In this document: positions 1-64,000 of the stretch, in pieces
Position numbering within the stretch: position 1 is the stretch's first letter
How the letters are laid out: each line of letters starts with the position of its first letter
Source: Bdellovibrionales bacterium
GTDB taxonomy: Bacteria > Bdellovibrionota > Bdellovibrionia > Bdellovibrionales > UBA1609
Assembly (NCBI GenBank): GCA_965199825.1
Contig: OZ241329.1
Span: 1,088,001 to 1,152,000 of the forward strand
Reading direction: 5' to 3'
DNA: 64,000 bases
Made by a program: the position numbers and the translations under genes
The notes under the pieces: generated by a model
Seen by the model: only the letters and a program-made list of their open reading frames with translations
Told to the model about the DNA's origin: nothing
Database searches by the model: none

Positions 1-360
1 TATTTGGTTTTTATAAAAATGATCGAAATTATTTTTCTTCAATTCTTGAGCTAAAATTAAATTACTTAAAAGACGTTTTAGATGGGGACTTGCTTTTTCA
101 GAAAAAGAACTTTCGATAAGCTGAACTTCGTTTGGCCTTTTGGTTAAGATTGTATCGCGTATCAGGTCATCTTCATCTTGGTCGGCTGAGATGAAATATC
201 CATTGTCACCGAGCACGTCGACCACTGCGTAAGCGTCTTGAATATGATTTGATTCTCTAACAAACGAACTTATTATTTTTGCCGCTTCCGAAATCTCAAT
301 TTTTTTGTGGCCGTTGCTTAAAGGTTTGTCAAACTTCACAAAGGTTTGTGACCAACTCAT
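1..360 (-). CDS. Hypothetical protein, partial (3' end runs off the window edge)
   Basis: Manual translation: ATG at 360, open for 120 codons to base 1 (MSWSQTFVKFDKPLSNGHKK...). No family recognised. Confidence 0.6.
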   Translation of the reverse strand, partial: MSWSQTFVKFDKPLSNGHKKIEISEAAKIISSFVRESNHIQDAYAVVDVLGDNGYFISADQDEDDLIRDTILTKRPNEVQLIESSFSEKASPHLKRLLSNLILAQELKKNNFDHFYKNQI

Positions 361-594
361 AACTAAACTAATCTTAATTAAATAAGTTAACATATTTAGT
401 TAACTGCAGAATTTTAAGTTCGTTTGCAATCTCAAACTGAGGCGCTGAAGCTTTCGACACTATTGAGCACTTCAACACCAATCTTTCGATATCTCAAATT
501 AAAACGGTTTATAACTTTGTAAGTATCTATAATGATGAGGGTATCCAAAATGTGCTGTTGTGATTCATGGCTAAAATATTGAAGATAAAAAGGC

Positions 595-2460
595 ATGAAA
601 GCATTAACACTGAACGGTTTATTCTTCGCCTTAGCACTTCAACTCGTCGGCTGTTCGAGTCAGTTTCAGACTGTTAAGCTGAATGCTTCGGCATTGAGCC
701 AATCTTCGGTAAGCTCGTGCATTCCAAATTCACAAGTGATCTGTGCAATACCTCATGCGACAGCAATTCAACATTGCAATAGCAAAGGCCAGTTGGAAAC
801 TTGTAATGTTCAGGTTTGTTTTCCTGGTTATGACTTGAAAAATAATTCATGTGGATTGAGTGTACCAACGGCTTCACCAAATCCAGCAACTTCAAATTCA
901 CCAAGCGTTTCAACTCCACCCGTATCATCGTCTCCCGTATCAGCAGCACCTTCTTCAGACGCATCCACTTCAACTCCACCCGTTTTAACAACACCGGTAT
1001 CGACACCGCCTCCTGCACCGCAATTGGTATGTTCGCCAAACTCAACTCAATCCTGCGCAGTCGGTGCCTCAATCGGAACTCAATCGTGCAATGCTGACGG
1101 TTCGGTCTTGAATGCCTGCGGAAATTTTAGTTCATGTGTTCCGGGTTATGAGATGAAAAATCAAAATTGTGTTTTGTCACAACCCTTGGTTGCTGACGGC
1201 CAACATTTAGTTGTGATGCAATATGAAACTTGGTTTGGACCCAACGGTGCACAAACTTTTACAGACGTGGCTGCAATGCCCACTTTGACTTCGTCGAGCA
1301 TGCAGGCTGCTGGACTTGCGGGTTATGACAGTGCTGATCCCGCAATCATCGCTCAACACGCAAAATGGCTTCAAGCTATGCAAGTCGATGCGGTTCAAAT
1401 TGATCTTACTAACGGTGGCGCTTGCACTTTTAACGATGACATAAACACTTTTTGTGGTGGAAATGCGGACCGCAAAACTGGATTTTTGTCGATCAAAAAT
1501 AATTTTACTAATCTTTATAACGCTTATTCACAAATGGGAATTCCACTTAAAATCATTCCACTTATGGATGGACAAGATGACGATTTGTTTACGCTTGATA
1601 CAGACGGAAAAACTGCTTTCGAGAAAATGATGCGAAAAATTCTTGATCTTTCGACTTACTACCGCAATCAAACGGTTTATTTCCAAGGGCGCCCTTTAGT
1701 TTCAATTTACCTTGGCACTCCAGCAAGAACTGATCTTTTGCCAAAGATGCAGCAAATCTTGAATGATACTCAAATCGGAAATGTTCTGACCATCCGTTAC
1801 GTGTCAGGTGATTTAGAAAGCCAGCCTTCACAGTGGACCAATTCAAAAGGCGTTGCTGGACTTCGTGAAACCAATCTGTGGTCATGGGTAGATCGCTTAA
1901 ATTTTGGGGCTGGATTTATTCCATCTTACTCAAGAAACGGCGGAGCTCCTGAGAGTTTCACGGTAACTTCGGCAACAATGGGTTTTGACGGTTGGGGAAA
2001 TTTCGCTACTCACCAATATGCAAACGGTGTGAGCTTAAGAGGAAACGGCGAAAATCTTCGCTTATCCTTTGAATACGCAAAATCAGTGTCGCCCACATTT
2101 TTGATTATTGATCAATTCAATGAGTACAAGCAGCAAGATCAAGGTTGGGATGCCAACACCACAAATGATCTTGAACCCACAAATCTTTGGGGCAATGGCC
2201 CAATGCAATTGGCAACTCAGCTCATTGCTGATTACAAAGCGCATCTTCAGTCACCCGGAGTAGCTTTTGTGATACCTGGCTTTTTTCAGGTTCCAAATAA
2301 CGGAGCGATTTACAACTCAAATGGTTTTGCCTCATACTGCTCATTCGGAAGTTGGGATGATTATTCTCGTTCAGGTGGAGCAGAAGATCGTAGCAACGTT
2401 CTTACAGTTTCAAACGTTCCCACCGACATGCATTACGACGGCACATGTTCGGTTCCCTAA
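595..2460 (+). CDS. Lipoprotein with two Cys-rich repeats, a Ser/Pro/Thr linker and a C-terminal glycoside hydrolase-like (GH99/GH71-like) domain
   Basis: Lipobox LVGC. Two CxPNS...CN..G...C.PGY..KN..C repeats. Motifs YETWF, GYDSADPAIIAQHAKWL, GRPLV and FNE resemble GH99-like TIM barrels. Confidence 0.6.
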   Translation: MKALTLNGLFFALALQLVGCSSQFQTVKLNASALSQSSVSSCIPNSQVICAIPHATAIQHCNSKGQLETCNVQVCFPGYDLKNNSCGLSVPTASPNPATSNSPSVSTPPVSSSPVSAAPSSDASTSTPPVLTTPVSTPPPAPQLVCSPNSTQSCAVGASIGTQSCNADGSVLNACGNFSSCVPGYEMKNQNCVLSQPLVADGQHLVVMQYETWFGPNGAQTFTDVAAMPTLTSSSMQAAGLAGYDSADPAIIAQHAKWLQAMQVDAVQIDLTNGGACTFNDDINTFCGGNADRKTGFLSIKNNFTNLYNAYSQMGIPLKIIPLMDGQDDDLFTLDTDGKTAFEKMMRKILDLSTYYRNQTVYFQGRPLVSIYLGTPARTDLLPKMQQILNDTQIGNVLTIRYVSGDLESQPSQWTNSKGVAGLRETNLWSWVDRLNFGAGFIPSYSRNGGAPESFTVTSATMGFDGWGNFATHQYANGVSLRGNGENLRLSFEYAKSVSPTFLIIDQFNEYKQQDQGWDANTTNDLEPTNLWGNGPMQLATQLIADYKAHLQSPGVAFVIPGFFQVPNNGAIYNSNGFASYCSFGSWDDYSRSGGAEDRSNVLTVSNVPTDMHYDGTCSVP

Positions 2461-3401
2461 TTTAAAAGCGAATCGCATTTCTCGTATTTTAAAACTTTTG
2501 CGATTTCGCTTTCGAGCTCTTCGTTGGTTTCACCCAAAATTGCGAGAGCGGCTCGGCTAAATGTGGATGAGGGCAGCTCCATCAATAACTCTCTTGCATG
2601 CTGAAGCTGAGAGAGTCTCTCTTGATAAATCTTAAGATGAATTTTTGCGACAACCAAAAGATTTGGCCGCATTTCCCATTGGGTATTAAAAAATCGAAAG
2701 TCGGGACCTGCTCCGGGAAATCGAACCCCAACCGCCTCAAGAAATGAATCCGAATTTAAAAGAGTAGAGCGAATATTTTGCTCCGCAGTGAGCTCTTTAA
2801 TTTGGGCAGACCGTCTGGGTGAAAATAAAGCGAATTCATTGAGGAACTGTTCGCGGAACTCATCGGTAAATGAAGTCATCAATTGGTGAGAGACTGCGCC
2901 GGTGGCGAGTCGTTGATAGATTTCAACAGCATCAAAATTTAAAAACAAATCAACTGCATACTGAATAAAAAAATAATCAAAATGAGTGGTGCGAAACAAT
3001 TTGTTTTGAAGTTGAAAAATGCGATCGCCAAACACTTCGGAATAATTCCAATTTACCCAGGGACTTTCAGTCACCAATTTCATCATTATATGAGACTGTT
3101 CTTTTAACTTTGATCTCCATTCGTACTGGATTTTGGTTGATCCTTTACGATCAACTTTTTCAAATTCTTTGAGTGACTGCTCATAAGTTGTGACCAGTCC
3201 CAGGTGTTCGGGATGGGCCTTGGCCCAGTCTTCAAAAATATCGAGGTGTTCCCAATTCAAGTGATCAAAGTGCAGATCTGGCTTTTGGGTGAACAGATGA
3301 GTTTTAAATTCCGAAAGCCTAAGTTCACGCAATGAAGTGATAAAATTGATTTCGGCTTGTGAGGGCAAAAGAGCAAAGAACACAAATATCGCATTCAACA
3401 C
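2457..3401 (-). CDS. Secreted hypothetical protein with C-terminal CxxLL tag
   Basis: 314-aa ORF; signal peptide ending PSQA; ends EKCDSLLN. Confidence 0.7.
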   Translation of the reverse strand: MLNAIFVFFALLPSQAEINFITSLRELRLSEFKTHLFTQKPDLHFDHLNWEHLDIFEDWAKAHPEHLGLVTTYEQSLKEFEKVDRKGSTKIQYEWRSKLKEQSHIMMKLVTESPWVNWNYSEVFGDRIFQLQNKLFRTTHFDYFFIQYAVDLFLNFDAVEIYQRLATGAVSHQLMTSFTDEFREQFLNEFALFSPRRSAQIKELTAEQNIRSTLLNSDSFLEAVGVRFPGAGPDFRFFNTQWEMRPNLLVVAKIHLKIYQERLSQLQHARELLMELPSSTFSRAALAILGETNEELESEIAKVLKYEKCDSLLN

Positions 3402-3480
3402 AAAAATCCTTTTCGTGTTTGTTGTTAATTAATTATGAAGGTTTCGCGACATTTTGTCAAATTGGTAAGGTCGGGTCTTG

Positions 3481-3506
3481 AAAGCCCCGGGCAAAGGCCT
3501 GGGGCT
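3481..3506 (-). terminator. Probable intrinsic terminator hairpin
   Basis: AGCCCCGGG...CCTGGGGCT inverted repeat just downstream of the 3531 stop. Confidence 0.5.
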
Positions 3507-3530
3507 ATATAAATCGGACAGGTTTGTAAA

Positions 3531-4109
3531 TTAATTTTGATTATCGACGGTGGTGCCTTCGAGATGATCTTTAGCCCAGAGTACAGCAACTTTATTGGCA
3601 ATGCTGACCGTTTGATTTACAAATTGGCTACTGCGAAACGCTGAAAAATTAATCGCAGAAGATTCGCCAAAGGCTTCGGGAGTTAATTTTAAACCATCTT
3701 CGGTATTTTGATATTTACCGTAAACGTAGATGGCTTCTGAAGAAGTAGCAAAGCTGTAAAAAACTTGGATAATGTAGCGGTCTTGAGTGTCACCGTCTAA
3801 GGCAAGATAACGCACAACAAATTTATCGAATCTGCTTAAAAATAATTGATCACCGTCACTCAGATTTGAATTGTAGGTTTGCATGACATCAGTTTCGGTG
3901 CCGTTATTGGTGCGCAATTTAATTTCGCCCATGTCTGTAACCAATGAGCATTCGATCATTTTAGATTTGGGTGAAAAGCAGATTTTGTCGCCTTCAGCCC
4001 ATTTTTCGGGGGTCGTTTCGAGATGGAATTTTCCATCTTTTTTAACATATTCTGAACCGAACGCGGACATACTGAGTCCCATAAGAAGGCCGATGATTAC
4101 TGAGCGCAT
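3531..4109 (-). CDS. Secreted hypothetical protein
   Basis: Start moved to ATG 4109 (GGAG RBS), giving signal peptide MRSVIIGLLMGLSMSAFG. Confidence 0.75.
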   Translation of the reverse strand: MRSVIIGLLMGLSMSAFGSEYVKKDGKFHLETTPEKWAEGDKICFSPKSKMIECSLVTDMGEIKLRTNNGTETDVMQTYNSNLSDGDQLFLSRFDKFVVRYLALDGDTQDRYIIQVFYSFATSSEAIYVYGKYQNTEDGLKLTPEAFGESSAINFSAFRSSQFVNQTVSIANKVAVLWAKDHLEGTTVDNQN

Positions 4110-4148
4110 AATTTCTCCATTCAATTGTTTTTAAAGAAAAACGGTTTA

Positions 4149-4164
4149 TGCCAATCTTGTCCCA
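4149..4164 (-). promoter_or_regulatory. Possible sigma54 -24/-12 promoter
   Basis: Minus strand TGGGAC-AAGAT-TGGCA with correct GG/GC spacing, 40 nt upstream of the start. Confidence 0.35.
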
Positions 4165-4218
4165 CAAAAGAATTTTTTATTCACGCGCATTTTAGGAATT
4201 TCATTCTGAAGTGGAACA

Positions 4219-4575
4219 ATGATAAGAAATTCCATGCTTAACATTATTTTTTTCTCAGGAATTTTATTCGCTCAACCCATTAACAATCTTCAAACTTGTC
4301 TTATGACAGAGGCTCGCATCTACGTTGAGGCTCCTGCTGTCACCGGGCGTATGAAAGAAAGTCTCGATGTTGACCGCGCCTATGATGCCATCGTTAATAA
4401 TCAGCATCAGTTTTGCACTGAACAAGCGATGACGCTCACGGGGAAAAATACACAATCTCAAATGGTGGCAGAAATTTGCCATGCGATTGAGATGACGTTA
4501 TTAAAATTTTTAAATCATCAACAGGTCGACGCACTTTTTAGTGACTCCGAAGCCTGTCGGAGGCTTCGGTTATGA
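4219..4575 (+). CDS. Small secreted hypothetical protein
   Basis: 118 aa with hydrophobic N-terminus; overlaps the next gene (ATGA). Confidence 0.6.
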   Translation: MIRNSMLNIIFFSGILFAQPINNLQTCLMTEARIYVEAPAVTGRMKESLDVDRAYDAIVNNQHQFCTEQAMTLTGKNTQSQMVAEICHAIEMTLLKFLNHQQVDALFSDSEACRRLRL

Positions 4576-5633
4576 TTTTTGCACTCTGCTTGTGGCTTCA
4601 ATTTGCATCAGCCCAACCTCAAATGGGTATTGTTGGTGATAGCGGTTCAACAGGTGTGGCCACAAACCCAAGACTCTCGACCGAATTGACCAGCCTTCTT
4701 GGCCTGGGTTACAAAAGTTTTTTAGAATTAGATGTTCCTGACGAACTACCTTCGTACGCAAGTTTTACCTCACCCGAAGAATTTAACCTCACCAATCCCA
4801 TCAAACCTTTGCGTCGAGTTTTTTATAGCGAACAAGAGGTCAAAGACGGATCAAAGTTTGATCTGTATCAACATTCATTAGTCGCTCGTAAAGTGGATAT
4901 CGAAGAGTACAGTTGGGGCTATCTTGTGGGGCGAAAGCTCAAATTTGAACCGCAAGATATCGTGATGGCTTCTGAAGATGGAAAGCGCATCGAAACCATC
5001 AGCGCTCAATTTGGTCGTCTGAGTGAGGTGAGTCCCGATTTTTTACCTTCGGTGATTTTTGTGTCCTACTCAGCCAATGACATTTGTCATGAGGACAATT
5101 TAACCAAACCGCTTGATCAACTCAAATCCGAATATGCCCAATCTTTGGTGAAACAATTTGATCAGATCGAACAACAGTACAAATTCGATCCCAATAACGG
5201 AACAACCATTTATCTCTTGGCCCCTTTGCCATTTACTCAGATCCTGACAAGCCCCTCAATCAATCAAAAGCAAATTCCATTTCATGGTGGACGGGTGACC
5301 TGTGGCGATTTGCGAGAAGATCGGGTTCATCGCAAAGTTTTTGGTAAAGATTTGGCCGACGCCCTAAAAGGGGAATGCCCTTTGATCTTAAAAACCAAAC
5401 CCTCGGATCAGGCGCGGATTGAAAAGTTGAGGTCAATTTATCAGACTTTGCTTGATGCTCAGGTTGAAGCATTAAGGACGATTGCGCCCACGAACGGATT
5501 TAAATTTGAGTATATTCCAGAAATTTCGTCTATCGAAATGGACGCCGACGATGTTGTGAATGATTGCTTTCACCCATCTCTTTCTGGGCACACCAAGATT
5601 GCGCGCTCGATTCTTAAACATATTGGTCACTGA
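4572..5633 (+). CDS. SGNH/GDSL-family hydrolase, secreted
   Basis: GDS block I (IVGDSGST), SANDIC block III, DCFHPS block V; signal peptide. Confidence 0.85.
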   Translation: MIFALCLWLQFASAQPQMGIVGDSGSTGVATNPRLSTELTSLLGLGYKSFLELDVPDELPSYASFTSPEEFNLTNPIKPLRRVFYSEQEVKDGSKFDLYQHSLVARKVDIEEYSWGYLVGRKLKFEPQDIVMASEDGKRIETISAQFGRLSEVSPDFLPSVIFVSYSANDICHEDNLTKPLDQLKSEYAQSLVKQFDQIEQQYKFDPNNGTTIYLLAPLPFTQILTSPSINQKQIPFHGGRVTCGDLREDRVHRKVFGKDLADALKGECPLILKTKPSDQARIEKLRSIYQTLLDAQVEALRTIAPTNGFKFEYIPEISSIEMDADDVVNDCFHPSLSGHTKIARSILKHIGH

Positions 5634-5687
5634 CAAGCGGCGTAAACTCTCGGCCAGATTTAATAAGTTGGTGTACTGTCTCTTGCT

Positions 5688-6194
5688 ATGAGAAAAGCAG
5701 CACTCCTCAAAACCCCACTGATGGTCTTGGCCCTGGTGGGTATCATGTACGCGATGAAAAAGTTAAATCGGGGGGCATTTACCCCGGCTATCAACCAAGT
5801 GTTGGGTGTTGAAGACGAGGCTCGTCGAGCAAATCCGGTTCTCCCACATATCATTTGGTGTGATTCAAGAGTGGTTGAAATCGAAAAGCCTGGGGTTTTT
5901 CGACTTTATCAACAAGGTTCAAAGTGGCTGTGGGAGGCTCATAGCAAGTCTCATGAGGTCGATTTCTTAAGTGTCGAAAAGTGGTTTGCCAGTTTTTGCT
6001 CAATCCCGGCGATCCCCGCACCGTCGCAATTAAAGTTTGAGCCCTTTTTGAAGATTAAATTTGTCAATGGCAAGACCGAAGCGTTTACCCGCAAAGGTGA
6101 AATTATCAAATGGATGGACCAAAGTTTTTTGGGTCACGACCTCGACGAAGCATTAAGTGTTCTACAAAAACTCGCAGATGGGAACGCCAGTTGA
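5688..6194 (+). CDS. Hypothetical protein with N-terminal membrane anchor
   Basis: 168-aa ORF with one hydrophobic N-terminal helix. Confidence 0.7.
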   Translation: MRKAALLKTPLMVLALVGIMYAMKKLNRGAFTPAINQVLGVEDEARRANPVLPHIIWCDSRVVEIEKPGVFRLYQQGSKWLWEAHSKSHEVDFLSVEKWFASFCSIPAIPAPSQLKFEPFLKIKFVNGKTEAFTRKGEIIKWMDQSFLGHDLDEALSVLQKLADGNAS

Positions 6195-6231
6195 CTTTCA
6201 CCACGTCATTTTTTAAACCTAACTCTCCCGT

Positions 6232-6307
6232 TCAGGCGTAGCTCAGTCGGTAGAGCAGGTGACTGTTAATCACCCTGTCGGCGGTTCGATTCCGTCCGCC
6301 TGAGCCA
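6232..6307 (+). tRNA. tRNA-Asn (GTT)
   Basis: 76-nt cloverleaf: acceptor TCAGGCG/CGCCTGA, anticodon arm GGTGA-CTGTTAA-TCACC, T-loop TTCGATT, encoded CCA. TTGACT-N17-TAAACC promoter-like site at 6191. Confidence 0.97.
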
Positions 6308-6311
6308 ACTT

Positions 6312-6416
6312 ACCTTTTGATGTTTAAAAAAGCGCTGTCCTCGCGAATACACTGCGGAACGCACTTTTTTAAACATCAAAAGGTTTACTTTAAAGTGCTG
6401 TCCTCGCGGGTACACC
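6312..6416. repeat. REP-like element: perfect 21-bp inverted repeat plus a duplicated core
   Basis: ACCTTTTGATGTTTAAAAAAG (6312-6332) pairs with 6364-6384. Core AAAGYGCTGTCCTCGCGRRTACAC occurs twice (~6329, ~6392). Confidence 0.7.
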
Positions 6417-6460
6417 AGTGGGGGCTGTGACAACAATCATGAGAACTCCTAAATTAGGCC

Positions 6461-7075
6461 TTAGTCTTTTATTAGAGCTACCGCTTTTTTGATCTCTTCG
6501 GATCTTGGATCAAAGCCACATCCCGAAATCCTTTTGAGCCAAGATTCTTTGTTTGCCTTCATATCCCAGGGGCCCGATTTTTTTTCGACATTGGTTTTTA
6601 TAATTTCAAATTGAACGTCGATGCTCTTTTTGGCTAAAGCTTCGATCAATGTGGGCTCCGACTTTTCAAGTTTGATCTGCTCAAAATGACTTGGATTCAC
6701 GTTTGATAAATTTCTGCCAAAGGCGCGGTTATTTTCACCGTTAAAAATATCGATATACTCTTTTTGTTTAGACTTAGGCTCTTCGATCAGTGTGAGTCGG
6801 TGCTCATATTTTTGGCGCATGCTCGCAAGGTCGTAAACAATTTCGTTAGCCACGTAAGTGGGACGAGCGGTCATTTTGGCTTGGTAGCTTGAGCCGTCGG
6901 TGTAGGTCATATAACAAAGTTTTGTGGACCCATCACAAATAAAGTAGCCGGAGCTCGGGCGGTATTGATCAACCACAGTGGATGTTAAGGTTTTTTGACA
7001 TTCCAAAATCTTATTTAAGTTTTCGGCCCAGGATTGGAGAGCAAAGAACATAAAAATCAGTGCGCTAGGTTTCAT
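6461..7075 (-). CDS. Secreted hypothetical protein
   Basis: Signal peptide ending QSWA, followed by ...ILECQKTL. Confidence 0.75.
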   Translation of the reverse strand: MKPSALIFMFFALQSWAENLNKILECQKTLTSTVVDQYRPSSGYFICDGSTKLCYMTYTDGSSYQAKMTARPTYVANEIVYDLASMRQKYEHRLTLIEEPKSKQKEYIDIFNGENNRAFGRNLSNVNPSHFEQIKLEKSEPTLIEALAKKSIDVQFEIIKTNVEKKSGPWDMKANKESWLKRISGCGFDPRSEEIKKAVALIKD

Positions 7076-7119
7076 ATTTAAGCTCTTTTCTTTTTGTAAG
7101 GTAAACCCAAAATAACTGT

Positions 7120-7533
7120 TTACGGATGAAATTTAAGTCCGTCCAGTGCTTTGCTTACCAACTTGGTATCACCATAAAAAGCAAGGCCAACCAATTTTGT
7201 GTCTTCGTCATTTGTGCTGGCAATCAACTCTAAATTTTCTGACTCTGATTTTGTGGCAAAAAGATTTTCGGTATAAATACCGATTTGGAGATCGCGATCT
7301 TTGGCTCTTTGAAAGGCCCGGTCGATTTCCGATTGGGTTTCGGCTTTATAAATCAGAATCGGCATTTTTATAAATGGCAGGTACTGCTGTTTGGACTGCG
7401 TCACAAAGGGGGCGCCGTGGGTCTCTGGGTTACCGATCGCAACAGCACTAGATAAAAAAGCGACAACGTTCATTTTTTGCCAATCCAGCAGGTCAACACG
7501 AATCACCAGCGCAATTTTTGGATGAGCGATCAT
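7120..7533 (-). CDS. DUF2000-family protein
   Basis: KIALVIRxDLxxWQKMNVxAFL N-terminus and LVGLAFYG...ALDGLKFHP C-terminus. Confidence 0.75.
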   Translation of the reverse strand: MIAHPKIALVIRVDLLDWQKMNVVAFLSSAVAIGNPETHGAPFVTQSKQQYLPFIKMPILIYKAETQSEIDRAFQRAKDRDLQIGIYTENLFATKSESENLELIASTNDEDTKLVGLAFYGDTKLVSKALDGLKFHP

Positions 7534-8480
7534 TTTTTTATTTCCTTAATCATTTGAATATTGCAGCGCTCATTCGGAGTCGCAGAACTCTCAATTTTTT
7601 TAAACCCAAGTTTGTAGTACAATTGGATCGCTGCAGTGAGCGAGGTGTTGCTTTCAAGATAAATGCGGCTAGCGCCAAGACTCTGAGCCTTTTTTATCGC
7701 AGCCTCGCCTAAAAGGCGACCAATGCTTCTTCCTCTTGCTGCGGGTGCTACTGCCATCTTCATCAGCTCAAATGTTTTTTTTGATTGAGGTTTAAGAGCG
7801 CAAACACCGACCGGGTTGTCGTTGAGTAACGCCACCAGGATTTTGCCGCCCTGATTCAAGATATATTTCTTGGGAAAATTGAGAACCTCGATATCCGGTT
7901 TTTCAAGCCGGAAATGTTGAATGATCCATTGTGTGTTGAGATCGCGAAACGCCGATTTATATTTTGGTAAGTAGTCAATAATCTGGATAACTCCGGATTC
8001 ACGATTTTTTTTGATTCTCTCAACGCGTTCAAAAAATGGGATGCTCACAAGTAATTTTTCCCATTCTTGGAGAGCGGCCCACAGATTATGGAAGGCCTTG
8101 CTCTCCATTTCAGAAATCGCGTTTTCAACATCGGTGTATTGCAGCTGCATCTGTTGAGCGAGCTTTCGGCCATGATCTGAAAGATCAATTAAATTTCGTC
8201 GACCATCTTTTTTGTCGGGCTTACTCCTAATCAAATTTGCGGTGAGCATTTCGTTTAGGATTCGCCCAGCCGACACATGAGAATGCCCAATTGCATTTGC
8301 AATTTCAGCTGCCGAACTTTGTTTTTGTTGAGACAAAAAATAAAACGTAGAGAACCATTTTGGCTCGAGCTCGTTGCCGTAGAGCGCGTAGATTTTTTTA
8401 GCGTCATCGGCAAATAATTCGCCCAAATGCCGCAGTCGTGAGCCAAGACTCATTTTGCCGGTCTGATCATAAAATTTCAT
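7530..8480 (-). CDS. MarR-family HTH fused to GNAT acetyltransferase
   Basis: LGSRLR and DKKDGRRNLI winged helix; KMAVAPAARGRSIGRLL acetyl-CoA motif; LESNT..AAIQLYYKLGF. Confidence 0.9.
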   Translation of the reverse strand: MKFYDQTGKMSLGSRLRHLGELFADDAKKIYALYGNELEPKWFSTFYFLSQQKQSSAAEIANAIGHSHVSAGRILNEMLTANLIRSKPDKKDGRRNLIDLSDHGRKLAQQMQLQYTDVENAISEMESKAFHNLWAALQEWEKLLVSIPFFERVERIKKNRESGVIQIIDYLPKYKSAFRDLNTQWIIQHFRLEKPDIEVLNFPKKYILNQGGKILVALLNDNPVGVCALKPQSKKTFELMKMAVAPAARGRSIGRLLGEAAIKKAQSLGASRIYLESNTSLTAAIQLYYKLGFKKIESSATPNERCNIQMIKEIKK

Positions 8481-8533
8481 GGTTTTTTATGTAACTGGTT
8501 ACGTAATTTGTAAAGGGTTTTTGGCTGTTTTAT

Positions 8534-9643
8534 TTATTTATCTGTGGGTGGGTTTAAAAGATTCGTTTCGGTTATCGGCTCTTCAATATTTAAAACGTTT
8601 AGAGTTCTTGTTAGATAATCAGTGCACAAACGCGCTCCAATCTTTATCAGGTCTTTCGACAAAGTGACTGAACGCGACAACACCGGATTTGTGACCTGCG
8701 CATGTTGAATCGCAATTTCAACCGTGGGCTTTAATATTTTTGTAGGGATTTCTGCCGCAATATGAGTTTGAGCGTTTGAGCGGCCTAGACGTATTTGTCG
8801 CAGCTCCCAAAGTTCATCAACCTTGGTGTGAGAGCTGCGAAGCTCCCATTCTCTTTGAGGCATCTTGGCGTTGGGCTCTTTATAAAGATTAAACCAATGA
8901 AGGGTGTTTGGATCTTTGTCCCAATTGCTCATCCTCCAAAAAAGATTCCATTGGATTTGGCGAGCGAAATGAGGATGCTCGCTATAAAGCTCATCAATAA
9001 ACAGATCCATAAACTCCAATCCGAGTGCTGGATATTTTCGGGTACGCAAAGGTTTGCCATTGTTGCGTGCAAACCATTGCCCTTGATACTCATCATATTC
9101 TGGCCGGTAGTTGTTTAGATTGCGAAGAAAAGTGGATTCGTCCTCGACCCACGCGAGAGGCAAATTTAATTTTTTGGCGAGGCGATTTTCGGCGCGAGCA
9201 ATGATGTCGGCAACATGCAACGACCATTCTTGATTTGTTTGGTCGATCGCACTGACTTCAATCAATCGTTGGCGAGTTTTAGGATTTTGCATGCGGGCCT
9301 CATATTCTGCCACGCTGTAATATTCAGGACGAATTTGTCGAAGAAGATCAGGATTTGCAGCCAGCTGAATTTCGACCTTTTTTAAGAAATCGGTAAAACA
9401 AAAATTCGGTAAAATTCTAAGGTCGATATTTTGTCTGGTAAGAAGATCAAGAAAATTTCGTTCCGATGCGAGCTCCGCAGTGCGATCAGCAAGATAAGTC
9501 GAGGCTTGTTGAGGTGAGATTAAAACATGTGATGAAATGACAACGGCTGCGCTGCCAGCAAGAACCTGCCGGCGTGAGAGTTCGATAGCTTCAACTTTTA
9601 AAAAAAAGAGTAGTAAAAACAAAACTTTTCCCCACCAGAACAT
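8534..9643 (-). CDS. Secreted hypothetical protein with a twin-arginine-like motif after the signal peptide
   Basis: Probable start ATG 9643: MFWWGKVLFLLLFFLKVEA|IELSRRQVLAGSAAVVI; RLCTDYL near the C-terminus. Confidence 0.65.
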   Translation of the reverse strand: MFWWGKVLFLLLFFLKVEAIELSRRQVLAGSAAVVISSHVLISPQQASTYLADRTAELASERNFLDLLTRQNIDLRILPNFCFTDFLKKVEIQLAANPDLLRQIRPEYYSVAEYEARMQNPKTRQRLIEVSAIDQTNQEWSLHVADIIARAENRLAKKLNLPLAWVEDESTFLRNLNNYRPEYDEYQGQWFARNNGKPLRTRKYPALGLEFMDLFIDELYSEHPHFARQIQWNLFWRMSNWDKDPNTLHWFNLYKEPNAKMPQREWELRSSHTKVDELWELRQIRLGRSNAQTHIAAEIPTKILKPTVEIAIQHAQVTNPVLSRSVTLSKDLIKIGARLCTDYLTRTLNVLNIEEPITETNLLNPPTDK

Positions 9644-9684
9644 TGAGAGGAAGTTGCAGTAATTCAATTTGAGATTCAAATCAA

Positions 9685-12600
9685 TTAGCGTTTTTTATTT
9701 TTGCCGTAGAGGTCTTTCATCGCTTGAAAAATCGATCCTTCATCAGGATTTAATTGGGTAAAATCAAACCAGCTTATTTGATTGCTGAGATCACGGATAG
9801 CTTGCGAAAATTCGCCCGTACCCCACGTTCCGCTTGACCACTCAACATAGCCCATATGCTGGACGATTTCTGAGAGAGAATTCATCGCATTGATTGTTGC
9901 TGCAGTATCAAAGGATCCACTATCGCCAGCTCCATAAACAAATTTGTTAGAGTTTTGATATTTTTGGTCGGCCAAGATTTCGCCGGCTTTGATGTATCCT
10001 TTTGAATCTGTATTCCCACCGCCTAAAAATGTGTCCCAGATTTTAGGCTCAAAATACTCATAAGCATTGTCGTCAAATCCAACAAATCTCACATCCACAT
10101 CTTTATACTTCGCGCGAATAAAGCTCACGATTTGATAAATTAACTGCTTCACCCTTTGCTGAGGAAGGCCCTTCATGCTTCCAGTCAAATCTAAAACAAA
10201 AACAACCACCGCCGACATTTCGGGATGAGGAATGATCTCACGAGATCGAATAAAATATTCTTCCATGGGCATCGTTTTAAATCCGAGTTTCATAATCCTA
10301 CGGATTTCCCCAATTCGATTTTGAGGCGGCGAACTGTTTGGCTCCATTTTGTCTCGAGCAAGACCCCACATGAAAGCTTCTTCGGCTGTTCTATCCATTA
10401 CCATTGGATCGCCTTCTCGTTGAACCGAGCCGGCACGCGAATCATCCATAATAAAGCTTTTATCTCCAATTGGACGGAGATTTGGTAGCTCAAGCTCCTG
10501 GTGAAGAAGCTTGCCCCATTCTTCAAGGGGGATCTCAACTTCAGATGGATCTTTACCAGCACCGTCGAACTTGTCTGGTTTTTCTTCTGATTCTTTTACT
10601 TCATCCGCATCCTTCTCGGCAGATTCATCGTCGGATTTTTCTGCTTCATCTTCCGATTTTTCTTGTGAGCTTTTTCCTTTTTTACCTGACTTTTTATCAT
10701 CAACCAGATCTCCAGGAATATGAGTACCGGTACCAAGTTCAACCCCATCATCTTGATCGATAGGACCGTTCTTATCGTAGTCATCATCAACGGGGGCAGG
10801 CGGCAAATCTTTAATTTTTTGTTGTCGTGCTGAAAGGTCCAAAGAAAATTCAGGTATGATCGGAAGAACTCGAAGCGCCACGCCTTTTGCAGTTGTGCGA
10901 ATGCCTTGTCCCTTTTCTAATGCGCGACGAATTGCCCGAGGGATCCGAACCTCTAAAGATTTAGCCAACTCCACCATTGCCGCCGCGGCGGTTGGCGAAT
11001 GTGAAATGGTTGAGGTTGCGGGTTCAACAACGCTGCTCACTATCGCTGCAACTGCATCTTTGTTTCTTGCTTCAAAAATTTTAAGTAAATCATCGTTCAA
11101 CGAAGAGTCGAGATCCTCTCTGTAATAGTCGATTGCTGCTTTACTGAGTTTGGTGAGATCTTCATACATTTTTCCAGAAACCGGATCAGTAACGATCGCA
11201 TTTCCAGCAGGATCGACAGTGATACGAATAGGGAAAGTGGAAATTTCAGCGGGTGGCGGAGGTGGACCAAAAAATGTGGCAAAATGTTTTGGTGGAGGAA
11301 CACCCCATGCTGAAGATCCTATGGTGTCGAGCGAAACTTGCTTTTTCCATAGTTTAGCAAAAACAAAAAGTGTTTGGGCCGCCGTAATTCGAGCTAAAGG
11401 AATGTCTTCAAACACTTCATGTTTATATAAAACTTCTGTGCCACCCAAATGCTGCTCGTCGTACAAATGAATTCGCGGGACCTGAAGTGGGCGGTAGGCA
11501 ATCTGCCGCGCAATGAATTTTAGGATGCGCTCATGATTATTAAAATTAGAAAGTATAATTTTCTTCTCTTTATATTCGGTATTGCCAACGGGTACGTCGT
11601 CGATTTCTGCTTTACGCTTTAATACTAATTTGTTTCGAGCAATCCAATTACGATCAAATGCTTGACGAATAAATTTTGTGTTATCCGATTGCTCAATCAT
11701 TGGCATAAGCACTTGAGTGACAAACTTTCGATCGCGCTCAAATGGAGTAAATTCTTTGAGTTCCGGTTTTAAAATAAATTGAGTCCACATATTCCAACAT
11801 CCGTTAAGGCCCACCCAATAAGGATTTTTAAGGTCTGGAATCGCAACGTTTTGAATAAGATTGGCAAGATCAACGATGTCATTAGAGGTGATATATTTAG
11901 AATGTCGCGCAATTAAAAATTGCGAAAAGGTTGCAACACCTTCGTTTAAAATCTTTGTATGCATCATAAATCCATCAGATCTACGAATTTGCTCGATCAA
12001 ATCGGCCATTTGATGAACCCAAGGAGGAAAATCCTTGGGCATATTTCCAACATAATATTGTATTGCGCTTGGGGTTGGTGATGTAGGCTTTCTGATTCCT
12101 TTTTTTGGATCAGGATCTTTGATGTTTTTAAAACTTTCGGGCGATTGATAGCTGCCCATCGCAAGGTCTTGCATGTGTGCCATGCTCAGCAGAAGTTGAT
12201 AATAGTATTTTACAAACTCTGGATCATACTTATCGTAGAGCTCAGACATCAGATGTGAAAGTTTGAGGCTCGCAACCACAGCATCGCCACCACGGACGGC
12301 TTGATACATAGATGTCCCAGCCACAAGATTATGTCCAAGCACGTGCATCATCACAGAAATATTATGACTGACTTTTGTATTGTCACGATAGAAGCCTCGG
12401 CAGGTTGGGCAGCCTGGAGTTACAAATTCTAAAACACCCGCTAAGGTTTTGCGGCCGTCTAAAATCTTTTTTCCTTCAATCTCATGTGGAGCGGCGTACC
12501 CTCCGACGGAAGCAAGCTCAGAAATTTGCTCCGAGCTTGCAAAATTTAATTGATGTGGTGGAAGGTTGAATCCAAGATTAAGCGCGATTTGGGTGACATG

Positions 12601-12777
12601 TTCTAAGGCGGCTTTCAATTCAGGTATTGAATGAGCATCGCGCCCGCTTGGAATAATTTGGTCGCTGGCATTTTTGTCTAATATGGCTTCGCACACGCGC
12701 TGTCGAAGTTGATGGTCATCTAAATAATTTGGTTCCACGGCATAAACAAAACTTAAAAATAAAAGAAACACGATCAT
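9685..12777 (-). CDS. SpoVR(YcgB)-YeaH(DUF444, vWA) fusion protein with N-terminal signal peptide
   Basis: SpoVR motifs: LGFNLPP, LEFVTPG..., HVLGH, TKILNEG, NPYWVG, VPRI. YeaH motifs: EVEIPLEEW..LHQELELPNL, AVVVFVLDLTGSM (MIDAS-like), KYKDVDVRFV. N-terminus MIVFLLFLSFVYA. Confidence 0.85.
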   Translation of the reverse strand: MIVFLLFLSFVYAVEPNYLDDHQLRQRVCEAILDKNASDQIIPSGRDAHSIPELKAALEHVTQIALNLGFNLPPHQLNFASSEQISELASVGGYAAPHEIEGKKILDGRKTLAGVLEFVTPGCPTCRGFYRDNTKVSHNISVMMHVLGHNLVAGTSMYQAVRGGDAVVASLKLSHLMSELYDKYDPEFVKYYYQLLLSMAHMQDLAMGSYQSPESFKNIKDPDPKKGIRKPTSPTPSAIQYYVGNMPKDFPPWVHQMADLIEQIRRSDGFMMHTKILNEGVATFSQFLIARHSKYITSNDIVDLANLIQNVAIPDLKNPYWVGLNGCWNMWTQFILKPELKEFTPFERDRKFVTQVLMPMIEQSDNTKFIRQAFDRNWIARNKLVLKRKAEIDDVPVGNTEYKEKKIILSNFNNHERILKFIARQIAYRPLQVPRIHLYDEQHLGGTEVLYKHEVFEDIPLARITAAQTLFVFAKLWKKQVSLDTIGSSAWGVPPPKHFATFFGPPPPPAEISTFPIRITVDPAGNAIVTDPVSGKMYEDLTKLSKAAIDYYREDLDSSLNDDLLKIFEARNKDAVAAIVSSVVEPATSTISHSPTAAAAMVELAKSLEVRIPRAIRRALEKGQGIRTTAKGVALRVLPIIPEFSLDLSARQQKIKDLPPAPVDDDYDKNGPIDQDDGVELGTGTHIPGDLVDDKKSGKKGKSSQEKSEDEAEKSDDESAEKDADEVKESEEKPDKFDGAGKDPSEVEIPLEEWGKLLHQELELPNLRPIGDKSFIMDDSRAGSVQREGDPMVMDRTAEEAFMWGLARDKMEPNSSPPQNRIGEIRRIMKLGFKTMPMEEYFIRSREIIPHPEMSAVVVFVLDLTGSMKGLPQQRVKQLIYQIVSFIRAKYKDVDVRFVGFDDNAYEYFEPKIWDTFLGGGNTDSKGYIKAGEILADQKYQNSNKFVYGAGDSGSFDTAATINAMNSLSEIVQHMGYVEWSSGTWGTGEFSQAIRDLSNQISWFDFTQLNPDEGSIFQAMKDLYGKNKKR

Positions 12778-12783
12778 CGATGT

Positions 12784-15700
12784 TTATCCTCCGTGAACTA
12801 TAAGCATTTTTTCGCAAGAATCGTTAAAGCGTGTATTCACCCGTTCCATGGCCTCATTGCTCAAGGCTTTTCGGGAATCAGAAGTGATGAGCATCTGATC
12901 TAAAAGATCGATTGTTCGTGGGCGAAGTAACGAGTTGCGATCTTCAAATAAAAAATCTTGTAGTCCTGAAAGTTGACCAATCACCATATTTTGAGCGGAG
13001 GTACTTAAAGCTTTTATGACAAACTCGTTAAGATTCGACCAAGGGAGAGTTACGATTGCGCGGTCAATGATCCACAAGAACATTCTGTTGGCGTCGTAAA
13101 CTCCTAAACTTTCAACATTTGCACCGGTCTGCTTTTCTGCAATGGATTCACTCTGTGTCTCAATTAAATAGGATTGAAGCAGTTCGGCAAGCTTGCGAAA
13201 GATGTCTTTAGTGCGATCGGTTTTTTGAGCCGACATCGAGCGTGCCCAGATATCGTCTGCTGGGAAAGATTTAAGTGACCCGAGCTGAAAGCGCTCAGTT
13301 AAGTAGACAGCCAATAAGTCTTTTACTTTTTCGACATATAAAGAATTGAGCTGTGAACGCGTGCGTTTTTGTGAGGACACATAGCTACTATCCCAAAGCG
13401 AAAGATATTGATTAAAATCATAGGACGAGAAAATTTTAGGAAAATAACTCTCCCTCGGTGCAATTTCATAAATACGATTCAAAAGATCTTTTCTTTCGAG
13501 TTCGGAGTGAGCACCAAAATGCAATGGATCTAAATTTATTTGGGATAGCGGTATGTTCGAATGAAGGCGAACAACGTGATCATAAATAGCCTGTTCGCTC
13601 CACGCTAATAAATTGCTTTGCCGAATTTCATCACCCGAAAAAAATGGATGAAACCGCAAGGCCCGTGCAAATTCCTCATAAATTTTTGTCCTAAAGGACT
13701 GAGCCACCAATTTTAAAAATTGCAGTTGGCCTTCAATACTTTCGACTACAGGCACGACCGCTGAATTCGCAGCTATGAAATCAATGATTCCCTGCTCACC
13801 ACTGACGTTGGCCGATTTGCTGCCACCGAGATGGCTATTATTTGCTGAAGTCGCAGGGACCACAATACGGAGCGGAGGTGCGTTGGTCGATCCCGCTCGA
13901 TCTATTAAAGCTGCAATTCCCCCGGCAGCACCCGACAAAAATGTTCGCGCATCCATTCCTTGAAATTCATCAACAATTTTCTGAACACTTTCATTCGACA
14001 CCAGGAGCAGTTGACCCTGAGCAAAAATATCTCGGGCTTGTCGCACCATTGCGCCAGTCAGCGCTGGGCCTTTGGCTTCAGCAGGAAATTCATCCATGTT
14101 TTTGATCAAGGTCCAACGTGTAAAGAAAGATTTGTCTGTACTCGCTGCATCCTCGCCGCCAAGTGAGGCGACTGCAATTTCAACAGGGGTTGCTGCTCCA
14201 TACGTTGAATTTTTGAATTGTTCGATTTTTTTCTTATTGTCGGTGGGATTAAAAGTTAAAAATAGTACGATATTGCGTGAAGGAAACTCAACGATCTCTC
14301 CTTTTGAATTGTTCACTTTTACGATGCCACCTTCGGCATCAAAAAGCTGTCGCACTCGTTGTAATACCTTTGTTCGCACTTTGGGATTAGGACCCTGGGC
14401 ATCATCTATAAGAATCCACATTCGATTTCCGTTTGGACCTGATAGAGCATCTTCAAAACGGGCGAGAGCTTTATCCACATTAATAAGCCCATTGCCGCTT
14501 TCACTGTCTGTAAGCTTGGTGACCTGAAGTATAAACGCCTGTGCAGAAAGATTATTTGAAGAGCCAAGCTCTTGAGTCCAATCATACATCTGTAAGCCCA
14601 GGGTCTTCACCAGCGATGTAAACATCGACGTCTTTCCAGTACCCGTCTCGCCAAATAAAACAACTGAGGCTGGTATATTGCGAGCCTCGATTCGACGAGT
14701 TTGCCCTTTAATGGTTTCAATCACCTGTCGGGTTAAAGTGAAATCTCCTGCGTACTCACCAATGTTATGAACATCGAGCAAAATTTCTTTTGAAAACAAA
14801 TGATTGAGCCAATCATCTGGAGCCAAATTTTCGCGCTGGAGTGATCCGCCAAAGACTTGAGCCAAAACTTTTTCGATAAAAATCCGGTCGATGAGTTTTC
14901 GGTTACGAGTTTGATCATCTTGCAGCAAGGTTAATCGCATTTTGTGCAGAACATCTGCTAAGGCCATCAAATGATTTTTATTTTGATCAGTCGACAGAGA
15001 GTTGACGCGTGAAATGAGATAATCAGTGACGCTATCTTGAGCTTCAAGTTGGGTGAGTGAGGCATCATCTGACCGGATCGACTTTGCGCTAAACGTATAA
15101 TCGCGACGTTGAACTTCTCGCGAATTAAAAATTTCTTTTATAAGCCCTTGTTGAGCTTCGATGTTTGGAGCGGTTATAGTAACCAACTCAAAATGGCTTA
15201 CGAGCCCATAACTCGATTCAAGTCGTGCTTGTTCTTTTATCAGATTTGCCCACTCTGATTCTGATGCAAGAATAATTGTCGAATACAATTGGGGTTGGGC
15301 TTGAGTCGCAAATTTTTCGATATCTATTCTGCGACCTTCAGTCGCCACCCAGTACAGAGCATGCGGAGGAGTTTTTGAGCTCTCGCCATGAGCACCAGAA
15401 AAAACTTTTTCAGCCTTAGCATCGTCACTGTATTGATCATCATTAATGTGAAACACCGTTGAACTGTCATTTTCACCAGAGCTGATGCGATTCATAGCTA
15501 TAAGGTCCGCAGCATCCACTAGCAGTATCGCATTTTTTCTGGGTGCTTCGTCTTCAATTCCATTGAGCAACTGGATCAAGTCGGCTTGATCGGAAGGGTC
15601 GGTGTTGCGAAAGACGAAAGTTTCAATGTCCCTATTTCTGCGTCCAAAGATATTTCTTTCTCCCTTTGATTGAAGGTAATGAGACCAAAGCATTTTTGAA

Positions 15701-18135
15701 AAATAAGTTTTGAGTTCGTCGGGTACTAATAAAACTTTATGGTGATAACGTCGAACGTGTTGATCGCCTGCGGTTTCGGCGGCAACAAAATCGAGCTGAT
15801 CAATAAAACTCGGAAACAGCATTCCCTTTAGGTTAGACACACCCTTTTCTAGAATATCCTTAATCTGTTTTATCGCTTTCAAATGATTTCGAATGATTCG
15901 CCAATTATATGAAAAGGGCTGCATCTTTGAATTTTTATCAGGCTGTACTTTAGCATCGTAATAGGACAAAAATTTAAGTCTTTTTGGGCCAATCATTTTA
16001 CCTGGATTAATGGTTCGACCATCAGCCAAATTAATAGCTTGGTAATTCAAATCGTCATAATCGAGGTCGGGTGTTAAATTGAAATAAGCCTGACCATCTT
16101 GATCGTAAATGATTCTATCGTAGAGCTCTTTAATCGAACCTGTTTCAGGCAGCTTAATTGACTCTCTAGGAGTTGCTTTAGCGGTATTCCGCTTTTCGGC
16201 TTCGCCGAAGCCTATAAAAAAAGTGGTTGCCGTGGTCGTTTTCTGTCCTGAGGCATCGGTCAATGCTCGAAAAACGGTAAAATTCGAAGTCGTCTTCAAT
16301 CCGGGAATCAAACCGATATAAGTAATATCTTTGATGTCTCCGTGAAATGAAATCTCGTTAGCTTGAGGTGGAAAGAAATCAGCCGCATCGCTCACGCAAA
16401 TCACATTGGCGGTGGAAGAATTTTTACCATCCAAAAAATTTTTATCCGAAACAGTAACTGTGATCCTGATTTTACCAAAAGCTAAAGTCTCTAGAAGTTC
16501 CTCGGCCCAAACTATATTTGCTTTATAGGGAAGTGCCTCACCAGGAACATATATGTTTGAATTTGTACTCCCAATATATAAACCGGTCTTTTTCTTGGTC
16601 GCATTTTTTTTGTCATTATAGAGTTTGTAGACAATCTTATCGCCAATCGTAGTGGTTTCTAATGGTCTAACGTATTGATGCTGGAGACCCGAAGAATTAC
16701 TTTTGGTTAAATCGATGTGCAAAATTGTATTGTCATAAGATTGAACATATCCCTCGGCCGTCAGCTGCTCCATCTGCGGCGTGATCTCATCAAAAAGAAT
16801 GTTGTCTTCGTCTCCATGGTGAGTACGAAAGCTCAGTTCATTCATCGGATAAAAATAGCTATTTATTTTGATTGGAGGTTCGAGTTGAAAATAATTAGAA
16901 ATATTTCGAAATTTATAGAGGGTAGTAGTTTTTTGATTTGCTGTGGTTTTTTGTGAAATCAAAAGAAGATGCTCAGTTTCCTTCGGCTCAAAGAGAACAA
17001 AGGAGAGTTGATCAAGGTGAATATTTCTATCGAAAGTTAAAATTTTATCAATTTTGCCGCTAACGACAGACACAAAAAAAAGAGAATTGTTAATAGATAT
17101 CAGCGCATGGTTGCTATTGCTGCTTGAGGTAAAAATAAGCGGGGTATTTTCTGTGAAGTGTCGGTCTACGCGACCGGGCATAAGCTCTGATGTGTGATCC
17201 GATTTGACCTCAACGTAGTCATCACCAAAAGGATCGAAATATTGTGTAATTTTGAATTCTTTTAAGCTGAAGATCTTTTCAGAAGGAAGAGTAATGAGCC
17301 TTTTCTTGCCGCTTTTTAAGTCGTATCCGGGCTGAGATTCTCGCGAACTTAACAACGAATTTTGACCTGCTCGAAGATCAGATTTCCATTTTTTTAATAC
17401 CGCAGGGTCTTTGGCGTCTTCTCGAGACAAACTGCGACTGAGTGAATCAGATAGTGCAATCGTACCATGATCTTTTGATTTGACCAGAAGCCGTGAAAGG
17501 GCTGGTGATGATCTAAATGTGTAGTCTAAAACGAGAGGTCTGTTTTCAAGTTCGATATTTGGATCTGAAGTAATTTTAGGATATTTGAGATTAACAAAAA
17601 AAGTAAGACCATCTCCGCGAATCGATGGATAACGCAGCGAAAAAATAAGAACATGATTATTTTCATTTTCTATTTTGCTTACCGAATACGAAACGTCATC
17701 AAGATTTCTTATCGCCGGAACTTCAACATCCTCGTTGGTGACTGGATCAAATAATTTCACTCCATCATGGGGACTTAGCTGTATAAATGTTTTTGGATCA
17801 GCAGGATTGGTATAGACCGAATAAAAAGTGAGATATCCATCTAAGATTGCCAACGAGTCATATCGTGCAGAGGCTTCGCCGAGCTGAAACTCATCAAAAA
17901 TAGGACCTCTAAAACGATCAATTAAAAGTTGACCAAACAAAATGGGTTGATATGAAGTACTGTCTTTAGCTCGGACATAGAGTCCCGCCTGCCGTTGAGA
18001 CGATCCGTCTGGATCAGACACAACAGCGAGGTAAGGCGTTGCTCCCACTTGATTGGAGTGAATCACTTCCTCGCGAGTTTGTGCCAACAATTGAGATGTG
18101 CTCAACAATAAAAGAGATGTAAGAAGCCCTTTCAA
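12784..18135 (-). CDS. Giant Clp/Hsp100-like AAA+ protein (1783 aa) with signal peptide, large N-terminal domain, degenerate NBD1 and recognisable NBD2
   Basis: Walker A GETGTGKT (14629-14652), Walker B WILIDD, and QLFD..G...VEF..RNIVLFLTFN resemble ClpB NBD2. The upstream IILASESEW...HFELVTITAPNIE resembles the NBD1 tail. N-terminus MKGLLTSLLLLSTSQLLA. Confidence 0.7.
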   Translation of the reverse strand: MKGLLTSLLLLSTSQLLAQTREEVIHSNQVGATPYLAVVSDPDGSSQRQAGLYVRAKDSTSYQPILFGQLLIDRFRGPIFDEFQLGEASARYDSLAILDGYLTFYSVYTNPADPKTFIQLSPHDGVKLFDPVTNEDVEVPAIRNLDDVSYSVSKIENENNHVLIFSLRYPSIRGDGLTFFVNLKYPKITSDPNIELENRPLVLDYTFRSSPALSRLLVKSKDHGTIALSDSLSRSLSREDAKDPAVLKKWKSDLRAGQNSLLSSRESQPGYDLKSGKKRLITLPSEKIFSLKEFKITQYFDPFGDDYVEVKSDHTSELMPGRVDRHFTENTPLIFTSSSNSNHALISINNSLFFVSVVSGKIDKILTFDRNIHLDQLSFVLFEPKETEHLLLISQKTTANQKTTTLYKFRNISNYFQLEPPIKINSYFYPMNELSFRTHHGDEDNILFDEITPQMEQLTAEGYVQSYDNTILHIDLTKSNSSGLQHQYVRPLETTTIGDKIVYKLYNDKKNATKKKTGLYIGSTNSNIYVPGEALPYKANIVWAEELLETLAFGKIRITVTVSDKNFLDGKNSSTANVICVSDAADFFPPQANEISFHGDIKDITYIGLIPGLKTTSNFTVFRALTDASGQKTTTATTFFIGFGEAEKRNTAKATPRESIKLPETGSIKELYDRIIYDQDGQAYFNLTPDLDYDDLNYQAINLADGRTINPGKMIGPKRLKFLSYYDAKVQPDKNSKMQPFSYNWRIIRNHLKAIKQIKDILEKGVSNLKGMLFPSFIDQLDFVAAETAGDQHVRRYHHKVLLVPDELKTYFSKMLWSHYLQSKGERNIFGRRNRDIETFVFRNTDPSDQADLIQLLNGIEDEAPRKNAILLVDAADLIAMNRISSGENDSSTVFHINDDQYSDDAKAEKVFSGAHGESSKTPPHALYWVATEGRRIDIEKFATQAQPQLYSTIILASESEWANLIKEQARLESSYGLVSHFELVTITAPNIEAQQGLIKEIFNSREVQRRDYTFSAKSIRSDDASLTQLEAQDSVTDYLISRVNSLSTDQNKNHLMALADVLHKMRLTLLQDDQTRNRKLIDRIFIEKVLAQVFGGSLQRENLAPDDWLNHLFSKEILLDVHNIGEYAGDFTLTRQVIETIKGQTRRIEARNIPASVVLFGETGTGKTSMFTSLVKTLGLQMYDWTQELGSSNNLSAQAFILQVTKLTDSESGNGLINVDKALARFEDALSGPNGNRMWILIDDAQGPNPKVRTKVLQRVRQLFDAEGGIVKVNNSKGEIVEFPSRNIVLFLTFNPTDNKKKIEQFKNSTYGAATPVEIAVASLGGEDAASTDKSFFTRWTLIKNMDEFPAEAKGPALTGAMVRQARDIFAQGQLLLVSNESVQKIVDEFQGMDARTFLSGAAGGIAALIDRAGSTNAPPLRIVVPATSANNSHLGGSKSANVSGEQGIIDFIAANSAVVPVVESIEGQLQFLKLVAQSFRTKIYEEFARALRFHPFFSGDEIRQSNLLAWSEQAIYDHVVRLHSNIPLSQINLDPLHFGAHSELERKDLLNRIYEIAPRESYFPKIFSSYDFNQYLSLWDSSYVSSQKRTRSQLNSLYVEKVKDLLAVYLTERFQLGSLKSFPADDIWARSMSAQKTDRTKDIFRKLAELLQSYLIETQSESIAEKQTGANVESLGVYDANRMFLWIIDRAIVTLPWSNLNEFVIKALSTSAQNMVIGQLSGLQDFLFEDRNSLLRPRTIDLLDQMLITSDSRKALSNEAMERVNTRFNDSCEKMLIVHGG

Positions 18136-18144
18136 AATTTCCCC

Positions 18145-20547
18145 TTATTGTGTTGGTTTTCGATCTTTGAGTTGACGTTTTATCACTTCATTTTGTGAGA
18201 AAATTCCGAGAGCCTCCTCCGCACAATGCGGGCAATAGCCACGGCGGAGCAAACCAGACATTATTTTTCCGTAGACAACAGTATCTTGGCTGTCACCAAC
18301 ACCGCCCTTATAGCGTTGAACAACATCCATCAACTCTGAGGACTCACTCGCTTGTTGAGCGAAAACAGCTTGGATCGCAGTTAGCAGCGGTTGATAGTAA
18401 GTCGACTCAACGGTCCGTCCTGGCAGAGTCAATGCAAATTGGGCCATTGCAAGAGTGTTGATATCAAGTCGTTCTGAATGAATTTCTAGATATTTTTGTC
18501 TGATTTTTTCTAGCCTTAAAATTCGTATTGGCTTTCTTTGCTGAGTCAACGGGTCGAGATATTCGGTAGCCGAGGGATCAGCACCAAGCGCACTGATCTC
18601 AAGAGTTGTTTCGTCATAAGCTCTTTTTATTAAAGACTCTTCACTTGCTGCACTCGCCAAAACATCGTTCTCAATTTTCGGAATCGTAAGTCGTGACGAG
18701 ACCAAATTGGAATAGTGAATCCAAAGCTGACGGGTCTTTTCATCATTGCCGTACTCAAGTTTTTTACCGTCTGAGAGCATCATCTTAAAAGTGTCCTTCG
18801 CAATTTTTATTGTGAGATCATGATGATTCTCGGGGGCTCTGGCTGCCGCAACACAAGCTGCTAACCACCCACTGACATCTCGCTGCGAAAGGCCGTGATT
18901 GCCGTCCTGTAAAAGTAAACTGAGCTCATTGAGTTCTTTTTCTTCGATGCTGTTTTCAATTGGCATTTCACCGGTTAAATAACGAGATCGAGTGATGGGA
19001 TCTCTAAAAAGTGCAGAGTTAATCACACTGGAGTTTTGTTTTTTTGAAGCTTCTTCGTTGCTAAAATTTTGGCGAGTAATACTCACCACCGTGGACATAA
19101 ACAAAAGTGCCCTTGGGCTGACGTGGATTCGATCTTCTCCTTCATCAAGATAAAGACTATAGCGATCTTCGGTTCCAAGAATAGGTTTGTCGGCCTCAAT
19201 CAATGGAAAAATTTGATTCAAATCAGCCTTTACGATTTTGTTTTCACCCGTGAGCGGTTGAACAAACACACTTTTAAACATCAGCAACATTGTTTTTGCG
19301 ATCTGATGAGGTTGTATCAGCCAATAAAATGGAATCAGCTGAAATCGATCGCGATGAGCGTGACCTTTTGAATCAGACATAGCGGCGTCAAAATTTGCGG
19401 TATTTGTGGCCATAATCATTAATAAATCAAGAGGCCACGCGGGTGCTGCGCCGATTTTAATTTCACGGGACTCAAGACTTCTCAAAAACATATCCCTTAA
19501 GGCGTCGGCGTTCCGTAAAAATTCATCCCCAAACCAGGGGCCGCCGTTTGAAGCAGGGATCTGACCCATAAAATATGAAAATGGCATCTCGGGGCCATAG
19601 GTAAGAAAAATAGCAGGATTTTTGCTCGCAAAGATCGCTCCCTGATCATAGTCGCGACCTTGAGCATCGAAAATATTGTTATTGTTTTCTCCAAAAAATT
19701 TACGGCGGAGAACAATATGCCGACCGAGAGTCTCAACAATTTCTGCAACGGTAAGATCGCTCTTCTTTTTTAATTGCTCGCTTGCCATTAACTTTTCGTA
19801 GATAAACAAATTTTGTGGATCAGGTTTGAGGAGAGGTTTCGGATTAGATCCGGCGAGGCGCATCACTTCGGGTGCTGCCATCTCTATGATTTTGGATCGA
19901 ATAGCGTCTGGCAGCATCACCAAGGGGGATTGATGAAGACCGGCGCGAACAACTTCACCTTCTTGAATGAATTCAAGTCCTGGTATTGCATGCAAATTAT
20001 GCCACTCGGGCTCATAGAAAGCGTAACCGGGGAGATTAAAACTCGCATATTTTAAAGCGGCTTGTAGGATTGTGAGGATTAGCGTTTTTCCGGTTCCGTG
20101 CGGTCCTAAAAACATTGCAACCCGCGGTGCACCTCGCACTGAATCTTTGATTGATTCCACAAATTCTGCGATGCGATCCTCTTGACCCACGATGGATTGG
20201 TAATCATTAAGGACACTCGGTGTAGAAAATAGATTATAGACTTTGAGTCGACCTTTGCCGCGAATATTTTTATATTCCCAGCCGGCGTAATTGATCACAC
20301 TCATCACACGCTGAGCGGCGCTCATTGCGAGCATTGGATTTTGAACAACTAAATTTTGTTTGGGATCACTTGCGAAGAGCTCAATAAAACTTCTTTTTTC
20401 AAACTTCGCGATCAGGTAAGAATCATGGCCGCTAAAATCGCCAAGGATTGTTTCGCAGTCCTGAGCCTCGGCGGTAAAACCAAATATGAAACAAGACAGT
20501 GCAATACCCAACCGAACTAAAATTCCCCCCACGTCAATTCCCCCCAA
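18145..20547 (-). CDS. prkA: PrkA/YeaG-family AAA+ ATPase/Ser kinase with N-terminal signal peptide
   Basis: SAAQRV, Walker A GPHGTGKT (20083-20106), HQSPL, ASNGG..FGDEF, DLLMIMATN, RDR, HVSPRAL, GLSQR, C-terminal GYCPHCA. Alternative GTG start at 20532. Signal-like ALSCFIFGFTAEA. Confidence 0.85.
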   Translation of the reverse strand: MGGIDVGGILVRLGIALSCFIFGFTAEAQDCETILGDFSGHDSYLIAKFEKRSFIELFASDPKQNLVVQNPMLAMSAAQRVMSVINYAGWEYKNIRGKGRLKVYNLFSTPSVLNDYQSIVGQEDRIAEFVESIKDSVRGAPRVAMFLGPHGTGKTLILTILQAALKYASFNLPGYAFYEPEWHNLHAIPGLEFIQEGEVVRAGLHQSPLVMLPDAIRSKIIEMAAPEVMRLAGSNPKPLLKPDPQNLFIYEKLMASEQLKKKSDLTVAEIVETLGRHIVLRRKFFGENNNNIFDAQGRDYDQGAIFASKNPAIFLTYGPEMPFSYFMGQIPASNGGPWFGDEFLRNADALRDMFLRSLESREIKIGAAPAWPLDLLMIMATNTANFDAAMSDSKGHAHRDRFQLIPFYWLIQPHQIAKTMLLMFKSVFVQPLTGENKIVKADLNQIFPLIEADKPILGTEDRYSLYLDEGEDRIHVSPRALLFMSTVVSITRQNFSNEEASKKQNSSVINSALFRDPITRSRYLTGEMPIENSIEEKELNELSLLLQDGNHGLSQRDVSGWLAACVAAARAPENHHDLTIKIAKDTFKMMLSDGKKLEYGNDEKTRQLWIHYSNLVSSRLTIPKIENDVLASAASEESLIKRAYDETTLEISALGADPSATEYLDPLTQQRKPIRILRLEKIRQKYLEIHSERLDINTLAMAQFALTLPGRTVESTYYQPLLTAIQAVFAQQASESSELMDVVQRYKGGVGDSQDTVVYGKIMSGLLRRGYCPHCAEEALGIFSQNEVIKRQLKDRKPTQ

Positions 20548-21104
20548 CGTTTTGGACCTTTATGTATGTACGAAGTTTGAAACGGTAGAAAGCAAGATCA
20601 CAACTGTCAAAACGCAAATTCGAGAAATTTAAAATAAAAACTAAAACGATTATTTATTAAGCAGCTTCGAGCATTTTAGTTCGATGTGCTATTGCGCAAT
20701 GTTTTGGGAATTATAAAAAATTAATTATTAAATGCGTTGAGCCTGAGATGAAGATGTCAAAGCCACAGTCCGACACGATTTTGAGCTGTGTATATGATGT
20801 GCTTCAAAAGCGAACAGGATGTTTTTTGTAAACGTCAATTTTTACAATCCGAATTCGAAGCCCTCTAAATTTTTGTGCAAGACATTCAATTAAGATCATA
20901 TTTTATTTAAAACTGGTTTAACCACAATGACGCTTTAACTGCAGATCGATGGAAAATGAAACGAGTCGGGTGTTACGGTTTTAGAACTTGATCCGCTTGC
21001 ACTTTAGGCTGCAATAATCACAATTCGACCAAATAGATATTATTGAAATTGAGCTTGAATGCCGCCTATTGAAATAGTTGGCTTGGGCATATAAAAGAGA
21101 TCAC

Positions 21105-23606
21105 ATGACTTCAGCCGCTCTAGCCGAATTTATCGAAAGATCATCCAAAATTATTCAACAGGCTTGGCTCAAAGATGTCCACGAACAAATTCCTCTCAGT
21201 CGTTCGTTTGAAGATGTCGTGGTCATTGATTCGTTGCCAAAATATCTAAACGAAGCAGCTGATATTTTGCGTTCGGGCCCTGACAAAAATCCATTGGATC
21301 AAGCCATCCAGACCGCGCGAGAGCATGGGACAACTCGAACACGGCTCGGCTATGCCTTACGAGATGTGGCTGTGGAATACTCAATCCTGCGTGAAGCTAT
21401 CGTAACCGAAGCCTCTAAAGAATCTAAATTACCAACAGATGTTCTGGCTGACCTTTGCCGGATTAGTGATTCGGGCCTGATCAATGCGGTCGAAGAATTT
21501 CTTGAACGCACGGTGGTCCAAGAACAACGGCATGCGCGGCTAGCTGCCGAAAGGTCCGCCGATGCAGTGATGCATGAGCGTAAGAATTTTGAAATCTTAT
21601 TCCAACAGACTCCTGAAATGGTTTGTATGTTCGATGGGCCAAGCCATCGTTTTGAGTTTGTAAACGAAGCCCAAAATAAATTTTTAGGGTTTGATGCAAA
21701 AGGAATGTCCATTCGTGAGGCCCAACCCGAATCAATCGAAATGCACTCGATTCTCGACGAAGTTTTTCGTACTGGTAAAACCGCCGAGCTTTTTGAAATG
21801 CCAATTACGGTTGGCGATCGTCGGCGTTATTTTAATCTTACCTATAGTGCTCGCTACAATTTAGAACAACAAATTGACGGCATTATGTCGCTCGGTAACG
21901 AAGTGACCGAAGTCGTCTTAAATCGCGAAACCTTACGGCTGCAAGGCCGCGCCCTCGAGCTTTCAATGGCGGATGCTCCACTCACCCAAGTTCTTGAAGT
22001 GATGACTATGATGGTTGAACTCCAAGCGGGTGGAAGTTTGATTGCTTCAGTTCTTTTAGCAGATGCTGAACAAAAACATCTTCTCCATGGAGCCGCACCT
22101 GGACTTCCTAAAGAGTACAATCAGGCTATTAATGGAATTAAAATTGGAATGGACATCGGCTCATGTGGGACTGCCGCCTTTACTCGTAAAAAAATTGTTG
22201 TAACCAATATTGCAACCGATCCTCTTTGGCATGAGTTTAAAACTATAGCTGCTCAATATAATTTGAGTGCATGTTGGTCGATTCCAATTCTTTCTTCTCG
22301 AGGTCAATTGCTTGGAACATTTGTGTTCTATTCAAAAACTCCACGCGCACCCACTGAACGTGAAATTGAGATCGTAAATGTTGCCGCCCAAACGACCGCA
22401 CTCATTATTGAGAGACGGCTTGAAATGGAACAAAGAATCGCCGCCGGCATAGAGGCCGAGAGGGCAAATAATGCGAAGTCTGCGTTTTTGGCGAATATGA
22501 GTCATGAGATTCGAACTCCACTTGGAGCGATCATGGGATTTTCAGAATTGGCACGACAGCCCGAAGCAACTCGTGACGATATCGCATCACACTTGTCTGT
22601 GGTTGAACGTAATTCGGCTCAAGTCTTACGGATTATCGACGATATTTTAGATCTTGCAAAAGTTGAGGCGGGTCGAGTGGATCTTGAAAATATCGAGATT
22701 TCGCTTATGCAATTTTTGGCCGATTTTGTTTTATTGATTTCGATTCGTGCACGAGAAAATGGAATTGATTTTGATATTCACGCTAAGACGAGTTTGCCCG
22801 AGTATATAAAAACAGATCCAACGCGACTGCGACAGATCCTTACAAACTCGGTGGGCAACGCCATAAAATTTACGAGCGATGGGAGTGTTGTCTTAGAGGT
22901 CTCATTTGAAAAAGAAATCTTGAGCTTTAAAATCATTGATACTGGTCGTGGCATTTCAAAAGAGCAGGCCACCTCACTCTTTCAACCCTTTGTTCAGGCC
23001 GATGTTTCTACCACTCGAAAATTTGGCGGCACTGGTCTCGGCCTTGTTTTGACAAAGCGATTATGTCAGCTCATGGGCGGGAATTATGTTCTTGAATCCA
23101 GCGAACTTGGTGTGGGCTCAAAGTTTGTGGCTTCGATTCATACTGAGATTCCGCCAAATTCAAAATTTATCGAGCAATTCGAAATTGTGTTTAAAGTTAA
23201 AATTCCATCGACTGCCGCAATTGTGCATGATCGTCTTGATGGAGTGCGTGTTTTATTGGTTGAAGATTCACCTGACAATCAAGCACTCGTTCGCATGATT
23301 TTAGAAAAACAAGGAGCGTCTGTTGATATTGTTTCGGACGGCTATGCTGGAGTCGAAAAAGCGTTCTCAGGAAAATACGATGTGGTGTTGATGGATATTC
23401 AAATGCCCCGAATGGATGGTCATGAGGCCGTTAGAATTTTGCGCGGAAAACGCTATGATCGACCTGTGATTGCACTCACCGCACATGCTATGGCCGAAGA
23501 GGTGAAGCGCGCATTAGAATCTGGCTTTACTAGTTTTTTATCAAAACCCATTCACCGCGAAGATCTTATTGCCAAAGTTCAGCAGCTTTCGATTCTCTCG
23601 CATTAA
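21105..23606 (+). CDS. Hybrid sensor histidine kinase (RsbRD-N-like, PAS, GAF, HisKA, HATPase, REC)
   Basis: FLANMSHEIRTP, NAIKFT, DTGRGI, GGTGLGL, LLVED...LMDIQMP; GAF motif GSCGTAA. Probable start ATG 21105. Confidence 0.95.
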   Translation: MTSAALAEFIERSSKIIQQAWLKDVHEQIPLSRSFEDVVVIDSLPKYLNEAADILRSGPDKNPLDQAIQTAREHGTTRTRLGYALRDVAVEYSILREAIVTEASKESKLPTDVLADLCRISDSGLINAVEEFLERTVVQEQRHARLAAERSADAVMHERKNFEILFQQTPEMVCMFDGPSHRFEFVNEAQNKFLGFDAKGMSIREAQPESIEMHSILDEVFRTGKTAELFEMPITVGDRRRYFNLTYSARYNLEQQIDGIMSLGNEVTEVVLNRETLRLQGRALELSMADAPLTQVLEVMTMMVELQAGGSLIASVLLADAEQKHLLHGAAPGLPKEYNQAINGIKIGMDIGSCGTAAFTRKKIVVTNIATDPLWHEFKTIAAQYNLSACWSIPILSSRGQLLGTFVFYSKTPRAPTEREIEIVNVAAQTTALIIERRLEMEQRIAAGIEAERANNAKSAFLANMSHEIRTPLGAIMGFSELARQPEATRDDIASHLSVVERNSAQVLRIIDDILDLAKVEAGRVDLENIEISLMQFLADFVLLISIRARENGIDFDIHAKTSLPEYIKTDPTRLRQILTNSVGNAIKFTSDGSVVLEVSFEKEILSFKIIDTGRGISKEQATSLFQPFVQADVSTTRKFGGTGLGLVLTKRLCQLMGGNYVLESSELGVGSKFVASIHTEIPPNSKFIEQFEIVFKVKIPSTAAIVHDRLDGVRVLLVEDSPDNQALVRMILEKQGASVDIVSDGYAGVEKAFSGKYDVVLMDIQMPRMDGHEAVRILRGKRYDRPVIALTAHAMAEEVKRALESGFTSFLSKPIHREDLIAKVQQLSILSH

Positions 23607-23615
23607 GGTCTAACG

Positions 23616-24530
23616 ATGATTCCTGTTATTCTTATTCCTGTTTGTAGTGTGCTCTCTTTGTTTCCGTTTGTTAGCGCAGCGGAAGCTTTGCTTGCTGGCG
23701 TGTTGATTTCATTTTTTTTTAAAAATCCATATCCGACCCAAGTCTACACCCATCGATTGCTCACATTCTCGGTGATGGGTCTTGGCGCGGGCATGAATCT
23801 TAAAACCGTACTAGAAGTCGGTGCCCATGGTCTTGGTTACACTTTTTTAAGTATCGCTTTTGTATTTGGCTTAGGTTTTATTTTGCAGAAAATAATCAAG
23901 ACAGATCCAGAGTCGGGGCTCTTGATCACGGTCGGCACCGCAATTTGCGGTGGCAGCGCGATTGCGGCGATCACACCCATCATCAAAGCAAAGCCGCACT
24001 CAGTGAGTGTTTCGTTGGGGACAGTTTTTATTTTAAATGCTTTAGCTCTTTTGATTTTTCCGGCGATAGGACATCATTTTCAGATGTCTGAAAAATCTTT
24101 TGGTTTGTGGAGCGCTCTGGCGATTCACGATACAAGCTCTGTGGTCGGTGCAACCGTGTCCTATGGTAAGATTGCGGCAGAAGTTGGAACGACCGTCAAA
24201 CTTGCGCGGGCATTGTGGATTGTGCCATTGGCAGTGATCATTGGATTTGCCAAAAAAAGCGAAAGCAAATCAAAAAAGCCTTGGTTTATTCTTGGCTTTT
24301 TATCTACAGCAGCCCTTGTGACCTGGGTTCCTCAGCTTCAAGAGGCGGGGCATTTTGTTGAATTCGTAGCTAAGCGGGTTTTGGTGTTGACCTTATTTTT
24401 TATTGGGCTTGGACTATCGCAAGAAACACTTAAGAAAGTTGGGTTTAAGCCATTGGTTTTAGGATTAACTCTTTGGATCGTTGTTGCGACTTGTACTTTC
24501 TTGAGCATTAACTACGGAATTATCGAATAA
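23616..24530 (+). CDS. YeiH/UPF0324-family membrane transporter
   Basis: GTAICGGSAIAA, IHDTSSVVGA, TTVKLARALWI; multiple TM helices. Confidence 0.9.
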   Translation: MIPVILIPVCSVLSLFPFVSAAEALLAGVLISFFFKNPYPTQVYTHRLLTFSVMGLGAGMNLKTVLEVGAHGLGYTFLSIAFVFGLGFILQKIIKTDPESGLLITVGTAICGGSAIAAITPIIKAKPHSVSVSLGTVFILNALALLIFPAIGHHFQMSEKSFGLWSALAIHDTSSVVGATVSYGKIAAEVGTTVKLARALWIVPLAVIIGFAKKSESKSKKPWFILGFLSTAALVTWVPQLQEAGHFVEFVAKRVLVLTLFFIGLGLSQETLKKVGFKPLVLGLTLWIVVATCTFLSINYGIIE

Positions 24531-24560
24531 AATAGTTTCTATTTATATAAGAGCCGGTTA

Positions 24561-24684
24561 GACTTTAGTCAGATCTTACAATCTTTGGCGCAAAGTTAAA
24601 CTTAAGAAATCAAAGTGTTTTTTGTTTTAACCAAAAACATTTTTTCTTATACAAAGGCCTCAAATCATAGTGACGACTAAAGTC
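24561..24684. promoter_or_regulatory. Two GACT-W2-AGTC palindromic boxes, probable XRE operator
   Basis: GACTTTAGTC (24561-24570) and TGACGACTAAAGTCATCA (24671-24688) upstream of the receiver-XRE gene pair. Confidence 0.45.
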
Positions 24685-24799
24685 ATCAAAATGAAAATTC
24701 AGTAATTTTTGGTCAAAAAAATTTGACACGAAATGTGTTCGATCCGCTTGCAAAAAGATTTATGCTGGAGAAAGAATGTACTATCTTAGGGAGAAATGA

Positions 24800-25171
24800 A
24801 TGAAAAGTGTTCGGGTATTAGTGATTGAAGACAATCACGACTTTGCACTGATGAACTGTATTCATCTCAAAAAAGCGGGCTTTGCGGCTACAGCTGCGCA
24901 TAGCGGTGCGCAAGCTTTGAATGAGCTCACCGCCTCTCCACCAGATGTCATCGTTATGGATCTGACTCTCCCAGATATGGATGCTGATACTTTTGTTTCT
25001 GAATTGCGAGAGCGTCCACAGTATGCAAACACCCCAGTCATCCTTGCTTCGGGCCGTGAAGATATCGCCGAAAGAGCAAAAAAATTGGGATGTCCCATCT
25101 ATTTAAAAAAGCCATTTGATTCTTCGTTACTCCTCGACTCCGTCCAACAGGTAGCATTAAAAAATGAGTGA
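24800..25171 (+). CDS. Single-domain response regulator (CheY-like)
   Basis: VLVIED, VMDLTLPD, YLKKP. Confidence 0.9.
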   Translation: MKSVRVLVIEDNHDFALMNCIHLKKAGFAATAAHSGAQALNELTASPPDVIVMDLTLPDMDADTFVSELRERPQYANTPVILASGREDIAERAKKLGCPIYLKKPFDSSLLLDSVQQVALKNE

Positions 25172-25436
25172 TATTACAGTGGCTCACGCCCATGTTCTTA
25201 AACGTCTTCGCAAGTCGTCCAACTTGAGTCAAAAAGAATTGGCTGATCGATGCAATCTTGACCGGACTTTTATTTCGCTTCTTGAACGAGGCGAAAGGCA
25301 ACCTTCGCTCACAACACTATTTGCAGTCGCAAAAGTTTTAAAGGTGAGCCCATCGGTTATTGTCACTCAAATCGAGAACTTTATTCGAAGAGGGTTACGC
25401 AAAGTCAGCAAGCCCTCACGAGTGGGTAGGAACTAA
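25164..25436 (+). CDS. XRE-family HTH transcriptional regulator
   Basis: LSQKELADRCNLDRTFISLLERGERQPSL. Confidence 0.9.
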   Translation: MSDITVAHAHVLKRLRKSSNLSQKELADRCNLDRTFISLLERGERQPSLTTLFAVAKVLKVSPSVIVTQIENFIRRGLRKVSKPSRVGRN

Positions 25437-27067
25437 GGCGTCTTTGTTTTAGATGTTTTTATTATGGGCTTAGGAACTTTTGACTTCGGCATTTTCTTTC
25501 CGGCGGTGATGTACTCATCAATGATCGGACTGTGTCGAGTAGGCGATCGAGCCAGTACGCCGTAGTAACTTGAGAGTGGAAGTTGTGGGACCAAATCTAC
25601 GTCGGAAGTTTTGTCATCCAATATGACGATTCCGCCCGCCATAATCATATATTCACGAGTGCGCTGTGCGGGTTTGCCACCCCTTACCTTCGGTACAGTA
25701 ATCGCGCGCCGAAAAATTGTAGAGATCTCGACGTAGTTTAATAGAATTATATTATCGGCCATAGCAGAGGCTTTTAAACTGCTGCTGATTTGCGAGACCC
25801 CTAACAATTCAGGGCATTCGTAATTGACCAAAGATTCCATCATTCGATACTTAAATAACGAGGTCAGCGCAAAAATAAAATCGTGAGTTTCTTCGTGGTG
25901 AGCGCTTTGGTATGTTGCAAGAGAATCAATCACAATTCGGGTGATATCTTTTTGCTCGATAATATTTTTTATACGATAAAAATGCTCATCCAAATCAATC
26001 TCCATAGGAGTATTATAATAAATTGTGACATCGCCACTTTTCACATGGGTGCTTAACTTTAATTTAAGTTCGTCGGCGTTGCGGCAAATTTGCTCGGGAT
26101 GTTCGTCTAACGTGACCAACAAGCCTTTTTTACCCTGCGCAACTCCAGCTGCCAAAAACTCCATTCCTAATATGCTTTTGCCTGTACCTGAAATTCCAAC
26201 ACATAAGGTGGTTGAGCCTTCAAGAACACCGCCACCGAGCATCTCATCAAGGGTAGGATTGCAAAAAGAACTTTTTTTAATCGAAGTCTTTTGTGAAAAT
26301 TTTTGCGATACACCTGCCGAGATTCTTGGGAAAACCTCAATCCCTTTTTGGGGAAATATTTTATAGGAATGGGTTCCCGAAATAAAATTTTGCCCGCGTG
26401 ATTTTACAATTTCTAATGTTCTTATGGAACTTCGACGTTGCACGCTATTGCGCAAGCTAATCACCGTATCGCAAAGAAATTGACTCTCTTCGATCGCATT
26501 CTTAGCCATCGTCTCGGCAACAAAGACTGGCATCACCCCCATACGCTCAAAAGTATCAATTATCATATGTAAAGATTCACGGAAGGATGGCCCCTGACGG
26601 GCTTCGAGATACTCTTTTAGAGGAGTTAAATTATCAATCACCACCCGACGGGCATTGATTTTTTTTATCTCAGTTGTAACAAAATTTGTTGAGAGCTGAA
26701 GATTATCAAAAATTTGTGCTGGGGTGACCTTTAAGATCTTCATTTTATTTTGATTTTCTAACTTTTGACAATCCAGTCCAAATCCAAGCGCATCTTGCTT
26801 GATCTTTTCCACCGAAGTCTCAAGGCTTAAAATTAATCCTGCTTCGTTGTGGAGTGAAGCCCCACGATAAATAAATTCAAGAGCAAAAATGGTTTTACCA
26901 ATGCCGGGGCTTCCTTCAATAATGACCGCATTGCCTCTCACAATGCCGCCGTAAACGATTTGGTCAAAACCAAGGATCCCGCTAGGAACGAGGGCTTCTG
27001 AATTTTTGTTTATATCGATCTCCAAAGTGCCACCTATCTGTATCTCGGTTTTACATAATTGCATCAA
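25433..27067 (-). CDS. KaiC-like double-domain RecA-superfamily ATPase
   Basis: Two P-loops (GSPGIGKT, GISGTGKS), VVIDN/IVIDS Walker B, VKSRG/PKVRG motifs. Exact start uncertain. Confidence 0.85.
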   Translation of the reverse strand: MMQLCKTEIQIGGTLEIDINKNSEALVPSGILGFDQIVYGGIVRGNAVIIEGSPGIGKTIFALEFIYRGASLHNEAGLILSLETSVEKIKQDALGFGLDCQKLENQNKMKILKVTPAQIFDNLQLSTNFVTTEIKKINARRVVIDNLTPLKEYLEARQGPSFRESLHMIIDTFERMGVMPVFVAETMAKNAIEESQFLCDTVISLRNSVQRRSSIRTLEIVKSRGQNFISGTHSYKIFPQKGIEVFPRISAGVSQKFSQKTSIKKSSFCNPTLDEMLGGGVLEGSTTLCVGISGTGKSILGMEFLAAGVAQGKKGLLVTLDEHPEQICRNADELKLKLSTHVKSGDVTIYYNTPMEIDLDEHFYRIKNIIEQKDITRIVIDSLATYQSAHHEETHDFIFALTSLFKYRMMESLVNYECPELLGVSQISSSLKASAMADNIILLNYVEISTIFRRAITVPKVRGGKPAQRTREYMIMAGGIVILDDKTSDVDLVPQLPLSSYYGVLARSPTRHSPIIDEYITAGKKMPKSKVPKPIIKTSKTKTP

Positions 27068-27117
27068 ATTGACAATGACTCAAAATTTCTGCAGCTTGAG
27101 GGCAATCGGAGGCAATC

Positions 27118-28563
27118 TTGAAAAATTATAAATTTATCCTTCTCATTTTTTTGTTTGCGGTTCAATCAGCACGCGGGCAGTACGGTGCGATCGCGACATC
27201 GCCCGGAACTTACGAATATATTGATCGGTCAAAAATCGAGCGAAATAGAATCGATTGGAGCATGCTTGTTGAAAAACAAGATCATGACACTTACGAAAAA
27301 ACAGTTTCCGAGAGCGAAGCGGCTTACAAGGATCTTTATCAAAGTTATGCTAAACTAAAAGAGTTGAGCATTCAGTCGACCATCAACAAACTGCCGATCT
27401 CGGCCGAAGAATTGGCTTCAGCCGTATTTAATTTTCGGATGGCTCGCGACGTGTTTCATCAAAAAATTGCAGGCCTCGAAGTTTTTTCGGAAGTTTGGGG
27501 CGGCCGCGCAAATCTCAATCCCGACCAAAAACAAGCGCTTCCAGCTGAGCAACAAAATGCAATTGAATATGTTTATTCAAAAGGTGCGGTGAACCTTGGC
27601 TTATTTGCCAAAACATATGATGCCGGTATCCGAGCGATGGTCGACCAGGCAGCAGCTCTTACCTACAGATACAATGACGGGATGCAAGCCGTAGATACCA
27701 TTGCGGGCGAGGGTCTTATGGATCCCATGACTCACGAAACTCCGCGCAGCATTTTGGCCAACCTCGAAATTTTTCGAAAAAACGCCGAACTCACTTTTCA
27801 AGATACCGAAAATCTGTCGCGCTTACCAAAAATGGTTGCGTATCAAATGGCGCAATTTATCAATGCTAACGATCTGCATTTTTATTGGCAAAATGATTTG
27901 CAAAAACAAGGTCGAAGCGACTGGCTTGAGGCTTTGGAATTTAAGTTTAGACTGACCAAATATGTTCGTGCTGCAAACTGTATGTCTGTCGGGGTTGTGG
28001 CGCTCAGTCTGCCGCCGCTTGAGTCTTTTGACCTAGGCTACCTGGTGCGTGGAGCAAGACAAAAAGTTCGAATCGTTCAGAAGGCAGAATTTGATGAGGT
28101 TGCGATTCGCGCGACTCTTAATCGGCTTGATGAATTGTTTCGCTCGCTTCAATCCCAAAATGGTGAATTTAATGATGTCGGTGGAGTGATGGGTTATATA
28201 AACAAAATCAATTCCACTTTGACCTGGAAAAATGAAGTTGAGGCCTATCTTGGAATATTGACTTTTCTGCGTGAAGATTACCGTGACGAACTCGATCTTA
28301 TTACCGATCCCATTGGACGATGCGATCGTGTGCGACAACGTTACTATGCTCGATACAAAACCTTTCGCGATGGTTTCGCCGCTCGTGCGGATGCTTATTT
28401 CGTAACCGGAGGAAGTTCAACCGATCCCACAATGCAAGCGTTTGCGGTTGCTGGAAAAGTGATTTTAACAAAAGGCCAATATTTAAAAGAATATCGCAAA
28501 CTGTTGAGCGACCATCCTGAATTTTCGCCTTCAGGAAAAATGTTGGATGAAAGCCTTCATTAA
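27118..28563 (+). CDS. Secreted, largely helical hypothetical protein
   Basis: 481 aa with signal peptide; overlaps the next gene. Confidence 0.75.
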   Translation: MKNYKFILLIFLFAVQSARGQYGAIATSPGTYEYIDRSKIERNRIDWSMLVEKQDHDTYEKTVSESEAAYKDLYQSYAKLKELSIQSTINKLPISAEELASAVFNFRMARDVFHQKIAGLEVFSEVWGGRANLNPDQKQALPAEQQNAIEYVYSKGAVNLGLFAKTYDAGIRAMVDQAAALTYRYNDGMQAVDTIAGEGLMDPMTHETPRSILANLEIFRKNAELTFQDTENLSRLPKMVAYQMAQFINANDLHFYWQNDLQKQGRSDWLEALEFKFRLTKYVRAANCMSVGVVALSLPPLESFDLGYLVRGARQKVRIVQKAEFDEVAIRATLNRLDELFRSLQSQNGEFNDVGGVMGYINKINSTLTWKNEVEAYLGILTFLREDYRDELDLITDPIGRCDRVRQRYYARYKTFRDGFAARADAYFVTGGSSTDPTMQAFAVAGKVILTKGQYLKEYRKLLSDHPEFSPSGKMLDESLH

Positions 28564-29839
28564 GCTTTTTGCTTTTTGTTTTTTAATTCAAGCCCAAGCT
28601 TATACAAACAAGCCCGCAAGCAGCCGATATCTGCCGAGTGGCCACTGGTTGACGTGTTGGGGCGGAAGCGATTACGCGATCCGAAAAGATCCGCACTTTA
28701 ACAAAAACTCTTCCGAAGACGAGGTTGCAAGCTACATTCCCCGTTTTACGGGATCTTATCCATTTGAAGTCAAAGACACCTGGATCGAACTCATTACGCA
28801 CAGTGGAACAGATTGTGGACACTGCGGACAAACTTGTACCACCACAAAACAGGGCACAACTTGTGTTTGCAACAGCTGCTCGTGGCAGACCAAAGAGACT
28901 GCCTACCGACATTGGTCAAACCAAAAAGTCAATTGGGAGGTTCATTGGGCTCAAGATCCCAATTATCGCGCAATGAGAAAAAACTGGCTGGCTCAAGGTC
29001 AACCCCAAATCGGACGGTCGGTTAAAGATTTAGATAAACTTTTATTGTTTGATCCCGAAAGACCACTCGAATATTTCTTGTTCCCTGGTGAAGCCGAGAC
29101 GATTGAGATCTCCAATGGTTGGGGAGGAACCAAGCTCACTCCTACCGTAAGTATCCAAAAAGCTCGGCACGAATATAGTATTCATGTGAATACAAACGTC
29201 GGCCCCAACGCCGACTGTGATGACAGAGACATTCAAGTGTCAGCGTCTGTTCGGACTGGAAAGCGCATCCGAGGCCCAACACCAAATAGCATTGAATTTC
29301 GAAAGGGATGGGCGGTTGGACCACAAAATGAAAATGGCGAGTTTACCCAAGAACCCGCAGAGTTTTTGCTCACCGATATTTCGGCTGAAAGATATGAGGC
29401 CCAAAATATTTTTGATAATTATAAAGATTCACGCATTCAGGTTGAACTGTGGCAGCTCAACCGGGTGTTGTGGGCGATCGATGGCCGGGTGAGCTCAAAG
29501 TTTCAGGTGCAAGACAATCTCAGCATATTAAAATGGACCGATGATGGTTTAACACCGCCCGTTGCGACGTACGACATTAAGGCCGATGATCTTTATCGAA
29601 CACGATGGTTCGAAGCGCCATTTCATCTCACATACAATGAAACTTACGAGGTGTGTACGAAGGTCATCCGCAATAACAATATTTATTATAACACCAAGAT
29701 GTTTTATTTTTTTGATCAATGGTCTGAATCAAATTGTTCGTTGTTTGTTTACAATCCTCCCGATCAAAACGACTTAAGAACTTGGGGTCGTAAAAAACGT
29801 GATTTTTTATCGAGACTTGTAGGGTTTGGTTTTTTTTAA
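28547..29839 (+). CDS. Secreted Cys-rich, beta-rich hypothetical protein
   Basis: Signal peptide ending AQA; CGHCGQTC...CVCNSC cluster. Confidence 0.75.
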   Translation: MKAFIKLFAFCFLIQAQAYTNKPASSRYLPSGHWLTCWGGSDYAIRKDPHFNKNSSEDEVASYIPRFTGSYPFEVKDTWIELITHSGTDCGHCGQTCTTTKQGTTCVCNSCSWQTKETAYRHWSNQKVNWEVHWAQDPNYRAMRKNWLAQGQPQIGRSVKDLDKLLLFDPERPLEYFLFPGEAETIEISNGWGGTKLTPTVSIQKARHEYSIHVNTNVGPNADCDDRDIQVSASVRTGKRIRGPTPNSIEFRKGWAVGPQNENGEFTQEPAEFLLTDISAERYEAQNIFDNYKDSRIQVELWQLNRVLWAIDGRVSSKFQVQDNLSILKWTDDGLTPPVATYDIKADDLYRTRWFEAPFHLTYNETYEVCTKVIRNNNIYYNTKMFYFFDQWSESNCSLFVYNPPDQNDLRTWGRKKRDFLSRLVGFGFF

Positions 29840-29842
29840 GAG

Positions 29843-30967
29843 GTGATCCACATGATCCTGTTTTATCTTTTTTCGTTTTGGATTAATGCAGCTCCACTCA
29901 GCGATCTGCAAACCGACAATTTGTGTCGTGCTCAAGATCTTGCGGCGGACCCTCTCCATAAAAATTCTCTGATCTCGAATTCTCCTTGGAAAGATTTGAT
30001 CTCTGAAAATTCTCTGTTTGATCCTTTGAAAATGTCTCAAACTCTTTCTCTATCTCATCTTGTTCGCGATGGGCTCACCTCTGAACACATCGTAAACATG
30101 TTGGCCGACGGATTTAAAAAAATACGCCTGAACGAGATGGAAGCCATCGAGCGGGGCGAAATCAAACCGATTGTTGAAGGCCGATCTTATACCCATCAAG
30201 AACTCAAACGGCGCAAAAAAACCTTGGATGATTTTTATAAAAAATATGTCGAGCCGGTTTTGCAGAATACCTATCGCTATTATTTAAGTGTTCATACACG
30301 GCGAGAAGAATTGCGTAAAAATGCGGGCGCACCACAGGATATCCAAAAAGCGGTTTCACTCGTAAATGATCAGGTCGATTTTTTAAATAAAAATTTAAAA
30401 CGTATCTCACCCTCACTCGTGGAGAAATTTGGAGAAATCCATACGGCAACCGCTGAGAATTTGACCTTGAGCTATCGTGATGGCTTCGTGGTTAAGATTC
30501 AGTTTGGTGATGTAACTTTTTATCCCCGTATGATCGCCAACCAAATTTTGGGAGAGGACGATTATTTTTTGCGTGGGATGAATGAATGGGTCAAATACAC
30601 AAAGGCACAAGCTCACAGTGGCTCAGCATCTGCGGCGCAGGCGGCAGAACTTGCACTTCAACATTTTGAAGGAGCCCAAAAAGTCCATAAGATCATGTCT
30701 TCAGTTTCTGAAAGCGATCTTGTGCAATTGATGGGACTGTTCTTTGAACTCAATAAAAAAAATATTCCGCAATGCGACCGGGTCATTGCTAAGCTCAACG
30801 AACGGCTTAAAAAGAAGTTGGGAGATAACAAAACTTCGCTCCGATTGGGTCCAGCCGATCGTTTAGAAGTTGAGAGCATGGCAAAGGATCTGGTTTTTTA
30901 TCAGGACATATTCAAAGTTTTTGCTGAGGCCGCTAGTCTTGCAAATCCGCCACTGTCTAAGCGCTGA
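29843..30967 (+). CDS. Secreted helical hypothetical protein
   Basis: Signal peptide ending WINA; starts 3 nt after the previous stop. Confidence 0.75.
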   Translation: MIHMILFYLFSFWINAAPLSDLQTDNLCRAQDLAADPLHKNSLISNSPWKDLISENSLFDPLKMSQTLSLSHLVRDGLTSEHIVNMLADGFKKIRLNEMEAIERGEIKPIVEGRSYTHQELKRRKKTLDDFYKKYVEPVLQNTYRYYLSVHTRREELRKNAGAPQDIQKAVSLVNDQVDFLNKNLKRISPSLVEKFGEIHTATAENLTLSYRDGFVVKIQFGDVTFYPRMIANQILGEDDYFLRGMNEWVKYTKAQAHSGSASAAQAAELALQHFEGAQKVHKIMSSVSESDLVQLMGLFFELNKKNIPQCDRVIAKLNERLKKKLGDNKTSLRLGPADRLEVESMAKDLVFYQDIFKVFAEAASLANPPLSKR

Positions 30968-30983
30968 CCAGATTCTTGAACTT

Positions 30984-31010
30984 TCAAGTCTAAAGTCTAA
31001 ACCCCGATAA
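30984..31010 (+). promoter_or_regulatory. Sigma28 (FliA)-like promoter
   Basis: TCAA-N15-CCCGATAA, ~30 nt before the 31040 start. Confidence 0.6.
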
Positions 31011-31039
31011 AAAGGTTTAGATCACTTGAAAGGAAATGA

Positions 31040-31819
31040 ATGAAAGTCTCGACCTTAGTATTGGTATTGTTCTCTACGGCCTTCATCGCGAATTGCAGTA
31101 AACAAGACGGAGGAAATTCAGAACCTCAAACGTTAGTGGCACAAGCTCGAGTGGCTCACTCGATAAATCAAGGTCTGCATCGCTTAAAGCTCAGTTCAGT
31201 GGTCAATGCTGTTATTCCATTTTTCGAAGAGCTCATTCAAAGTCCAAATGGTCAGATGAATTTAGGCTCGGTTGTTGTTGAGCCTTTGAATAATGGACAG
31301 AGCAAAATCAATTTAGATTTAGATCTTTCAACTTTAATCACTAACCCGCCCGAAGCTCTTTCTCTCAACGTTGAAGGCGTTGATGTGTCGAATGTGATAG
31401 GTCTTCCGGTTGGAAATTCTGGAAGTTCGGTTTTTTTTAGCGCAGTACATGATTTATTAGGTATTTCGATGTTCGTAAACAAAATGTCTTCGACAAGTGG
31501 GGCAATCAATACGCTGCTTCCACTTGTGCTCAACACTGCACAAAATGGCAATTCACTTTCTGGATTTACCGGGATTTTTAAAGGTGAGCAAAACGTGATT
31601 TCGATCTTTGCCGATATTGCGCCAATCTTAAATCAGATTCTTTCAGCACCGCCGCCACCCCAAGAACCAAAAATTGTTTCTGGACTCACTGACGTTGTAG
31701 GCGTTGTTGCTGGGGGTTATGTGGGTATTCACACCGGCTCGCCATTTTTAGGCACACTTGCAAATGGTTTAGTCCACCAAATGGTCAATGGTGTGGTTCG
31801 GGTTGTTGATCATCTTTGA
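31040..31819 (+). CDS. Hypothetical lipoprotein
   Basis: Lipobox-like FIANC; AAGGA RBS. Confidence 0.7.
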   Translation: MKVSTLVLVLFSTAFIANCSKQDGGNSEPQTLVAQARVAHSINQGLHRLKLSSVVNAVIPFFEELIQSPNGQMNLGSVVVEPLNNGQSKINLDLDLSTLITNPPEALSLNVEGVDVSNVIGLPVGNSGSSVFFSAVHDLLGISMFVNKMSSTSGAINTLLPLVLNTAQNGNSLSGFTGIFKGEQNVISIFADIAPILNQILSAPPPPQEPKIVSGLTDVVGVVAGGYVGIHTGSPFLGTLANGLVHQMVNGVVRVVDHL

Positions 31820-32091
31820 TTTTTGATATCGACCACAAGCCCATCAAAAGGCTCGAGCTGACAGCTGAGCCGTTCGAATCGCGAAAATTTGCGCATTTCA
31901 GCCATTTCTTGTTCGATCTCGGTACGAGGTTGAGCAATTTCGGTTTCAACAACGACTAAACAGGTTGTGCATGTGCCCATACCGCCACAACTATCAAAAA
32001 TTGGTATTTTATTTTTAAGAGCCACTTCTAAAACGGTTTTGCCTTTTCCGATTGGGACCGTTTTGGCCAAAGGGTAGAATTTCATTTTCAT
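31810..32091 (-). CDS. 2Fe-2S ferredoxin (adrenodoxin-type)
   Basis: SCGGMGTCTTC...RLSCQ. Confidence 0.9.
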   Translation of the reverse strand: MKMKFYPLAKTVPIGKGKTVLEVALKNKIPIFDSCGGMGTCTTCLVVVETEIAQPRTEIEQEMAEMRKFSRFERLSCQLEPFDGLVVDIKNQR

Positions 32092-32153
32092 GACTTTCAG
32101 TGTTGAAGAGATTCAATATTGAATCAAGCGATAGACTAGGTTTAAAAAGAGCC

Positions 32154-32768
32154 ATGCGATTTATAGCTTTCGATACCGAAACCACAGGTACTCTTCCAGG
32201 TGTAGACCGTATTGTCGAAATCGGTGCGGTGAGATTTAATCGCGGCGAAGTTGAGGCGGTGTATTCCACTTTGATTAACCCATTGATTCCGATGCCAGCG
32301 GGTGCAAGCGCGGTAAATGGAATTACGGACGAGATGCTTGTGGGAAAACCAACGATTGATACCTTGCTCGAATCTTTTGCCGAATTTTGTGGTGAAGATG
32401 TGATCGTGGCCCACAATGCACCTTTTGATTATGGATTTTTAACCGCTGATATCAAAAAACACGAAGCTAAGGCGGGTCGTGGTCCAATGTTTGATACCTA
32501 CTCATTATCTAAAAAAGTTTTCCCGGGTTTGGCAAATTATCGCCTTAGCACTTTGGTGGATCATCTTAAAATTGAAGCGGGCGAATTTCATAGAGCCGAG
32601 GCCGACGCTGCAGCTTGCGGCACTGTATTTATCCGGATGGTTGAAAAGATTTTTGGCCACGCCAATGAGCTGCCCCCATTCGAAAATCTCATTGCGCTCA
32701 GTGGACGAGAACCACTTAAATTTCCACAGATCATCCCACAGCCAAAGCAACTCGAACTTTTGTTTTAA
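32154..32768 (+). CDS. dnaQ: DEDDh 3'-5' exonuclease (DNA polymerase III epsilon-like)
   Basis: FDTETTG, VAHNAPFD, HRAEADA. Start moved to ATG 32154. Confidence 0.85.
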   Translation: MRFIAFDTETTGTLPGVDRIVEIGAVRFNRGEVEAVYSTLINPLIPMPAGASAVNGITDEMLVGKPTIDTLLESFAEFCGEDVIVAHNAPFDYGFLTADIKKHEAKAGRGPMFDTYSLSKKVFPGLANYRLSTLVDHLKIEAGEFHRAEADAAACGTVFIRMVEKIFGHANELPPFENLIALSGREPLKFPQIIPQPKQLELLF

Positions 32769-33109
32769 AGGGCTGAGGCCACAGAGTGATGAGCTCTTAG
32801 AAGTTTGGCCTCTGGATATTTCCAGCAGTACGATTCCTGTCCACAATCAAAATCAACAATGTAGAGGCCTTTTGGGTTTGCACCAAGTTTGCGAATCTTG
32901 CTGTACCAATTCGAAATCAAATCATTGATCTCTTTTTCGATAACCATAATTTGTTTTGTGAGATGAGCCGGAGTGGATTCAAGCTGGGTGATTTTTTTTT
33001 CGGTCAAGTCACTTGATTGTTTTGTAATGTGAAGGAGGATGGGCAAAAGGTCTTCAGCTTCGTGAAGATCAAATCCATTTCGACAATTGATCTTGATGAT
33101 CGGGGCCAA
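32765..33109 (-). CDS. DUF2203-family protein
   Basis: EAEDLLP...LGANPKGLYIVDFD....YCWKYPE. Confidence 0.75.
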   Translation of the reverse strand: MAPIIKINCRNGFDLHEAEDLLPILLHITKQSSDLTEKKITQLESTPAHLTKQIMVIEKEINDLISNWYSKIRKLGANPKGLYIVDFDCGQESYCWKYPEAKLLRAHHSVASAL

Positions 33110-33182
33110 TCCTTATCTCCTCATCTCAAGGATGCAGGAAAATTAAAAAAAGGTCGGCCGGAATTTGCTGAACTAGACCTTT

Positions 33183-34007
33183 TTAAGAGTCCATCCCTTT
33201 TGTGATCTGCAGAGTTTGTCCGCCGATGAGCAAAAGAAGAGTAATGACAATGGCGGCAATAATTAAAAACCTGAGATAAGTCCCAAAGCTCCATTCCTCG
33301 CCGTCTTGAATCGCCAGGTCTTTGGATATGCCCTTTTTTCTTACCAGCATTCGATCGCCTACCTTCGTTCCCGTTGGCGAAGATACTTTTACAAGATTTG
33401 TGGTGCGTTCTTCTGAATCTTTTCCGCGACGATCAACATAAAATTCACCTTCTAAATAGCGATTATTTGCGCCTGCGTTTCCACCCTTTGAATTTAATGC
33501 CGATCCAGGGATCGAACTTCCAGAACTTCCAGTGTAGCGGGCATTCTTTTTACTAAAGTCATCATCGACAGATCCTTGATTCGAGCCGCGCGATCCCGAA
33601 CTTTGCGAAGCGCTGCTACTGCGAACCGGAATATTGCTTGCGCTGGAGGATTCATTTTCGCTTTTTGTGGGCCGACTTGTTTGCGATAAAGAACTCGACG
33701 AACTCGATGAGCCTGATTTTCCCGAAGAGCCGCTGGCATTTTGGGCGAGAGATTTACCATCGCTCAATGAGAATGGTTTATAAGTTGCCGCACAAGATTG
33801 CCCATTAGCACCGGGATTACCTTGAGCCGACATCAATTCGCCAGTCTCTAATAAACAGGCAAGGTAATTGCCAAAATAATTTTCGGCATAGGATTTAAAT
33901 GCATCATTAAACTGATACACAACCCCAATGATGATCGCGACAGTGATCATCACCACCAAAATATATTCCAACATCACTTGGCCCGATTGGTTATTTAAAC
34001 GCTTCAT
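33183..34007 (-). CDS. Flp/TadE-like pilin-leader membrane protein with a Ser-rich linker
   Basis: SGQVMLEYIL prepilin-like cleavage motif plus TM helix; C-terminal TM; divergent from the flp cluster. Confidence 0.7.
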   Translation of the reverse strand: MKRLNNQSGQVMLEYILVVMITVAIIIGVVYQFNDAFKSYAENYFGNYLACLLETGELMSAQGNPGANGQSCAATYKPFSLSDGKSLAQNASGSSGKSGSSSSSSSLSQTSRPTKSENESSSASNIPVRSSSASQSSGSRGSNQGSVDDDFSKKNARYTGSSGSSIPGSALNSKGGNAGANNRYLEGEFYVDRRGKDSEERTTNLVKVSSPTGTKVGDRMLVRKKGISKDLAIQDGEEWSFGTYLRFLIIAAIVITLLLLIGGQTLQITKGMDS

Positions 34008-34024
34008 GTCTTACCTTGAGATAT

Positions 34025-34153
34025 TGATCGGTCAAAAACTGTCGCTTCTTTAGACAGATGACTAGCGCATTTCGGCTAAACAGATTTAAGTCGAGATAAA
34101 GTCTGTATAGTTGTTGCTAGAGTCCTTATGTCATCTGAGCTAGTGGCCGATAA
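34025..34153. promoter_or_regulatory. Divergent sigma28-like promoters
   Basis: Minus: TAAA-N16-ACCGATCA (34052-34025). Plus: TTATG-N15-GCCGATAA (34126-34153), before flp. Confidence 0.55.
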
Positions 34154-34169
34154 ATTAACGGGGGAACAT

Positions 34170-34358
34170 ATGAAAAACATAATGAATTTAGCAAAACGAA
34201 TTCTTAAAGATGAATCTGCTCAGGGAGCAACCGAGTACATCTTGTTACTTGTGATCGTTGTTGGTCTAGCAATGCTCTTTAAAGGCAAGATCATGGAAAT
34301 GGTGACCGGTAAACTCGACGAATTAAAAACTTCGTTAGGAACAGTAACAAGCAGCTAA
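34170..34358 (+). CDS. flp: Flp family type IVc (Tad) pilin
   Basis: KDESAQGATEYILLL Flp motif; GGGG RBS before ATG 34170. Confidence 0.9.
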   Translation: MKNIMNLAKRILKDESAQGATEYILLLVIVVGLAMLFKGKIMEMVTGKLDELKTSLGTVTSS

Positions 34359-34552
34359 TGACTCTAGAATCCATCTTACTTCTTTGCTTGTATGCTTTTG
34401 TGGTTCTTGGAGCTTTTTTAGGCCCCAAGGGCCCGCTCTCGACATTTCAAACTTCTGCACCTCGACTCGCAGCTAGGGTCGAGCGCAATGTCACAACCGC
34501 AATTGGTTTTCGTACTTTGCAAAATAAAAATTGGGAATATGATAGTCCTTAA
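34358..34552 (+). CDS. Small pilin-like protein of the Tad cluster
   Basis: TLESILL plus hydrophobic helix; overlaps flp by 1 nt. Confidence 0.6.
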   Translation: MTLESILLLCLYAFVVLGAFLGPKGPLSTFQTSAPRLAARVERNVTTAIGFRTLQNKNWEYDSP

Positions 34553-35031
34553 TGATCTTACCCACGCTCATCCTTTTAAGCGGCGTTATTGATGATTTGC
34601 GCTGTCGCAAAGTCCATAATATATTAGTTTTATTTTGTTTACTCGCAGCACTCACCACTGTTGGCATACAATCAGGTTATATGGCCTTACCGTATGCTCT
34701 CCTTTCTGGTGTGATCACACTTATCATTTGCTTGCCGCTCGTGATTGCCCAGGTCATGGGGGCGGGCGACATGAAGCTTCTGATGGCGTTTGCGGTGGCG
34801 ACCGGTTGGTCCAGTGCATTGTGGGTTTTGATCTATTCATTTTTATGGGGCGCTTTGCTTGGTGTCTTTAGAGCGATCTTGCGTGGTGAAGGCAGACTTT
34901 TATTATTTAGCACCATTCATGTGGCCATGCTCAAAAAGGCTTCACCGCTGCCACTCCAAAAAATTCCTTATACGGTGGCATTGTTGTTTGGTTGGCTTAC
35001 CCTGTTGTCATTGACCGGATTCAGAATATGA
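34552..35031 (+). CDS. cpaA: A24 prepilin peptidase (TadV/CpaA)
   Basis: DDLRCRKVHN, MGAGDMKL, IPY. Confidence 0.9.
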   Translation: MILPTLILLSGVIDDLRCRKVHNILVLFCLLAALTTVGIQSGYMALPYALLSGVITLIICLPLVIAQVMGAGDMKLLMAFAVATGWSSALWVLIYSFLWGALLGVFRAILRGEGRLLLFSTIHVAMLKKASPLPLQKIPYTVALLFGWLTLLSLTGFRI

Positions 35032-35285
35032 AACGACTCAAAAACAGTTCGGGTCAGTTTTTGGTCGAAGGAATTTTACTTCTCACTGTGTTAATGGCTT
35101 CAACAATTTTTATCGCAAAATATTTTAAAGAAAATAATTTAATTGCCCAATTGATTTCAGCCCCTTGGCAAAGTCTTTCGGGCATGTTGCAAAATGGGGT
35201 GTGGGCACCACCGGCAAAGTCGATGTCGCTTCATCCCAATAAATTTAATCGACACTCATCTCTAAAGGGTGAATCTCCCACATGA
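35028..35285 (+). CDS. TadE-like minor pilin
   Basis: From ATG 35028: MKRLKNSSGQFLVEGILL. Confidence 0.75.
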   Translation: MKRLKNSSGQFLVEGILLLTVLMASTIFIAKYFKENNLIAQLISAPWQSLSGMLQNGVWAPPAKSMSLHPNKFNRHSSLKGESPT

Positions 35286-35896
35286 GGTCCGAGCGGGGAT
35301 TTATCACGGTTGATTTCTTATTCGCCTTTGTTCTCGTGCTCTCATTTAGTGCTCTGTTGTTTGCACTCACTTTGACTTTGACGGTTGCTGAGATCACTCA
35401 ATACATCACATTTTCTGCGGCTCGAAATTACTATGCGGCTCATCAAGACGAAGCCGAGCAAGAGATGCTTGCAAGACAAAAGTTTTCACAATTGGTTGAT
35501 AATAAAGTTTTGAGTCCGCTTTATAAAAACGGTTGGTTTATTATTGATAAAACTTTAGAGCAGGGAACAAACATCAAAGATCTCTCTGTGGCCTACAAGG
35601 ATTACGCCGAAAGTGCGGGCGATCCCAATACCTTTTGGGGCGTGGGCACTTCATTTACCGCAAAAATTTTGGATTTTAATGTTCCCTTTTATGGCTCAAC
35701 CAATGATGGCAATACCGGAGGTTTTAAAACCTTTATTGCGAGCTATCTTGGGCGTGAGCCCACCGCGAGTGAGTGTTACAACTTTAATACTCAGCGCTGG
35801 GCAAGTATTCGGGCTCTCGATACGGGTGGTGCTGCTCCCTATTCTACTGGAACGGATCCCACAAAGTATGTGGTGGTAACAGACAATGGCTGCTAA
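35282..35896 (+). CDS. TadE/G-like minor pilin
   Basis: RGFITVDF plus TM, then AAR motif. Confidence 0.75.
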   Translation: MRSERGFITVDFLFAFVLVLSFSALLFALTLTLTVAEITQYITFSAARNYYAAHQDEAEQEMLARQKFSQLVDNKVLSPLYKNGWFIIDKTLEQGTNIKDLSVAYKDYAESAGDPNTFWGVGTSFTAKILDFNVPFYGSTNDGNTGGFKTFIASYLGREPTASECYNFNTQRWASIRALDTGGAAPYSTGTDPTKYVVVTDNGC

Positions 35897-36359
35897 CAAC
35901 CTTCGTTCACAAAATGGAAATGCAATGCTTGAGACTATTCCGCTGCTCGCAATTTTTGTGATGTTTGTGGGGTTTGGATTGGGACTTTTTGGATTTATTC
36001 ACACCGGAATTTTATATTCCATCGCCGCACGAGCGTACACGTCAGAAATTTTTCGTAATCGAACAAATTTAACCTATCACCGAGAAAATCTGAACGCGAT
36101 CTTAACCAACAAGCCCTTTGAAGGACGATATCATTTTATCCAGTCCGATACTGTGGCGGCTGCTGGAGACAAACCCATTGTTGCCACAGCACGACCGATT
36201 GCAATGGGAACCATGGCGCCAAAACTCCAGGCCAATAAAGATGTGCACAACAACAAGATCTTTTCGCTCGACGTTCGTAACCAAAATGTCGGGGTGAGTC
36301 CTGCTTGGGTGATGGTCGGGTATGGGATGTGCCTCAATGCCCATTGTGGCGGCGATTAA
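35886..36359 (+). CDS. TadE-like minor pilin
   Basis: NGNAMLETIP plus TM, then AAR motif. Confidence 0.75.
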   Translation: MAANNLRSQNGNAMLETIPLLAIFVMFVGFGLGLFGFIHTGILYSIAARAYTSEIFRNRTNLTYHRENLNAILTNKPFEGRYHFIQSDTVAAAGDKPIVATARPIAMGTMAPKLQANKDVHNNKIFSLDVRNQNVGVSPAWVMVGYGMCLNAHCGGD

Positions 36360-36392
36360 TCTGTCTCAATTTAAGAAATCTTTAGACCTCCC

Positions 36393-36420
36393 TAAACAGA
36401 ATGTTGAGTTGTTCCGATAC
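36393..36420 (+). promoter_or_regulatory. Sigma28-like promoter
   Basis: TAAA-N16-TCCGATAC upstream of cpaB. Confidence 0.45.
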
Positions 36421-36443
36421 GATATTAGGGAGTCTTTCTAGCT

Positions 36444-37328
36444 ATGAATCAAAATGAAACTCGCACCTTATGGATCAGCGTTGGCTCGGCTCTTTTTGCT
36501 GTGTTTTTACTTTATAGTTACACTCAAGAGAAAAGTGCGCAGCTCACCAAAAAATTTGGTGCTAAAGAAAACGTCGTTATCGCAAGCAAAGATATTATGG
36601 AAATGGAAACTATCGACGAGACCATGCTCCAAGTCGTTGAGCGTCCGGTTGATTTTATCCAGCCCCATGCGATCAAAGAACCCGAACGTGCAGTGGGTCT
36701 CGTAGCACTTGCTCCAATCAAAAAAGACGAACAAATTTTAGAAAGTAAAATCTTAGAGCCCGGTCCTGTTACAGGATTGTCGCTTCAAGTTTCGCCAACC
36801 AAACGTGCAGTCACAATTCCAATTGATGAAGTGCGCGGCATTGCAAAACTCTTAAAACCTGGCGACCGCATTGATTTAGTTGCAGCTCTGGATGTGGGTA
36901 AGGGTCCTTTGCAACACCGCGAAGTTCGAACTCTGATGGAAGATGTTCCAATACTCGCCACGGGTGTGCGAATTACTAATGAACTTCCACGCCTTTATGA
37001 AAAAATCGGCAAAGATGATTATATCAAAGATATCCGTGCAGACACCACATTCACAACGATCACGGTTGAGGCATCGCCAAAAGAATCACAAGATTTAATT
37101 TATATTTTGTCGACGGCTCCGGGATCTTTATTTCTAACACTCAGACATCCCTCGGATCACGCCAAACACTCACTCGGATCCACCACAGTCGAAGGAATTT
37201 TGGGAAAAGTTGATCCCAACCTGATCGAAGCTCAAGTGCGTATACCAGCTTCGCTCCCACCTCCGCCACCACCACCAAAGCCACAGCCCGAAAAACGCAA
37301 GAAAAAGGGGCCCTTTGTTGACTTATAA
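36444..37328 (+). CDS. cpaB: Flp pilus assembly protein CpaB/RcpC
   Basis: SAF domain VVIASKDI; RAVTIPID...LKPGDRIDL; Pro-rich tail. Confidence 0.9.
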   Translation: MNQNETRTLWISVGSALFAVFLLYSYTQEKSAQLTKKFGAKENVVIASKDIMEMETIDETMLQVVERPVDFIQPHAIKEPERAVGLVALAPIKKDEQILESKILEPGPVTGLSLQVSPTKRAVTIPIDEVRGIAKLLKPGDRIDLVAALDVGKGPLQHREVRTLMEDVPILATGVRITNELPRLYEKIGKDDYIKDIRADTTFTTITVEASPKESQDLIYILSTAPGSLFLTLRHPSDHAKHSLGSTTVEGILGKVDPNLIEAQVRIPASLPPPPPPPKPQPEKRKKKGPFVDL

Positions 37329-38775
37329 ACATCTTTTATTTTTATTTCTTTTTAGCTTTGCGGCTGTCGCTCAAGAAGTCGACGACATCATTCCTTTGAA
37401 TGTGGGTTTTCCCTCAGATAAAGTGATTGAGGATTTACCAAACGCCATCGACGTCGAAGGAACTTTTCGCAAAGTCACTCATGCCGAATACGATGCGGCC
37501 ACCAAGAGCATCCGATTTAATCCTTTTAAAGAAGGATCCGCTTCGTTTGTGATTAAAGAAAAAGGCTCAGGCAAGATTCTTTATAAATTTACTATTGATG
37601 CGCGTAAGACCGATTTGCAACGGGTGGCTAAAGAGATGCAAGCCCTGCTTGCAACCATCGAAGGCATCACCATTCGCATTATAAACAATAAAGTTGTGGT
37701 CGACGGACAAATTCTTTTGCCCACCGACATGAAGCGCATTCACAGTGTGGTCAAGCAATACGGAAACCTCGCGACCACGTTGGTGATTTTAAGTCCCATC
37801 GCACAAAATAAAATTGCCGAATTTATTGAACGCAAAATCAACAATCCAGAAATTCGTTGTAGCGCTGTAAACGGGAAATTTATTCTAGAAGGTTTTGCAA
37901 CAGACCAGCCTGAAAAAGATAAGTCCGAAATTATTGCCAAGATGTACATCCCCGATGTTGTGGTGGATGAGGCTGTTGCAGATAAAAAAGTATTAGAGCG
38001 CAAAGTGGATATGGTGATTAACCTCATCAACCTTCGTGCACCTCCCCAGCCCGAGCCCGCAAAGCTTGTGCAGATGGTGATCCACTATGTGGAATTGCAA
38101 AAAGATTATTCGCGCAGCTTTCGATTTCAGTGGACTCCTGATATTGGCGACGGATCCTCGGTTGGATTTTCAACCGGCGGAGCGGGTCAAGGTGGAGTGG
38201 TCTCAACCATCACCGGAACCATCAGTAATCTTTTGCCAAAATTAAATTGGGCTAAACAGCATGGTTTTGCTCGAGTGCTCCAGAGTTCAAGTTTGATCGT
38301 GCAAGATGGTAAGGCCGGGATCTTAAACTCAATCACTCGATTGCCTTACCAAGTTGTAAATGCTCAAGGCCAACCCTCAACCAATTTCGAAGAGACCGGG
38401 ATTAAAACAAATGTGACTCCAGAAATTATGGGGCAACGTTCGGACTCGGTAAAATTGGCTCTTAATTTTGCGGTAAAAAGTTTGATCAGTTACACCGCTC
38501 AAGGCCCCACAACTTCAAGCCGTGAGATGCAAACCACCATTCATGTAAAGAGTGGTGCGAGTGCAGCTGTGGGTGGATTGATCACTTCGGATACAGGAAC
38601 TGATTTTAATAAATTGCCTGCGAATGGCAGCACAAATCCTTTGATCTCTCTTTATGCTTCAAAAGATTTTCGCAATAACCAGAGTCAATTTGTGGTTTTT
38701 GTAACTCCAATTATTAAAAGCTCGGCCAGCACAGGATCAGATAAGATTAAGCAAAAATTTAGAATGTCCAACTAG
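37315..38775 (+). CDS. cpaC: BON-domain secretin (CpaC/RcpA-like)
   Basis: BON-like repeats and a C-terminal secretin domain ending FVVFVTP; position in the Tad cluster. Confidence 0.8.
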   Translation: MLTYKHLLFLFLFSFAAVAQEVDDIIPLNVGFPSDKVIEDLPNAIDVEGTFRKVTHAEYDAATKSIRFNPFKEGSASFVIKEKGSGKILYKFTIDARKTDLQRVAKEMQALLATIEGITIRIINNKVVVDGQILLPTDMKRIHSVVKQYGNLATTLVILSPIAQNKIAEFIERKINNPEIRCSAVNGKFILEGFATDQPEKDKSEIIAKMYIPDVVVDEAVADKKVLERKVDMVINLINLRAPPQPEPAKLVQMVIHYVELQKDYSRSFRFQWTPDIGDGSSVGFSTGGAGQGGVVSTITGTISNLLPKLNWAKQHGFARVLQSSSLIVQDGKAGILNSITRLPYQVVNAQGQPSTNFEETGIKTNVTPEIMGQRSDSVKLALNFAVKSLISYTAQGPTTSSREMQTTIHVKSGASAAVGGLITSDTGTDFNKLPANGSTNPLISLYASKDFRNNQSQFVVFVTPIIKSSASTGSDKIKQKFRMSN

Positions 38776-38788
38776 AGGTACTTCGTCG

Positions 38789-41032
38789 GTGATACAAGAA
38801 AACTGTCATTTGATAGTCGTTATGGGCGGCAAGGGCGGCGTGGGAAAAAGCGTTTTCGCCGCAAACCTTGCAGCCGCTTTTTTAAGCGAAATGCGTGCCC
38901 CCACATTATTGATCGATCTTGATAGCAGAAGCTGTGGAGATCAAAATATCATCACGGGTCTTAGGCCTTTAAAAACAATCAATGAAGTCGCCCAATTTTC
39001 GGGTGCAATGACTCCCCAAGCGGTTGCCACGCTTGTTACTAAACACGCCTCGGGCTTAGGCTACATCGGTGCGGTACAAAGTCCCGATCAAGTTCTAACC
39101 GTTTCGCCAGAACTCTTAAAGAAACAACTCTTTGGTTTAAGCCAGAATTTTAAATTTATTATTGTCGATTGTGGGACCGAAATTGGGCCGGCTCAACTCG
39201 CTGTGATTGAAGATTGCAGTGCACTTTTGGTTGTGACCACACCCGAAGTTTTGGTGATCAATCAAACTCGAAGAATCTTAAATGATTTGCAATCGGCAAC
39301 TGTTCCCCAAGAACTGTTTCAAATTGTGTTAAATAAAACCGGCAAAAATGGTTTAGACCCCAAAGCAATCGAGCAAACTTTAAGACGCCCCTTGATCGGA
39401 TCAATCCCTCAAGACGACGCCACTGCTTACGCAGCTTTAAGTCGATCGGCCCCATTTGTATTTTCAAGTCCACAAACTCCATTAGCTCTTGCTCACTTTG
39501 ACGTGGCCCGAAAGCTGACCGGCGGAATCTTACAAAGATTAAAAACATTATCGCGACCAAAAAATCTTGCGGCGGCAGCTCCGGTTGCGGCAGTGACTGG
39601 TGCAGTTGAAAAGGGATCCCCTTTAAAGAAAAAAGAGCGCGGCCTCAACGCGGTGACTCTTTTAAAAATGCAAATCCATTCTGAATTGATCAAAGAGATG
39701 GATTTAAAAAAAGATATGTCGAGTATCCAAGGTGATTCTTCAAAAGAAAAAGAATTGCGCACAAAAACTCAACGTGTGATTTCAAATTTGATTGATCGTT
39801 TAGGCCAAGGTCTTCCGCGCGAAGAGCGCTCGCAAGTGATCAAACAAGTTTTGGATGAGTCCTTGGGGCTTGGACCACTTGAGGATTTATTGGCAGACCC
39901 TACTGTCACAGAGATCATGGTCAACGGTTGCGATAAGATCTATGTCGAGAAAAGCGGAAAGCTCACTCTCAGTACGGTTGTGTTCACCAGCAATCTGCAA
40001 CTTCGAAACGTGATCGAGCGAATTGTTACTCCACTTGGCCGACGTATTGACGAAAAGACACCTTATGTCGATGCCCGCTTGGCCGATGGATCTCGAGTGA
40101 ATGCGGTGATTGAACCGTTATCGATCGATGGTCCCGCTGTCACGATTCGAAAATTTCCAAGTTCACGCATCACACCTGATGATTACATTCGCTATCAATC
40201 GATCACCAAGCCCATGGTGGATTTTTTAAAGATCTGTGTGGAGCAAGGTTTAAATGTGATCATCTCTGGCGGTACGGGCTCTGGTAAAACCACTTTGCTC
40301 AACGTACTTTCGGGATTTATCCCTGTGAACGAACGTATTATTACGGTTGAAGATGCGGCAGAGCTTCAATTAAAACAAGAACACATTGTTCGCCTTGAGA
40401 CTCGTCCTGCAAACATGGAAGGCACTGGCGAAATCACCATTCGAGATTTAATTCGCAACTCTTTAAGGATGCGTCCTGATCGCATTGTGGTGGGAGAGTG
40501 TCGAGACGGTGCAGCACTTGATATGCTTGCCGCAATGAACACCGGTCACGATGGGTCGATGACCACAGTGCATGCGAACACCCCACGAGAAGCGATCGCA
40601 CGACTTGAAACTTTGTGTATGATGGCCGGTATGGACTTGCCCGCGCGAGCCATCCGCGAGCAAATCGCGGGTGCGGTCGACTTGATTATCCAAATTAGTC
40701 GAATGTCAGACGGCTCTAGAAAAATTATTAGCATTACCGAAGTTGTGGGCATGCAGGCCGAGACGGTGACCCTTCAAGAAGTATTTCGATTTAAAGAAGA
40801 AGGCTTTGATAAAAATAGAAAAATCATCGGCCAGTTTCAAGCGATGGGTTTGATTCCGACATTTATCGAAAAATTTGAGCAGCGAGGCGTTGCGATCCCA
40901 AGAAATTTATTTATTTCTGGCGGCGGCGCGGAAGCTGCTCCCGAAAAAGCGGCAAGCACACCGGCAACAACGGTTCGCCCACGTTTGGGTGTGACAACAC
41001 CGCTTAAGCCCACGGGATCGGACAATAAATGA
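38789..41032 (+). CDS. tadA: Fused TadZ/CpaE (MinD-like) and TadA/CpaF pilus ATPase
   Basis: N-terminal deviant Walker A GKGGVGKS; C-terminal GGTGSGKTT, RMRPDRIVVGE, NTGHDGS. Confidence 0.93.
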   Translation: MIQENCHLIVVMGGKGGVGKSVFAANLAAAFLSEMRAPTLLIDLDSRSCGDQNIITGLRPLKTINEVAQFSGAMTPQAVATLVTKHASGLGYIGAVQSPDQVLTVSPELLKKQLFGLSQNFKFIIVDCGTEIGPAQLAVIEDCSALLVVTTPEVLVINQTRRILNDLQSATVPQELFQIVLNKTGKNGLDPKAIEQTLRRPLIGSIPQDDATAYAALSRSAPFVFSSPQTPLALAHFDVARKLTGGILQRLKTLSRPKNLAAAAPVAAVTGAVEKGSPLKKKERGLNAVTLLKMQIHSELIKEMDLKKDMSSIQGDSSKEKELRTKTQRVISNLIDRLGQGLPREERSQVIKQVLDESLGLGPLEDLLADPTVTEIMVNGCDKIYVEKSGKLTLSTVVFTSNLQLRNVIERIVTPLGRRIDEKTPYVDARLADGSRVNAVIEPLSIDGPAVTIRKFPSSRITPDDYIRYQSITKPMVDFLKICVEQGLNVIISGGTGSGKTTLLNVLSGFIPVNERIITVEDAAELQLKQEHIVRLETRPANMEGTGEITIRDLIRNSLRMRPDRIVVGECRDGAALDMLAAMNTGHDGSMTTVHANTPREAIARLETLCMMAGMDLPARAIREQIAGAVDLIIQISRMSDGSRKIISITEVVGMQAETVTLQEVFRFKEEGFDKNRKIIGQFQAMGLIPTFIEKFEQRGVAIPRNLFISGGGAEAAPEKAASTPATTVRPRLGVTTPLKPTGSDNK

Positions 41033-41907
41033 GTCTGATTTTTGGCAACGATTTTATATTTATACCTTTGTTCGCGATCGCCATTTTTTTAGCGGTTTAT
41101 AACAGCGCTGAACGTGTGCTGCAGTTTCTCCATTCAAGGAGCAGTGGCACTCGCGAAGAGATTATCAAAACTCTAGATTCTATGTTTGTCGAAATCGACA
41201 ACAAGCGAATCACCTGGATGCTGTATGGTTTAAGCTATGGACTTGGGGTTTTGTTTTTTATGGCCCTTTGGCCCAATGTGATCCCTGGATTGATTATTGG
41301 AATCGGAATGATGATGGTGGGCTTTACCCTTCCTCGCGTGGTGGTCAAAAATCTGTGGGAATCGCGCTGCAATCGTTTTGTAAATCAGATGGTCGATGGT
41401 TTAACCATTATGGGCAATGGAGTAAAAGCGGGTTTAAGTATTACCCAGTCGATGGAACGTGTGGTTGAAAACCTTAACGGTCCGATTGCTCAAGAATTTC
41501 GCCTAGTTCTAAATAAAATCAGATTAGGGATGGCCGTCGAGGAAGCCCTCAATGAACTCGGTGAGCGAATTCCGCGCCAAGATCTGCAAATGTTTGTGAC
41601 CGCGATTAATATTTTAAAGGAAACCGGCGGTAATCTTGCCGAAACTTTCGAAACGATCGTGCTCGTTGTACGAGAGCGTCAAAAGATTGAAAAGAAAATC
41701 CAAGCCCTTACAGCTCAAGGATCGATGCAGGCGATTATCATCACGCTTGTGCCCTTTGTCCTTCTGGGAGTGTTTTTGATGCTTGATCCTGGTTATGTAA
41801 TGCCTCTGTTTACCAAGCCTTTAGGATGGTTTGCCCTGGTCATGATGCTCGGCCTCCAAGTAATTGGTGGCGTCATGATGAAAAAGATAATTACAATTAA
41901 GGTGTGA
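41029..41907 (+). CDS. tadB: TadB / T2SS-F family platform protein
   Basis: KAGLS..., ETGGNLAE, ALTAQG. Confidence 0.9.
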   Translation: MSLIFGNDFIFIPLFAIAIFLAVYNSAERVLQFLHSRSSGTREEIIKTLDSMFVEIDNKRITWMLYGLSYGLGVLFFMALWPNVIPGLIIGIGMMMVGFTLPRVVVKNLWESRCNRFVNQMVDGLTIMGNGVKAGLSITQSMERVVENLNGPIAQEFRLVLNKIRLGMAVEEALNELGERIPRQDLQMFVTAINILKETGGNLAETFETIVLVVRERQKIEKKIQALTAQGSMQAIIITLVPFVLLGVFLMLDPGYVMPLFTKPLGWFALVMMLGLQVIGGVMMKKIITIKV

Positions 41908-41926
41908 TCTTCAAGGGAGTGGGGCC

Positions 41927-43576
41927 ATGCCAATAGTCATCGTGATGTTCTTCGCGTTAAGTTCCTATGCAACAGTAAATATGAAAGATGCGGCGTACTC
42001 GGAGACGAGTAACGACATGAGCGTGCCTGGAGTCGGATACGACCTCAGAGTCCTCCGCACCTATAGTAGCCGATCTGTTTATAGCGGAATTTTTGGTTAT
42101 GGCCAGTGCTCTGACGGCGAAACTTCGCTTAAAGTAACACCAGAAAATTATCTTCAAGTGACAGAGTGTGGTGGTGGACAAAAGACTATGTACACCCCTC
42201 GCAAAGCCGATCCCGAAAAAATCGAAAGCACGATTAAGACGATCATGAAGGAAGTGCGTCAGAGAAAGCAAACCAATGATCAGCAATACTATTCGAATCT
42301 CGAAAAAGAATTGCATGAAAATGTGGTTTTACGCGAAGAATTGGGTCGCCAATTAGATCTTAAAGGAAAAGTCGAAGCAGGTGCGGTGTACTTTGCAAAT
42401 GGTCGTGAAAACGAAACCGTCGTTCTAAAAGACAACCAATACACTCGAACCATGGCCGATGGAACCTATCAAAAATTTGATATCGAAGGCCGCATGGCCA
42501 GCATGTACGACCGCAATGGCAACTACATTAAGCTCGAGTGGAAAAACGAAATGCTTTTATCCATGACCGATAACAGTGGTCGAAAGCTTGCGTTCAAATA
42601 TAACCCGACGACCAAAAAAGTTTCAGAAGTGGTGGGCCCCAACAATTTGAAATGTTCTTACGTCTATAAAGGCGAAGACATGATTTCAGCCACCAATGCG
42701 TGGAAGAACACATTTAAATACTCCTACGATGATCAACACAATATGACCCGCATCGATTTTCCCGACAACACTTACAAAGCGTTAACATTCAATAAAGAAA
42801 AAGATTGGGTCACCACCTTTCGCAATCGCAAAGGCTGTGTTGAAAGCTATGCCTATGATCCCGACAAGAGCGATCCGGTCAATCACTACACCTCAACCGT
42901 TACAAAAAAATGCGGTGGTGAAGTGACCAACCAAAGTACCTTTGAATTTTTATTTAAAAAACGGGCCGACGGAACAAACAAATACCTCGCCCGGCTTAAA
43001 TCCGACGTGAACGGTGATGTGACAGACACCACTTTCCATGAGCTTTTTGGTAAGCCAATTTCAATTGTTCACAACAAAGAGACCACCAATTACGCTTACT
43101 ACGATGATGGCCTGATCAAATCGAAAAAAGAAAAGCTGCGCGAAACCGATTTTCAATACAAAGACAAATGCCGCAAAGTTTCAAATGTCGAAATCAAATA
43201 TTTCGAAAAAGAAAAAGCGACCACTCCAAAGATCTTAAAAACAGCTTTTATTTATGACGAAGTAAAATGCAATTTGCTCGGCGCAAAAAATTCCGATGGC
43301 CTCCAAGTTAAACTCGAGTACGACACCAAAGGCCGAATTCATGTGATCGAAGATCAATCCAAAAAAACGGTGATGATCAAATACGAAGATCGTTTTGGAA
43401 AACCCGCAATCGTCTCGCGACCAGGCCTTGGCACAATCAAAGTCAGCTACAAAGCCGACGGTGAAATTGATAAAGTGGATAGCAAAGAAGGCCCAACAGT
43501 CGCAGTCCAAGTGGCCGGTGTTTTTAACAACATGCTCGATATGCTCGCCCCTGCCCAGGCCGAAACGAATTTATAA
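41927..43576 (+). CDS. RHS/YD-repeat protein (DUF6531 N-terminus), Bd0109-like
   Basis: RTYSSRS..SGIFGYG; YD repeats (YDRNGN, YSYDD, YDTKGR); directly after tadB. Confidence 0.85.
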   Translation: MPIVIVMFFALSSYATVNMKDAAYSETSNDMSVPGVGYDLRVLRTYSSRSVYSGIFGYGQCSDGETSLKVTPENYLQVTECGGGQKTMYTPRKADPEKIESTIKTIMKEVRQRKQTNDQQYYSNLEKELHENVVLREELGRQLDLKGKVEAGAVYFANGRENETVVLKDNQYTRTMADGTYQKFDIEGRMASMYDRNGNYIKLEWKNEMLLSMTDNSGRKLAFKYNPTTKKVSEVVGPNNLKCSYVYKGEDMISATNAWKNTFKYSYDDQHNMTRIDFPDNTYKALTFNKEKDWVTTFRNRKGCVESYAYDPDKSDPVNHYTSTVTKKCGGEVTNQSTFEFLFKKRADGTNKYLARLKSDVNGDVTDTTFHELFGKPISIVHNKETTNYAYYDDGLIKSKKEKLRETDFQYKDKCRKVSNVEIKYFEKEKATTPKILKTAFIYDEVKCNLLGAKNSDGLQVKLEYDTKGRIHVIEDQSKKTVMIKYEDRFGKPAIVSRPGLGTIKVSYKADGEIDKVDSKEGPTVAVQVAGVFNNMLDMLAPAQAETNL

Positions 43577-43583
43577 CGAGGTT

Positions 43584-43862
43584 ATGATGAAGTCGCTTTT
43601 TGTTTTTTTGCTTTTTTCAGGTTTTTGTTTTGCAGACGCACCAGCTTTAAAAGTGTTTCAAGGCGCGCCCTTAGAATCAAACGAAGATTCAAGATCCGAA
43701 GGCACCTTCGGCAATGACGGCGTATTTTGCGAAGACTGCTACGCCCGTTGGGCCGAGACGCAGTATAATATTCCACCTCAAGAGGCGATCAGACGCGCTC
43801 GCGATATCGCGGCGAACATCAAGAAAAACAACGGCGGTTCTTCTCAGTCTACTGATCATTAA
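43584..43862 (+). CDS. Small secreted CxxC protein, Bd0108 (hit locus)-like
   Basis: Start ATG 43584 after GAGG; 92 aa; signal peptide; CEDC motif; low-complexity tail; position after the RHS gene. Confidence 0.7.
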   Translation: MMKSLFVFLLFSGFCFADAPALKVFQGAPLESNEDSRSEGTFGNDGVFCEDCYARWAETQYNIPPQEAIRRARDIAANIKKNNGGSSQSTDH

Positions 43863-43863
43863 T

Positions 43864-44532
43864 TTAGTATCGCCGCACATCCATCAGTTTACCGCATTGG
43901 TCGGCAAATCTTTGAGACTTAAGCCTGCTGCGCATCCCTCCGGGAATGACATAGTCGTTACTTTTCCAACTGACAGTGGTGGGATAAACCAAACTTCGTT
44001 TTTTTATTTCACCATTAACCGAGGGATAGAGGATACCCGCCTTAAACGTTGCGTGCTGAAATCCTAGATATTCAGTGAGTGCTTTGAAAAGATTAAATTG
44101 TTTTAAATCTTCACCTGAAAAATACCGAGAGCTAAAGATAAAAGATTTTTTAGGGTTGTGATAAAATTCAATCGCTACAACATCTGCCGGATGTAATTCC
44201 GGATCTCGATAAAATTCCTTAGCAAGATACAAAAAATCAAATTGAGCATTTTTTGTTTTCAAGTTTTCGCCCGTGACCCAATATCTACTAAGGGCATTGC
44301 CGTTTGAGTCTAATGTTCGAAAAGCAAAAATTTCTGAATCACCTTCGTCCTTGGACTTCTCTAAAATCCACTTGTCAAATTCGGTGAGCTCTTCGTTTTC
44401 TACAAGATGAATGCCGTCTGGCAATTTTTTAAATTGAAAGCCCGAAACTAAATTGGCAAAGGTCGAATCCACTTTTGCAGCTATTGCGTAGTTCGAAATT
44501 AAAAAGGCGCAAACCAAGAGGTAATTTTTCAT
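43864..44532 (-). CDS. Secreted hypothetical protein with C-terminal CxxLM tag
   Basis: Signal peptide ending YAIA; ends DQCGKLMDVRRY. Confidence 0.7.
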   Translation of the reverse strand: MKNYLLVCAFLISNYAIAAKVDSTFANLVSGFQFKKLPDGIHLVENEELTEFDKWILEKSKDEGDSEIFAFRTLDSNGNALSRYWVTGENLKTKNAQFDFLYLAKEFYRDPELHPADVVAIEFYHNPKKSFIFSSRYFSGEDLKQFNLFKALTEYLGFQHATFKAGILYPSVNGEIKKRSLVYPTTVSWKSNDYVIPGGMRSRLKSQRFADQCGKLMDVRRY

Positions 44533-44593
44533 TAGGGTTCCTGTAAGAGATATAAAAATTCTGGTTTATAATTAATGTAGAGTTCAGTCCTGC

Positions 44594-45427
44594 TCAATTA
44601 GCAAACACAATGCCGATCCCCCGGTGATGGGCACGATGATGACCCGAGCACAACAAAGTGAGATTTTCGATTTCATTCGTCCCACCGAGCGATATCGGTT
44701 GGATGTGATGAATATCGAGGTGCCGTTGCTGATCACATCGCTCGCCATTTTTATTGATGTGTGTGCATCGACTCTGATGAATGTGATAAACCTGGCGTTT
44801 CAACAGCGCGGTCATATTGGGCGACTTCGTCGTTGGGCACGATTTTTTTAATGGATCGTGTTTGACCAAAAATTGATCGACAAGCTCGTTGATAAGATCT
44901 TCCACCGTTGCAGCTTTTTTAAATTTTTGGCTTAACAGATCTTGGGCTCTTTTAAATGACACATATTTTTGTTCAGCCATTGAAAATGTGATTTGAACTC
45001 GCTCAGTTTCGCCCACCACACAAAATCGTGTCCGCTCGGGTAAAGCTTTTTCAGGATGAGCTTTGGCTATTTCTTTTTCTAAACTGCGCTTTGTTCCCTT
45101 CGCCTTATCAAACCAGTGTTGAGCATTCTCTTTTGTTAATATGCCGCTGATCCTGTTTGCTTTTGAAATTGAAATTTCGCCTGATGCGATTTGAGTTTTA
45201 AGTGCAGGAATCTCGATAAATTTTTTGGCAAGTTTATTAAAGATGCTCGCAAGCTCTTCAGATAAATGGAGCTGCTGGGTTGAGTATTCAAAAAGGGAAC
45301 GACATCCAAATTGATAATAGGTTTTATTGCGCCACACCTGCTCTAAAGCATTGAGCAAAAGCAATTCGGATTTGCGGTGATTTTCAGCCGCAACTACAGC
45401 GTTACGATGAACATTTAAATGATCCAT
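44594..45427 (-). CDS. HNH endonuclease with a long helical N-terminal domain (DUF222-like)
   Basis: RCTH...RCD...LDIHHIQPISLGGTNEIENLTLLCSGHH. Start moved to ATG 45427 (AGGAG RBS); 277 aa. Confidence 0.9.
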   Translation of the reverse strand: MDHLNVHRNAVVAAENHRKSELLLLNALEQVWRNKTYYQFGCRSLFEYSTQQLHLSEELASIFNKLAKKFIEIPALKTQIASGEISISKANRISGILTKENAQHWFDKAKGTKRSLEKEIAKAHPEKALPERTRFCVVGETERVQITFSMAEQKYVSFKRAQDLLSQKFKKAATVEDLINELVDQFLVKHDPLKKSCPTTKSPNMTALLKRQVYHIHQSRCTHINKNGERCDQQRHLDIHHIQPISLGGTNEIENLTLLCSGHHRAHHRGIGIVFAN

Positions 45428-45450
45428 AAATATCTCCTGTTTAGGAGAAG

Positions 45451-45459
45451 AGTGTAGCA
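45451..45459 (-). promoter_or_regulatory. Extended -10 promoter of the HNH gene
   Basis: Minus strand TG-C-TACACT, ~25 nt upstream of the ATG. Confidence 0.5.
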
Positions 45460-45648
45460 CGGGTTTTTTACCAATGGTTTTGATGTGCTCCGAGATGATT
45501 TTTTAGACTCTGTTTTTGTTGTTATTTTTGGTCACAGAGGTGCGCCTCATCGACGATTATTAAAAACACATTCGATTGATCGAATTTTTTCGATACAGAG
45601 CACTCTGGTGCATCAAAAACTGCGTCAATCTATTTCGAGAAAATCAAT

Positions 45649-45886
45649 GTGGGCACGATAATTTTGAATCTAACCAAAACTCCGGAGGTGTTCGGTTTTT
45701 GTTTAGATTAAAACACTGGGCATGAGAAAATTTAATTCTCAGCGGGCACGACAATCCTCAACCCGATTTGACAAGCGGGCACGATCATTCGTGAACTGTT
45801 TTAACCAGCGGGCACGACAATCGACACCGCCAATCGCTACTCAAACGGCCCCAATCTACCTTCGTTCATCCCGGCGGGCACGACAG
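45649..45886 (+). repeat. Short-repeat array (GC)GGGCACGA with unique spacers
   Basis: GGGCAYGA starts at 45651, 45718, 45744, 45777, 45810 and 45876. The last four are 33, 33 and 66 bp apart. CAGCGGGCACGACAATC is identical at 45740 and 45806. Confidence 0.85.
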
Positions 45887-45995
45887 AAAAACTGTCTCAA
45901 AACAAGACACTTCTCCTCGAGCCGCAATGTGCGCGAGCCTGTCTACAAATTGGTCATCGTCAGGAGCCAAATAGACCTACACCGCCGTTTCGCTT

Positions 45996-46011
45996 TGGCA
46001 CAAGGATGGCT
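45996..46011 (+). promoter_or_regulatory. Sigma54 -24/-12 promoter
   Basis: TGGCAC-AAGGA-TGGCT, followed by GAGGAG RBS and the 46036 start. Confidence 0.6.
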
Positions 46012-46035
46012 ATATAAAGCTCAAGAGGAGTCTAT

Positions 46036-46221
46036 ATGAAACGATTATTAATTTTGGTTCTGCTTGCTTCTGCCCAAACCGCGATGGCTTGTCCTTATGA
46101 AGCTGTTGTTAAAGCTCTCAATTCAAAGTCCGCAGATGAAAGATCTCGCGCCTCGCAGATTTTAATGGCCGTGCAATACTCGCAAAGCCATCCTTCAACT
46201 TCATCAAATTCTAGTCGTTAG
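46036..46221 (+). CDS. Small secreted peptide
   Basis: Strong RBS; signal peptide MKRLLILVLLASAQTAMA; 61 aa. Confidence 0.7.
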   Translation: MKRLLILVLLASAQTAMACPYEAVVKALNSKSADERSRASQILMAVQYSQSHPSTSSNSSR

Positions 46222-46504
46222 ACTCTCGAGTCACATCGGGATGTCGATCGATGCGAAATTTTTCTTCGCGTGAGCCGGCTCGCTGGGTGCGCGATTTAAT
46301 TTGATTGGTCACCCGATCCCAAACTCGGGTGATTGAAATCACTGATGCATCTACGACCGAATCAATGGGTTCTAAAATCACCGAGTGTGTCGCAAGAGAG
46401 ACCGCTCTTTGCTCCAAACTTTTTCCGCTCACATGAATTTGCAACAGCAGAACAATCACCAAGCTTGCAATTAACGTTCGGGCAAACGACCAAAACTGAC
46501 TCAT
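46211..46504 (-). CDS. Small membrane-anchored hypothetical protein
   Basis: AGGAG RBS; TM followed by LLQIHVSGKSLE; follows the cheY-like gene. Confidence 0.7.
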   Translation of the reverse strand: MSQFWSFARTLIASLVIVLLLQIHVSGKSLEQRAVSLATHSVILEPIDSVVDASVISITRVWDRVTNQIKSRTQRAGSREEKFRIDRHPDVTRESND

Positions 46505-46506
46505 CT

Positions 46507-46884
46507 TTATTTCTCCTTTTTAAAAGCCGCGGATTCTAATGCGCGGATCACATCTTGTGATTGAAACGGTTTAACCACGTAACTACAACACCCAGCCTCA
46601 AGCGCACGAAGCACCATTGTTTCTTGATCAACGGTGGAGCATGCGATGATGCGACAAGTGGGGTTGAGTTTTAAAATCTCTACGGTCGCTTCGATTCCAC
46701 TTTTTTTGGGCATGACGATATCCATCAACACCACTTCTGCACCAGTCTCTCGCACAACTTGAACCGCTTGCTCTCCGTCCTCGGCTTCACCAACGATTTC
46801 CCACTCCGAACGCGACTCTAAAAGGTGCCTAAGCACATCCCTAATAAACGCAGCGTCATCGACCAAAACGAGTTTAATTCCCAT
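46507..46884 (-). CDS. cheY: CheY-like response regulator
   Basis: LVDDAAFIR, VVLMDIVMP, VVKPF. Start moved to ATG 46884. Confidence 0.85.
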   Translation of the reverse strand: MGIKLVLVDDAAFIRDVLRHLLESRSEWEIVGEAEDGEQAVQVVRETGAEVVLMDIVMPKKSGIEATVEILKLNPTCRIIACSTVDQETMVLRALEAGCCSYVVKPFQSQDVIRALESAAFKKEK

Positions 46885-46934
46885 CTTCCCTATTATAGGG
46901 TCGGGGCTATCATTTTCCCAATGAGATTTTTTTA

Positions 46935-47624
46935 ATGGATCCCTTAACACTGATAGAAAAGCTGATCGATCAGCTCTCTGGCCTTTCGTCCACAACGGTA
47001 TATTTCACGATTGTTAGTGTTTTATTTATCTGTGGCCTTGGTATTCCTGTACCCGAAGATCTCACCCTCATTTCAGCCGGAGTGTTGGCCTCGCTCGAAA
47101 CCATTACGCTTCCGGGTGCAATCATCTCATGTTTTTTTGGTGTTCTCTTGGGCGATGCTTTACTTTTTAATTTGGGTCGACGTTACGGCAAGCGCGCTTT
47201 TCAATTGCCATTGATAAACAGAATCTTCACTCCCGATCGTGTGGCCGCAGCGGAAGATCGAATCAAAAACAATTCAAAATTTATTTGTTTTATCGCGCGC
47301 TTCTTACCAGGACTCAGAGCTCCGGTGTATCTTACCGCAGGAGTGATGGGAGTAAAACCAACCACATTTTATTTACTCGATGGAGCAGCCGCTCTCATTA
47401 GCGTCCCGGTGTGGGTGTATGGGGGATGGTATTTTGGTCAGGCTCTAGAAGATGCAATGGGATTTGCAAAACGCATGCAAGTATTTTTGCTGGTCTTTGT
47501 GGGAGGCTTTATGGCGTTTTATTTTTTGCTCAAATGGCGAAAAAAACAACAAACACTCACCGACGAGATGCTTTTAGCCCAAAAAAATCGCGATAAGAAA
47601 AATCCGAGCGACCCCAAGTATTGA
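46935..47624 (+). CDS. dedA: DedA family membrane protein
   Basis: GIPVPEDL, LGDALLF..GRRYG, ARFLPGLR. Confidence 0.92.
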   Translation: MDPLTLIEKLIDQLSGLSSTTVYFTIVSVLFICGLGIPVPEDLTLISAGVLASLETITLPGAIISCFFGVLLGDALLFNLGRRYGKRAFQLPLINRIFTPDRVAAAEDRIKNNSKFICFIARFLPGLRAPVYLTAGVMGVKPTTFYLLDGAAALISVPVWVYGGWYFGQALEDAMGFAKRMQVFLLVFVGGFMAFYFLLKWRKKQQTLTDEMLLAQKNRDKKNPSDPKY

Positions 47625-47656
47625 CCCTCCTGTTTTAGACTTGCACACTTAAATCC

Positions 47657-49189
47657 ATGTCATCATTAATTTTTGCCTTTCTTTTTATAGCAAACGCCCA
47701 AGTTGTTCAAAATCAGGGTGTCTACCGCAGCGACGCCGATGAGCTCGTCACCATCAATAAAATATCGGCTCTGCCTTTTATCGATAATCTTGATGGAATA
47801 TATGCAAGACCTCTTGAGGCCGACTTTATTGAGAATCTCAAGCGCAATCCCCAATTTGATTTTGTGCCGGCCGCACTCAGCTTTACGCCCGAGGAACTCC
47901 AAGCAGATTTACAAAAAATAGATCAAGTGTGCAATGTCATCAATGCGGACGCATTTTTTGCCACCCATATTGTCAAAACGCCAGACGGCATTCAAATCCT
48001 AATGAATTTTTATCTTACAAAAGATAAACGGCTGTTTGCTCAAGCCGAAGCTAAACAAATTAAATTGAGCGACATCCAAAGTCTTAAACAACAAGTTCAA
48101 AAATTAACCGAACAAATTATTTCGCGAATTCCTTATCGCGGGATGATTCTCTCAAGACAAAATCTGCGGGTCACAATCAACTTAGGATCTCGCGATGGAA
48201 TCCAAAAAGATCAGATTTTGCCGGTGATCCAAATTATTTCGTTAAGCCGCCACCCCAAATTTGATTTTGTAGTAGGTACCGAAAAAGAAATCTTAGGTAA
48301 AATTCAGATCACAAAGGTTGACGAAACTTTGAGTTTTGCCAACATCATTTCAGAACGCGAAAAAGAAACCATCCAAAAATTCGCCAAACTCTCGGCACTA
48401 GAATTTGTTTCCTACACTCCCAACACCCAACAACCAGTCACACTCAAAGACCAAAACTTGTATGGCGAACATCCCACAGCATGGGTTCCCAAGGAGCGAC
48501 CATTGCTCGGCGAAGTGGGAGCAAATTTTGGGTTGGGCAATTTGGCAATCAATATGGACACCAGCAACGGATCACTAGATGGAGGATCTGGATTGATTCC
48601 GTTGATTTCACTCACTGGAGAACTTTGGGTAACAAATGAATTTTCGGTTCATGCCAATTTATCGCAAGCGATTTACACCACAGGGAATCCTCAGGGCGCA
48701 CCATCCAAACTTTCGGGCGGGCTTTCGAGTTACGATTTTTTATTTGGCTACAATTTTCGCTTGGGTCCCGATGTGTGGGGTCCAGATATCGAAGCGTTAA
48801 TTGGATATTCCTCAAGCCGATTTTTTATCGACGATTCAACGCCCACATCTTTTACCTCGCAAGAGTACAATGGTTTTAAATTTGGTGTGGGAGGCTCAAC
48901 ACCTATAACGTTTGATCGCAATTGGGGTGTAGGCGCCCAAGCCTTTTTTTATATTCAACCCAATCTGAGCGAACAACCGGTAAGCTCCGGGGCCACAAGT
49001 CGCGCGACCATCAATCAGTTTTCAATTTTTGGATATAATAAAGTGAGCGAACACATTCGACTTAAAATGATGGCAAATTTTGAATTGTTCTCGGCCAACT
49101 TTACCGGTGCTGGAACGCGCGTGGATACCGCAACGAGTGCTTCGCAACGCCTGCTCACTCTTTCGGGGGGAGTGAGTTATCTGTTTTAG
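47657..49189 (+). CDS. Secreted protein with a probable C-terminal outer-membrane beta-barrel
   Basis: Signal peptide; amphipathic beta-strands; terminal GVSYLF beta-signal. Confidence 0.7.
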   Translation: MSSLIFAFLFIANAQVVQNQGVYRSDADELVTINKISALPFIDNLDGIYARPLEADFIENLKRNPQFDFVPAALSFTPEELQADLQKIDQVCNVINADAFFATHIVKTPDGIQILMNFYLTKDKRLFAQAEAKQIKLSDIQSLKQQVQKLTEQIISRIPYRGMILSRQNLRVTINLGSRDGIQKDQILPVIQIISLSRHPKFDFVVGTEKEILGKIQITKVDETLSFANIISEREKETIQKFAKLSALEFVSYTPNTQQPVTLKDQNLYGEHPTAWVPKERPLLGEVGANFGLGNLAINMDTSNGSLDGGSGLIPLISLTGELWVTNEFSVHANLSQAIYTTGNPQGAPSKLSGGLSSYDFLFGYNFRLGPDVWGPDIEALIGYSSSRFFIDDSTPTSFTSQEYNGFKFGVGGSTPITFDRNWGVGAQAFFYIQPNLSEQPVSSGATSRATINQFSIFGYNKVSEHIRLKMMANFELFSANFTGAGTRVDTATSASQRLLTLSGGVSYLF

Positions 49190-49928
49190 GGATGAGACCC
49201 TCTTTTAAAATATATTTGCAATAGTAGTCATGGGAACTGAGTCCTGCACGTGCGGCTTCGATTCGGTCATTAAAAAATTCGGGCAACCGTTTTGTGTCTG
49301 TCTCAAATCCTTCGGGCCGTAATGTTAAACCTGCCAAAAATTCTTGAGCCTGATCTAGGGTAGTGTGTTCTGGCAGCGTGACAATGATATCATCGAAGTA
49401 CGCGTGAAATTTAATGTTCATCGCACCTTCTGGATTAGGTAAAGTGTAAGAGTGAATCACTTTTTTAAAGACTGTGCCCTCACGTTTGACGATCACTCGA
49501 TCCAAATAGGAATAATGATCTTTTAAGGAGATGTCGGAATTCATTTTCGAATGCTTGATCACACTCGCAAACTCTAAGGCAGTTAAACCCTGACTCCAGC
49601 TTCCGCTCACCAAAAACTGAACCTTAAATAGATCTTCAAGTTCTGCAAAAATAAAGGGTGGGTAGTTGCTAATCAAATCGGAAATATGAGCAGGAAGGTT
49701 CTGATTGTTCAGTGTTCTTAAAAATGGAATTAAATCTTTATTCTTTTGCTCCATTAAAACTATAAGTTTGGGAACGATATTTCTTTGCGCAAATTCAGTC
49801 TGAAGAGCTGGAGTCAGTTGCGACATCTGTCTAAATTGTTGAGACAAAAAAGAATTCAAATCGGTGTGAGCCACTGCTCTTAACGAAAAGCTTCCGACAA
49901 CGCATAATAAAATAAACAATGTTTTCAA
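49155..49928 (-). CDS. Secreted hypothetical protein
   Basis: Probable TTG start at 49928 (GAGG RBS): MKTLFILLCVVGSFSLRAVA. YYCKYIL near the C-terminus. Confidence 0.6.
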   Translation of the reverse strand: MKTLFILLCVVGSFSLRAVAHTDLNSFLSQQFRQMSQLTPALQTEFAQRNIVPKLIVLMEQKNKDLIPFLRTLNNQNLPAHISDLISNYPPFIFAELEDLFKVQFLVSGSWSQGLTALEFASVIKHSKMNSDISLKDHYSYLDRVIVKREGTVFKKVIHSYTLPNPEGAMNIKFHAYFDDIIVTLPEHTTLDQAQEFLAGLTLRPEGFETDTKRLPEFFNDRIEAARAGLSSHDYYCKYILKEGLIPKTDNSLPPKE

Positions 49929-50080
49929 AGGCACCAACCTCACTTTAGTTTCTTGATCTACTTCAAAATCCGGACAAAAAAAAGCCCAAGGACTAAAAGC
50001 TTGGGATTTGTTAGATTTATGGTTATGGGTGCGCGACTTCATGCGAATTATAAAATATTTATCCAAACCTTATTTAAAGA

Positions 50081-50108
50081 AAGCCCAAACCTAAGAGGTG
50101 TTGGGCTT
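50081..50108 (-). terminator. Intrinsic terminator after the paralogue array
   Basis: AAGCCCAA...TTGGGCTT hairpin below the 50127 stop. Confidence 0.55.
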
Positions 50109-50126
50109 AACGAATTTAAGGTTTAA

Positions 50127-50789
50127 CTAGCGTGTAGGAGCGAGCGACACAGAATTTGTAGAATAAGCCTTTGCCACTTTCTTAACACTCTTCACATAGG
50201 TATTTAAAAATTTAGGGTCATCTGCGTAAAGGGTTGGAACTGAATCACCATTTACTCTCAACTTTTCTAAAAACTGGTCATACTTTGTTAACTTCGTGGT
50301 GAGTGACTGATCTACATCCATATATGTGAAGGTTGATAAAAAAAGTGAAGCAAGCAGGTTTGGAATATAAGGTACACCGACAGCTCGGCCAACCATAACC
50401 AGAAGCATAAAGGTCTGTGTTTGGCTGGTCACATAAGTGACATAAGATCCCTCGAGAAAGGAACGCCACCAGCCTCGTGACAAACGTTTATGAAGGTCGG
50501 CAGCGACCGAATTTTTAAAAGCTTGGTGTTCCAATTCGGAAGCGAAAGTGATGCTTGCGGTAATTGCCTCACATTTAAGATCGCCATTGTTGATTTCACC
50601 ACTGAAAGCTTGCCCAATTTTTTGTGGTTCGTCAGAAGGCACCACGCAGACTTCAAACTTTGATGTTCCACCTTGTGCAGTCTCAACCAACACCTGCTGG
50701 GTTGTGAAACTCACTATGTAGGGTGTACGAACGATGTCGCTTTGGAATGCAAAGCTCTGAGCGAAAAATAACAAATTCATCAAAATCAT
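50127..50789 (-). CDS. Tandem paralogue 5 of 5 (secreted, C-terminal hydrophobic helices)
   Basis: Start ATG 50789: MILMNLLFFAQSFAF..RTPYIV...FEVC. Confidence 0.85.
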   Translation of the reverse strand: MILMNLLFFAQSFAFQSDIVRTPYIVSFTTQQVLVETAQGGTSKFEVCVVPSDEPQKIGQAFSGEINNGDLKCEAITASITFASELEHQAFKNSVAADLHKRLSRGWWRSFLEGSYVTYVTSQTQTFMLLVMVGRAVGVPYIPNLLASLFLSTFTYMDVDQSLTTKLTKYDQFLEKLRVNGDSVPTLYADDPKFLNTYVKSVKKVAKAYSTNSVSLAPTR

Positions 50790-50934
50790 AAATCCTCTTT
50801 TCTTAGTGCGATCGCTACCATGGTTAACGATCAAAAAAAAGCTCATGGCAAAGAAACCTTAGGCTTTTATAAACAATCAGATAGCACTAAATAAGATTTA
50901 CATGACATGCTACCGCATTCTGAAGTCCAAAAAA

Positions 50935-51579
50935 TTAATGGGCTATCGAAGGACCAGCAAATCGAGACACAGCTGTTTTTGAAACTTTTTGGACAATATC
51001 TTGATAGAGGTCGAAGAGATCAAAATCATCGGTATATAAAGTCACAGGTTGGCCGCCGTTCGATTTAATCATTTTCAAAAGCTGGATATATTTAAGAGCT
51101 CGCATGACAGGTGGAGGTGTAGTTACACCATAGAGAACACCTCCTACAGCGCCTGTGCCCAATTGCCAAAGCAAGGGCAATCCAGCTCGCGATGTGACGT
51201 AAGTGATGATAACGGCTGTCCCCACAGCACTCGAAATAAATTTATACGAATCGACAATCAAACTTGTCCATCTTCCACGAGATAAACGTTTGGTGAGTTC
51301 AGCCGATATCAACTTTCGAAAAGAATAATAATCAAAGTCAGATTTAAAACCTATGTCTTGAGTGATCGCTCGGCACAAGAGAGCTGGATCGTTGAGTTGT
51401 GCCCCAATTAAGATTGGATCAGCATCAGCAATTGGGCAGACCTCAAAGCGTGAGTTTCCGTTTTGTTCGGTTTCTACGAGTGCTTGTCCCAATGTTAAAT
51501 CAACAATGTAGGCCGTGCGAACCATCGCGCTTTGAAATCCGAAACTTTGGGCGACGAAAAGCAGTTTTAGTAAAATCAT
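50935..51579 (-). CDS. Tandem paralogue 4 of 5
   Basis: Start ATG 51579: MILLKLLFVAQSFGF..RTAYIV...FEVC. Confidence 0.85.
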   Translation of the reverse strand: MILLKLLFVAQSFGFQSAMVRTAYIVDLTLGQALVETEQNGNSRFEVCPIADADPILIGAQLNDPALLCRAITQDIGFKSDFDYYSFRKLISAELTKRLSRGRWTSLIVDSYKFISSAVGTAVIITYVTSRAGLPLLWQLGTGAVGGVLYGVTTPPPVMRALKYIQLLKMIKSNGGQPVTLYTDDFDLFDLYQDIVQKVSKTAVSRFAGPSIAH

Positions 51580-51606
51580 AGTTCCTCGAAACAAAAATCA
51601 AATAGT

Positions 51607-52263
51607 TTAATGAAGAAATCCCGTGGGCACGCTCTCGAAATTTGGTGTCATGGACTGAGCTGCGGTTTCGTAAAGTTTCATCAATTTTGAATCATCAGCA
51701 AAGATAACCACAGGTTGATTCGCCAATTTTTTGATATTGATTTTCGCCTGTTTCAATTTGTTATCTCTCAAATCAAGAAGCCTGAAAGATTCATTGAGGC
51801 CTAAGTAGGCAATAGATAAAAAAGCAACTCCCGCAACCATTCCAGGTAATACAAAACCGGCGTATCCTCTAAAAAAGGAGTAGGCAGCTGATGCAGAAAA
51901 GAATGATCCAGGAACAAACGCAAGCGTAACGAACGTATCCTTAAGAATATCCCTATTGTTCATTACCTCAAGATGTCGAAGGAATTTTTCGGAAAATTGT
52001 TTTCGTATCGCCTGAAGTTCACCCTCCGAAGAAAAGCGGATCTCGTTGGTGATTGAGCGACAGGAAAGATCTGATCGATTTATGTTTTCAAGAGGAGTAT
52101 GGATATAGGAAGGCAATTTGCAAATTTCAAATCGTAGTCCATTTGTATTTACATTTTCGACAAAAGTTTCGCCAGTCAGAGAATTGACGATATAGGGCGT
52201 CCTCTGAACCGATGTTTCAAATCCAAAACTTTGGGCTAAAAAAACCAAATTTAATAAAATCAT
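51607..52263 (-). CDS. Tandem paralogue 3 of 5
   Basis: MILLNLVFLAQSFGF..RTPYIV...FEIC. Confidence 0.85.
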   Translation of the reverse strand: MILLNLVFLAQSFGFETSVQRTPYIVNSLTGETFVENVNTNGLRFEICKLPSYIHTPLENINRSDLSCRSITNEIRFSSEGELQAIRKQFSEKFLRHLEVMNNRDILKDTFVTLAFVPGSFFSASAAYSFFRGYAGFVLPGMVAGVAFLSIAYLGLNESFRLLDLRDNKLKQAKINIKKLANQPVVIFADDSKLMKLYETAAQSMTPNFESVPTGFLH

Positions 52264-52273
52264 AAGCTCTCTT

Positions 52274-52915
52274 TTAATTTTTACGAGGGGACAAAGTTGC
52301 CGCCCGTAAGTCTTGCGGGGTTACGTTCTTCACGGCTTTAACATAGACATCAATAAAACGAGGGACATCCGAAACAATCAGAGGAATTAGGCCTTCATTC
52401 AGCCCAACGGATCTGGTAAACTGATTATATTTAGTTATTCTATACAATGAATCGATAACATTTTTTGACACAACCGCAACCAAAGCACCCGAGCCGATAA
52501 TTAAGGATGGCCACACCGGGAGGCGACCTTTCTTTATCACAAATTCTAAAAGGGTGCCCGAGGCAAAAGCGCTAGAGTACAAGATATAGTTCTCGGCCAC
52601 TAAGTTCTTCCACCAACCTCGAGACATTTGTTTTTTTAGCTCGGTAGAGATTAAATATCTGTATGTCTGAAAGTCGGTTTCAGACTTCAATTCGAGGTCC
52701 GCAGTGATTGCTTCGCACGAGGTCAGGTTCTTGGTATCGACAGGAGAATCAAATTTGATTGTGACCATTTGACATTTTTCAAAGTGAATCGATCCTGCAT
52801 GGTTGACTTCAATTAAAGTTTCACCCGTCGTCGAATTGATAAAATAGGGCGTTCTCACCGCCTCAGATTCAAATGCAAAACTTTGGACCATAAACAATAA
52901 ATTCAATAGAATCAT
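52274..52915 (-). CDS. Tandem paralogue 2 of 5
   Basis: MILLNLLFMVQSFAF..RTPYFI...FEKC. Confidence 0.85.
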   Translation of the reverse strand: MILLNLLFMVQSFAFESEAVRTPYFINSTTGETLIEVNHAGSIHFEKCQMVTIKFDSPVDTKNLTSCEAITADLELKSETDFQTYRYLISTELKKQMSRGWWKNLVAENYILYSSAFASGTLLEFVIKKGRLPVWPSLIIGSGALVAVVSKNVIDSLYRITKYNQFTRSVGLNEGLIPLIVSDVPRFIDVYVKAVKNVTPQDLRAATLSPRKN

Positions 52916-52970
52916 AAAATCCTCTTTTAAAAAAATTTCGTACCATCGTTCACAATCAACAAAAAACTTT

Positions 52971-53636
52971 TTACCTTTTAGAAATCAGCTGATTCTTAAT
53001 GTATTCGCTCGTTGAGGTTTGAAGTGTATGTTCGTAAAGTCCAAAAAGGGCCTGCTTCTTGACCTGAATCCCAACACTCGGTTGTGTCCCGCTAGAAGAA
53101 CTCTCAGAGCTTCCATTTGTATTGTATTGATCGAATTCAGGATTCGAAAACAGTTGTTTGGCGCTGTAATAAGTCATGACACCTGCTCCAGCAATGGCAG
53201 AAAAAACTAACTCCATAGCGTCGTCCACAAATATCCACACCCATATGCTTGGATTTCTAGCAAGCGCGTAAACCGCTAGCCCACCCAGCGCCACTCCGCC
53301 CACCAACTTGTAGTAATTGATGTGGCCATAGGTTGCCTTGAGGCTTTCAAAATATTTTTTGTTTAAGTTAAATATAAAATCTCTGTGATTCGACTCAGAC
53401 TCAAATTTTAATTGGGGAGTTCTTACTTCACAAACGGTGGAGGCCTCGCTCAAAGATTGAACGGGGTCGGGCGATTTGACATCAAACTGACACATTTCAA
53501 ACATGTATGTGTCATCGCCTAAAGCGGTTTCGACGAAAGCAGATCCACTGCTCATGTTCATAATTAACGGGGTTCGATGAATTGTATTCTCGAACCCAAA
53601 ACTTTGAGCAAATAGGATTAGGTTTAACAGAATCAT
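52971..53636 (-). CDS. Tandem paralogue 1 of 5
   Basis: MILLNLILFAQSFGF..RTPLIM...FEMC. Confidence 0.85.
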   Translation of the reverse strand: MILLNLILFAQSFGFENTIHRTPLIMNMSSGSAFVETALGDDTYMFEMCQFDVKSPDPVQSLSEASTVCEVRTPQLKFESESNHRDFIFNLNKKYFESLKATYGHINYYKLVGGVALGGLAVYALARNPSIWVWIFVDDAMELVFSAIAGAGVMTYYSAKQLFSNPEFDQYNTNGSSESSSSGTQPSVGIQVKKQALFGLYEHTLQTSTSEYIKNQLISKR

Positions 53637-53682
53637 TTTTGACCTCTTTATTTAGGGATCACAGATACCCCAGGTCCAAAAC

Positions 53683-53718
53683 AAAAAAAAGCCCAAGGTA
53701 AAAATCACCTTGGGCTTT
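53683..53718 (-). terminator. groEL intrinsic terminator
   Basis: GCCCAAGGT/ACCTTGGGC stem followed by a U8 run on the minus strand. Confidence 0.85.
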
Positions 53719-53746
53719 CTATAATTCTGTAAAGGCTAAATGAGCT

Positions 53747-55390
<1,644 letters not shown>

Positions 55391-55406
55391 TCAATTCCTT
55401 GTTTGC

Positions 55407-55709
55407 TTAGTTAAAAACGCCGAGGATATCTTCCTCGCGCATCATTAGAAATTCGGTACCTTCAAATTTAAGTTCGGTTCCAGAGTATTTTCCGAAGAGA
55501 ACTTTATCGCCAACTTTAACTTCAAGAGGCATGGTTTTGCCGTCTTCAGTCACGCGACCTTTGCCGGTGGCTACGATTTCGCCTTTGATGGGTTTTTCTT
55601 TAGCAGAATCAGGAATAATAATCCCACCCGAAGTTTTGTCTTCCTCAGCCATGCGTCGCACCAAAATGCGGTCATGGAGCGGGCGTACGTTAACTTGTGC
55701 GCTAGCCAT
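55407..55709 (-). CDS. groES: Co-chaperonin GroES
   Basis: [22 protein letters not shown]. Confidence 0.99.
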
Positions 55710-55760
55710 TAATGAACCTCCTCATAATTGTTTTTTGATTTAAGATAAAAATCATTGTCA

Positions 55761-55788
55761 ATATGGAGCGGTCCCAGTGGGAGTCAAG
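55761..55788 (-). promoter_or_regulatory. Sigma32 (RpoH)-like heat-shock promoter of groESL
   Basis: Minus strand CTTGACT-N13-CTCCATAT. No CIRCE element seen. Confidence 0.55.
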
Positions 55789-55805
55789 GAAAGGGCTAAA
55801 AAAAA

Positions 55806-56189
55806 TTAATGATTTGGAGAGATTGCACCCGAAAGCTCGTCGGCTTGGGGGTTTAAAAGAACATAGAGAAGCTCAGACGTCTCTTGCTTAGAAAGGCGTT
55901 TAACAAGGGCAGAAAGGGCTTGGGGTTGGTTTCGAAATTTGGCCAAATAGGCAGCCGAGTACTCAGCTAGGCTTAATTCTTTTGCTGACTGAAAAGTTTC
56001 ATTTGCGCGTTGCACTTCGAGCTCAATTTTTGGATCTACTTCTTTTTCTAGCGCAATTTTGTTGTTGAGCCTCACCACTTGGTTGCGCGCCTCGACCAAT
56101 TGCTGCTCCTTCCATGCCTTAAATGGCATGATCGAAGGCTCTTGAGCCAGGCAGAGGCTAATAAAAAGTGAAGCGAGGATCATAGCCAA
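55806..56189 (-). CDS. Secreted hypothetical protein
   Basis: Signal peptide; FKAWKEQQ..EA helical domain. Confidence 0.7.
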   Translation of the reverse strand: MAMILASLFISLCLAQEPSIMPFKAWKEQQLVEARNQVVRLNNKIALEKEVDPKIELEVQRANETFQSAKELSLAEYSAAYLAKFRNQPQALSALVKRLSKQETSELLYVLLNPQADELSGAISPNH

Positions 56190-56281
56190 AAAGGCTTCAA
56201 GAGGTGTGCCCCAAATAAGTCTTAAGCTTTCTGCTAACTTGTATATTTTTTAGAGCGCAATTTTGGGCGCTTTTAAGGGTT

Positions 56282-56884
56282 TTAGATGCGTTTTTCGTCG
56301 TAGTTGGTCAAAACCTGAATCAAGATTCTAAATTCGCCTGAACAATTCAGTACGGAGTTTTTAGAAACTAAATTGCACGTAAGGTGACGAATAATTCCTA
56401 AGCTTTTCTGCTGCGCCCATAGTCGAACCTTTGGAAAACACTCTAACAACCGAAGCTGAAAATCTTGGTCAGCGAGCTCAACAACCCTTGAAGTCGACTC
56501 ATCAACAAATAGAGATTCAACAGCTGCGGGAACTTCGAAATCTTTATTTATGGTTTCGGTTTCAAAAATCACCGATCGTTTAAAACGAAATTGGATTTTA
56601 AGTTTTTCTTTTTGTTTTACTAAGTTCACCGTAAAAGGGGAGCTTGGCATGGGGCCGGTTGTTTGATATTTGCGAGTTTTAAGAGGAATCAGCTGTTCAC
56701 TCACCGCAGTTGTCATTTGGCCGCTTAAGTTAAATTGACCATAGATTTCGTCAAGATCGTGCGAATGCGAATCCTTGGCACTAAAATTTTGTGTAAAGCT
56801 GACCTTGATCTCGTCTTTGACCAATGTTTCGGCAGATGCAAACGCAGAAATAAAACCTAGAAATATAAACTTATTCATCAACAT
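56282..56884 (-). CDS. Secreted hypothetical protein
   Basis: Signal peptide ending FASA; GAGG RBS. Confidence 0.7.
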   Translation of the reverse strand: MLMNKFIFLGFISAFASAETLVKDEIKVSFTQNFSAKDSHSHDLDEIYGQFNLSGQMTTAVSEQLIPLKTRKYQTTGPMPSSPFTVNLVKQKEKLKIQFRFKRSVIFETETINKDFEVPAAVESLFVDESTSRVVELADQDFQLRLLECFPKVRLWAQQKSLGIIRHLTCNLVSKNSVLNCSGEFRILIQVLTNYDEKRI

Positions 56885-57003
56885 TTTCCCTCACACATTA
56901 ACCCATTAAGAAATTAGGCCAGCTCAGAAAATTTACGGTCCAAGAATTAGAAAGACAAATTAATTCTGATTGCACAAGTTTTAGGTGCACGAGAGATTAG
57001 GCC

Positions 57004-58863
57004 ATGAAAAATTTTTTGATTCTTTTTGCATTGTGTTTTGAGGCGCAGGCTCGCCTCGCCAATCCCGATGAACTCGGGTCATGGACCGAGAGTTTGAGCA
57101 TCGATTACGATGTTAAAAAAGATGGGACCTCAACCATAATCGAAGAAATTCGGATCAAAATCGAAAATGAATCGGGGCGTGCCTCTCAAAGTGTTCAGAA
57201 CATTTTGTTTCGCCCTTTGAGTGAAAAGCTCGAGCTTGTTGAGGCTTATACCCAGATTAAAAACAAAAAAATTAATGTGGATAAACAAAACACATCTATC
57301 GAATCGGGGGGCAATAATAAACCGGGATTTGATGATCAAAACAAATTGATTGTGGCGTTTCCTCAAGTTGAAATTGGGTCGACCCTTGTGATGAAGATCC
57401 GGTTTAGTGAGTTTAATGTGGCCGAAAAAGATTTTTTTTCGATCTATGTCATTTTGAGCGATGCCTATCTTAAAAAACTCCATATTCATCTGACCTCGGA
57501 GCGGCCTTTGTTTACCCGACTTCGTGACCCCCACAAAGTGCTTCATCTTAAAACTAGCGTGAACGATGGGCGCTATGAGTTAGAGCTTTCGAATCGCACT
57601 CCTATCCAAAATGCGGTGATTGGTGAGGCGAATTCTTATCTGATCGATGAGTCGTTTCCGTCTCTCACCGTAAGTAGTAAAGAAAAGTGGGATTCATTCG
57701 CTCCACAAACCGAAAGTGCACTCCAAAAAATTGAAAACGAAGCTTTGCCCAAAGTTTTTGAACCTATTATTAAAGCGGCACAAAAAAAATCGGCGGTGGA
57801 CCAGGTGAATATTGCGACCGCTCAGCTTGCCGAGAGGATTCGCTACTTTGGAGATTGGCGTCGGGTGAGAGGCGATTATCTGCCGCGTTCGTTAAATGAA
57901 ATCGCAACTTCATCCTATGGCGACTGCAAAGATATCGCGCTCATTACCGAAAAGATTTTGCGCAGCTTAGGCTTTGAGGCCCATATGGTTTGGGTACTTC
58001 GAAGCCAAGACGTAGCTCCGCTTGAGTCTCAGTATCAACTTCCAGCATTCCAATTATTTAATCATGCGGTTGTAAGAGCTAAAAAAGACAATCAGGTTTT
58101 TTGGGTCGATGCGACCAATGTGATGAGTCTTGCGCCCTACACTCCGATCGATATCGCCGGTAGACCCGCTTACGTATTGTCGGAGCATCCCCATCTCGAG
58201 ATGATTCCCGAAATTTTAGAATCGAACTACAGCTCAACGAATGAAGCCCATATTTTTTCAAAGCCTCATCGTGCTGCCGAAATCAAAGGTCGATATGAGG
58301 CGTCGGGATTGGCGGCCGCGGTCAATTGGACCGATGTGATTAGCCATTCGACCGCTGAGGATGACTTTAATTTTATCGAAAGCTTTCAGTCCTCAGCCGT
58401 ACTTAAAGACTACCAGATTTCGGCGGTTAAAAATAAAAGTCGCATTATCCAAAAGTACAGTAGAAGTTATACCGCAAAATATGATGAGTTTTTTCATGAC
58501 TCCACCGCGGGCCGCGCTACCGAAATGACATTGCAACGTCCCTTTTCAAGCCTGTTCTCACTCAACACCAAAGATCGCTACAGTGATTTTGTTTTGGGTG
58601 CACCCACCGAGTACAAAAATAAAATAATCTTTCCGAATCAAAAGGTTTTGGGCGATCAACCGATGTCTTGCGCTATAAATTCAAAATGGTTTAGTTACTC
58701 ACAGCATATGGAAACGCAGCCACAAGATTTAAGTTTTTCAACCGAGTGGCAAATCCATCAAAGAGTCATTACCAGCGACGAGATGGTCACAAAAGATTTT
58801 TCTCGAGTTCAGGGCGAGCTGCGAGAGTGCTTGTCACGCCGAGGTTTAGTTTTCAAAAATTAG
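57004..58863 (+). CDS. DUF3857 plus transglutaminase-like domain protein
   Basis: Catalytic triad motifs YGDCKD, FNHA, VDAT; signal peptide. Confidence 0.9.
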   Translation: MKNFLILFALCFEAQARLANPDELGSWTESLSIDYDVKKDGTSTIIEEIRIKIENESGRASQSVQNILFRPLSEKLELVEAYTQIKNKKINVDKQNTSIESGGNNKPGFDDQNKLIVAFPQVEIGSTLVMKIRFSEFNVAEKDFFSIYVILSDAYLKKLHIHLTSERPLFTRLRDPHKVLHLKTSVNDGRYELELSNRTPIQNAVIGEANSYLIDESFPSLTVSSKEKWDSFAPQTESALQKIENEALPKVFEPIIKAAQKKSAVDQVNIATAQLAERIRYFGDWRRVRGDYLPRSLNEIATSSYGDCKDIALITEKILRSLGFEAHMVWVLRSQDVAPLESQYQLPAFQLFNHAVVRAKKDNQVFWVDATNVMSLAPYTPIDIAGRPAYVLSEHPHLEMIPEILESNYSSTNEAHIFSKPHRAAEIKGRYEASGLAAAVNWTDVISHSTAEDDFNFIESFQSSAVLKDYQISAVKNKSRIIQKYSRSYTAKYDEFFHDSTAGRATEMTLQRPFSSLFSLNTKDRYSDFVLGAPTEYKNKIIFPNQKVLGDQPMSCAINSKWFSYSQHMETQPQDLSFSTEWQIHQRVITSDEMVTKDFSRVQGELRECLSRRGLVFKN

Positions 58864-59997
58864 ATTTTTATGGATCTCTTCGAGAGAATTTTGAAAGGTG
58901 ATGGTCCCATCTTTCTCGATCGTGCTAAATCGTTGGGGATATTTTTGAGTATGTAAAATCTGAGCCAATGACAGGCTCTGATAAGAATTGATATCGGTAA
59001 GAAGATCATGGTCAGCCCCTCGTACCAAGATAATTTGTGCCTGTGGACGGCTTGCTAAAATTTTGAGGTAGCGAAGATAAATTCGTCTTGGAATTACCGA
59101 ATCGCGTGTAGGAATAACCAACCGGATTTTTGAACTTGTCGAAATTTTTGGTAGAATCTCAAGGGCATCAATTGCTCGAATACCAAAATACAGTTTGGAT
59201 GCGCCATTACGCAAAAGCCGATCATTACTAAAGTGGGGAAATTTCATGAGGCCGGTTTCGAACAACTGGCTGTCATTGAACTCTCTCACCCAATTGGCCA
59301 AACCAAAGGACAAAGAATTAAATAAAGAATAAGAGCTGTCGACCGCGTCAACGAGTGTGGGAGCATAAAGCTTGTCCAGCGACATGGCCCCTGGTGCGAT
59401 CAGATCAAAACCAATTTCTCTTAAGCTTTCATCTTGAAGCATGAGGCTAGGCCCCAACCACGCACTATAAGAAAAAGTTGAGACCGCCTCAAGTTCGGGT
59501 CGTTGCGGCAGAGATGTATTTTGCCAAAACCGAGGTGTTCTCACAAAGTTTAGAAAATCTTTGGCAATTGCGAGTTGCGACTGCGCACTAATTTTAGGGA
59601 TCAGATGATTGGGGCCATTGTTTACGATTTCATTAATCCAAGTAGCGCCTTGCCCACGCAGTTCGACCACCACCACATGGACGTGTTCGCGACTCTGAAG
59701 GAGGAACTGAGAGTCTCGTGCGGTATTTTCGAGACTCGAATCGAGGCCCAAAAATTGAACAATAAATTTTGAACTTGGATGTCGTGCAGAATAAAGCTGG
59801 TAGCGGATTTCATGCGTGGGGTGTGAAGATGGAGTAAACCAAGATCCGGCTAACTGCTTTCGTCGCTCAAGCCATAAGGCGGGTGGAGTTGCCTCGCGAT
59901 AAACTCTTTCAAGATTAAAGCGCAGCTCGCGAGCACATTGGTCGGCATATGCGCCTAAACAAAAATTAAAAAGTAGAATAAGAACGCGGATCATCAC
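58846..59997 (-). CDS. Secreted alpha/beta-hydrolase-fold protein
   Basis: ELRGQG, nucleophile-like TFSYS, DSVIP, GADHD. Signal peptide followed by DQCAREL. Confidence 0.7.
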   Translation of the reverse strand: MMIRVLILLFNFCLGAYADQCARELRFNLERVYREATPPALWLERRKQLAGSWFTPSSHPTHEIRYQLYSARHPSSKFIVQFLGLDSSLENTARDSQFLLQSREHVHVVVVELRGQGATWINEIVNNGPNHLIPKISAQSQLAIAKDFLNFVRTPRFWQNTSLPQRPELEAVSTFSYSAWLGPSLMLQDESLREIGFDLIAPGAMSLDKLYAPTLVDAVDSSYSLFNSLSFGLANWVREFNDSQLFETGLMKFPHFSNDRLLRNGASKLYFGIRAIDALEILPKISTSSKIRLVIPTRDSVIPRRIYLRYLKILASRPQAQIILVRGADHDLLTDINSYQSLSLAQILHTQKYPQRFSTIEKDGTITFQNSLEEIHKNLIFEN

Positions 59998-60032
59998 TTG
60001 CCACCCCCCGGTGAAGTCGCTACATCATAGCA

Positions 60033-60425
60033 GTGATGGAATCTCATTCAAATAAGATGTTGCAAGAGTTGTCGAGTCTAATGCTTAAGATCCACAAGGA
60101 TCTGATGAATCTGCAGATGATCGAATATTCGCAGGCTCATGGTCCTGTGGTCTCGCCCAATCAAAAATTAAATTTGCTGTTGAATCACTCTGATTTTCAG
60201 TGGTTTAGACCTTTAAGCACTTTGATTTCGGTGATTGATGGACTGGTTTTTCAAAAAGAGCCGTTAACCCCAAAGCAAATCAGTGAGGCCGAGGATCAGA
60301 TTCGTGCCCTATTTTTTTCAAGCGAACTCAGCGAGTTTCAAAAACATTATAAGGCCGCGCTGCTTGATCATCCAGAGACAGTCCTTCTTCATCAAAAATT
60401 AAAATCGATTATGGAACTGCAGTGA
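60033..60425 (+). CDS. Hypothetical protein
   Basis: LLKIHK..L...FQWFRPLSxLI..ID pattern; first gene of an overlapping gene run. Confidence 0.7.
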   Translation: MMESHSNKMLQELSSLMLKIHKDLMNLQMIEYSQAHGPVVSPNQKLNLLLNHSDFQWFRPLSTLISVIDGLVFQKEPLTPKQISEAEDQIRALFFSSELSEFQKHYKAALLDHPETVLLHQKLKSIMELQ

Positions 60426-61117
60426 TTATTTTTGTTTTTTTGTTTCGGTGCTTCGCACTTTGTTTTGCAATGGATCCCTTCGAAATTCAGGTGTACGATG
60501 GTAAGGTCAATGAGGTGCATGAGAACTCATTAGAAAATCATCTCAACAAGGGTGACGACGCCCATCTTACCTTTGAGTTTGCACATGGAATGACTCCTTA
60601 CTGGGAGTTAGGGGCTTATCTTCAAACCGCATTGAATGCCCAAAATCAGTACCGCTATGGTGGGGCCAAACTCAGAACAAAATTTGTGAATCCAACCGTT
60701 AAGCCTTGGCATCTTGGTGTCAATTTTGAAATTGCAAATATCCCAACTGAATTTGAAGAGGACCGCTGGGGCGGCGAGATGCGACCGATCATTGGTTATG
60801 AGTGGAAGCGTCTCCTCATTTTGGCCAATCCCATATTAGAGTTTGGTCGGGTCAATGGGCCGATTCGAACGCCTTCGTTTTCACCGGCTGTTAAAATTGG
60901 TTACGACACCCTCCAAGGCTACCGATTAGGTTTCGAATATTATGCGAGTTTTGAAGCCTTAAATGCCTTAAAAAGTTTGGATGAGTCCGAACAATATTTG
61001 TTTGGAGCCTATGACTTGTTAAATTCAAATTTAGAATTGAATGTTGCGGTGGGATTTGGGTTTGGTGCACCTAGCGTCAACTCGATCGTAAAAGTCATTT
61101 TTGGATTTCCGCTGTGA
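60422..61117 (+). CDS. Probable small outer-membrane beta-barrel protein
   Basis: Signal peptide; DPFEIQVYD; amphipathic strands; ends FGFPL. Confidence 0.65.
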   Translation: MIIFVFLFRCFALCFAMDPFEIQVYDGKVNEVHENSLENHLNKGDDAHLTFEFAHGMTPYWELGAYLQTALNAQNQYRYGGAKLRTKFVNPTVKPWHLGVNFEIANIPTEFEEDRWGGEMRPIIGYEWKRLLILANPILEFGRVNGPIRTPSFSPAVKIGYDTLQGYRLGFEYYASFEALNALKSLDESEQYLFGAYDLLNSNLELNVAVGFGFGAPSVNSIVKVIFGFPL

Positions 61118-61929
61118 TGATTCCGGCATTATTTTGTTGCTCGGTGATCGCAGGATTTTTGGGAGCCTTGCTTGGCATTGGTGGCGGGATTTTGATCATC
61201 CCTTTTTTAACCCTTTTTCTTCATATCGATATTCGCTTTGCGATCGCGGCGAGTTTGATCTCGATTGTTGCAACCTCCTCTGGAGCTGCAGCAAGTTTTT
61301 TGCGCGACCATTTGACCAATCTTCGAGTGGCGGTGCTGCTCGAAGTCGGTACGGTGTTTGGGGCAATCACTGGCTATTTGATTTCTCATAAAATTGAGAG
61401 TCGATATCTGTTTTTATTATTTGGATTTTTTTTACTCTTTTCAGCGGCGATGATGCTCAAAAAACGCGAAGATTCTTTGGCGCATCAGGATCATCCTTGG
61501 TCCAAGGCGCTCAAACTTTCGGGCAGTTTTCCAAATGAAAAAGGTCAGATGGTGACCTATCCGGTAGACCATGTGCCACTCGGATTGATCTTAATGTATG
61601 TTGCCGGAATTTTATCTGCACTCTTAGGTATTGGGAGTGGAATTTTAAAAGTCTTGGCAATGGATAGTGCAATGAAGCTGCCGATGAAAGTGTCTTCAGC
61701 TACTTCCAACTTTATGATTGGGGTAACCGCAACCGCGAGCGCGGGAGCTTATTTTTTTGAAGGATCTGTGCGCCCACAAATCGCTGGGCCTGTGGCTTTG
61801 GGAATTATTGTGGGATCTTTTTTTGGTGCACAGCAAATGTTAAAAATAAAATCTAAAACGATTCGGATCCTTTTTATTGTGGTGCTGGTTATTGCTTCAA
61901 TCCAGATGATTCAAAAGGGATTAACTTGA
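61114..61929 (+). CDS. TauE/SafE (TSUP) family exporter
   Basis: GALLGIGGG, LLGIGSG, ATSNFMIGVTA. Confidence 0.92.
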   Translation: MMIPALFCCSVIAGFLGALLGIGGGILIIPFLTLFLHIDIRFAIAASLISIVATSSGAAASFLRDHLTNLRVAVLLEVGTVFGAITGYLISHKIESRYLFLLFGFFLLFSAAMMLKKREDSLAHQDHPWSKALKLSGSFPNEKGQMVTYPVDHVPLGLILMYVAGILSALLGIGSGILKVLAMDSAMKLPMKVSSATSNFMIGVTATASAGAYFFEGSVRPQIAGPVALGIIVGSFFGAQQMLKIKSKTIRILFIVVLVIASIQMIQKGLT

Positions 61930-62267
61930 AACTTGAATTGACGATTGCCAAAATTTTGCGGGTTGGTGTTTTAATTTCGGCGATATTATTAGCGGCAGGA
62001 CTCTTAGCTCAATTTAAATCCACAGACTTTAGCCTTTATCAAAATTATTCCGAAATGCCGCTGAAGACCGCGTTGGCGCAGGCGATCGATCAGCAACAGT
62101 GGGGGCTCTTGACGTCCTACGCAGGCCTTGCTGTGCTGATTTTACTTCCTTTACTTCGGGTGGGACTCACCATGATTGTTTTTGCGCTTCAGCGCGATTT
62201 TATATTGGCATTTATTTCGGCAATTGTTCTTACAGGCCTACTGATCAGTGTGCGCCTCGGATTTTAA
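61926..62267 (+). CDS. DUF1634 family membrane protein
   Basis: IAKILRVGV...LILLPLLRV; usual partner of TauE genes. Confidence 0.85.
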   Translation: MKLELTIAKILRVGVLISAILLAAGLLAQFKSTDFSLYQNYSEMPLKTALAQAIDQQQWGLLTSYAGLAVLILLPLLRVGLTMIVFALQRDFILAFISAIVLTGLLISVRLGF

Positions 62268-62342
62268 AAACCGTTTTTTAACTCGCAAAAGATTTGATTC
62301 ACTACTAAAACTTTATCTTCACAATAACTTTGGGGAGGTCTC

Positions 62343-63791
62343 TTGAGCACACCACGTATCACAGTCGCGCACGGCGATGGAATCGGGCCAGAAATCATGG
62401 CGGCGACACTAAGTACTCTTGAAAAAGCGGGTGCACAGCTTGCTTACGACACCATCGAAATTGGTGAAAAAGTTTATCATCGCGGACAAACTGCGGGCAT
62501 TGATGATTCCTCTTGGGATTTGTTACTAAAAAATAAAATCTTTTTGAAAGCTCCCATTACCACACCCCAAGGTGGCGGTTTTAAAAGTTTGAATGTGACG
62601 GTTAGAAAAACTCTTGGGCTTTATTCTAATGTGCGCCCTTGCCGGGCGTACTCGCCATTTGTCACAACCAAACATCCAAAAATGGATTTGGTGATCATCC
62701 GCGAAAATGAAGAAGATCTTTATGCCGGCATTGAACACCGGCAAACTCATGAAGTTTACCAGTGCTTAAAACTGATCACGCGTCCTGGAACCGAAAAAAT
62801 AGTGCGATACGCTTTTGAGTTTGCCAAACGAGCTAAGCGAAAAAAGGTCACCTGTTTTACCAAAGACAACATTATGAAAATGACCGATGGGTTATTTCAT
62901 AAAGTGTTTGATGAAATCGCGGCTGAATATCCCGACATTGAACGTGAACATTGGATCGTTGATATTGGTGCGGCCAAGCTTGCTGATACTCCAGAAGCTT
63001 TTGATGTGATTGTGATGCCCAATCTTTACGGCGATATTTTAAGTGATGTTGCGGCTCAAATTGCTGGATCTGTGGGACTTGCGGGATCTTCAAACATTGG
63101 CGAGCAGTGCTCGATGTTTGAGGCGATTCATGGATCTGCACCTCGCAGGGCCAACCAAAATTTGGCCAATCCTTCGGGCTTAATGCTCGCAGCCGTGCAG
63201 ATGCTGGTTCATATGGGTCAAGGCCAAGCCGCAGCCAAATTTCACAACGCTTGGCTCAAGACAATCGAAGATGGAATTCACACATACGATATCTTTCGCG
63301 AAGGTCAGAGTCGCAAAAAAGTGGGAACAAAAGAATTTGCAATGGCAGTTTGTGAGCGTATGGGTGAGGAGCCAAAAACTCTTCAAGCCGCAAAATATTC
63401 TGACGAAGCACCACTCGATCTTCGATATAAAAATACCGCCACAAAATTGGCTAAAAAAGAATTGGTGGGGATTGATATTTTTGTTCAGGAGAATGATCGC
63501 GATCCAGAAGCTTTGGCCAAAAAAATTCACTCCGCTCTTAAAGATATACCCCTTGAGCTGCAGATGATTTCGAACCGAGGTCTTAAAGTTTATCCTCATG
63601 GCCGTAAAGAAACTTTTTGTACCGATCATTGGCGCTGCCGATTTATGGCGCCCAAGGATCAAACCACCGATCAACAGACTTTTTGTAAATTGATGATCGA
63701 AATGGCAAATGCAAAAATGGATGTGATCAAGACAGAAAATCTTTATCTTTTTGATGGAGAAAAAGGCTTTTCACTCGGACAGGGTCAATAA
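62343..63791 (+). CDS. icd: NADP-dependent isocitrate dehydrogenase (long type with C-terminal extension)
   Basis: GDGIGPEI, SLNVTVRK, PNLYGDILSD, FEAIHGSAP, TDHWRCRF. Confidence 0.95.
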   Translation: MSTPRITVAHGDGIGPEIMAATLSTLEKAGAQLAYDTIEIGEKVYHRGQTAGIDDSSWDLLLKNKIFLKAPITTPQGGGFKSLNVTVRKTLGLYSNVRPCRAYSPFVTTKHPKMDLVIIRENEEDLYAGIEHRQTHEVYQCLKLITRPGTEKIVRYAFEFAKRAKRKKVTCFTKDNIMKMTDGLFHKVFDEIAAEYPDIEREHWIVDIGAAKLADTPEAFDVIVMPNLYGDILSDVAAQIAGSVGLAGSSNIGEQCSMFEAIHGSAPRRANQNLANPSGLMLAAVQMLVHMGQGQAAAKFHNAWLKTIEDGIHTYDIFREGQSRKKVGTKEFAMAVCERMGEEPKTLQAAKYSDEAPLDLRYKNTATKLAKKELVGIDIFVQENDRDPEALAKKIHSALKDIPLELQMISNRGLKVYPHGRKETFCTDHWRCRFMAPKDQTTDQQTFCKLMIEMANAKMDVIKTENLYLFDGEKGFSLGQGQ

Positions 63792-63794
63792 AGT

Positions 63795-64000
63795 TTAGCG
63801 AACATAAAATGGATTCGTATAAATCCACGGAATCCATTTTTTGCCATCAGGCAACGGCAGTGTTGGAATCACTCGAACCATGACTCGGTAAACCCCTGGA
63901 AGATGAAGGGGCATCCGAGTCAGTTTCGAATTTGAGGTCATTAATTTTTCACCATTGCGAAAGATAATTACATCCATCGGCACTTGAGGCTTCATCGGAA
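63795..64000 (-). CDS. C-terminal part of a protein truncated by the window edge (possibly PHP-domain)
   Basis: PGVYRV...WIYTNPFYV C-terminus; the frame extends beyond the window. Confidence 0.55.
   Translation of the reverse strand, partial: PMKPQVPMDVIIFRNGEKLMTSNSKLTRMPLHLPGVYRVMVRVIPTLPLPDGKKWIPWIYTNPFYVR

Follow-up and report, generated by a model that had tools for sequence, protein, structure and literature searches.

A Leader-Bearing PrkA, Clp-Derived and Fused SpoVR-YeaH Operon in Bdellovibrionota: a Putative Exported ATP-Driven Proteolysis Machine

Organization of the Operon

Three co-oriented ORFs were found on the minus strand of the window (the whole stretch of 64,000 nucleotides that was analysed), at 18145–20547, 12784–18135 and 9685–12777, with intergenic gaps of 9 and 6 nt, which verified the tight packing of three genes noted in a preliminary description of this DNA. 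For the prkA-like gene, the most likely start is GTG 20532, which agrees with the database gene call of 795 aa and is preceded by the SD-like GGGGGA; it places the leader at the extreme N-terminus of the protein. Promoter and terminator scans gave results at chance level, and no conserved fourth gene was seen among the operon flanks viewed. The following features were assigned:

18145–20532, minus strand: divergent PrkA/YeaG (SpdA) AAA+ ATPase, 795 aa from GTG (PF06798 over cut-off, PF08298 in homologues, PDB 9xip)
20464–20532, minus strand: predicted Sec leader of the PrkA-like protein, residues 1–23 (from sequence; kept in 35/38 homologues)
20443–20457, minus strand: Cys-x-x-x-Leu tag directly after the PrkA-like leader (32/38 homologues)
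20083–20106, minus strand: Walker A of the PrkA-like protein (Lys invariant in 42/42 rows)
12784–18135, minus strand: giant Clp/Hsp100-derived protein, 1,783 aa, in which a leader and a beta-rich N-region are followed by two AAA rings, the first degenerate and the second intact, a helical tail and a C-terminal tag
18082–18135, minus strand: predicted Sec leader of the giant, residues 1–18 (35/36 homologues; 94/114 cluster representatives)
15901–18081, minus strand: all-beta N-terminal region of the giant, residues 19–745, of variable length, with propeller-blade-like sheets (model pLDDT 84)
14629–14652, minus strand: Walker A in AAA ring 2 of the giant (37/37 sequences share G1162 and K1168)
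12802–12816, minus strand: C-terminal Cys-x-x-x-Leu tag of the giant, C1774 (30/36 loci; 96/114 representatives)
9685–12777, minus strand: SpoVR-YeaH fusion, 1,030 aa (Pfam, conserved residues; single compact model, pTM 0.81)
12739–12777, minus strand: short predicted Sec leader of the fusion, residues 1–13 (leader in 45/49 homologues)
12679–12693, minus strand: Cys-x-x-x-Leu tag on a low-confidence N-terminal helix of the fusion (40/49 homologues; pLDDT 41–49)
11308–12666, minus strand: SpoVR domain with H145, H149, E279 and Y320, a predicted metal site (invariant in 66/66 rows)
9688–10224, minus strand: YeaH vWA domain with intact MIDAS, D863, S867 and D952 (fold matches with a Z of 18.1 and an rmsd of 2.8 across 160 residues)

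Family Assignment and Conserved Residues

The families named earlier (PrkA, Clp-like and SpoVR-YeaH) were upheld by Pfam scores over cut-off and by a match to the solved ClpC. The PrkA-like protein scored 29.5 bits for PF06798 (cut-off 25) and matched PDB 9xip (E 5e-39), and its homologues contained PF08298 (19/23) and PF06798 (16/23), so that both the AAA and the C-terminal domain of PrkA were recognized; bpMoxR weakly matched 6 of the 23 members. Walker A/B, sensor 1 and the arginine finger were intact, with K149, N377 and R396 invariant and D336/E337 conserved in at least 90% of 42 rows.

For the giant, the best solved-structure match was ClpC (E 1.3e-7), and the top 18 rows were all Clp/Hsp100. 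Its second ring aligned to ClpC D2 from Walker A through the small domain, with traces of D1 as well. Walker A was absent from ring 1 in all 37 aligned sequences; in the second ring, Walker A/B, sensor 1 and the arginine finger were invariant or nearly so, with a Walker B of DD, not DE. The giant thus shows D2 homology to class I Clp/Hsp100 proteins and does not have their two active rings. Its beta N-region, which differs strongly in length and sequence among homologues, gave partial propeller- or blade-like matches only (Z 9.2 or less) and no usable match in an Atlas search (best 0.83). Clustered at 50% identity, the full-length giants make up more than 110 groups and form a family apart.

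The fusion scored 40.3 bits for PF04293 and 74.8 bits for PF04285 (cut-off 27). Its SpoVR domain aligned to canonical SpoVR with an hhalign probability of 100% over 413 columns, showing full-length homology with the HxxGH and NEG motifs, and its YeaH (DUF444) part showed a vWA fold with MIDAS. In contrast to the canonical module, which is leaderless with YeaH and SpoVR separate, the two are fused and leader-bearing here; a search for shorter, split forms turned up a single fragment, at the end of a contig, out of 3,646 candidates. Among the variants listed, the SpoVR motif was of the HVxGH or HGxGH type and never HE, and the domain does not contain the HExxH with catalytic Glu of gluzincins. 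Likeness to M1 peptidases was weak (hhalign probability 16%, E 0.0016), and the invariant H, H and E sit on helices in the predicted model. Matches to the vWA domain took up the lists from fold searches with the fusion, and an Atlas search with the SpoVR part gave no usable match.

The Walker A motifs, described earlier as intact, were found to be so in the PrkA-like protein and in ring 2 of the giant, the only two in the trio; ring 1 of the giant has lost it, and SpoVR-YeaH contains no ATPase. The ATPase, metal and MIDAS residues were invariant among homologues at 25–35% identity.

Distribution and Relation to the Canonical Module

The fused SpoVR-YeaH form was present in 38 of 401 phylum genomes, and 363, among them all 26 of genus g21, showed no fused form. 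The carriers were uncultured Bdellovibrionota genomes. A canonical copy was found in nearly all phylum genomes (bd0228–bd0231 in B. bacteriovorus, according to the available text of PMC5430801), and in the genome studied here the leaderless prkA-yeaH-spoVR operon is retained alongside, elsewhere in the genome. Gene order was kept in 35 of 49 distinct loci; the giant was absent from 3 of the 49 and was also not found elsewhere in those genomes. Leaders and synteny were kept across Bdellovibrionota-labelled genomes.

In a quick SpoVR tree, made without a cellular outgroup outside the phylum and from which the origin cannot be inferred, the leader-bearing domains formed one side of a long branch with a support of 100, and their end branches were much longer than the canonical ones; phage SpoVRs did not group with them. 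The operon is best explained as a second, fast-evolving PrkA/YeaG-YeaH-SpoVR copy to which a Clp-derived ATPase was added.

Predicted Export

The hydrophobic leaders previously reported to end in TAEA, QLLA and FVYA were all present, and the starts were located upstream of them and not downstream. Hydrophobic leaders were retained in 35/38 PrkA-like, 35/36 giant and 45/49 fusion homologues, in relatives at 25–35% identity. In 32/35, 25/35 and 42/45 sequences, respectively, an SD with a start codon lay at the hydrophobic stretch or upstream of it, compared to just 3, 3 and 2 for a window of the same size downstream. Positive charge preceded the stretch in 33/35, 28/35 and 40/45, and negative charge never or rarely; AxA-like cleavage sites were detected in 29/35, 31/35 and 33/45. 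A hydrophobic 9-mer occurred within the first 50 residues of 94 of 114 full-length giants, compared to 206 of 3,420 interior windows. The canonical trio had a score of 1.0 or less, where 2 or more is typical of leaders, by a heuristic test that picked up membrane proteins and flavin-binding N-termini as well. The n-, h- and c-regions, AxA sites and upstream starts expected for Sec and SPase I were thus all found by heuristic counts, from which we infer that the trio is exported by Sec and that the leaders are cleaved.

It is very improbable that these N-terminal stretches are instead uncleaved membrane anchors, or untranslated, and that the trio is a membrane-tethered paralogue in the producer's own cytoplasm. 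Such an arrangement would remove the ATP problem, and it is in line with the borderline hydropathy of the leaders (median of the best 19 residues 1.6–1.7) and with the leader of the fusion in the window, which has just 13 residues and no basic residue. However, the SD sites precede the leaders and do not follow them, most homologues have AxA-like sites, and a similar short leader style is common among other predicted secreted proteins of this genome. Moreover, the charge bias is of the N-in/C-out type, which would place the enzymes outside even if the leaders remained uncleaved.

The Cys-x-x-x-Leu Tag

As claimed earlier, all three proteins carry a Cys-x-x-x-Leu tag, which lies at the C-terminus of the giant and directly behind the leader in the other two. 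The tag was also found on approximately 124 other leader-bearing proteins of this genome. A Pfam match of any kind was obtained for 11 of 104 tagged proteins, with cytoplasm-type domains including DnaJ, OmpR-type DNA-binding, ABC1 kinase, MutS ATPase and GNAT, compared to 25 matches among 60 untagged leader-bearing controls, mostly to envelope families and none ATP-dependent or DNA-binding. The tag defines a set of some 124 candidate effectors, most of them unannotated, and it points toward a delivery route. A link between the tag Cys and a CxxC in the SpoVR domain was rejected, since 23 of 43 tagged homologues lacked the CxxC pattern.

Of the genomes compared, this one alone was rich in the tag; 200-kb samples taken from six others contained 0–1 tagged proteins among 45–64 leader proteins. 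Two of these six (G232 and G225) carry the operon and showed no tag-rich secretome in the samples, and the idea that the operon travels with such a secretome was not supported by them.

A serious but less likely alternative is that the proteins are exported and work outside any cytoplasm, either in the predator periplasm or in the prey-surrounding space with leaked prey ATP, as a chaperone or a translocation motor for tagged cargo, for which HSP101 of the malaria PTEX exporter would be an analogue. This would need the Sec step alone, which is the best-supported one; no T6SS or T4SS markers were found in the genome; and a B. bacteriovorus ATP transport system appears as a title in the references of a review (PMC13689555). 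On the other hand, the subunits carry the same tag as the putative cargo, the operon-positive G232 and G225 samples offer no tag-rich cargo, the giant is dispensed with in three loci, and tagged DNA-binding and DnaJ proteins fit a cytoplasm better.

Comparison with Known Systems

The operon resembles the YeaG(PrkA/SpdA)-YeaH-YcgB(SpoVR) module in having all three families in one operon with ATPase, MIDAS and SpoVR metal residues kept, and differs from it by a leader and tag on every subunit, by the fusion of SpoVR and YeaH in reversed order, and by the inserted giant gene. The giant shares the homologous second ring with class I Clp/Hsp100 (ClpA/B/C), whereas its D1 Walker A is lost, its Walker B is DD, its N-domain is replaced by 700–1,040 residues of beta structure, and a long helical tail and an export leader are present.

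MoxR AAA+/vWA systems (NorQ-NorD, cobaltochelatase CobT, MoxR-vWA ternary conflict systems) similarly combine an AAA+ protein, a MIDAS vWA domain after an acidic linker and a variable third protein, and NorD and CobT were among the matches. These systems are known as cytoplasmic, and MoxR-vWA pairs usually remodel specific clients. In the available text of the ternary-system paper (PMC7159879), the term 'signal peptide' is absent and 'YeaH' was not found. Phage-borne clusters (prkA-yeaH-spoVR in Thermus phage MN1 and Ralstonia phage RsoM2USA; yeaH-spoVR in phiYS40) are comparable in that an invader brings a divergent module into a consumed cell, unlike here as leaderless, unfused genes.

Proposed Function

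We give about even chances to the reading, based on sequence, that the operon encodes an exported ATP-driven proteolysis machine acting inside prey with the prey's ATP. After Sec export and leader cleavage, the three proteins would pass into the prey, probably by reading of the Cys-x-x-x-Leu tag; the genome encodes four secretins along with ATPases of the T2SS, type IV pilus and Tad types. PrkA rings would assemble with YeaH, whose vWA domain would serve as the adaptor in the manner of MoxR-vWA pairs; when PrkA-like residues were modelled together with this vWA part, the complex scored 0.00 and gave no usable answer. The SpoVR metal site may be a cutting or peptide-binding site, and the giant may assist as an unfoldase or disaggregase, with substrates picked by its variable beta region. 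Prey proteins would be unfolded and degraded using prey ATP, and the freed peptides and amino acids would feed the predator while the prey is disabled. The more specific proposal that predatory Bdellovibrionota inject a complete multi-subunit ATP-dependent protease, derived from the starvation-autophagy module of bacteria and a Clp motor put to new use, through a two-step pathway reading the terminal tag, with SpoVR as a hidden metallopeptidase, is put forward tentatively and as somewhat doubtful.

The preliminary description had suggested a remodelling or degradation effector delivered to prey, which gained from the separate leaderless operon, the conserved leaders and synteny, the upstream starts and the kept catalytic residues. 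Degradation is the better-founded function because, in the available text of the two sources, YeaG is required for widespread, largely non-specific cytoplasmic protein turnover in starving E. coli (PMC13684143) and B. subtilis PrkA degrades casein in vitro in an ATP-dependent manner (PMC9512850). In addition, yeaG, yeaH and ycgB are described in part of a further source as co-fit in six bacteria (10.1101/072470). The Walker A/B, sensor 1 and arginine finger residues show little or no variation in the two ATPases, so ATP use is under selection although the periplasm contains no ATP.

Several observations count against this proteolysis reading. Subunits of 90–200 kDa belonging to oligomeric machines need a route across several membranes to reach the prey cytoplasm. 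Transcription in B. bacteriovorus prey is stated, in the accessible portion of a review, to cease 20–25 min after invasion (PMC13689555), so prey ATP may be short-lived. The fused form is missing from most phylum genomes, tag abundance is confined to this genome, and the SpoVR site without HExxH Glu, its weak M1 likeness and the DD Walker B of the giant also weigh against it.

A role as a switch and not a shredder after delivery into prey, by which the module remodels few targets or mimics prey YeaG-YeaH-YcgB to yield starved, dormant prey, appears unlikely. It would agree with the specific-client remodelling typical of MoxR-vWA pairs, with the missing Glu of the SpoVR site, with the highly variable substrate-side beta region, and with canonical-trio mutant phenotypes, which are described as varying between species and were interpreted as signalling. 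The largely non-specific nature of the YeaG-dependent loss described for E. coli speaks against it, the added Clp-derived ATPase fits bulk unfolding, and mimicry through binding of host partners is hard to reconcile with how far these proteins have diverged from the canonical ones.

The openly readable main texts searched gave no account of the module in an exported or a fused form. We know of no exported bacterial multi-subunit AAA+ unfolding or degradation machine. If active in prey, the operon would show how predators digest a cytoplasm that they never enter, a process called poorly supported by experiment in the available text of a 2025 review (PMC12428579). The natural SpoVR-YeaH fusion with its invariant metal site makes YeaG-YeaH-YcgB biochemistry directly testable, at a time when YeaG has just been tied to global starvation proteolysis.

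Organization and leaders of the putatively exported operon

Three minus-strand ORFs had been described in the window, and their coordinates, the gaps of 9 and 6 nt, the family identities (Pfam) and the hydrophobic leader at each N-terminus were all confirmed:

18145–20532, minus strand, PrkA (most likely start GTG 20532, giving 795 residues)
12784–18135, minus strand, giant Clp/Hsp100-derived ATPase of 1,783 residues (weak AAA match)
9685–12777, minus strand, fusion of SpoVR followed by DUF444/YeaH

The source genome (G000) is near-complete at 2.84 Mb, and the window corresponds to C1:1088001–1152000 in it. At least 99% of the whole stretch was covered, in short contigs, by a second read set from the same study (sampling not independent), so the operon sequence is considered real.

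Leaders were called by a heuristic, not by SignalP, as an uncharged hydrophobic 9-mer (mean hydropathy ≥2) near the N-terminus. This was present in 35/38 PrkA-like proteins, 35/36 giants and 45/49 fusions; the ordinary leaderless ("canonical") trio scored at most 1.0 on the same scale. In a set of 114 giant clusters, which overlaps the 49-locus set, it was found in 94 compared to 206/3,420 interior windows. Shine-Dalgarno-like sites paired with a start codon were located at the stretch or upstream of it in 32/35 PrkA-like, 25/35 giant and 42/45 fusion genes, and in an equal window after it in 3, 3 and 2. Net charge before the stretch was positive in 33/35, 28/35 and 40/45, net negative residues followed it in 22, 23 and 25, and AxA-like sites were present in 29, 31 and 33 (of 35, 35 and 45). 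Judged from sequence, start sites, charge and AxA-like sites are the anatomy of Sec leaders and place the predicted mature chains outside the cytoplasm. An anchored form working in the cytoplasm is hardly credible beside this anatomy.

Elsewhere in the window, a Tad/Flp pilus locus (35282–43576; CpaB, secretin, a ParA-like domain fused to a pilus ATPase, and TadB) is followed by an RHS-repeat protein, and a KaiC-like ATPase adjoins four genes without Pfam hits that are predicted to be exported (25433–27067 and 27118–31819).

Distribution and synteny

The operon is real and conserved. The separate leaderless prkA-yeaH-spoVR operon that the preliminary description proposed to look for was found in the same genome (C1:799417–804079). 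SpoVR was present in 41/41 genomes of the phylum, and 5/5 carriers checked matched the exported PrkA strongly and, in addition, contained a weaker canonical-type match. As the canonical operon is kept alongside, the exported locus is an added paralogous system. A quick, unrooted tree of SpoVR domains (30 exported, 18 canonical, 3 phage), which does not give their origin, placed the exported ones on one side of a long branch (support 100).

Pattern scanning, with each species represented by a single genome, yielded 32 loci; by record title, 25 of these belong to Bdellovibrionota taxa and 7 are vaguely labelled. The fusion profile (E 1e-100 or better) was matched by 38/401 phylum genomes, G000 included, in a count made by hand with about two candidates scored per genome, and by 0/26 genomes of genus g21. 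Synteny was upheld: the order PrkA-giant-fusion was found in 35 of 49 distinct full-length fusion loci, including two with PrkA cut by a contig end. PrkA was inverted in one locus, the giant was upstream of the fusion with no PrkA seen in ten (mostly contig ends), and PrkA adjoined the fusion without the giant in three. Since the giant was not found elsewhere in these three near-complete genomes (93–97%), it is accessory. The giant profile search gave 221 clusters (E 1e-10 or better), and 114 of the best 150 were giants of at least 1,700 residues. The fusion was duplicated in tandem in one genome (L010:5948–11537), and two genomes contained two separate complete operons each (loci L088 with L109; L089 with L108).

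Catalytic anatomy

Walker A motifs, described as intact, were so in the PrkA-like protein and in ring 2 of the giant, where the Lys is invariant; in ring 1 the motif is lost. In the PrkA-like protein (42 rows), Walker A Lys, sensor 1 Asn and the arginine finger were invariant, and Walker B DE was conserved at ≥90%. Its nearest solved structure is 9xip; 9xip, 9xiq and 9xir, whose 30 chains altogether belong to a "serine protein kinase" of 692 residues, all match its profile, and a literature search found no matching paper. Ring 2, which aligns with ClpC D2, showed invariant Walker A Lys, DD Walker B, sensor 1 and arginine finger (37 rows). Residues 19–745 of the giant were predicted as a confident all-beta fold (pLDDT 84), matching beta-propellers only in part. 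The single fusion model was confident (pLDDT 85, pTM 0.81) and contained a vWA fold (Z 18). Only ten columns were invariant in 66 fusion rows, including H145, H149, E279, Y320 and the MIDAS residues. The His-His-Glu set of the SpoVR domain suggests, from the alignment, a zincin-like metal site; because the HExxH Glu is missing and the M1 peptidase match is weak, peptidase activity is only hypothesized.

Strong selection on ATP-dependent residues in proteins predicted to leave the cytoplasm implies that their destination holds ATP. Work in the extracytoplasmic space on leaked ATP would agree with the leaders and seems unlikely; for a predator lineage, the simplest ATP-holding destination is the prey cell.

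Proposed function

The reading that we favour, an evenly balanced call, is that the three subunits would be exported by Sec, directed by a Cys-x-x-x-Leu/hydrophobic tag through a second transfer into the prey and assembled there, where prey proteins would be unfolded and degraded by ATP, feeding the predator. According to the accessible text, Escherichia coli YeaG (PrkA, renamed SpdA) is needed for widespread, largely non-specific cytoplasmic protein degradation in carbon starvation, and YeaH and YcgB (SpoVR) are unmentioned there (PMC13684143). Bacillus subtilis PrkA, reported to be a non-kinase, degrades casein slowly in an ATP-driven, PMSF-sensitive manner not involving SpoVR (PMC9512850), and yeaG, yeaH and ycgB show co-fitness in six bacteria (10.1101/072470). 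Targeted remodelling within the prey would share the destination and is a doubtful alternative beside such non-specific degradation. Unlike the exported operon, the genes of Thermus phage MN1 and Ralstonia phage RsoM2USA (all three) and of phage phiYS40 (at least yeaH and spoVR) are leaderless. Divergent yeaH-spoVR(-prkA) clusters of Thermus phages and jumbo phage RsoM2USA (L232, L233, L234) are mostly annotated as hypothetical, and may drive host-protein recycling.

G000 contains four secretins, together with eight strong matches to ATPases of the T2SS/pilus type and one of FlhA type, and VipB and VirB4 gave no match there, which makes a secretin-based route a candidate for the second step. 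Predator-side delivery of lytic enzymes is described as proposed and poorly shown in the accessible parts of two reviews (PMC12428579, PMC13689555), and this operon is not among the secreted Bdellovibrionota effectors in the accessible part of a prediction study (PMC12419801). The parts belong to known families; the exported, fused, Clp-augmented form of the module, of which the open literature searched held no description, is new.

The Cys-x-x-x-Leu tag

The claim of a tag on each protein, scored as Cys-x-x-x-hydrophobic in homologues, held behind the leader for 32/38 PrkA-like proteins and 40/49 fusions, and had to be amended for the giants, where the tag was C-terminal in 30/36. In the fusion model it is on a low-confidence N-terminal helix, as expected of a free signal. 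One subgroup (L021, L030, L035, L042) kept the leaders and mostly lacked Cys tags on the subunits present.

In G000, plain C-x-x-x-L was terminal in 129/706 leader proteins compared to 41/994 others. Matrix scoring, partly circular as the matrix was trained on the leader class, gave 124/948 leader proteins versus 9/994 others and 7/2,856 interior spans. These about 124 tagged leader-bearing proteins formed 57 clusters, and in 55 tagged proteins the tag Cys was the sole Cys of the mature chain. They are a candidate effector repertoire, and the tag a putative secretion signal in its own right.

Pfam was run on 104 of 126 tagged candidates; the rest were the three operon proteins, two membrane transporters and 17 located beyond the retrieved regions. 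Only 11 of those scanned gave hits, about nine in ten having no family; four of the 11 were apparent false positives of the leader heuristic, and the other seven were DnaJ (L064:4080–5396), OmpR-type winged helix (L053:1079–1801), ABC1 kinase (L054:16754–18649), MutS ATPase (L048:12708–14369), GNAT, PLD and EEP nuclease/phosphatase. Of 82 untagged leader proteins in the retrieved regions, 60 were scanned as controls and gave 25 hits, mainly secretin, SurA-type, TonB, trypsin, redoxin and fibre families, with four flavoenzyme false positives. Among the 45–64 leader proteins per 200-kb sample from six further genomes, two of which carry the operon, 0–1 were tagged, compared to a median of 10 (minimum 4) in G000; this speaks against a tag-rich secretome as a general rule. 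The tag thus appears tied to the operon everywhere, and expanded only in some lineages or drifted beyond the matrix.

In three proteins, a twin-arginine (Tat-like) motif comes immediately after a Sec-type leader; such nesting of signals could mediate a second export step via the Tat system of the prey:

Window 8534–9679, minus strand, 5 nt downstream of the operon, Cys-x-x-x-Leu near the C-terminus, no Pfam hit
G000:C1:659948–661327, second double-signal protein
G000:C1:2458546–2460027, third double-signal protein

Follow-up and report, generated by a model that had tools for sequence, protein, structure and literature searches.

A dispersed single-gene HNH element and its short cognate site in a Bdellovibrionales genome

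The locus and its neighbourhood

The DNA considered here is a 64-kb window (the whole stretch of 64,000 nucleotides that was analysed) from a 2.84-Mb, 100%-complete, Bdellovibrio-like genome, in which a Tad pilus cluster, an RHS gene and a hit-like gene are arranged as in Bdellovibrio, the Bdellovibrio counterparts of these neighbours presumably being those named Bd0108/Bd0109. Within this neighbourhood lies a gene for an HNH protein, which the first-pass annotation had already pointed out and which proves to be a genuine open reading frame with a match to PF01844, its likely start codon being the ATG at 45427 (277 aa). The features of the locus, in window coordinates, are as follows.

43864..44532, minus strand: single-copy 222-aa ORF with a signal-peptide-like start, between the hit-like gene and the HNH gene
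44594..45427, minus strand: gene for the 277-aa protein (PF01844; AlphaFold pLDDT 87.5), one of 27 paralogues
44615..45660, minus strand: putative copied unit of ~1.04 kb, its ends placed by analogy with close paralogue pairs
44629..44636, minus strand: cognate site in the last conserved codons (HHRAHH), the right unit end, in 25/27 copies
44835..44842, minus strand: cognate site in the RHH-HNH linker (KKSCP), a linker site being present in 25/27 copies
45433..45459, minus strand: RBS (45433-38) and extended -10-like TGnTACACT (45451-59), conserved across paralogues and recognised by consensus resemblance only
45460..45628, minus strand: fixed-length leader from a conserved TTGAC (45624-45628), ~200 nt before the ATG
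45651..45658, minus strand: cognate site nearest TTGAC, the left unit end; homology of close pairs stops at or just past it
45663..45713, no strand assigned: hairpin (inverted repeat I5) with the accessory motif ACACCKYCGGA, which recurs near site clusters
45718..45883, minus strand: 33-bp-period array of one degenerate and four full sites, its spacers decayed and locus-specific
45857..45867, minus strand: dispersed genome-specific motif GAACGAAGGTA, within the array's 66-bp interval (61 genomic copies)
46036..46221, plus strand: single-copy ORF with a signal-peptide-like start, flanking the element

The two element-flanking ORFs (43864-44532 and 46036-46221) gave no Pfam match and were not found in 14 syntenic intervals of relatives. 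Six GGGCAYGA repeats had been reported upstream of the HNH gene, and all six were located within the window (45651, 45718, 45744, 45777, 45810 and 45876). The 33/33/66 spacing claimed for the last four is reproduced by GCGGGCACGA at 45742, 45775, 45808 and 45874. Its copy number lies beyond chance, with four in the window against 0.08 expected and none of 100 shuffles reaching four. The hairpins listed at first reading are likewise present in the sequence, the one at 45596-607 with a loop of a mere 2 nt. Two further copies of the motif, overlooked at that stage, lie inside the HNH gene (44629 and 44835).

Assembly artefact was considered as the origin of the array and rejected, since Logan contigs match it, in a check that covers the 33-bp array as distinct from the stand-alone minisatellites described below. 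The array is reproduced with 0 differences in two runs of the same study (one of them possibly the source sample), and run data from another study contain the 3' junction of the gene (9 differences in 650 nt) and a partial array at 45668-45819 (4 differences in 152 nt). Five joints among the Logan contigs have short sides and are probably paralogue-derived.

One of 27 copies of a single-gene element

The gene belongs to a 1-kb, single-gene element of which the genome has 27 copies at dispersed positions, this locus included. Searching the genome with tblastn returns 28 matches to the HNH gene, 27 of which run from the N-terminus while one is a remnant, at 42-65% identity; three of the 27 are broken, and the HNH motif is intact in 23. 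A quick tree, from which proteins under 255-260 aa were left out, groups the 24 full-length copies in a single clade (SH-aLRT 100), and dN/dS values of 0.08-0.13 across seven paralogue pairs denote purifying selection. Insertion contexts are unrelated (3 related pairs among 54 flanking ORFs) and, at the level of the gene, the element is absent from the syntenic interval in 14/14 relatives; Logan contigs showed neither an empty site at nucleotide resolution nor a circle or skipped form. The GC-skew minimum, at about 972 kb, probably marks the origin, and 20 of the 27 copies are in the chromosome half closest to it, with no strand bias (15/27 leading).

The extent of the unit is apparent from paralogue pairs at 87-96% nucleotide identity, in which the shared DNA runs from -220/-260 to +804/+812 relative to the ATG (+852 in one pair), that is, from the site before TTGAC to just past the site in the HHRAHH codons, or ~1.04 kb. 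The longest direct match between the unit ends was the site in 9/9 copies examined, and terminal inverted repeats were found in none of these nine. The copy at 44615..45660 has no close partner and its ends rest on analogy; since close paralogues share the ~1.04 kb from site to site, the 33-bp array would, by the same analogy, lie outside the copied unit.

In 25/27 copies TTGAC is found 198-204 nt upstream of the ATG, followed by the extended -10 and the RBS. The leader has a median identity of 39% between copies and no fold or reading frame shared across the 27-copy family. As an ORF it was rejected, being open in at most 3/25 copies in any frame, and a covarying stem in the 200-nt leader was rejected as well, stems drawn from a copy's own sequence scoring no better than cross-sequence ones (p = 0.43). 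Two copies (G000:C1 799113 and 805045) and the remnant at 1029842 have in common a strongly folding REP-like hairpin upstream (z -5.5, -3.1), and two of these three have TTGAC at 122 nt, not 200.

Predicted architecture of the protein

The AlphaFold model (pLDDT 87.5, pTM 0.49) predicts a ParB/KorB-like HTH domain (residues 16-125), an RHH domain (144-198), a linker and an HNH domain (205-277). Residues 16-125 resemble KorB (VIA-align Z 7.3, rmsd 3.1, 96 residues), ParB-parS (6.9) and Spo0J (6.5), the N-domain scoring Z 6.3-7.3 against the DNA-binding domains of these proteins, and residues 144-198 resemble the small RHH proteins MazE6 (Z 4.8) and TraM (4.5); a Z under 8 is merely suggestive of a fold and may reflect a common arrangement. 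Residues 205-277 resemble the HNH domains of IscB (Z 8.8, rmsd 1.8, 64 residues) and McrA (8.0). Pfam gives a weak ParG match in the 277-aa protein, and Foldseek found nothing in the PDB at E<=0.001; a model of the N-domain built from the single sequence was of low quality (pLDDT 63.8) and was left out of the fold search. The family comprises 1,785 clusters at E<=1e-30, and its ESM Atlas neighbours are mostly from Bdellovibrionota.

The cognate site and its minisatellites

The site GGGCACGA, which reads TCGTGCCC on the gene strand and has the extended consensus ~YTRTCGTGCCCRC, occurs 522 times in the genome. It is present upstream of 27/27 HNH copies, and 147/148 of these upstream sites share one orientation, with TCGTGCCC on the gene strand. 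The 522 copies resolve into 47 clusters and 66 singletons, the singletons being near background (43.5 expected) and at least 430 copies being clustered. Throughout this genome the sites are half-sites arranged head to tail, and the full palindrome occurs 0 times. Runs of at least four sites number 18 and are mostly near-perfect minisatellites with 16-25-nt units, up to 34 units long; six lie upstream of HNH genes, three upstream of a Y1 gene, and nine stand alone. Tandem pairs of sites number 260 here, whereas none of 383 other genomes of the order has more than 3, a comparison in which fragmented assemblies could conceal arrays. The periods from site to site vary from 16 to 42 nt and a 10.5-bp period is absent among 65 such spacings (p about 0.15-0.9), so that the helical phasing at first read into the array (33 bp as about three turns) finds no support.

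Other short motifs accompany the clusters. GAACGAAGGTA has 61 copies here, whereas no more than 6 were found in any of 108 family genomes, and it faces 6/18 minisatellites within 40 nt, compared with 0.34% per random flank, and never points away from one. The same motif at window positions 45857-45867, also written GYGAACGAWGGTW, recurs at 60 other places and is dispersed, unpolarised and genome-specific, is both genic and intergenic, and often abuts minisatellites; 53 copies lie outside clusters where 0.5 are expected, and this dispersed motif is likely the site of a host protein. The accessory motif ACACCKYCGGA has 13 of its 18 genomic copies near site clusters. It is often hairpin-borne (window 45680-45692; G000:C1 246440, 565251, 1202961, 1576058 and others), and variants of it occur near Y1 genes. 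A second HNH family that might own the accessory motifs was not found in this genome, and one mis-specified pattern for the GTCCCGGGAC group was left out of the results. The small contigs C3 and C4 of this assembly (G000) consist of tandem repeats with ~3.4-kb and 2.1-kb periods and hold zero sites; they are possibly foreign to the genome.

Spacers, folding and the question of guide RNAs

The first-pass annotation had offered, as one reading, an array of non-coding or guide RNAs serving the HNH protein. The spacers do not support such a role and look instead like decayed tandem duplicates: two 23-nt spacers agree without gaps at 12/23 positions, and identity is 0.72 within a locus against 0.49 across loci, among similar-length spacers that made up 20 pairs from 4 loci, 16 of the pairs from one locus. 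In the proposed comparison with self and phage, the only matches at other places in the genome were at chance level or due to two accessory motifs, and there were none in 50,697 phage records. The interval 45460-45910 has a folding z of -3.3 when read as the minus strand, against -1.7 for the plus strand, and this locus is among 4/27 copies that fold at z under -2; the 200 nt upstream of TTGAC in the 27 copies have a mean z of -0.29, against -0.37 for random genome. The covariation check suggested for the paralogues' upstream regions turned up no conserved structure, alifold giving no consensus on either strand, and Rfam returned nothing relevant in the genome (one weak snoRNA match lies elsewhere).

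That transcription of the array supplies the HNH protein with guide or scaffold RNAs, in the manner of HEARO/OMEGA or TIGR systems, is on this evidence barely probable, the least so of the explanations weighed here. It would account for a locus that folds better than shuffles (z -3.3), for the regular 33-nt period and for IscB as the best fold match of the HNH domain (Z 8.8, 64 residues), but the array is not carried between close paralogues, which lack a common fixed-period array or fold; periods elsewhere range over 16-42 nt with many spacers identical copies; the motif also lies within coding sequence on both strands; upstream regions fold like random genome and have neither a consensus structure, an Rfam family nor spacer matches; and Pfam finds no RuvC or RRXRR in 25 members. 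Two of the outcomes that the first-pass annotation had named as refuting are in fact seen, namely spacers that are decayed tandem duplicates (on 4 loci) and paralogues with no fixed-period array in common. The array consists of tandem repeats, now decayed, of a short DNA site by which each of the 27 element copies is marked.

Sites within the coding sequence

Nearly every copy of the gene holds the site two or three times, and the synonymous codons there are frozen. At the HHRAHH site R265 is CGT in 24/24 copies and A266 is GCC in 96%, and of 58 degenerate conserved codons the three least variable are site codons (1.00, 0.96 and 0.91; median 0.5); therefore the constraint acts on the DNA. The linker site is in the sense orientation at codon 196 in 14 copies and antisense at codon 202 in 11, the orientation being opposite between two subfamilies, and a third in-gene site lies antisense near codon 132 in 19/27 copies. 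The flanks of upstream sites resemble the linker flanks of their own gene (p = 0.001; the copies are not independent).

The same pattern with other sites in relatives

Matches to the family occur in 20/40 relatives, seven of which have 17-39 matches (these are matches, not copy numbers), and genome-specific expansions of HNH genes recur across the tree. At 22/112 loci, in 11/37 genomes, a palindrome within the gene recurs in the flanks of the same locus, compared with 89/11,856 pairs (0.75%) when palindromes are sought across genomes, counts in which kin are not independent. These palindromes are GC-rich, 14-16 bp long and located in the 3' half of the gene, their commonest centre being CCCGGG. 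The remaining 90/112 loci have no recurring palindrome, and many copies in G036, G015, G034 and G322 terminate at the stop codon without a site, so that site-bounded ends are not universal. TTGAC lies 150-260 nt upstream in 49/63 relative loci and, on the sequences compared, its placement at ~200 nt is a more general trait than the recurring palindrome. In G036 (L002, L014, L017, L019 and L021) and G015 (L038 and L042-L044) REP-like repeats abut the stop codon or sit upstream.

Individual genomes illustrate the pattern. G254 has 63 copies of the palindrome CTGTCGYRCGACAG, which lies in the linker and is repeated on both sides of the elements, and homology between its element copies ends at CTGTCGYRCGACAG. 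In the complete genome G297, which has 3 elements, 9/9 perfect copies of TCTGCCCGGGCAGA are at these elements; one copy falls within the codons for the C-terminus, and tandem modules of roughly 100 nt are present. The G010 site, TTGTGCCCGGGCACAA, approximates the full palindrome of the source genome's half-site, a palindrome absent from the source genome itself. Sites track protein clades and differ between elements inside single genomes (G276 and G330). The first-pass alternative of binding sites belonging to a selfish element thus stands in outline, on the 27 copies, the sites at unit ends and the covariation of site with subfamily in relatives.

Domestication of these genes as host nucleases, for defence or the digestion of prey DNA and with the motif bound by a host regulator, is a very improbable reading. 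A dN/dS of about 0.1, intact active sites and the lack of any match to the family protein in phage or plasmid collections would suit it, but the expansions are genome-specific and recur across the tree, sites differ among elements of one genome, insertion contexts are unrelated, and PADLOC matches are limited to the HNH domain.

Matches between linker and upstream sequence at p<=0.05 were found in 16/63 loci, against 5/63 for a control segment, and reach 29-43 nt including flanks at L256, L257 and L022; that they extend past the palindrome, to as much as 43 nt, points to physical copying. This bears on the possibility that the sites are operators only, through which the protein would repress its own toxic nuclease gene by looping between upstream and in-gene sites, with extra sites titrating it, arrays growing by ordinary slippage and gene copies spreading by host recombination between sites, without element-made nicks. 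Such an arrangement is unlikely, if a serious contender: it is in keeping with two predicted DNA-binding domains, with sites on either side of a promoter-like leader and again inside the gene, where their codons are frozen, and with purifying selection, whereas the length of the linker-upstream matches, the likeness of upstream flanks to a gene's own linker flanks (with the dependence among copies noted above), the lack of helical phasing and the 9/18 minisatellites away from any element gene all argue against it.

Wider scans were negative. A metagenome scan for related loci found nothing; a triple-motif scan of genome contigs gave at least 119 stretches, mostly from GC-rich taxa, with the family protein found in none, adjoining DNA being covered for 80 of them; and the same scan of viral contigs gave 51 stretches, none encoding the HNH family protein.

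Y1 transposase genes

A second multi-copy family in this genome consists of 17 genes for Y1/HUH transposase-like proteins of 142-217 aa (for example at 247156, 423196, 853295 and 1598553; L346-L348), 14 of which carry a related upstream repeat, TGACANTGCCC (..TGCCC); 41/49 copies of this related motif lie beside those 14, and one Y1 gene has TCGTGCCC minisatellites upstream. These arrangements allow that a shared or host process is possible. Upstream of each of the 14 genes, AAATGACANTGCCCC is repeated 1-6 times in a set orientation, the tandem spacers between being decayed, and AAATGACANTGCCCC is nearly confined to this genome, with 32 copies where none of 108 family genomes has more than 2. 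In G297 the Y1 loci L360 and L364 have a thrice-repeated motif of their own, GATACCTTTT, and L357 is without it. A six-copy family with a zinc-ribbon-like N-terminus (G000:C1 1289496, 1920376, 2082812, 2255210 and two more) we take to be probably an insertion-sequence transposase.

A real, though decidedly improbable, rival is that the HNH element cannot move by itself and is mobilised in trans by Y1/HUH transposases, as ISC is by TnpA, with the repeats as Y1 substrates and TTGAC as the Y1 cleavage or target word. The ISC precedent (PMC4810608), the ..TGCCC repeat upstream of 14 of the 17 genes, the TCGTGCCC arrays upstream of one, and Y1 genes in 5/5 relatives tested speak for it. Against it, the local HNH palindrome was found at 0/29 Y1 loci in five relatives, the site follows the HNH subfamily inside a genome, homology extends about 20-40 nt past TTGAC, and no common terminal hairpin was found.

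Comparison with known systems

Among known systems the HNH element would, by analogy, work most like a RAYT-REP pair equipped with an HNH enzyme. In RAYT-REP/BIME systems a nuclease-type gene is flanked by coevolving cognate repeats that also form modular arrays elsewhere, as described by Nunvar et al. (2010; PMC2817692) and in PMC6006769, the latter also recording REP insertions inside the gene in RAYT subclass 2.4; RAYTs are typically single-copy (PMC5581495). The likeness is that of an HNH gene flanked by abundant cognate repeats that coevolve with it. The differences are an HNH protein with predicted HTH and RHH parts in place of HUH/Y1 (the Y1 genes of this genome being separate loci), the 27 gene copies, and head-to-tail half-sites that cannot form a hairpin, where RAYT genes have palindromic repeats around them in inverted orientation; the sites of relatives are palindromic.

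REP13E12/DUF222-HNH elements are dispersed, multi-copy, one-gene elements whose product has a helical N-domain and a C-terminal HNH; to our knowledge they have no known transposase, and the mechanism of their spread has long been missing. These repeated elements of Mycobacterium (PMC10589994) resemble the present one in being dispersed, in having many copies and in encoding a protein with HNH at its C-terminus. Among the ESM Atlas neighbours of the HNH family, one cluster has DUF222 on 14% of its members, DUF222 (PF02720) has no match over the cut-off in this genome, and for the Mycobacterium elements neither a cognate site nor site-bounded ends or arrays were found reported in the literature covered.

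The ISC/IscB/HEARO (OMEGA) group comprises multi-copy HNH-encoding elements without a transposase of their own (PMC4810608, PMC9755519), in which respect, and in the HNH fold, the present element is similar. It differs in having no RuvC, the 277 aa being filled by HTH-, RHH- and HNH-like parts; in matching NF040563 at 29.8 bits against a cut-off of 175, and over the HNH stretch alone; in lacking the arginine-rich RRXRR/PLMP N-terminus (Pfam, 25 members); and in having no conserved structured upstream RNA (Rfam, alifold, mean folding z near 0). ISC and IS200-IS605 are marked by terminal hairpins shared with Y1-encoding elements and by a 4-bp target without duplication, and no IS605-like ends were found on the HNH element.

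TIGR arrays have two alternating 8-12-nt repeats, about 9-nt spacers and 36-nt units, and TasH carries its HNH at the N-terminus (both PMC12045711), whereas here there is one repeat type with irregular 16-42-nt periods and the HNH is C-terminal. For the Nop domain of TIGR-Tas there is no PF01798 match in the genome and no Nop fold among the matches listed, Tas Nop domains being divergent. CRISPR-Cas systems are marked by cas genes and by constant 25-36-nt repeats with unique spacers; here the repeat is 10-13 nt and spacers are often identical copies, and a genome-wide search for Cas1 found none, in agreement with the initial statement that no cas genes are present.

The predicted N-domain shares a helical DNA-binding fold with ParB-parS, Noc-NBS and KorB, and the 14-16-bp palindromes of relatives are often centred on CCCGGG, like NBS (centre CCCGGG; parS and NBS sequences in PMC7383237). 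Unlike those proteins, the 277-aa protein has no CTPase domain and is fused to a nuclease, and its sites belong to a mobile unit rather than to a centromere. A free-standing HNH homing endonuclease sits at a single allelic site, and its insertion destroys the target. The present gene resembles such genes in that it would be selfish and would spread through copying induced by a nick or break, and differs in occupying 27 unrelated loci and keeping many intact sites. For the HNH element and its sites no published description was found in the literature covered, subscription papers and supplements lying outside that coverage.

A possible mechanism

The reading favoured here, at somewhat better than even confidence and from sequence comparison, is that of a selfish element whose nuclease binds and nicks its cognate site, spreads itself and leaves tandem duplications behind. 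The HTH-RHH-HNH protein would bind the cognate site through its predicted ParB-like domain and would nick beside it rather than cut both strands, and repair or re-replication from the nick would copy segments from site to site. The copied segments could be whole elements, modules of 100-330 nt in relatives, or units of 16-42 nt here; long copies would give rise to new elements and short copies to units of motif plus flank, which slippage may amplify and mutation erode into arrays like the 33-bp array. Clustered sites might also help to keep the nuclease gene repressed. Two points sit less easily with a nicking element of this kind: the many intact targets inside the nuclease's own gene demand an unexplained safeguard, and strong purifying selection fits a host-useful gene too.

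A broader proposal is tentative and held at well under even confidence, namely that these elements, widespread in Bdellovibrionota, may represent a class of bacterial mobile DNA new to science, whose compact HTH-RHH-HNH protein would be the sole mobilising enzyme, nicking its own in-gene 13-16-bp site, copying site-bounded DNA with neither transposase nor integrase, seeding minisatellites and REP-like modules, and diversifying into many orthogonal protein-site pairs.

Implications

If nuclease-driven copying is true, the array and its gene would belong to a transposase-free mobile element and not to an RNA-guided system. For multi-copy HNH genes that lack a transposase, the family offers a candidate for the site acting in cis, defined ends of the element and a large natural set of protein-site pairs. 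With at least 430 of the 522 site copies clustered, it also offers a sequence-specific origin for bacterial minisatellites, and it may possibly provide a set of site-specific nickases of under 300 aa with differing 13-16-bp specificities.
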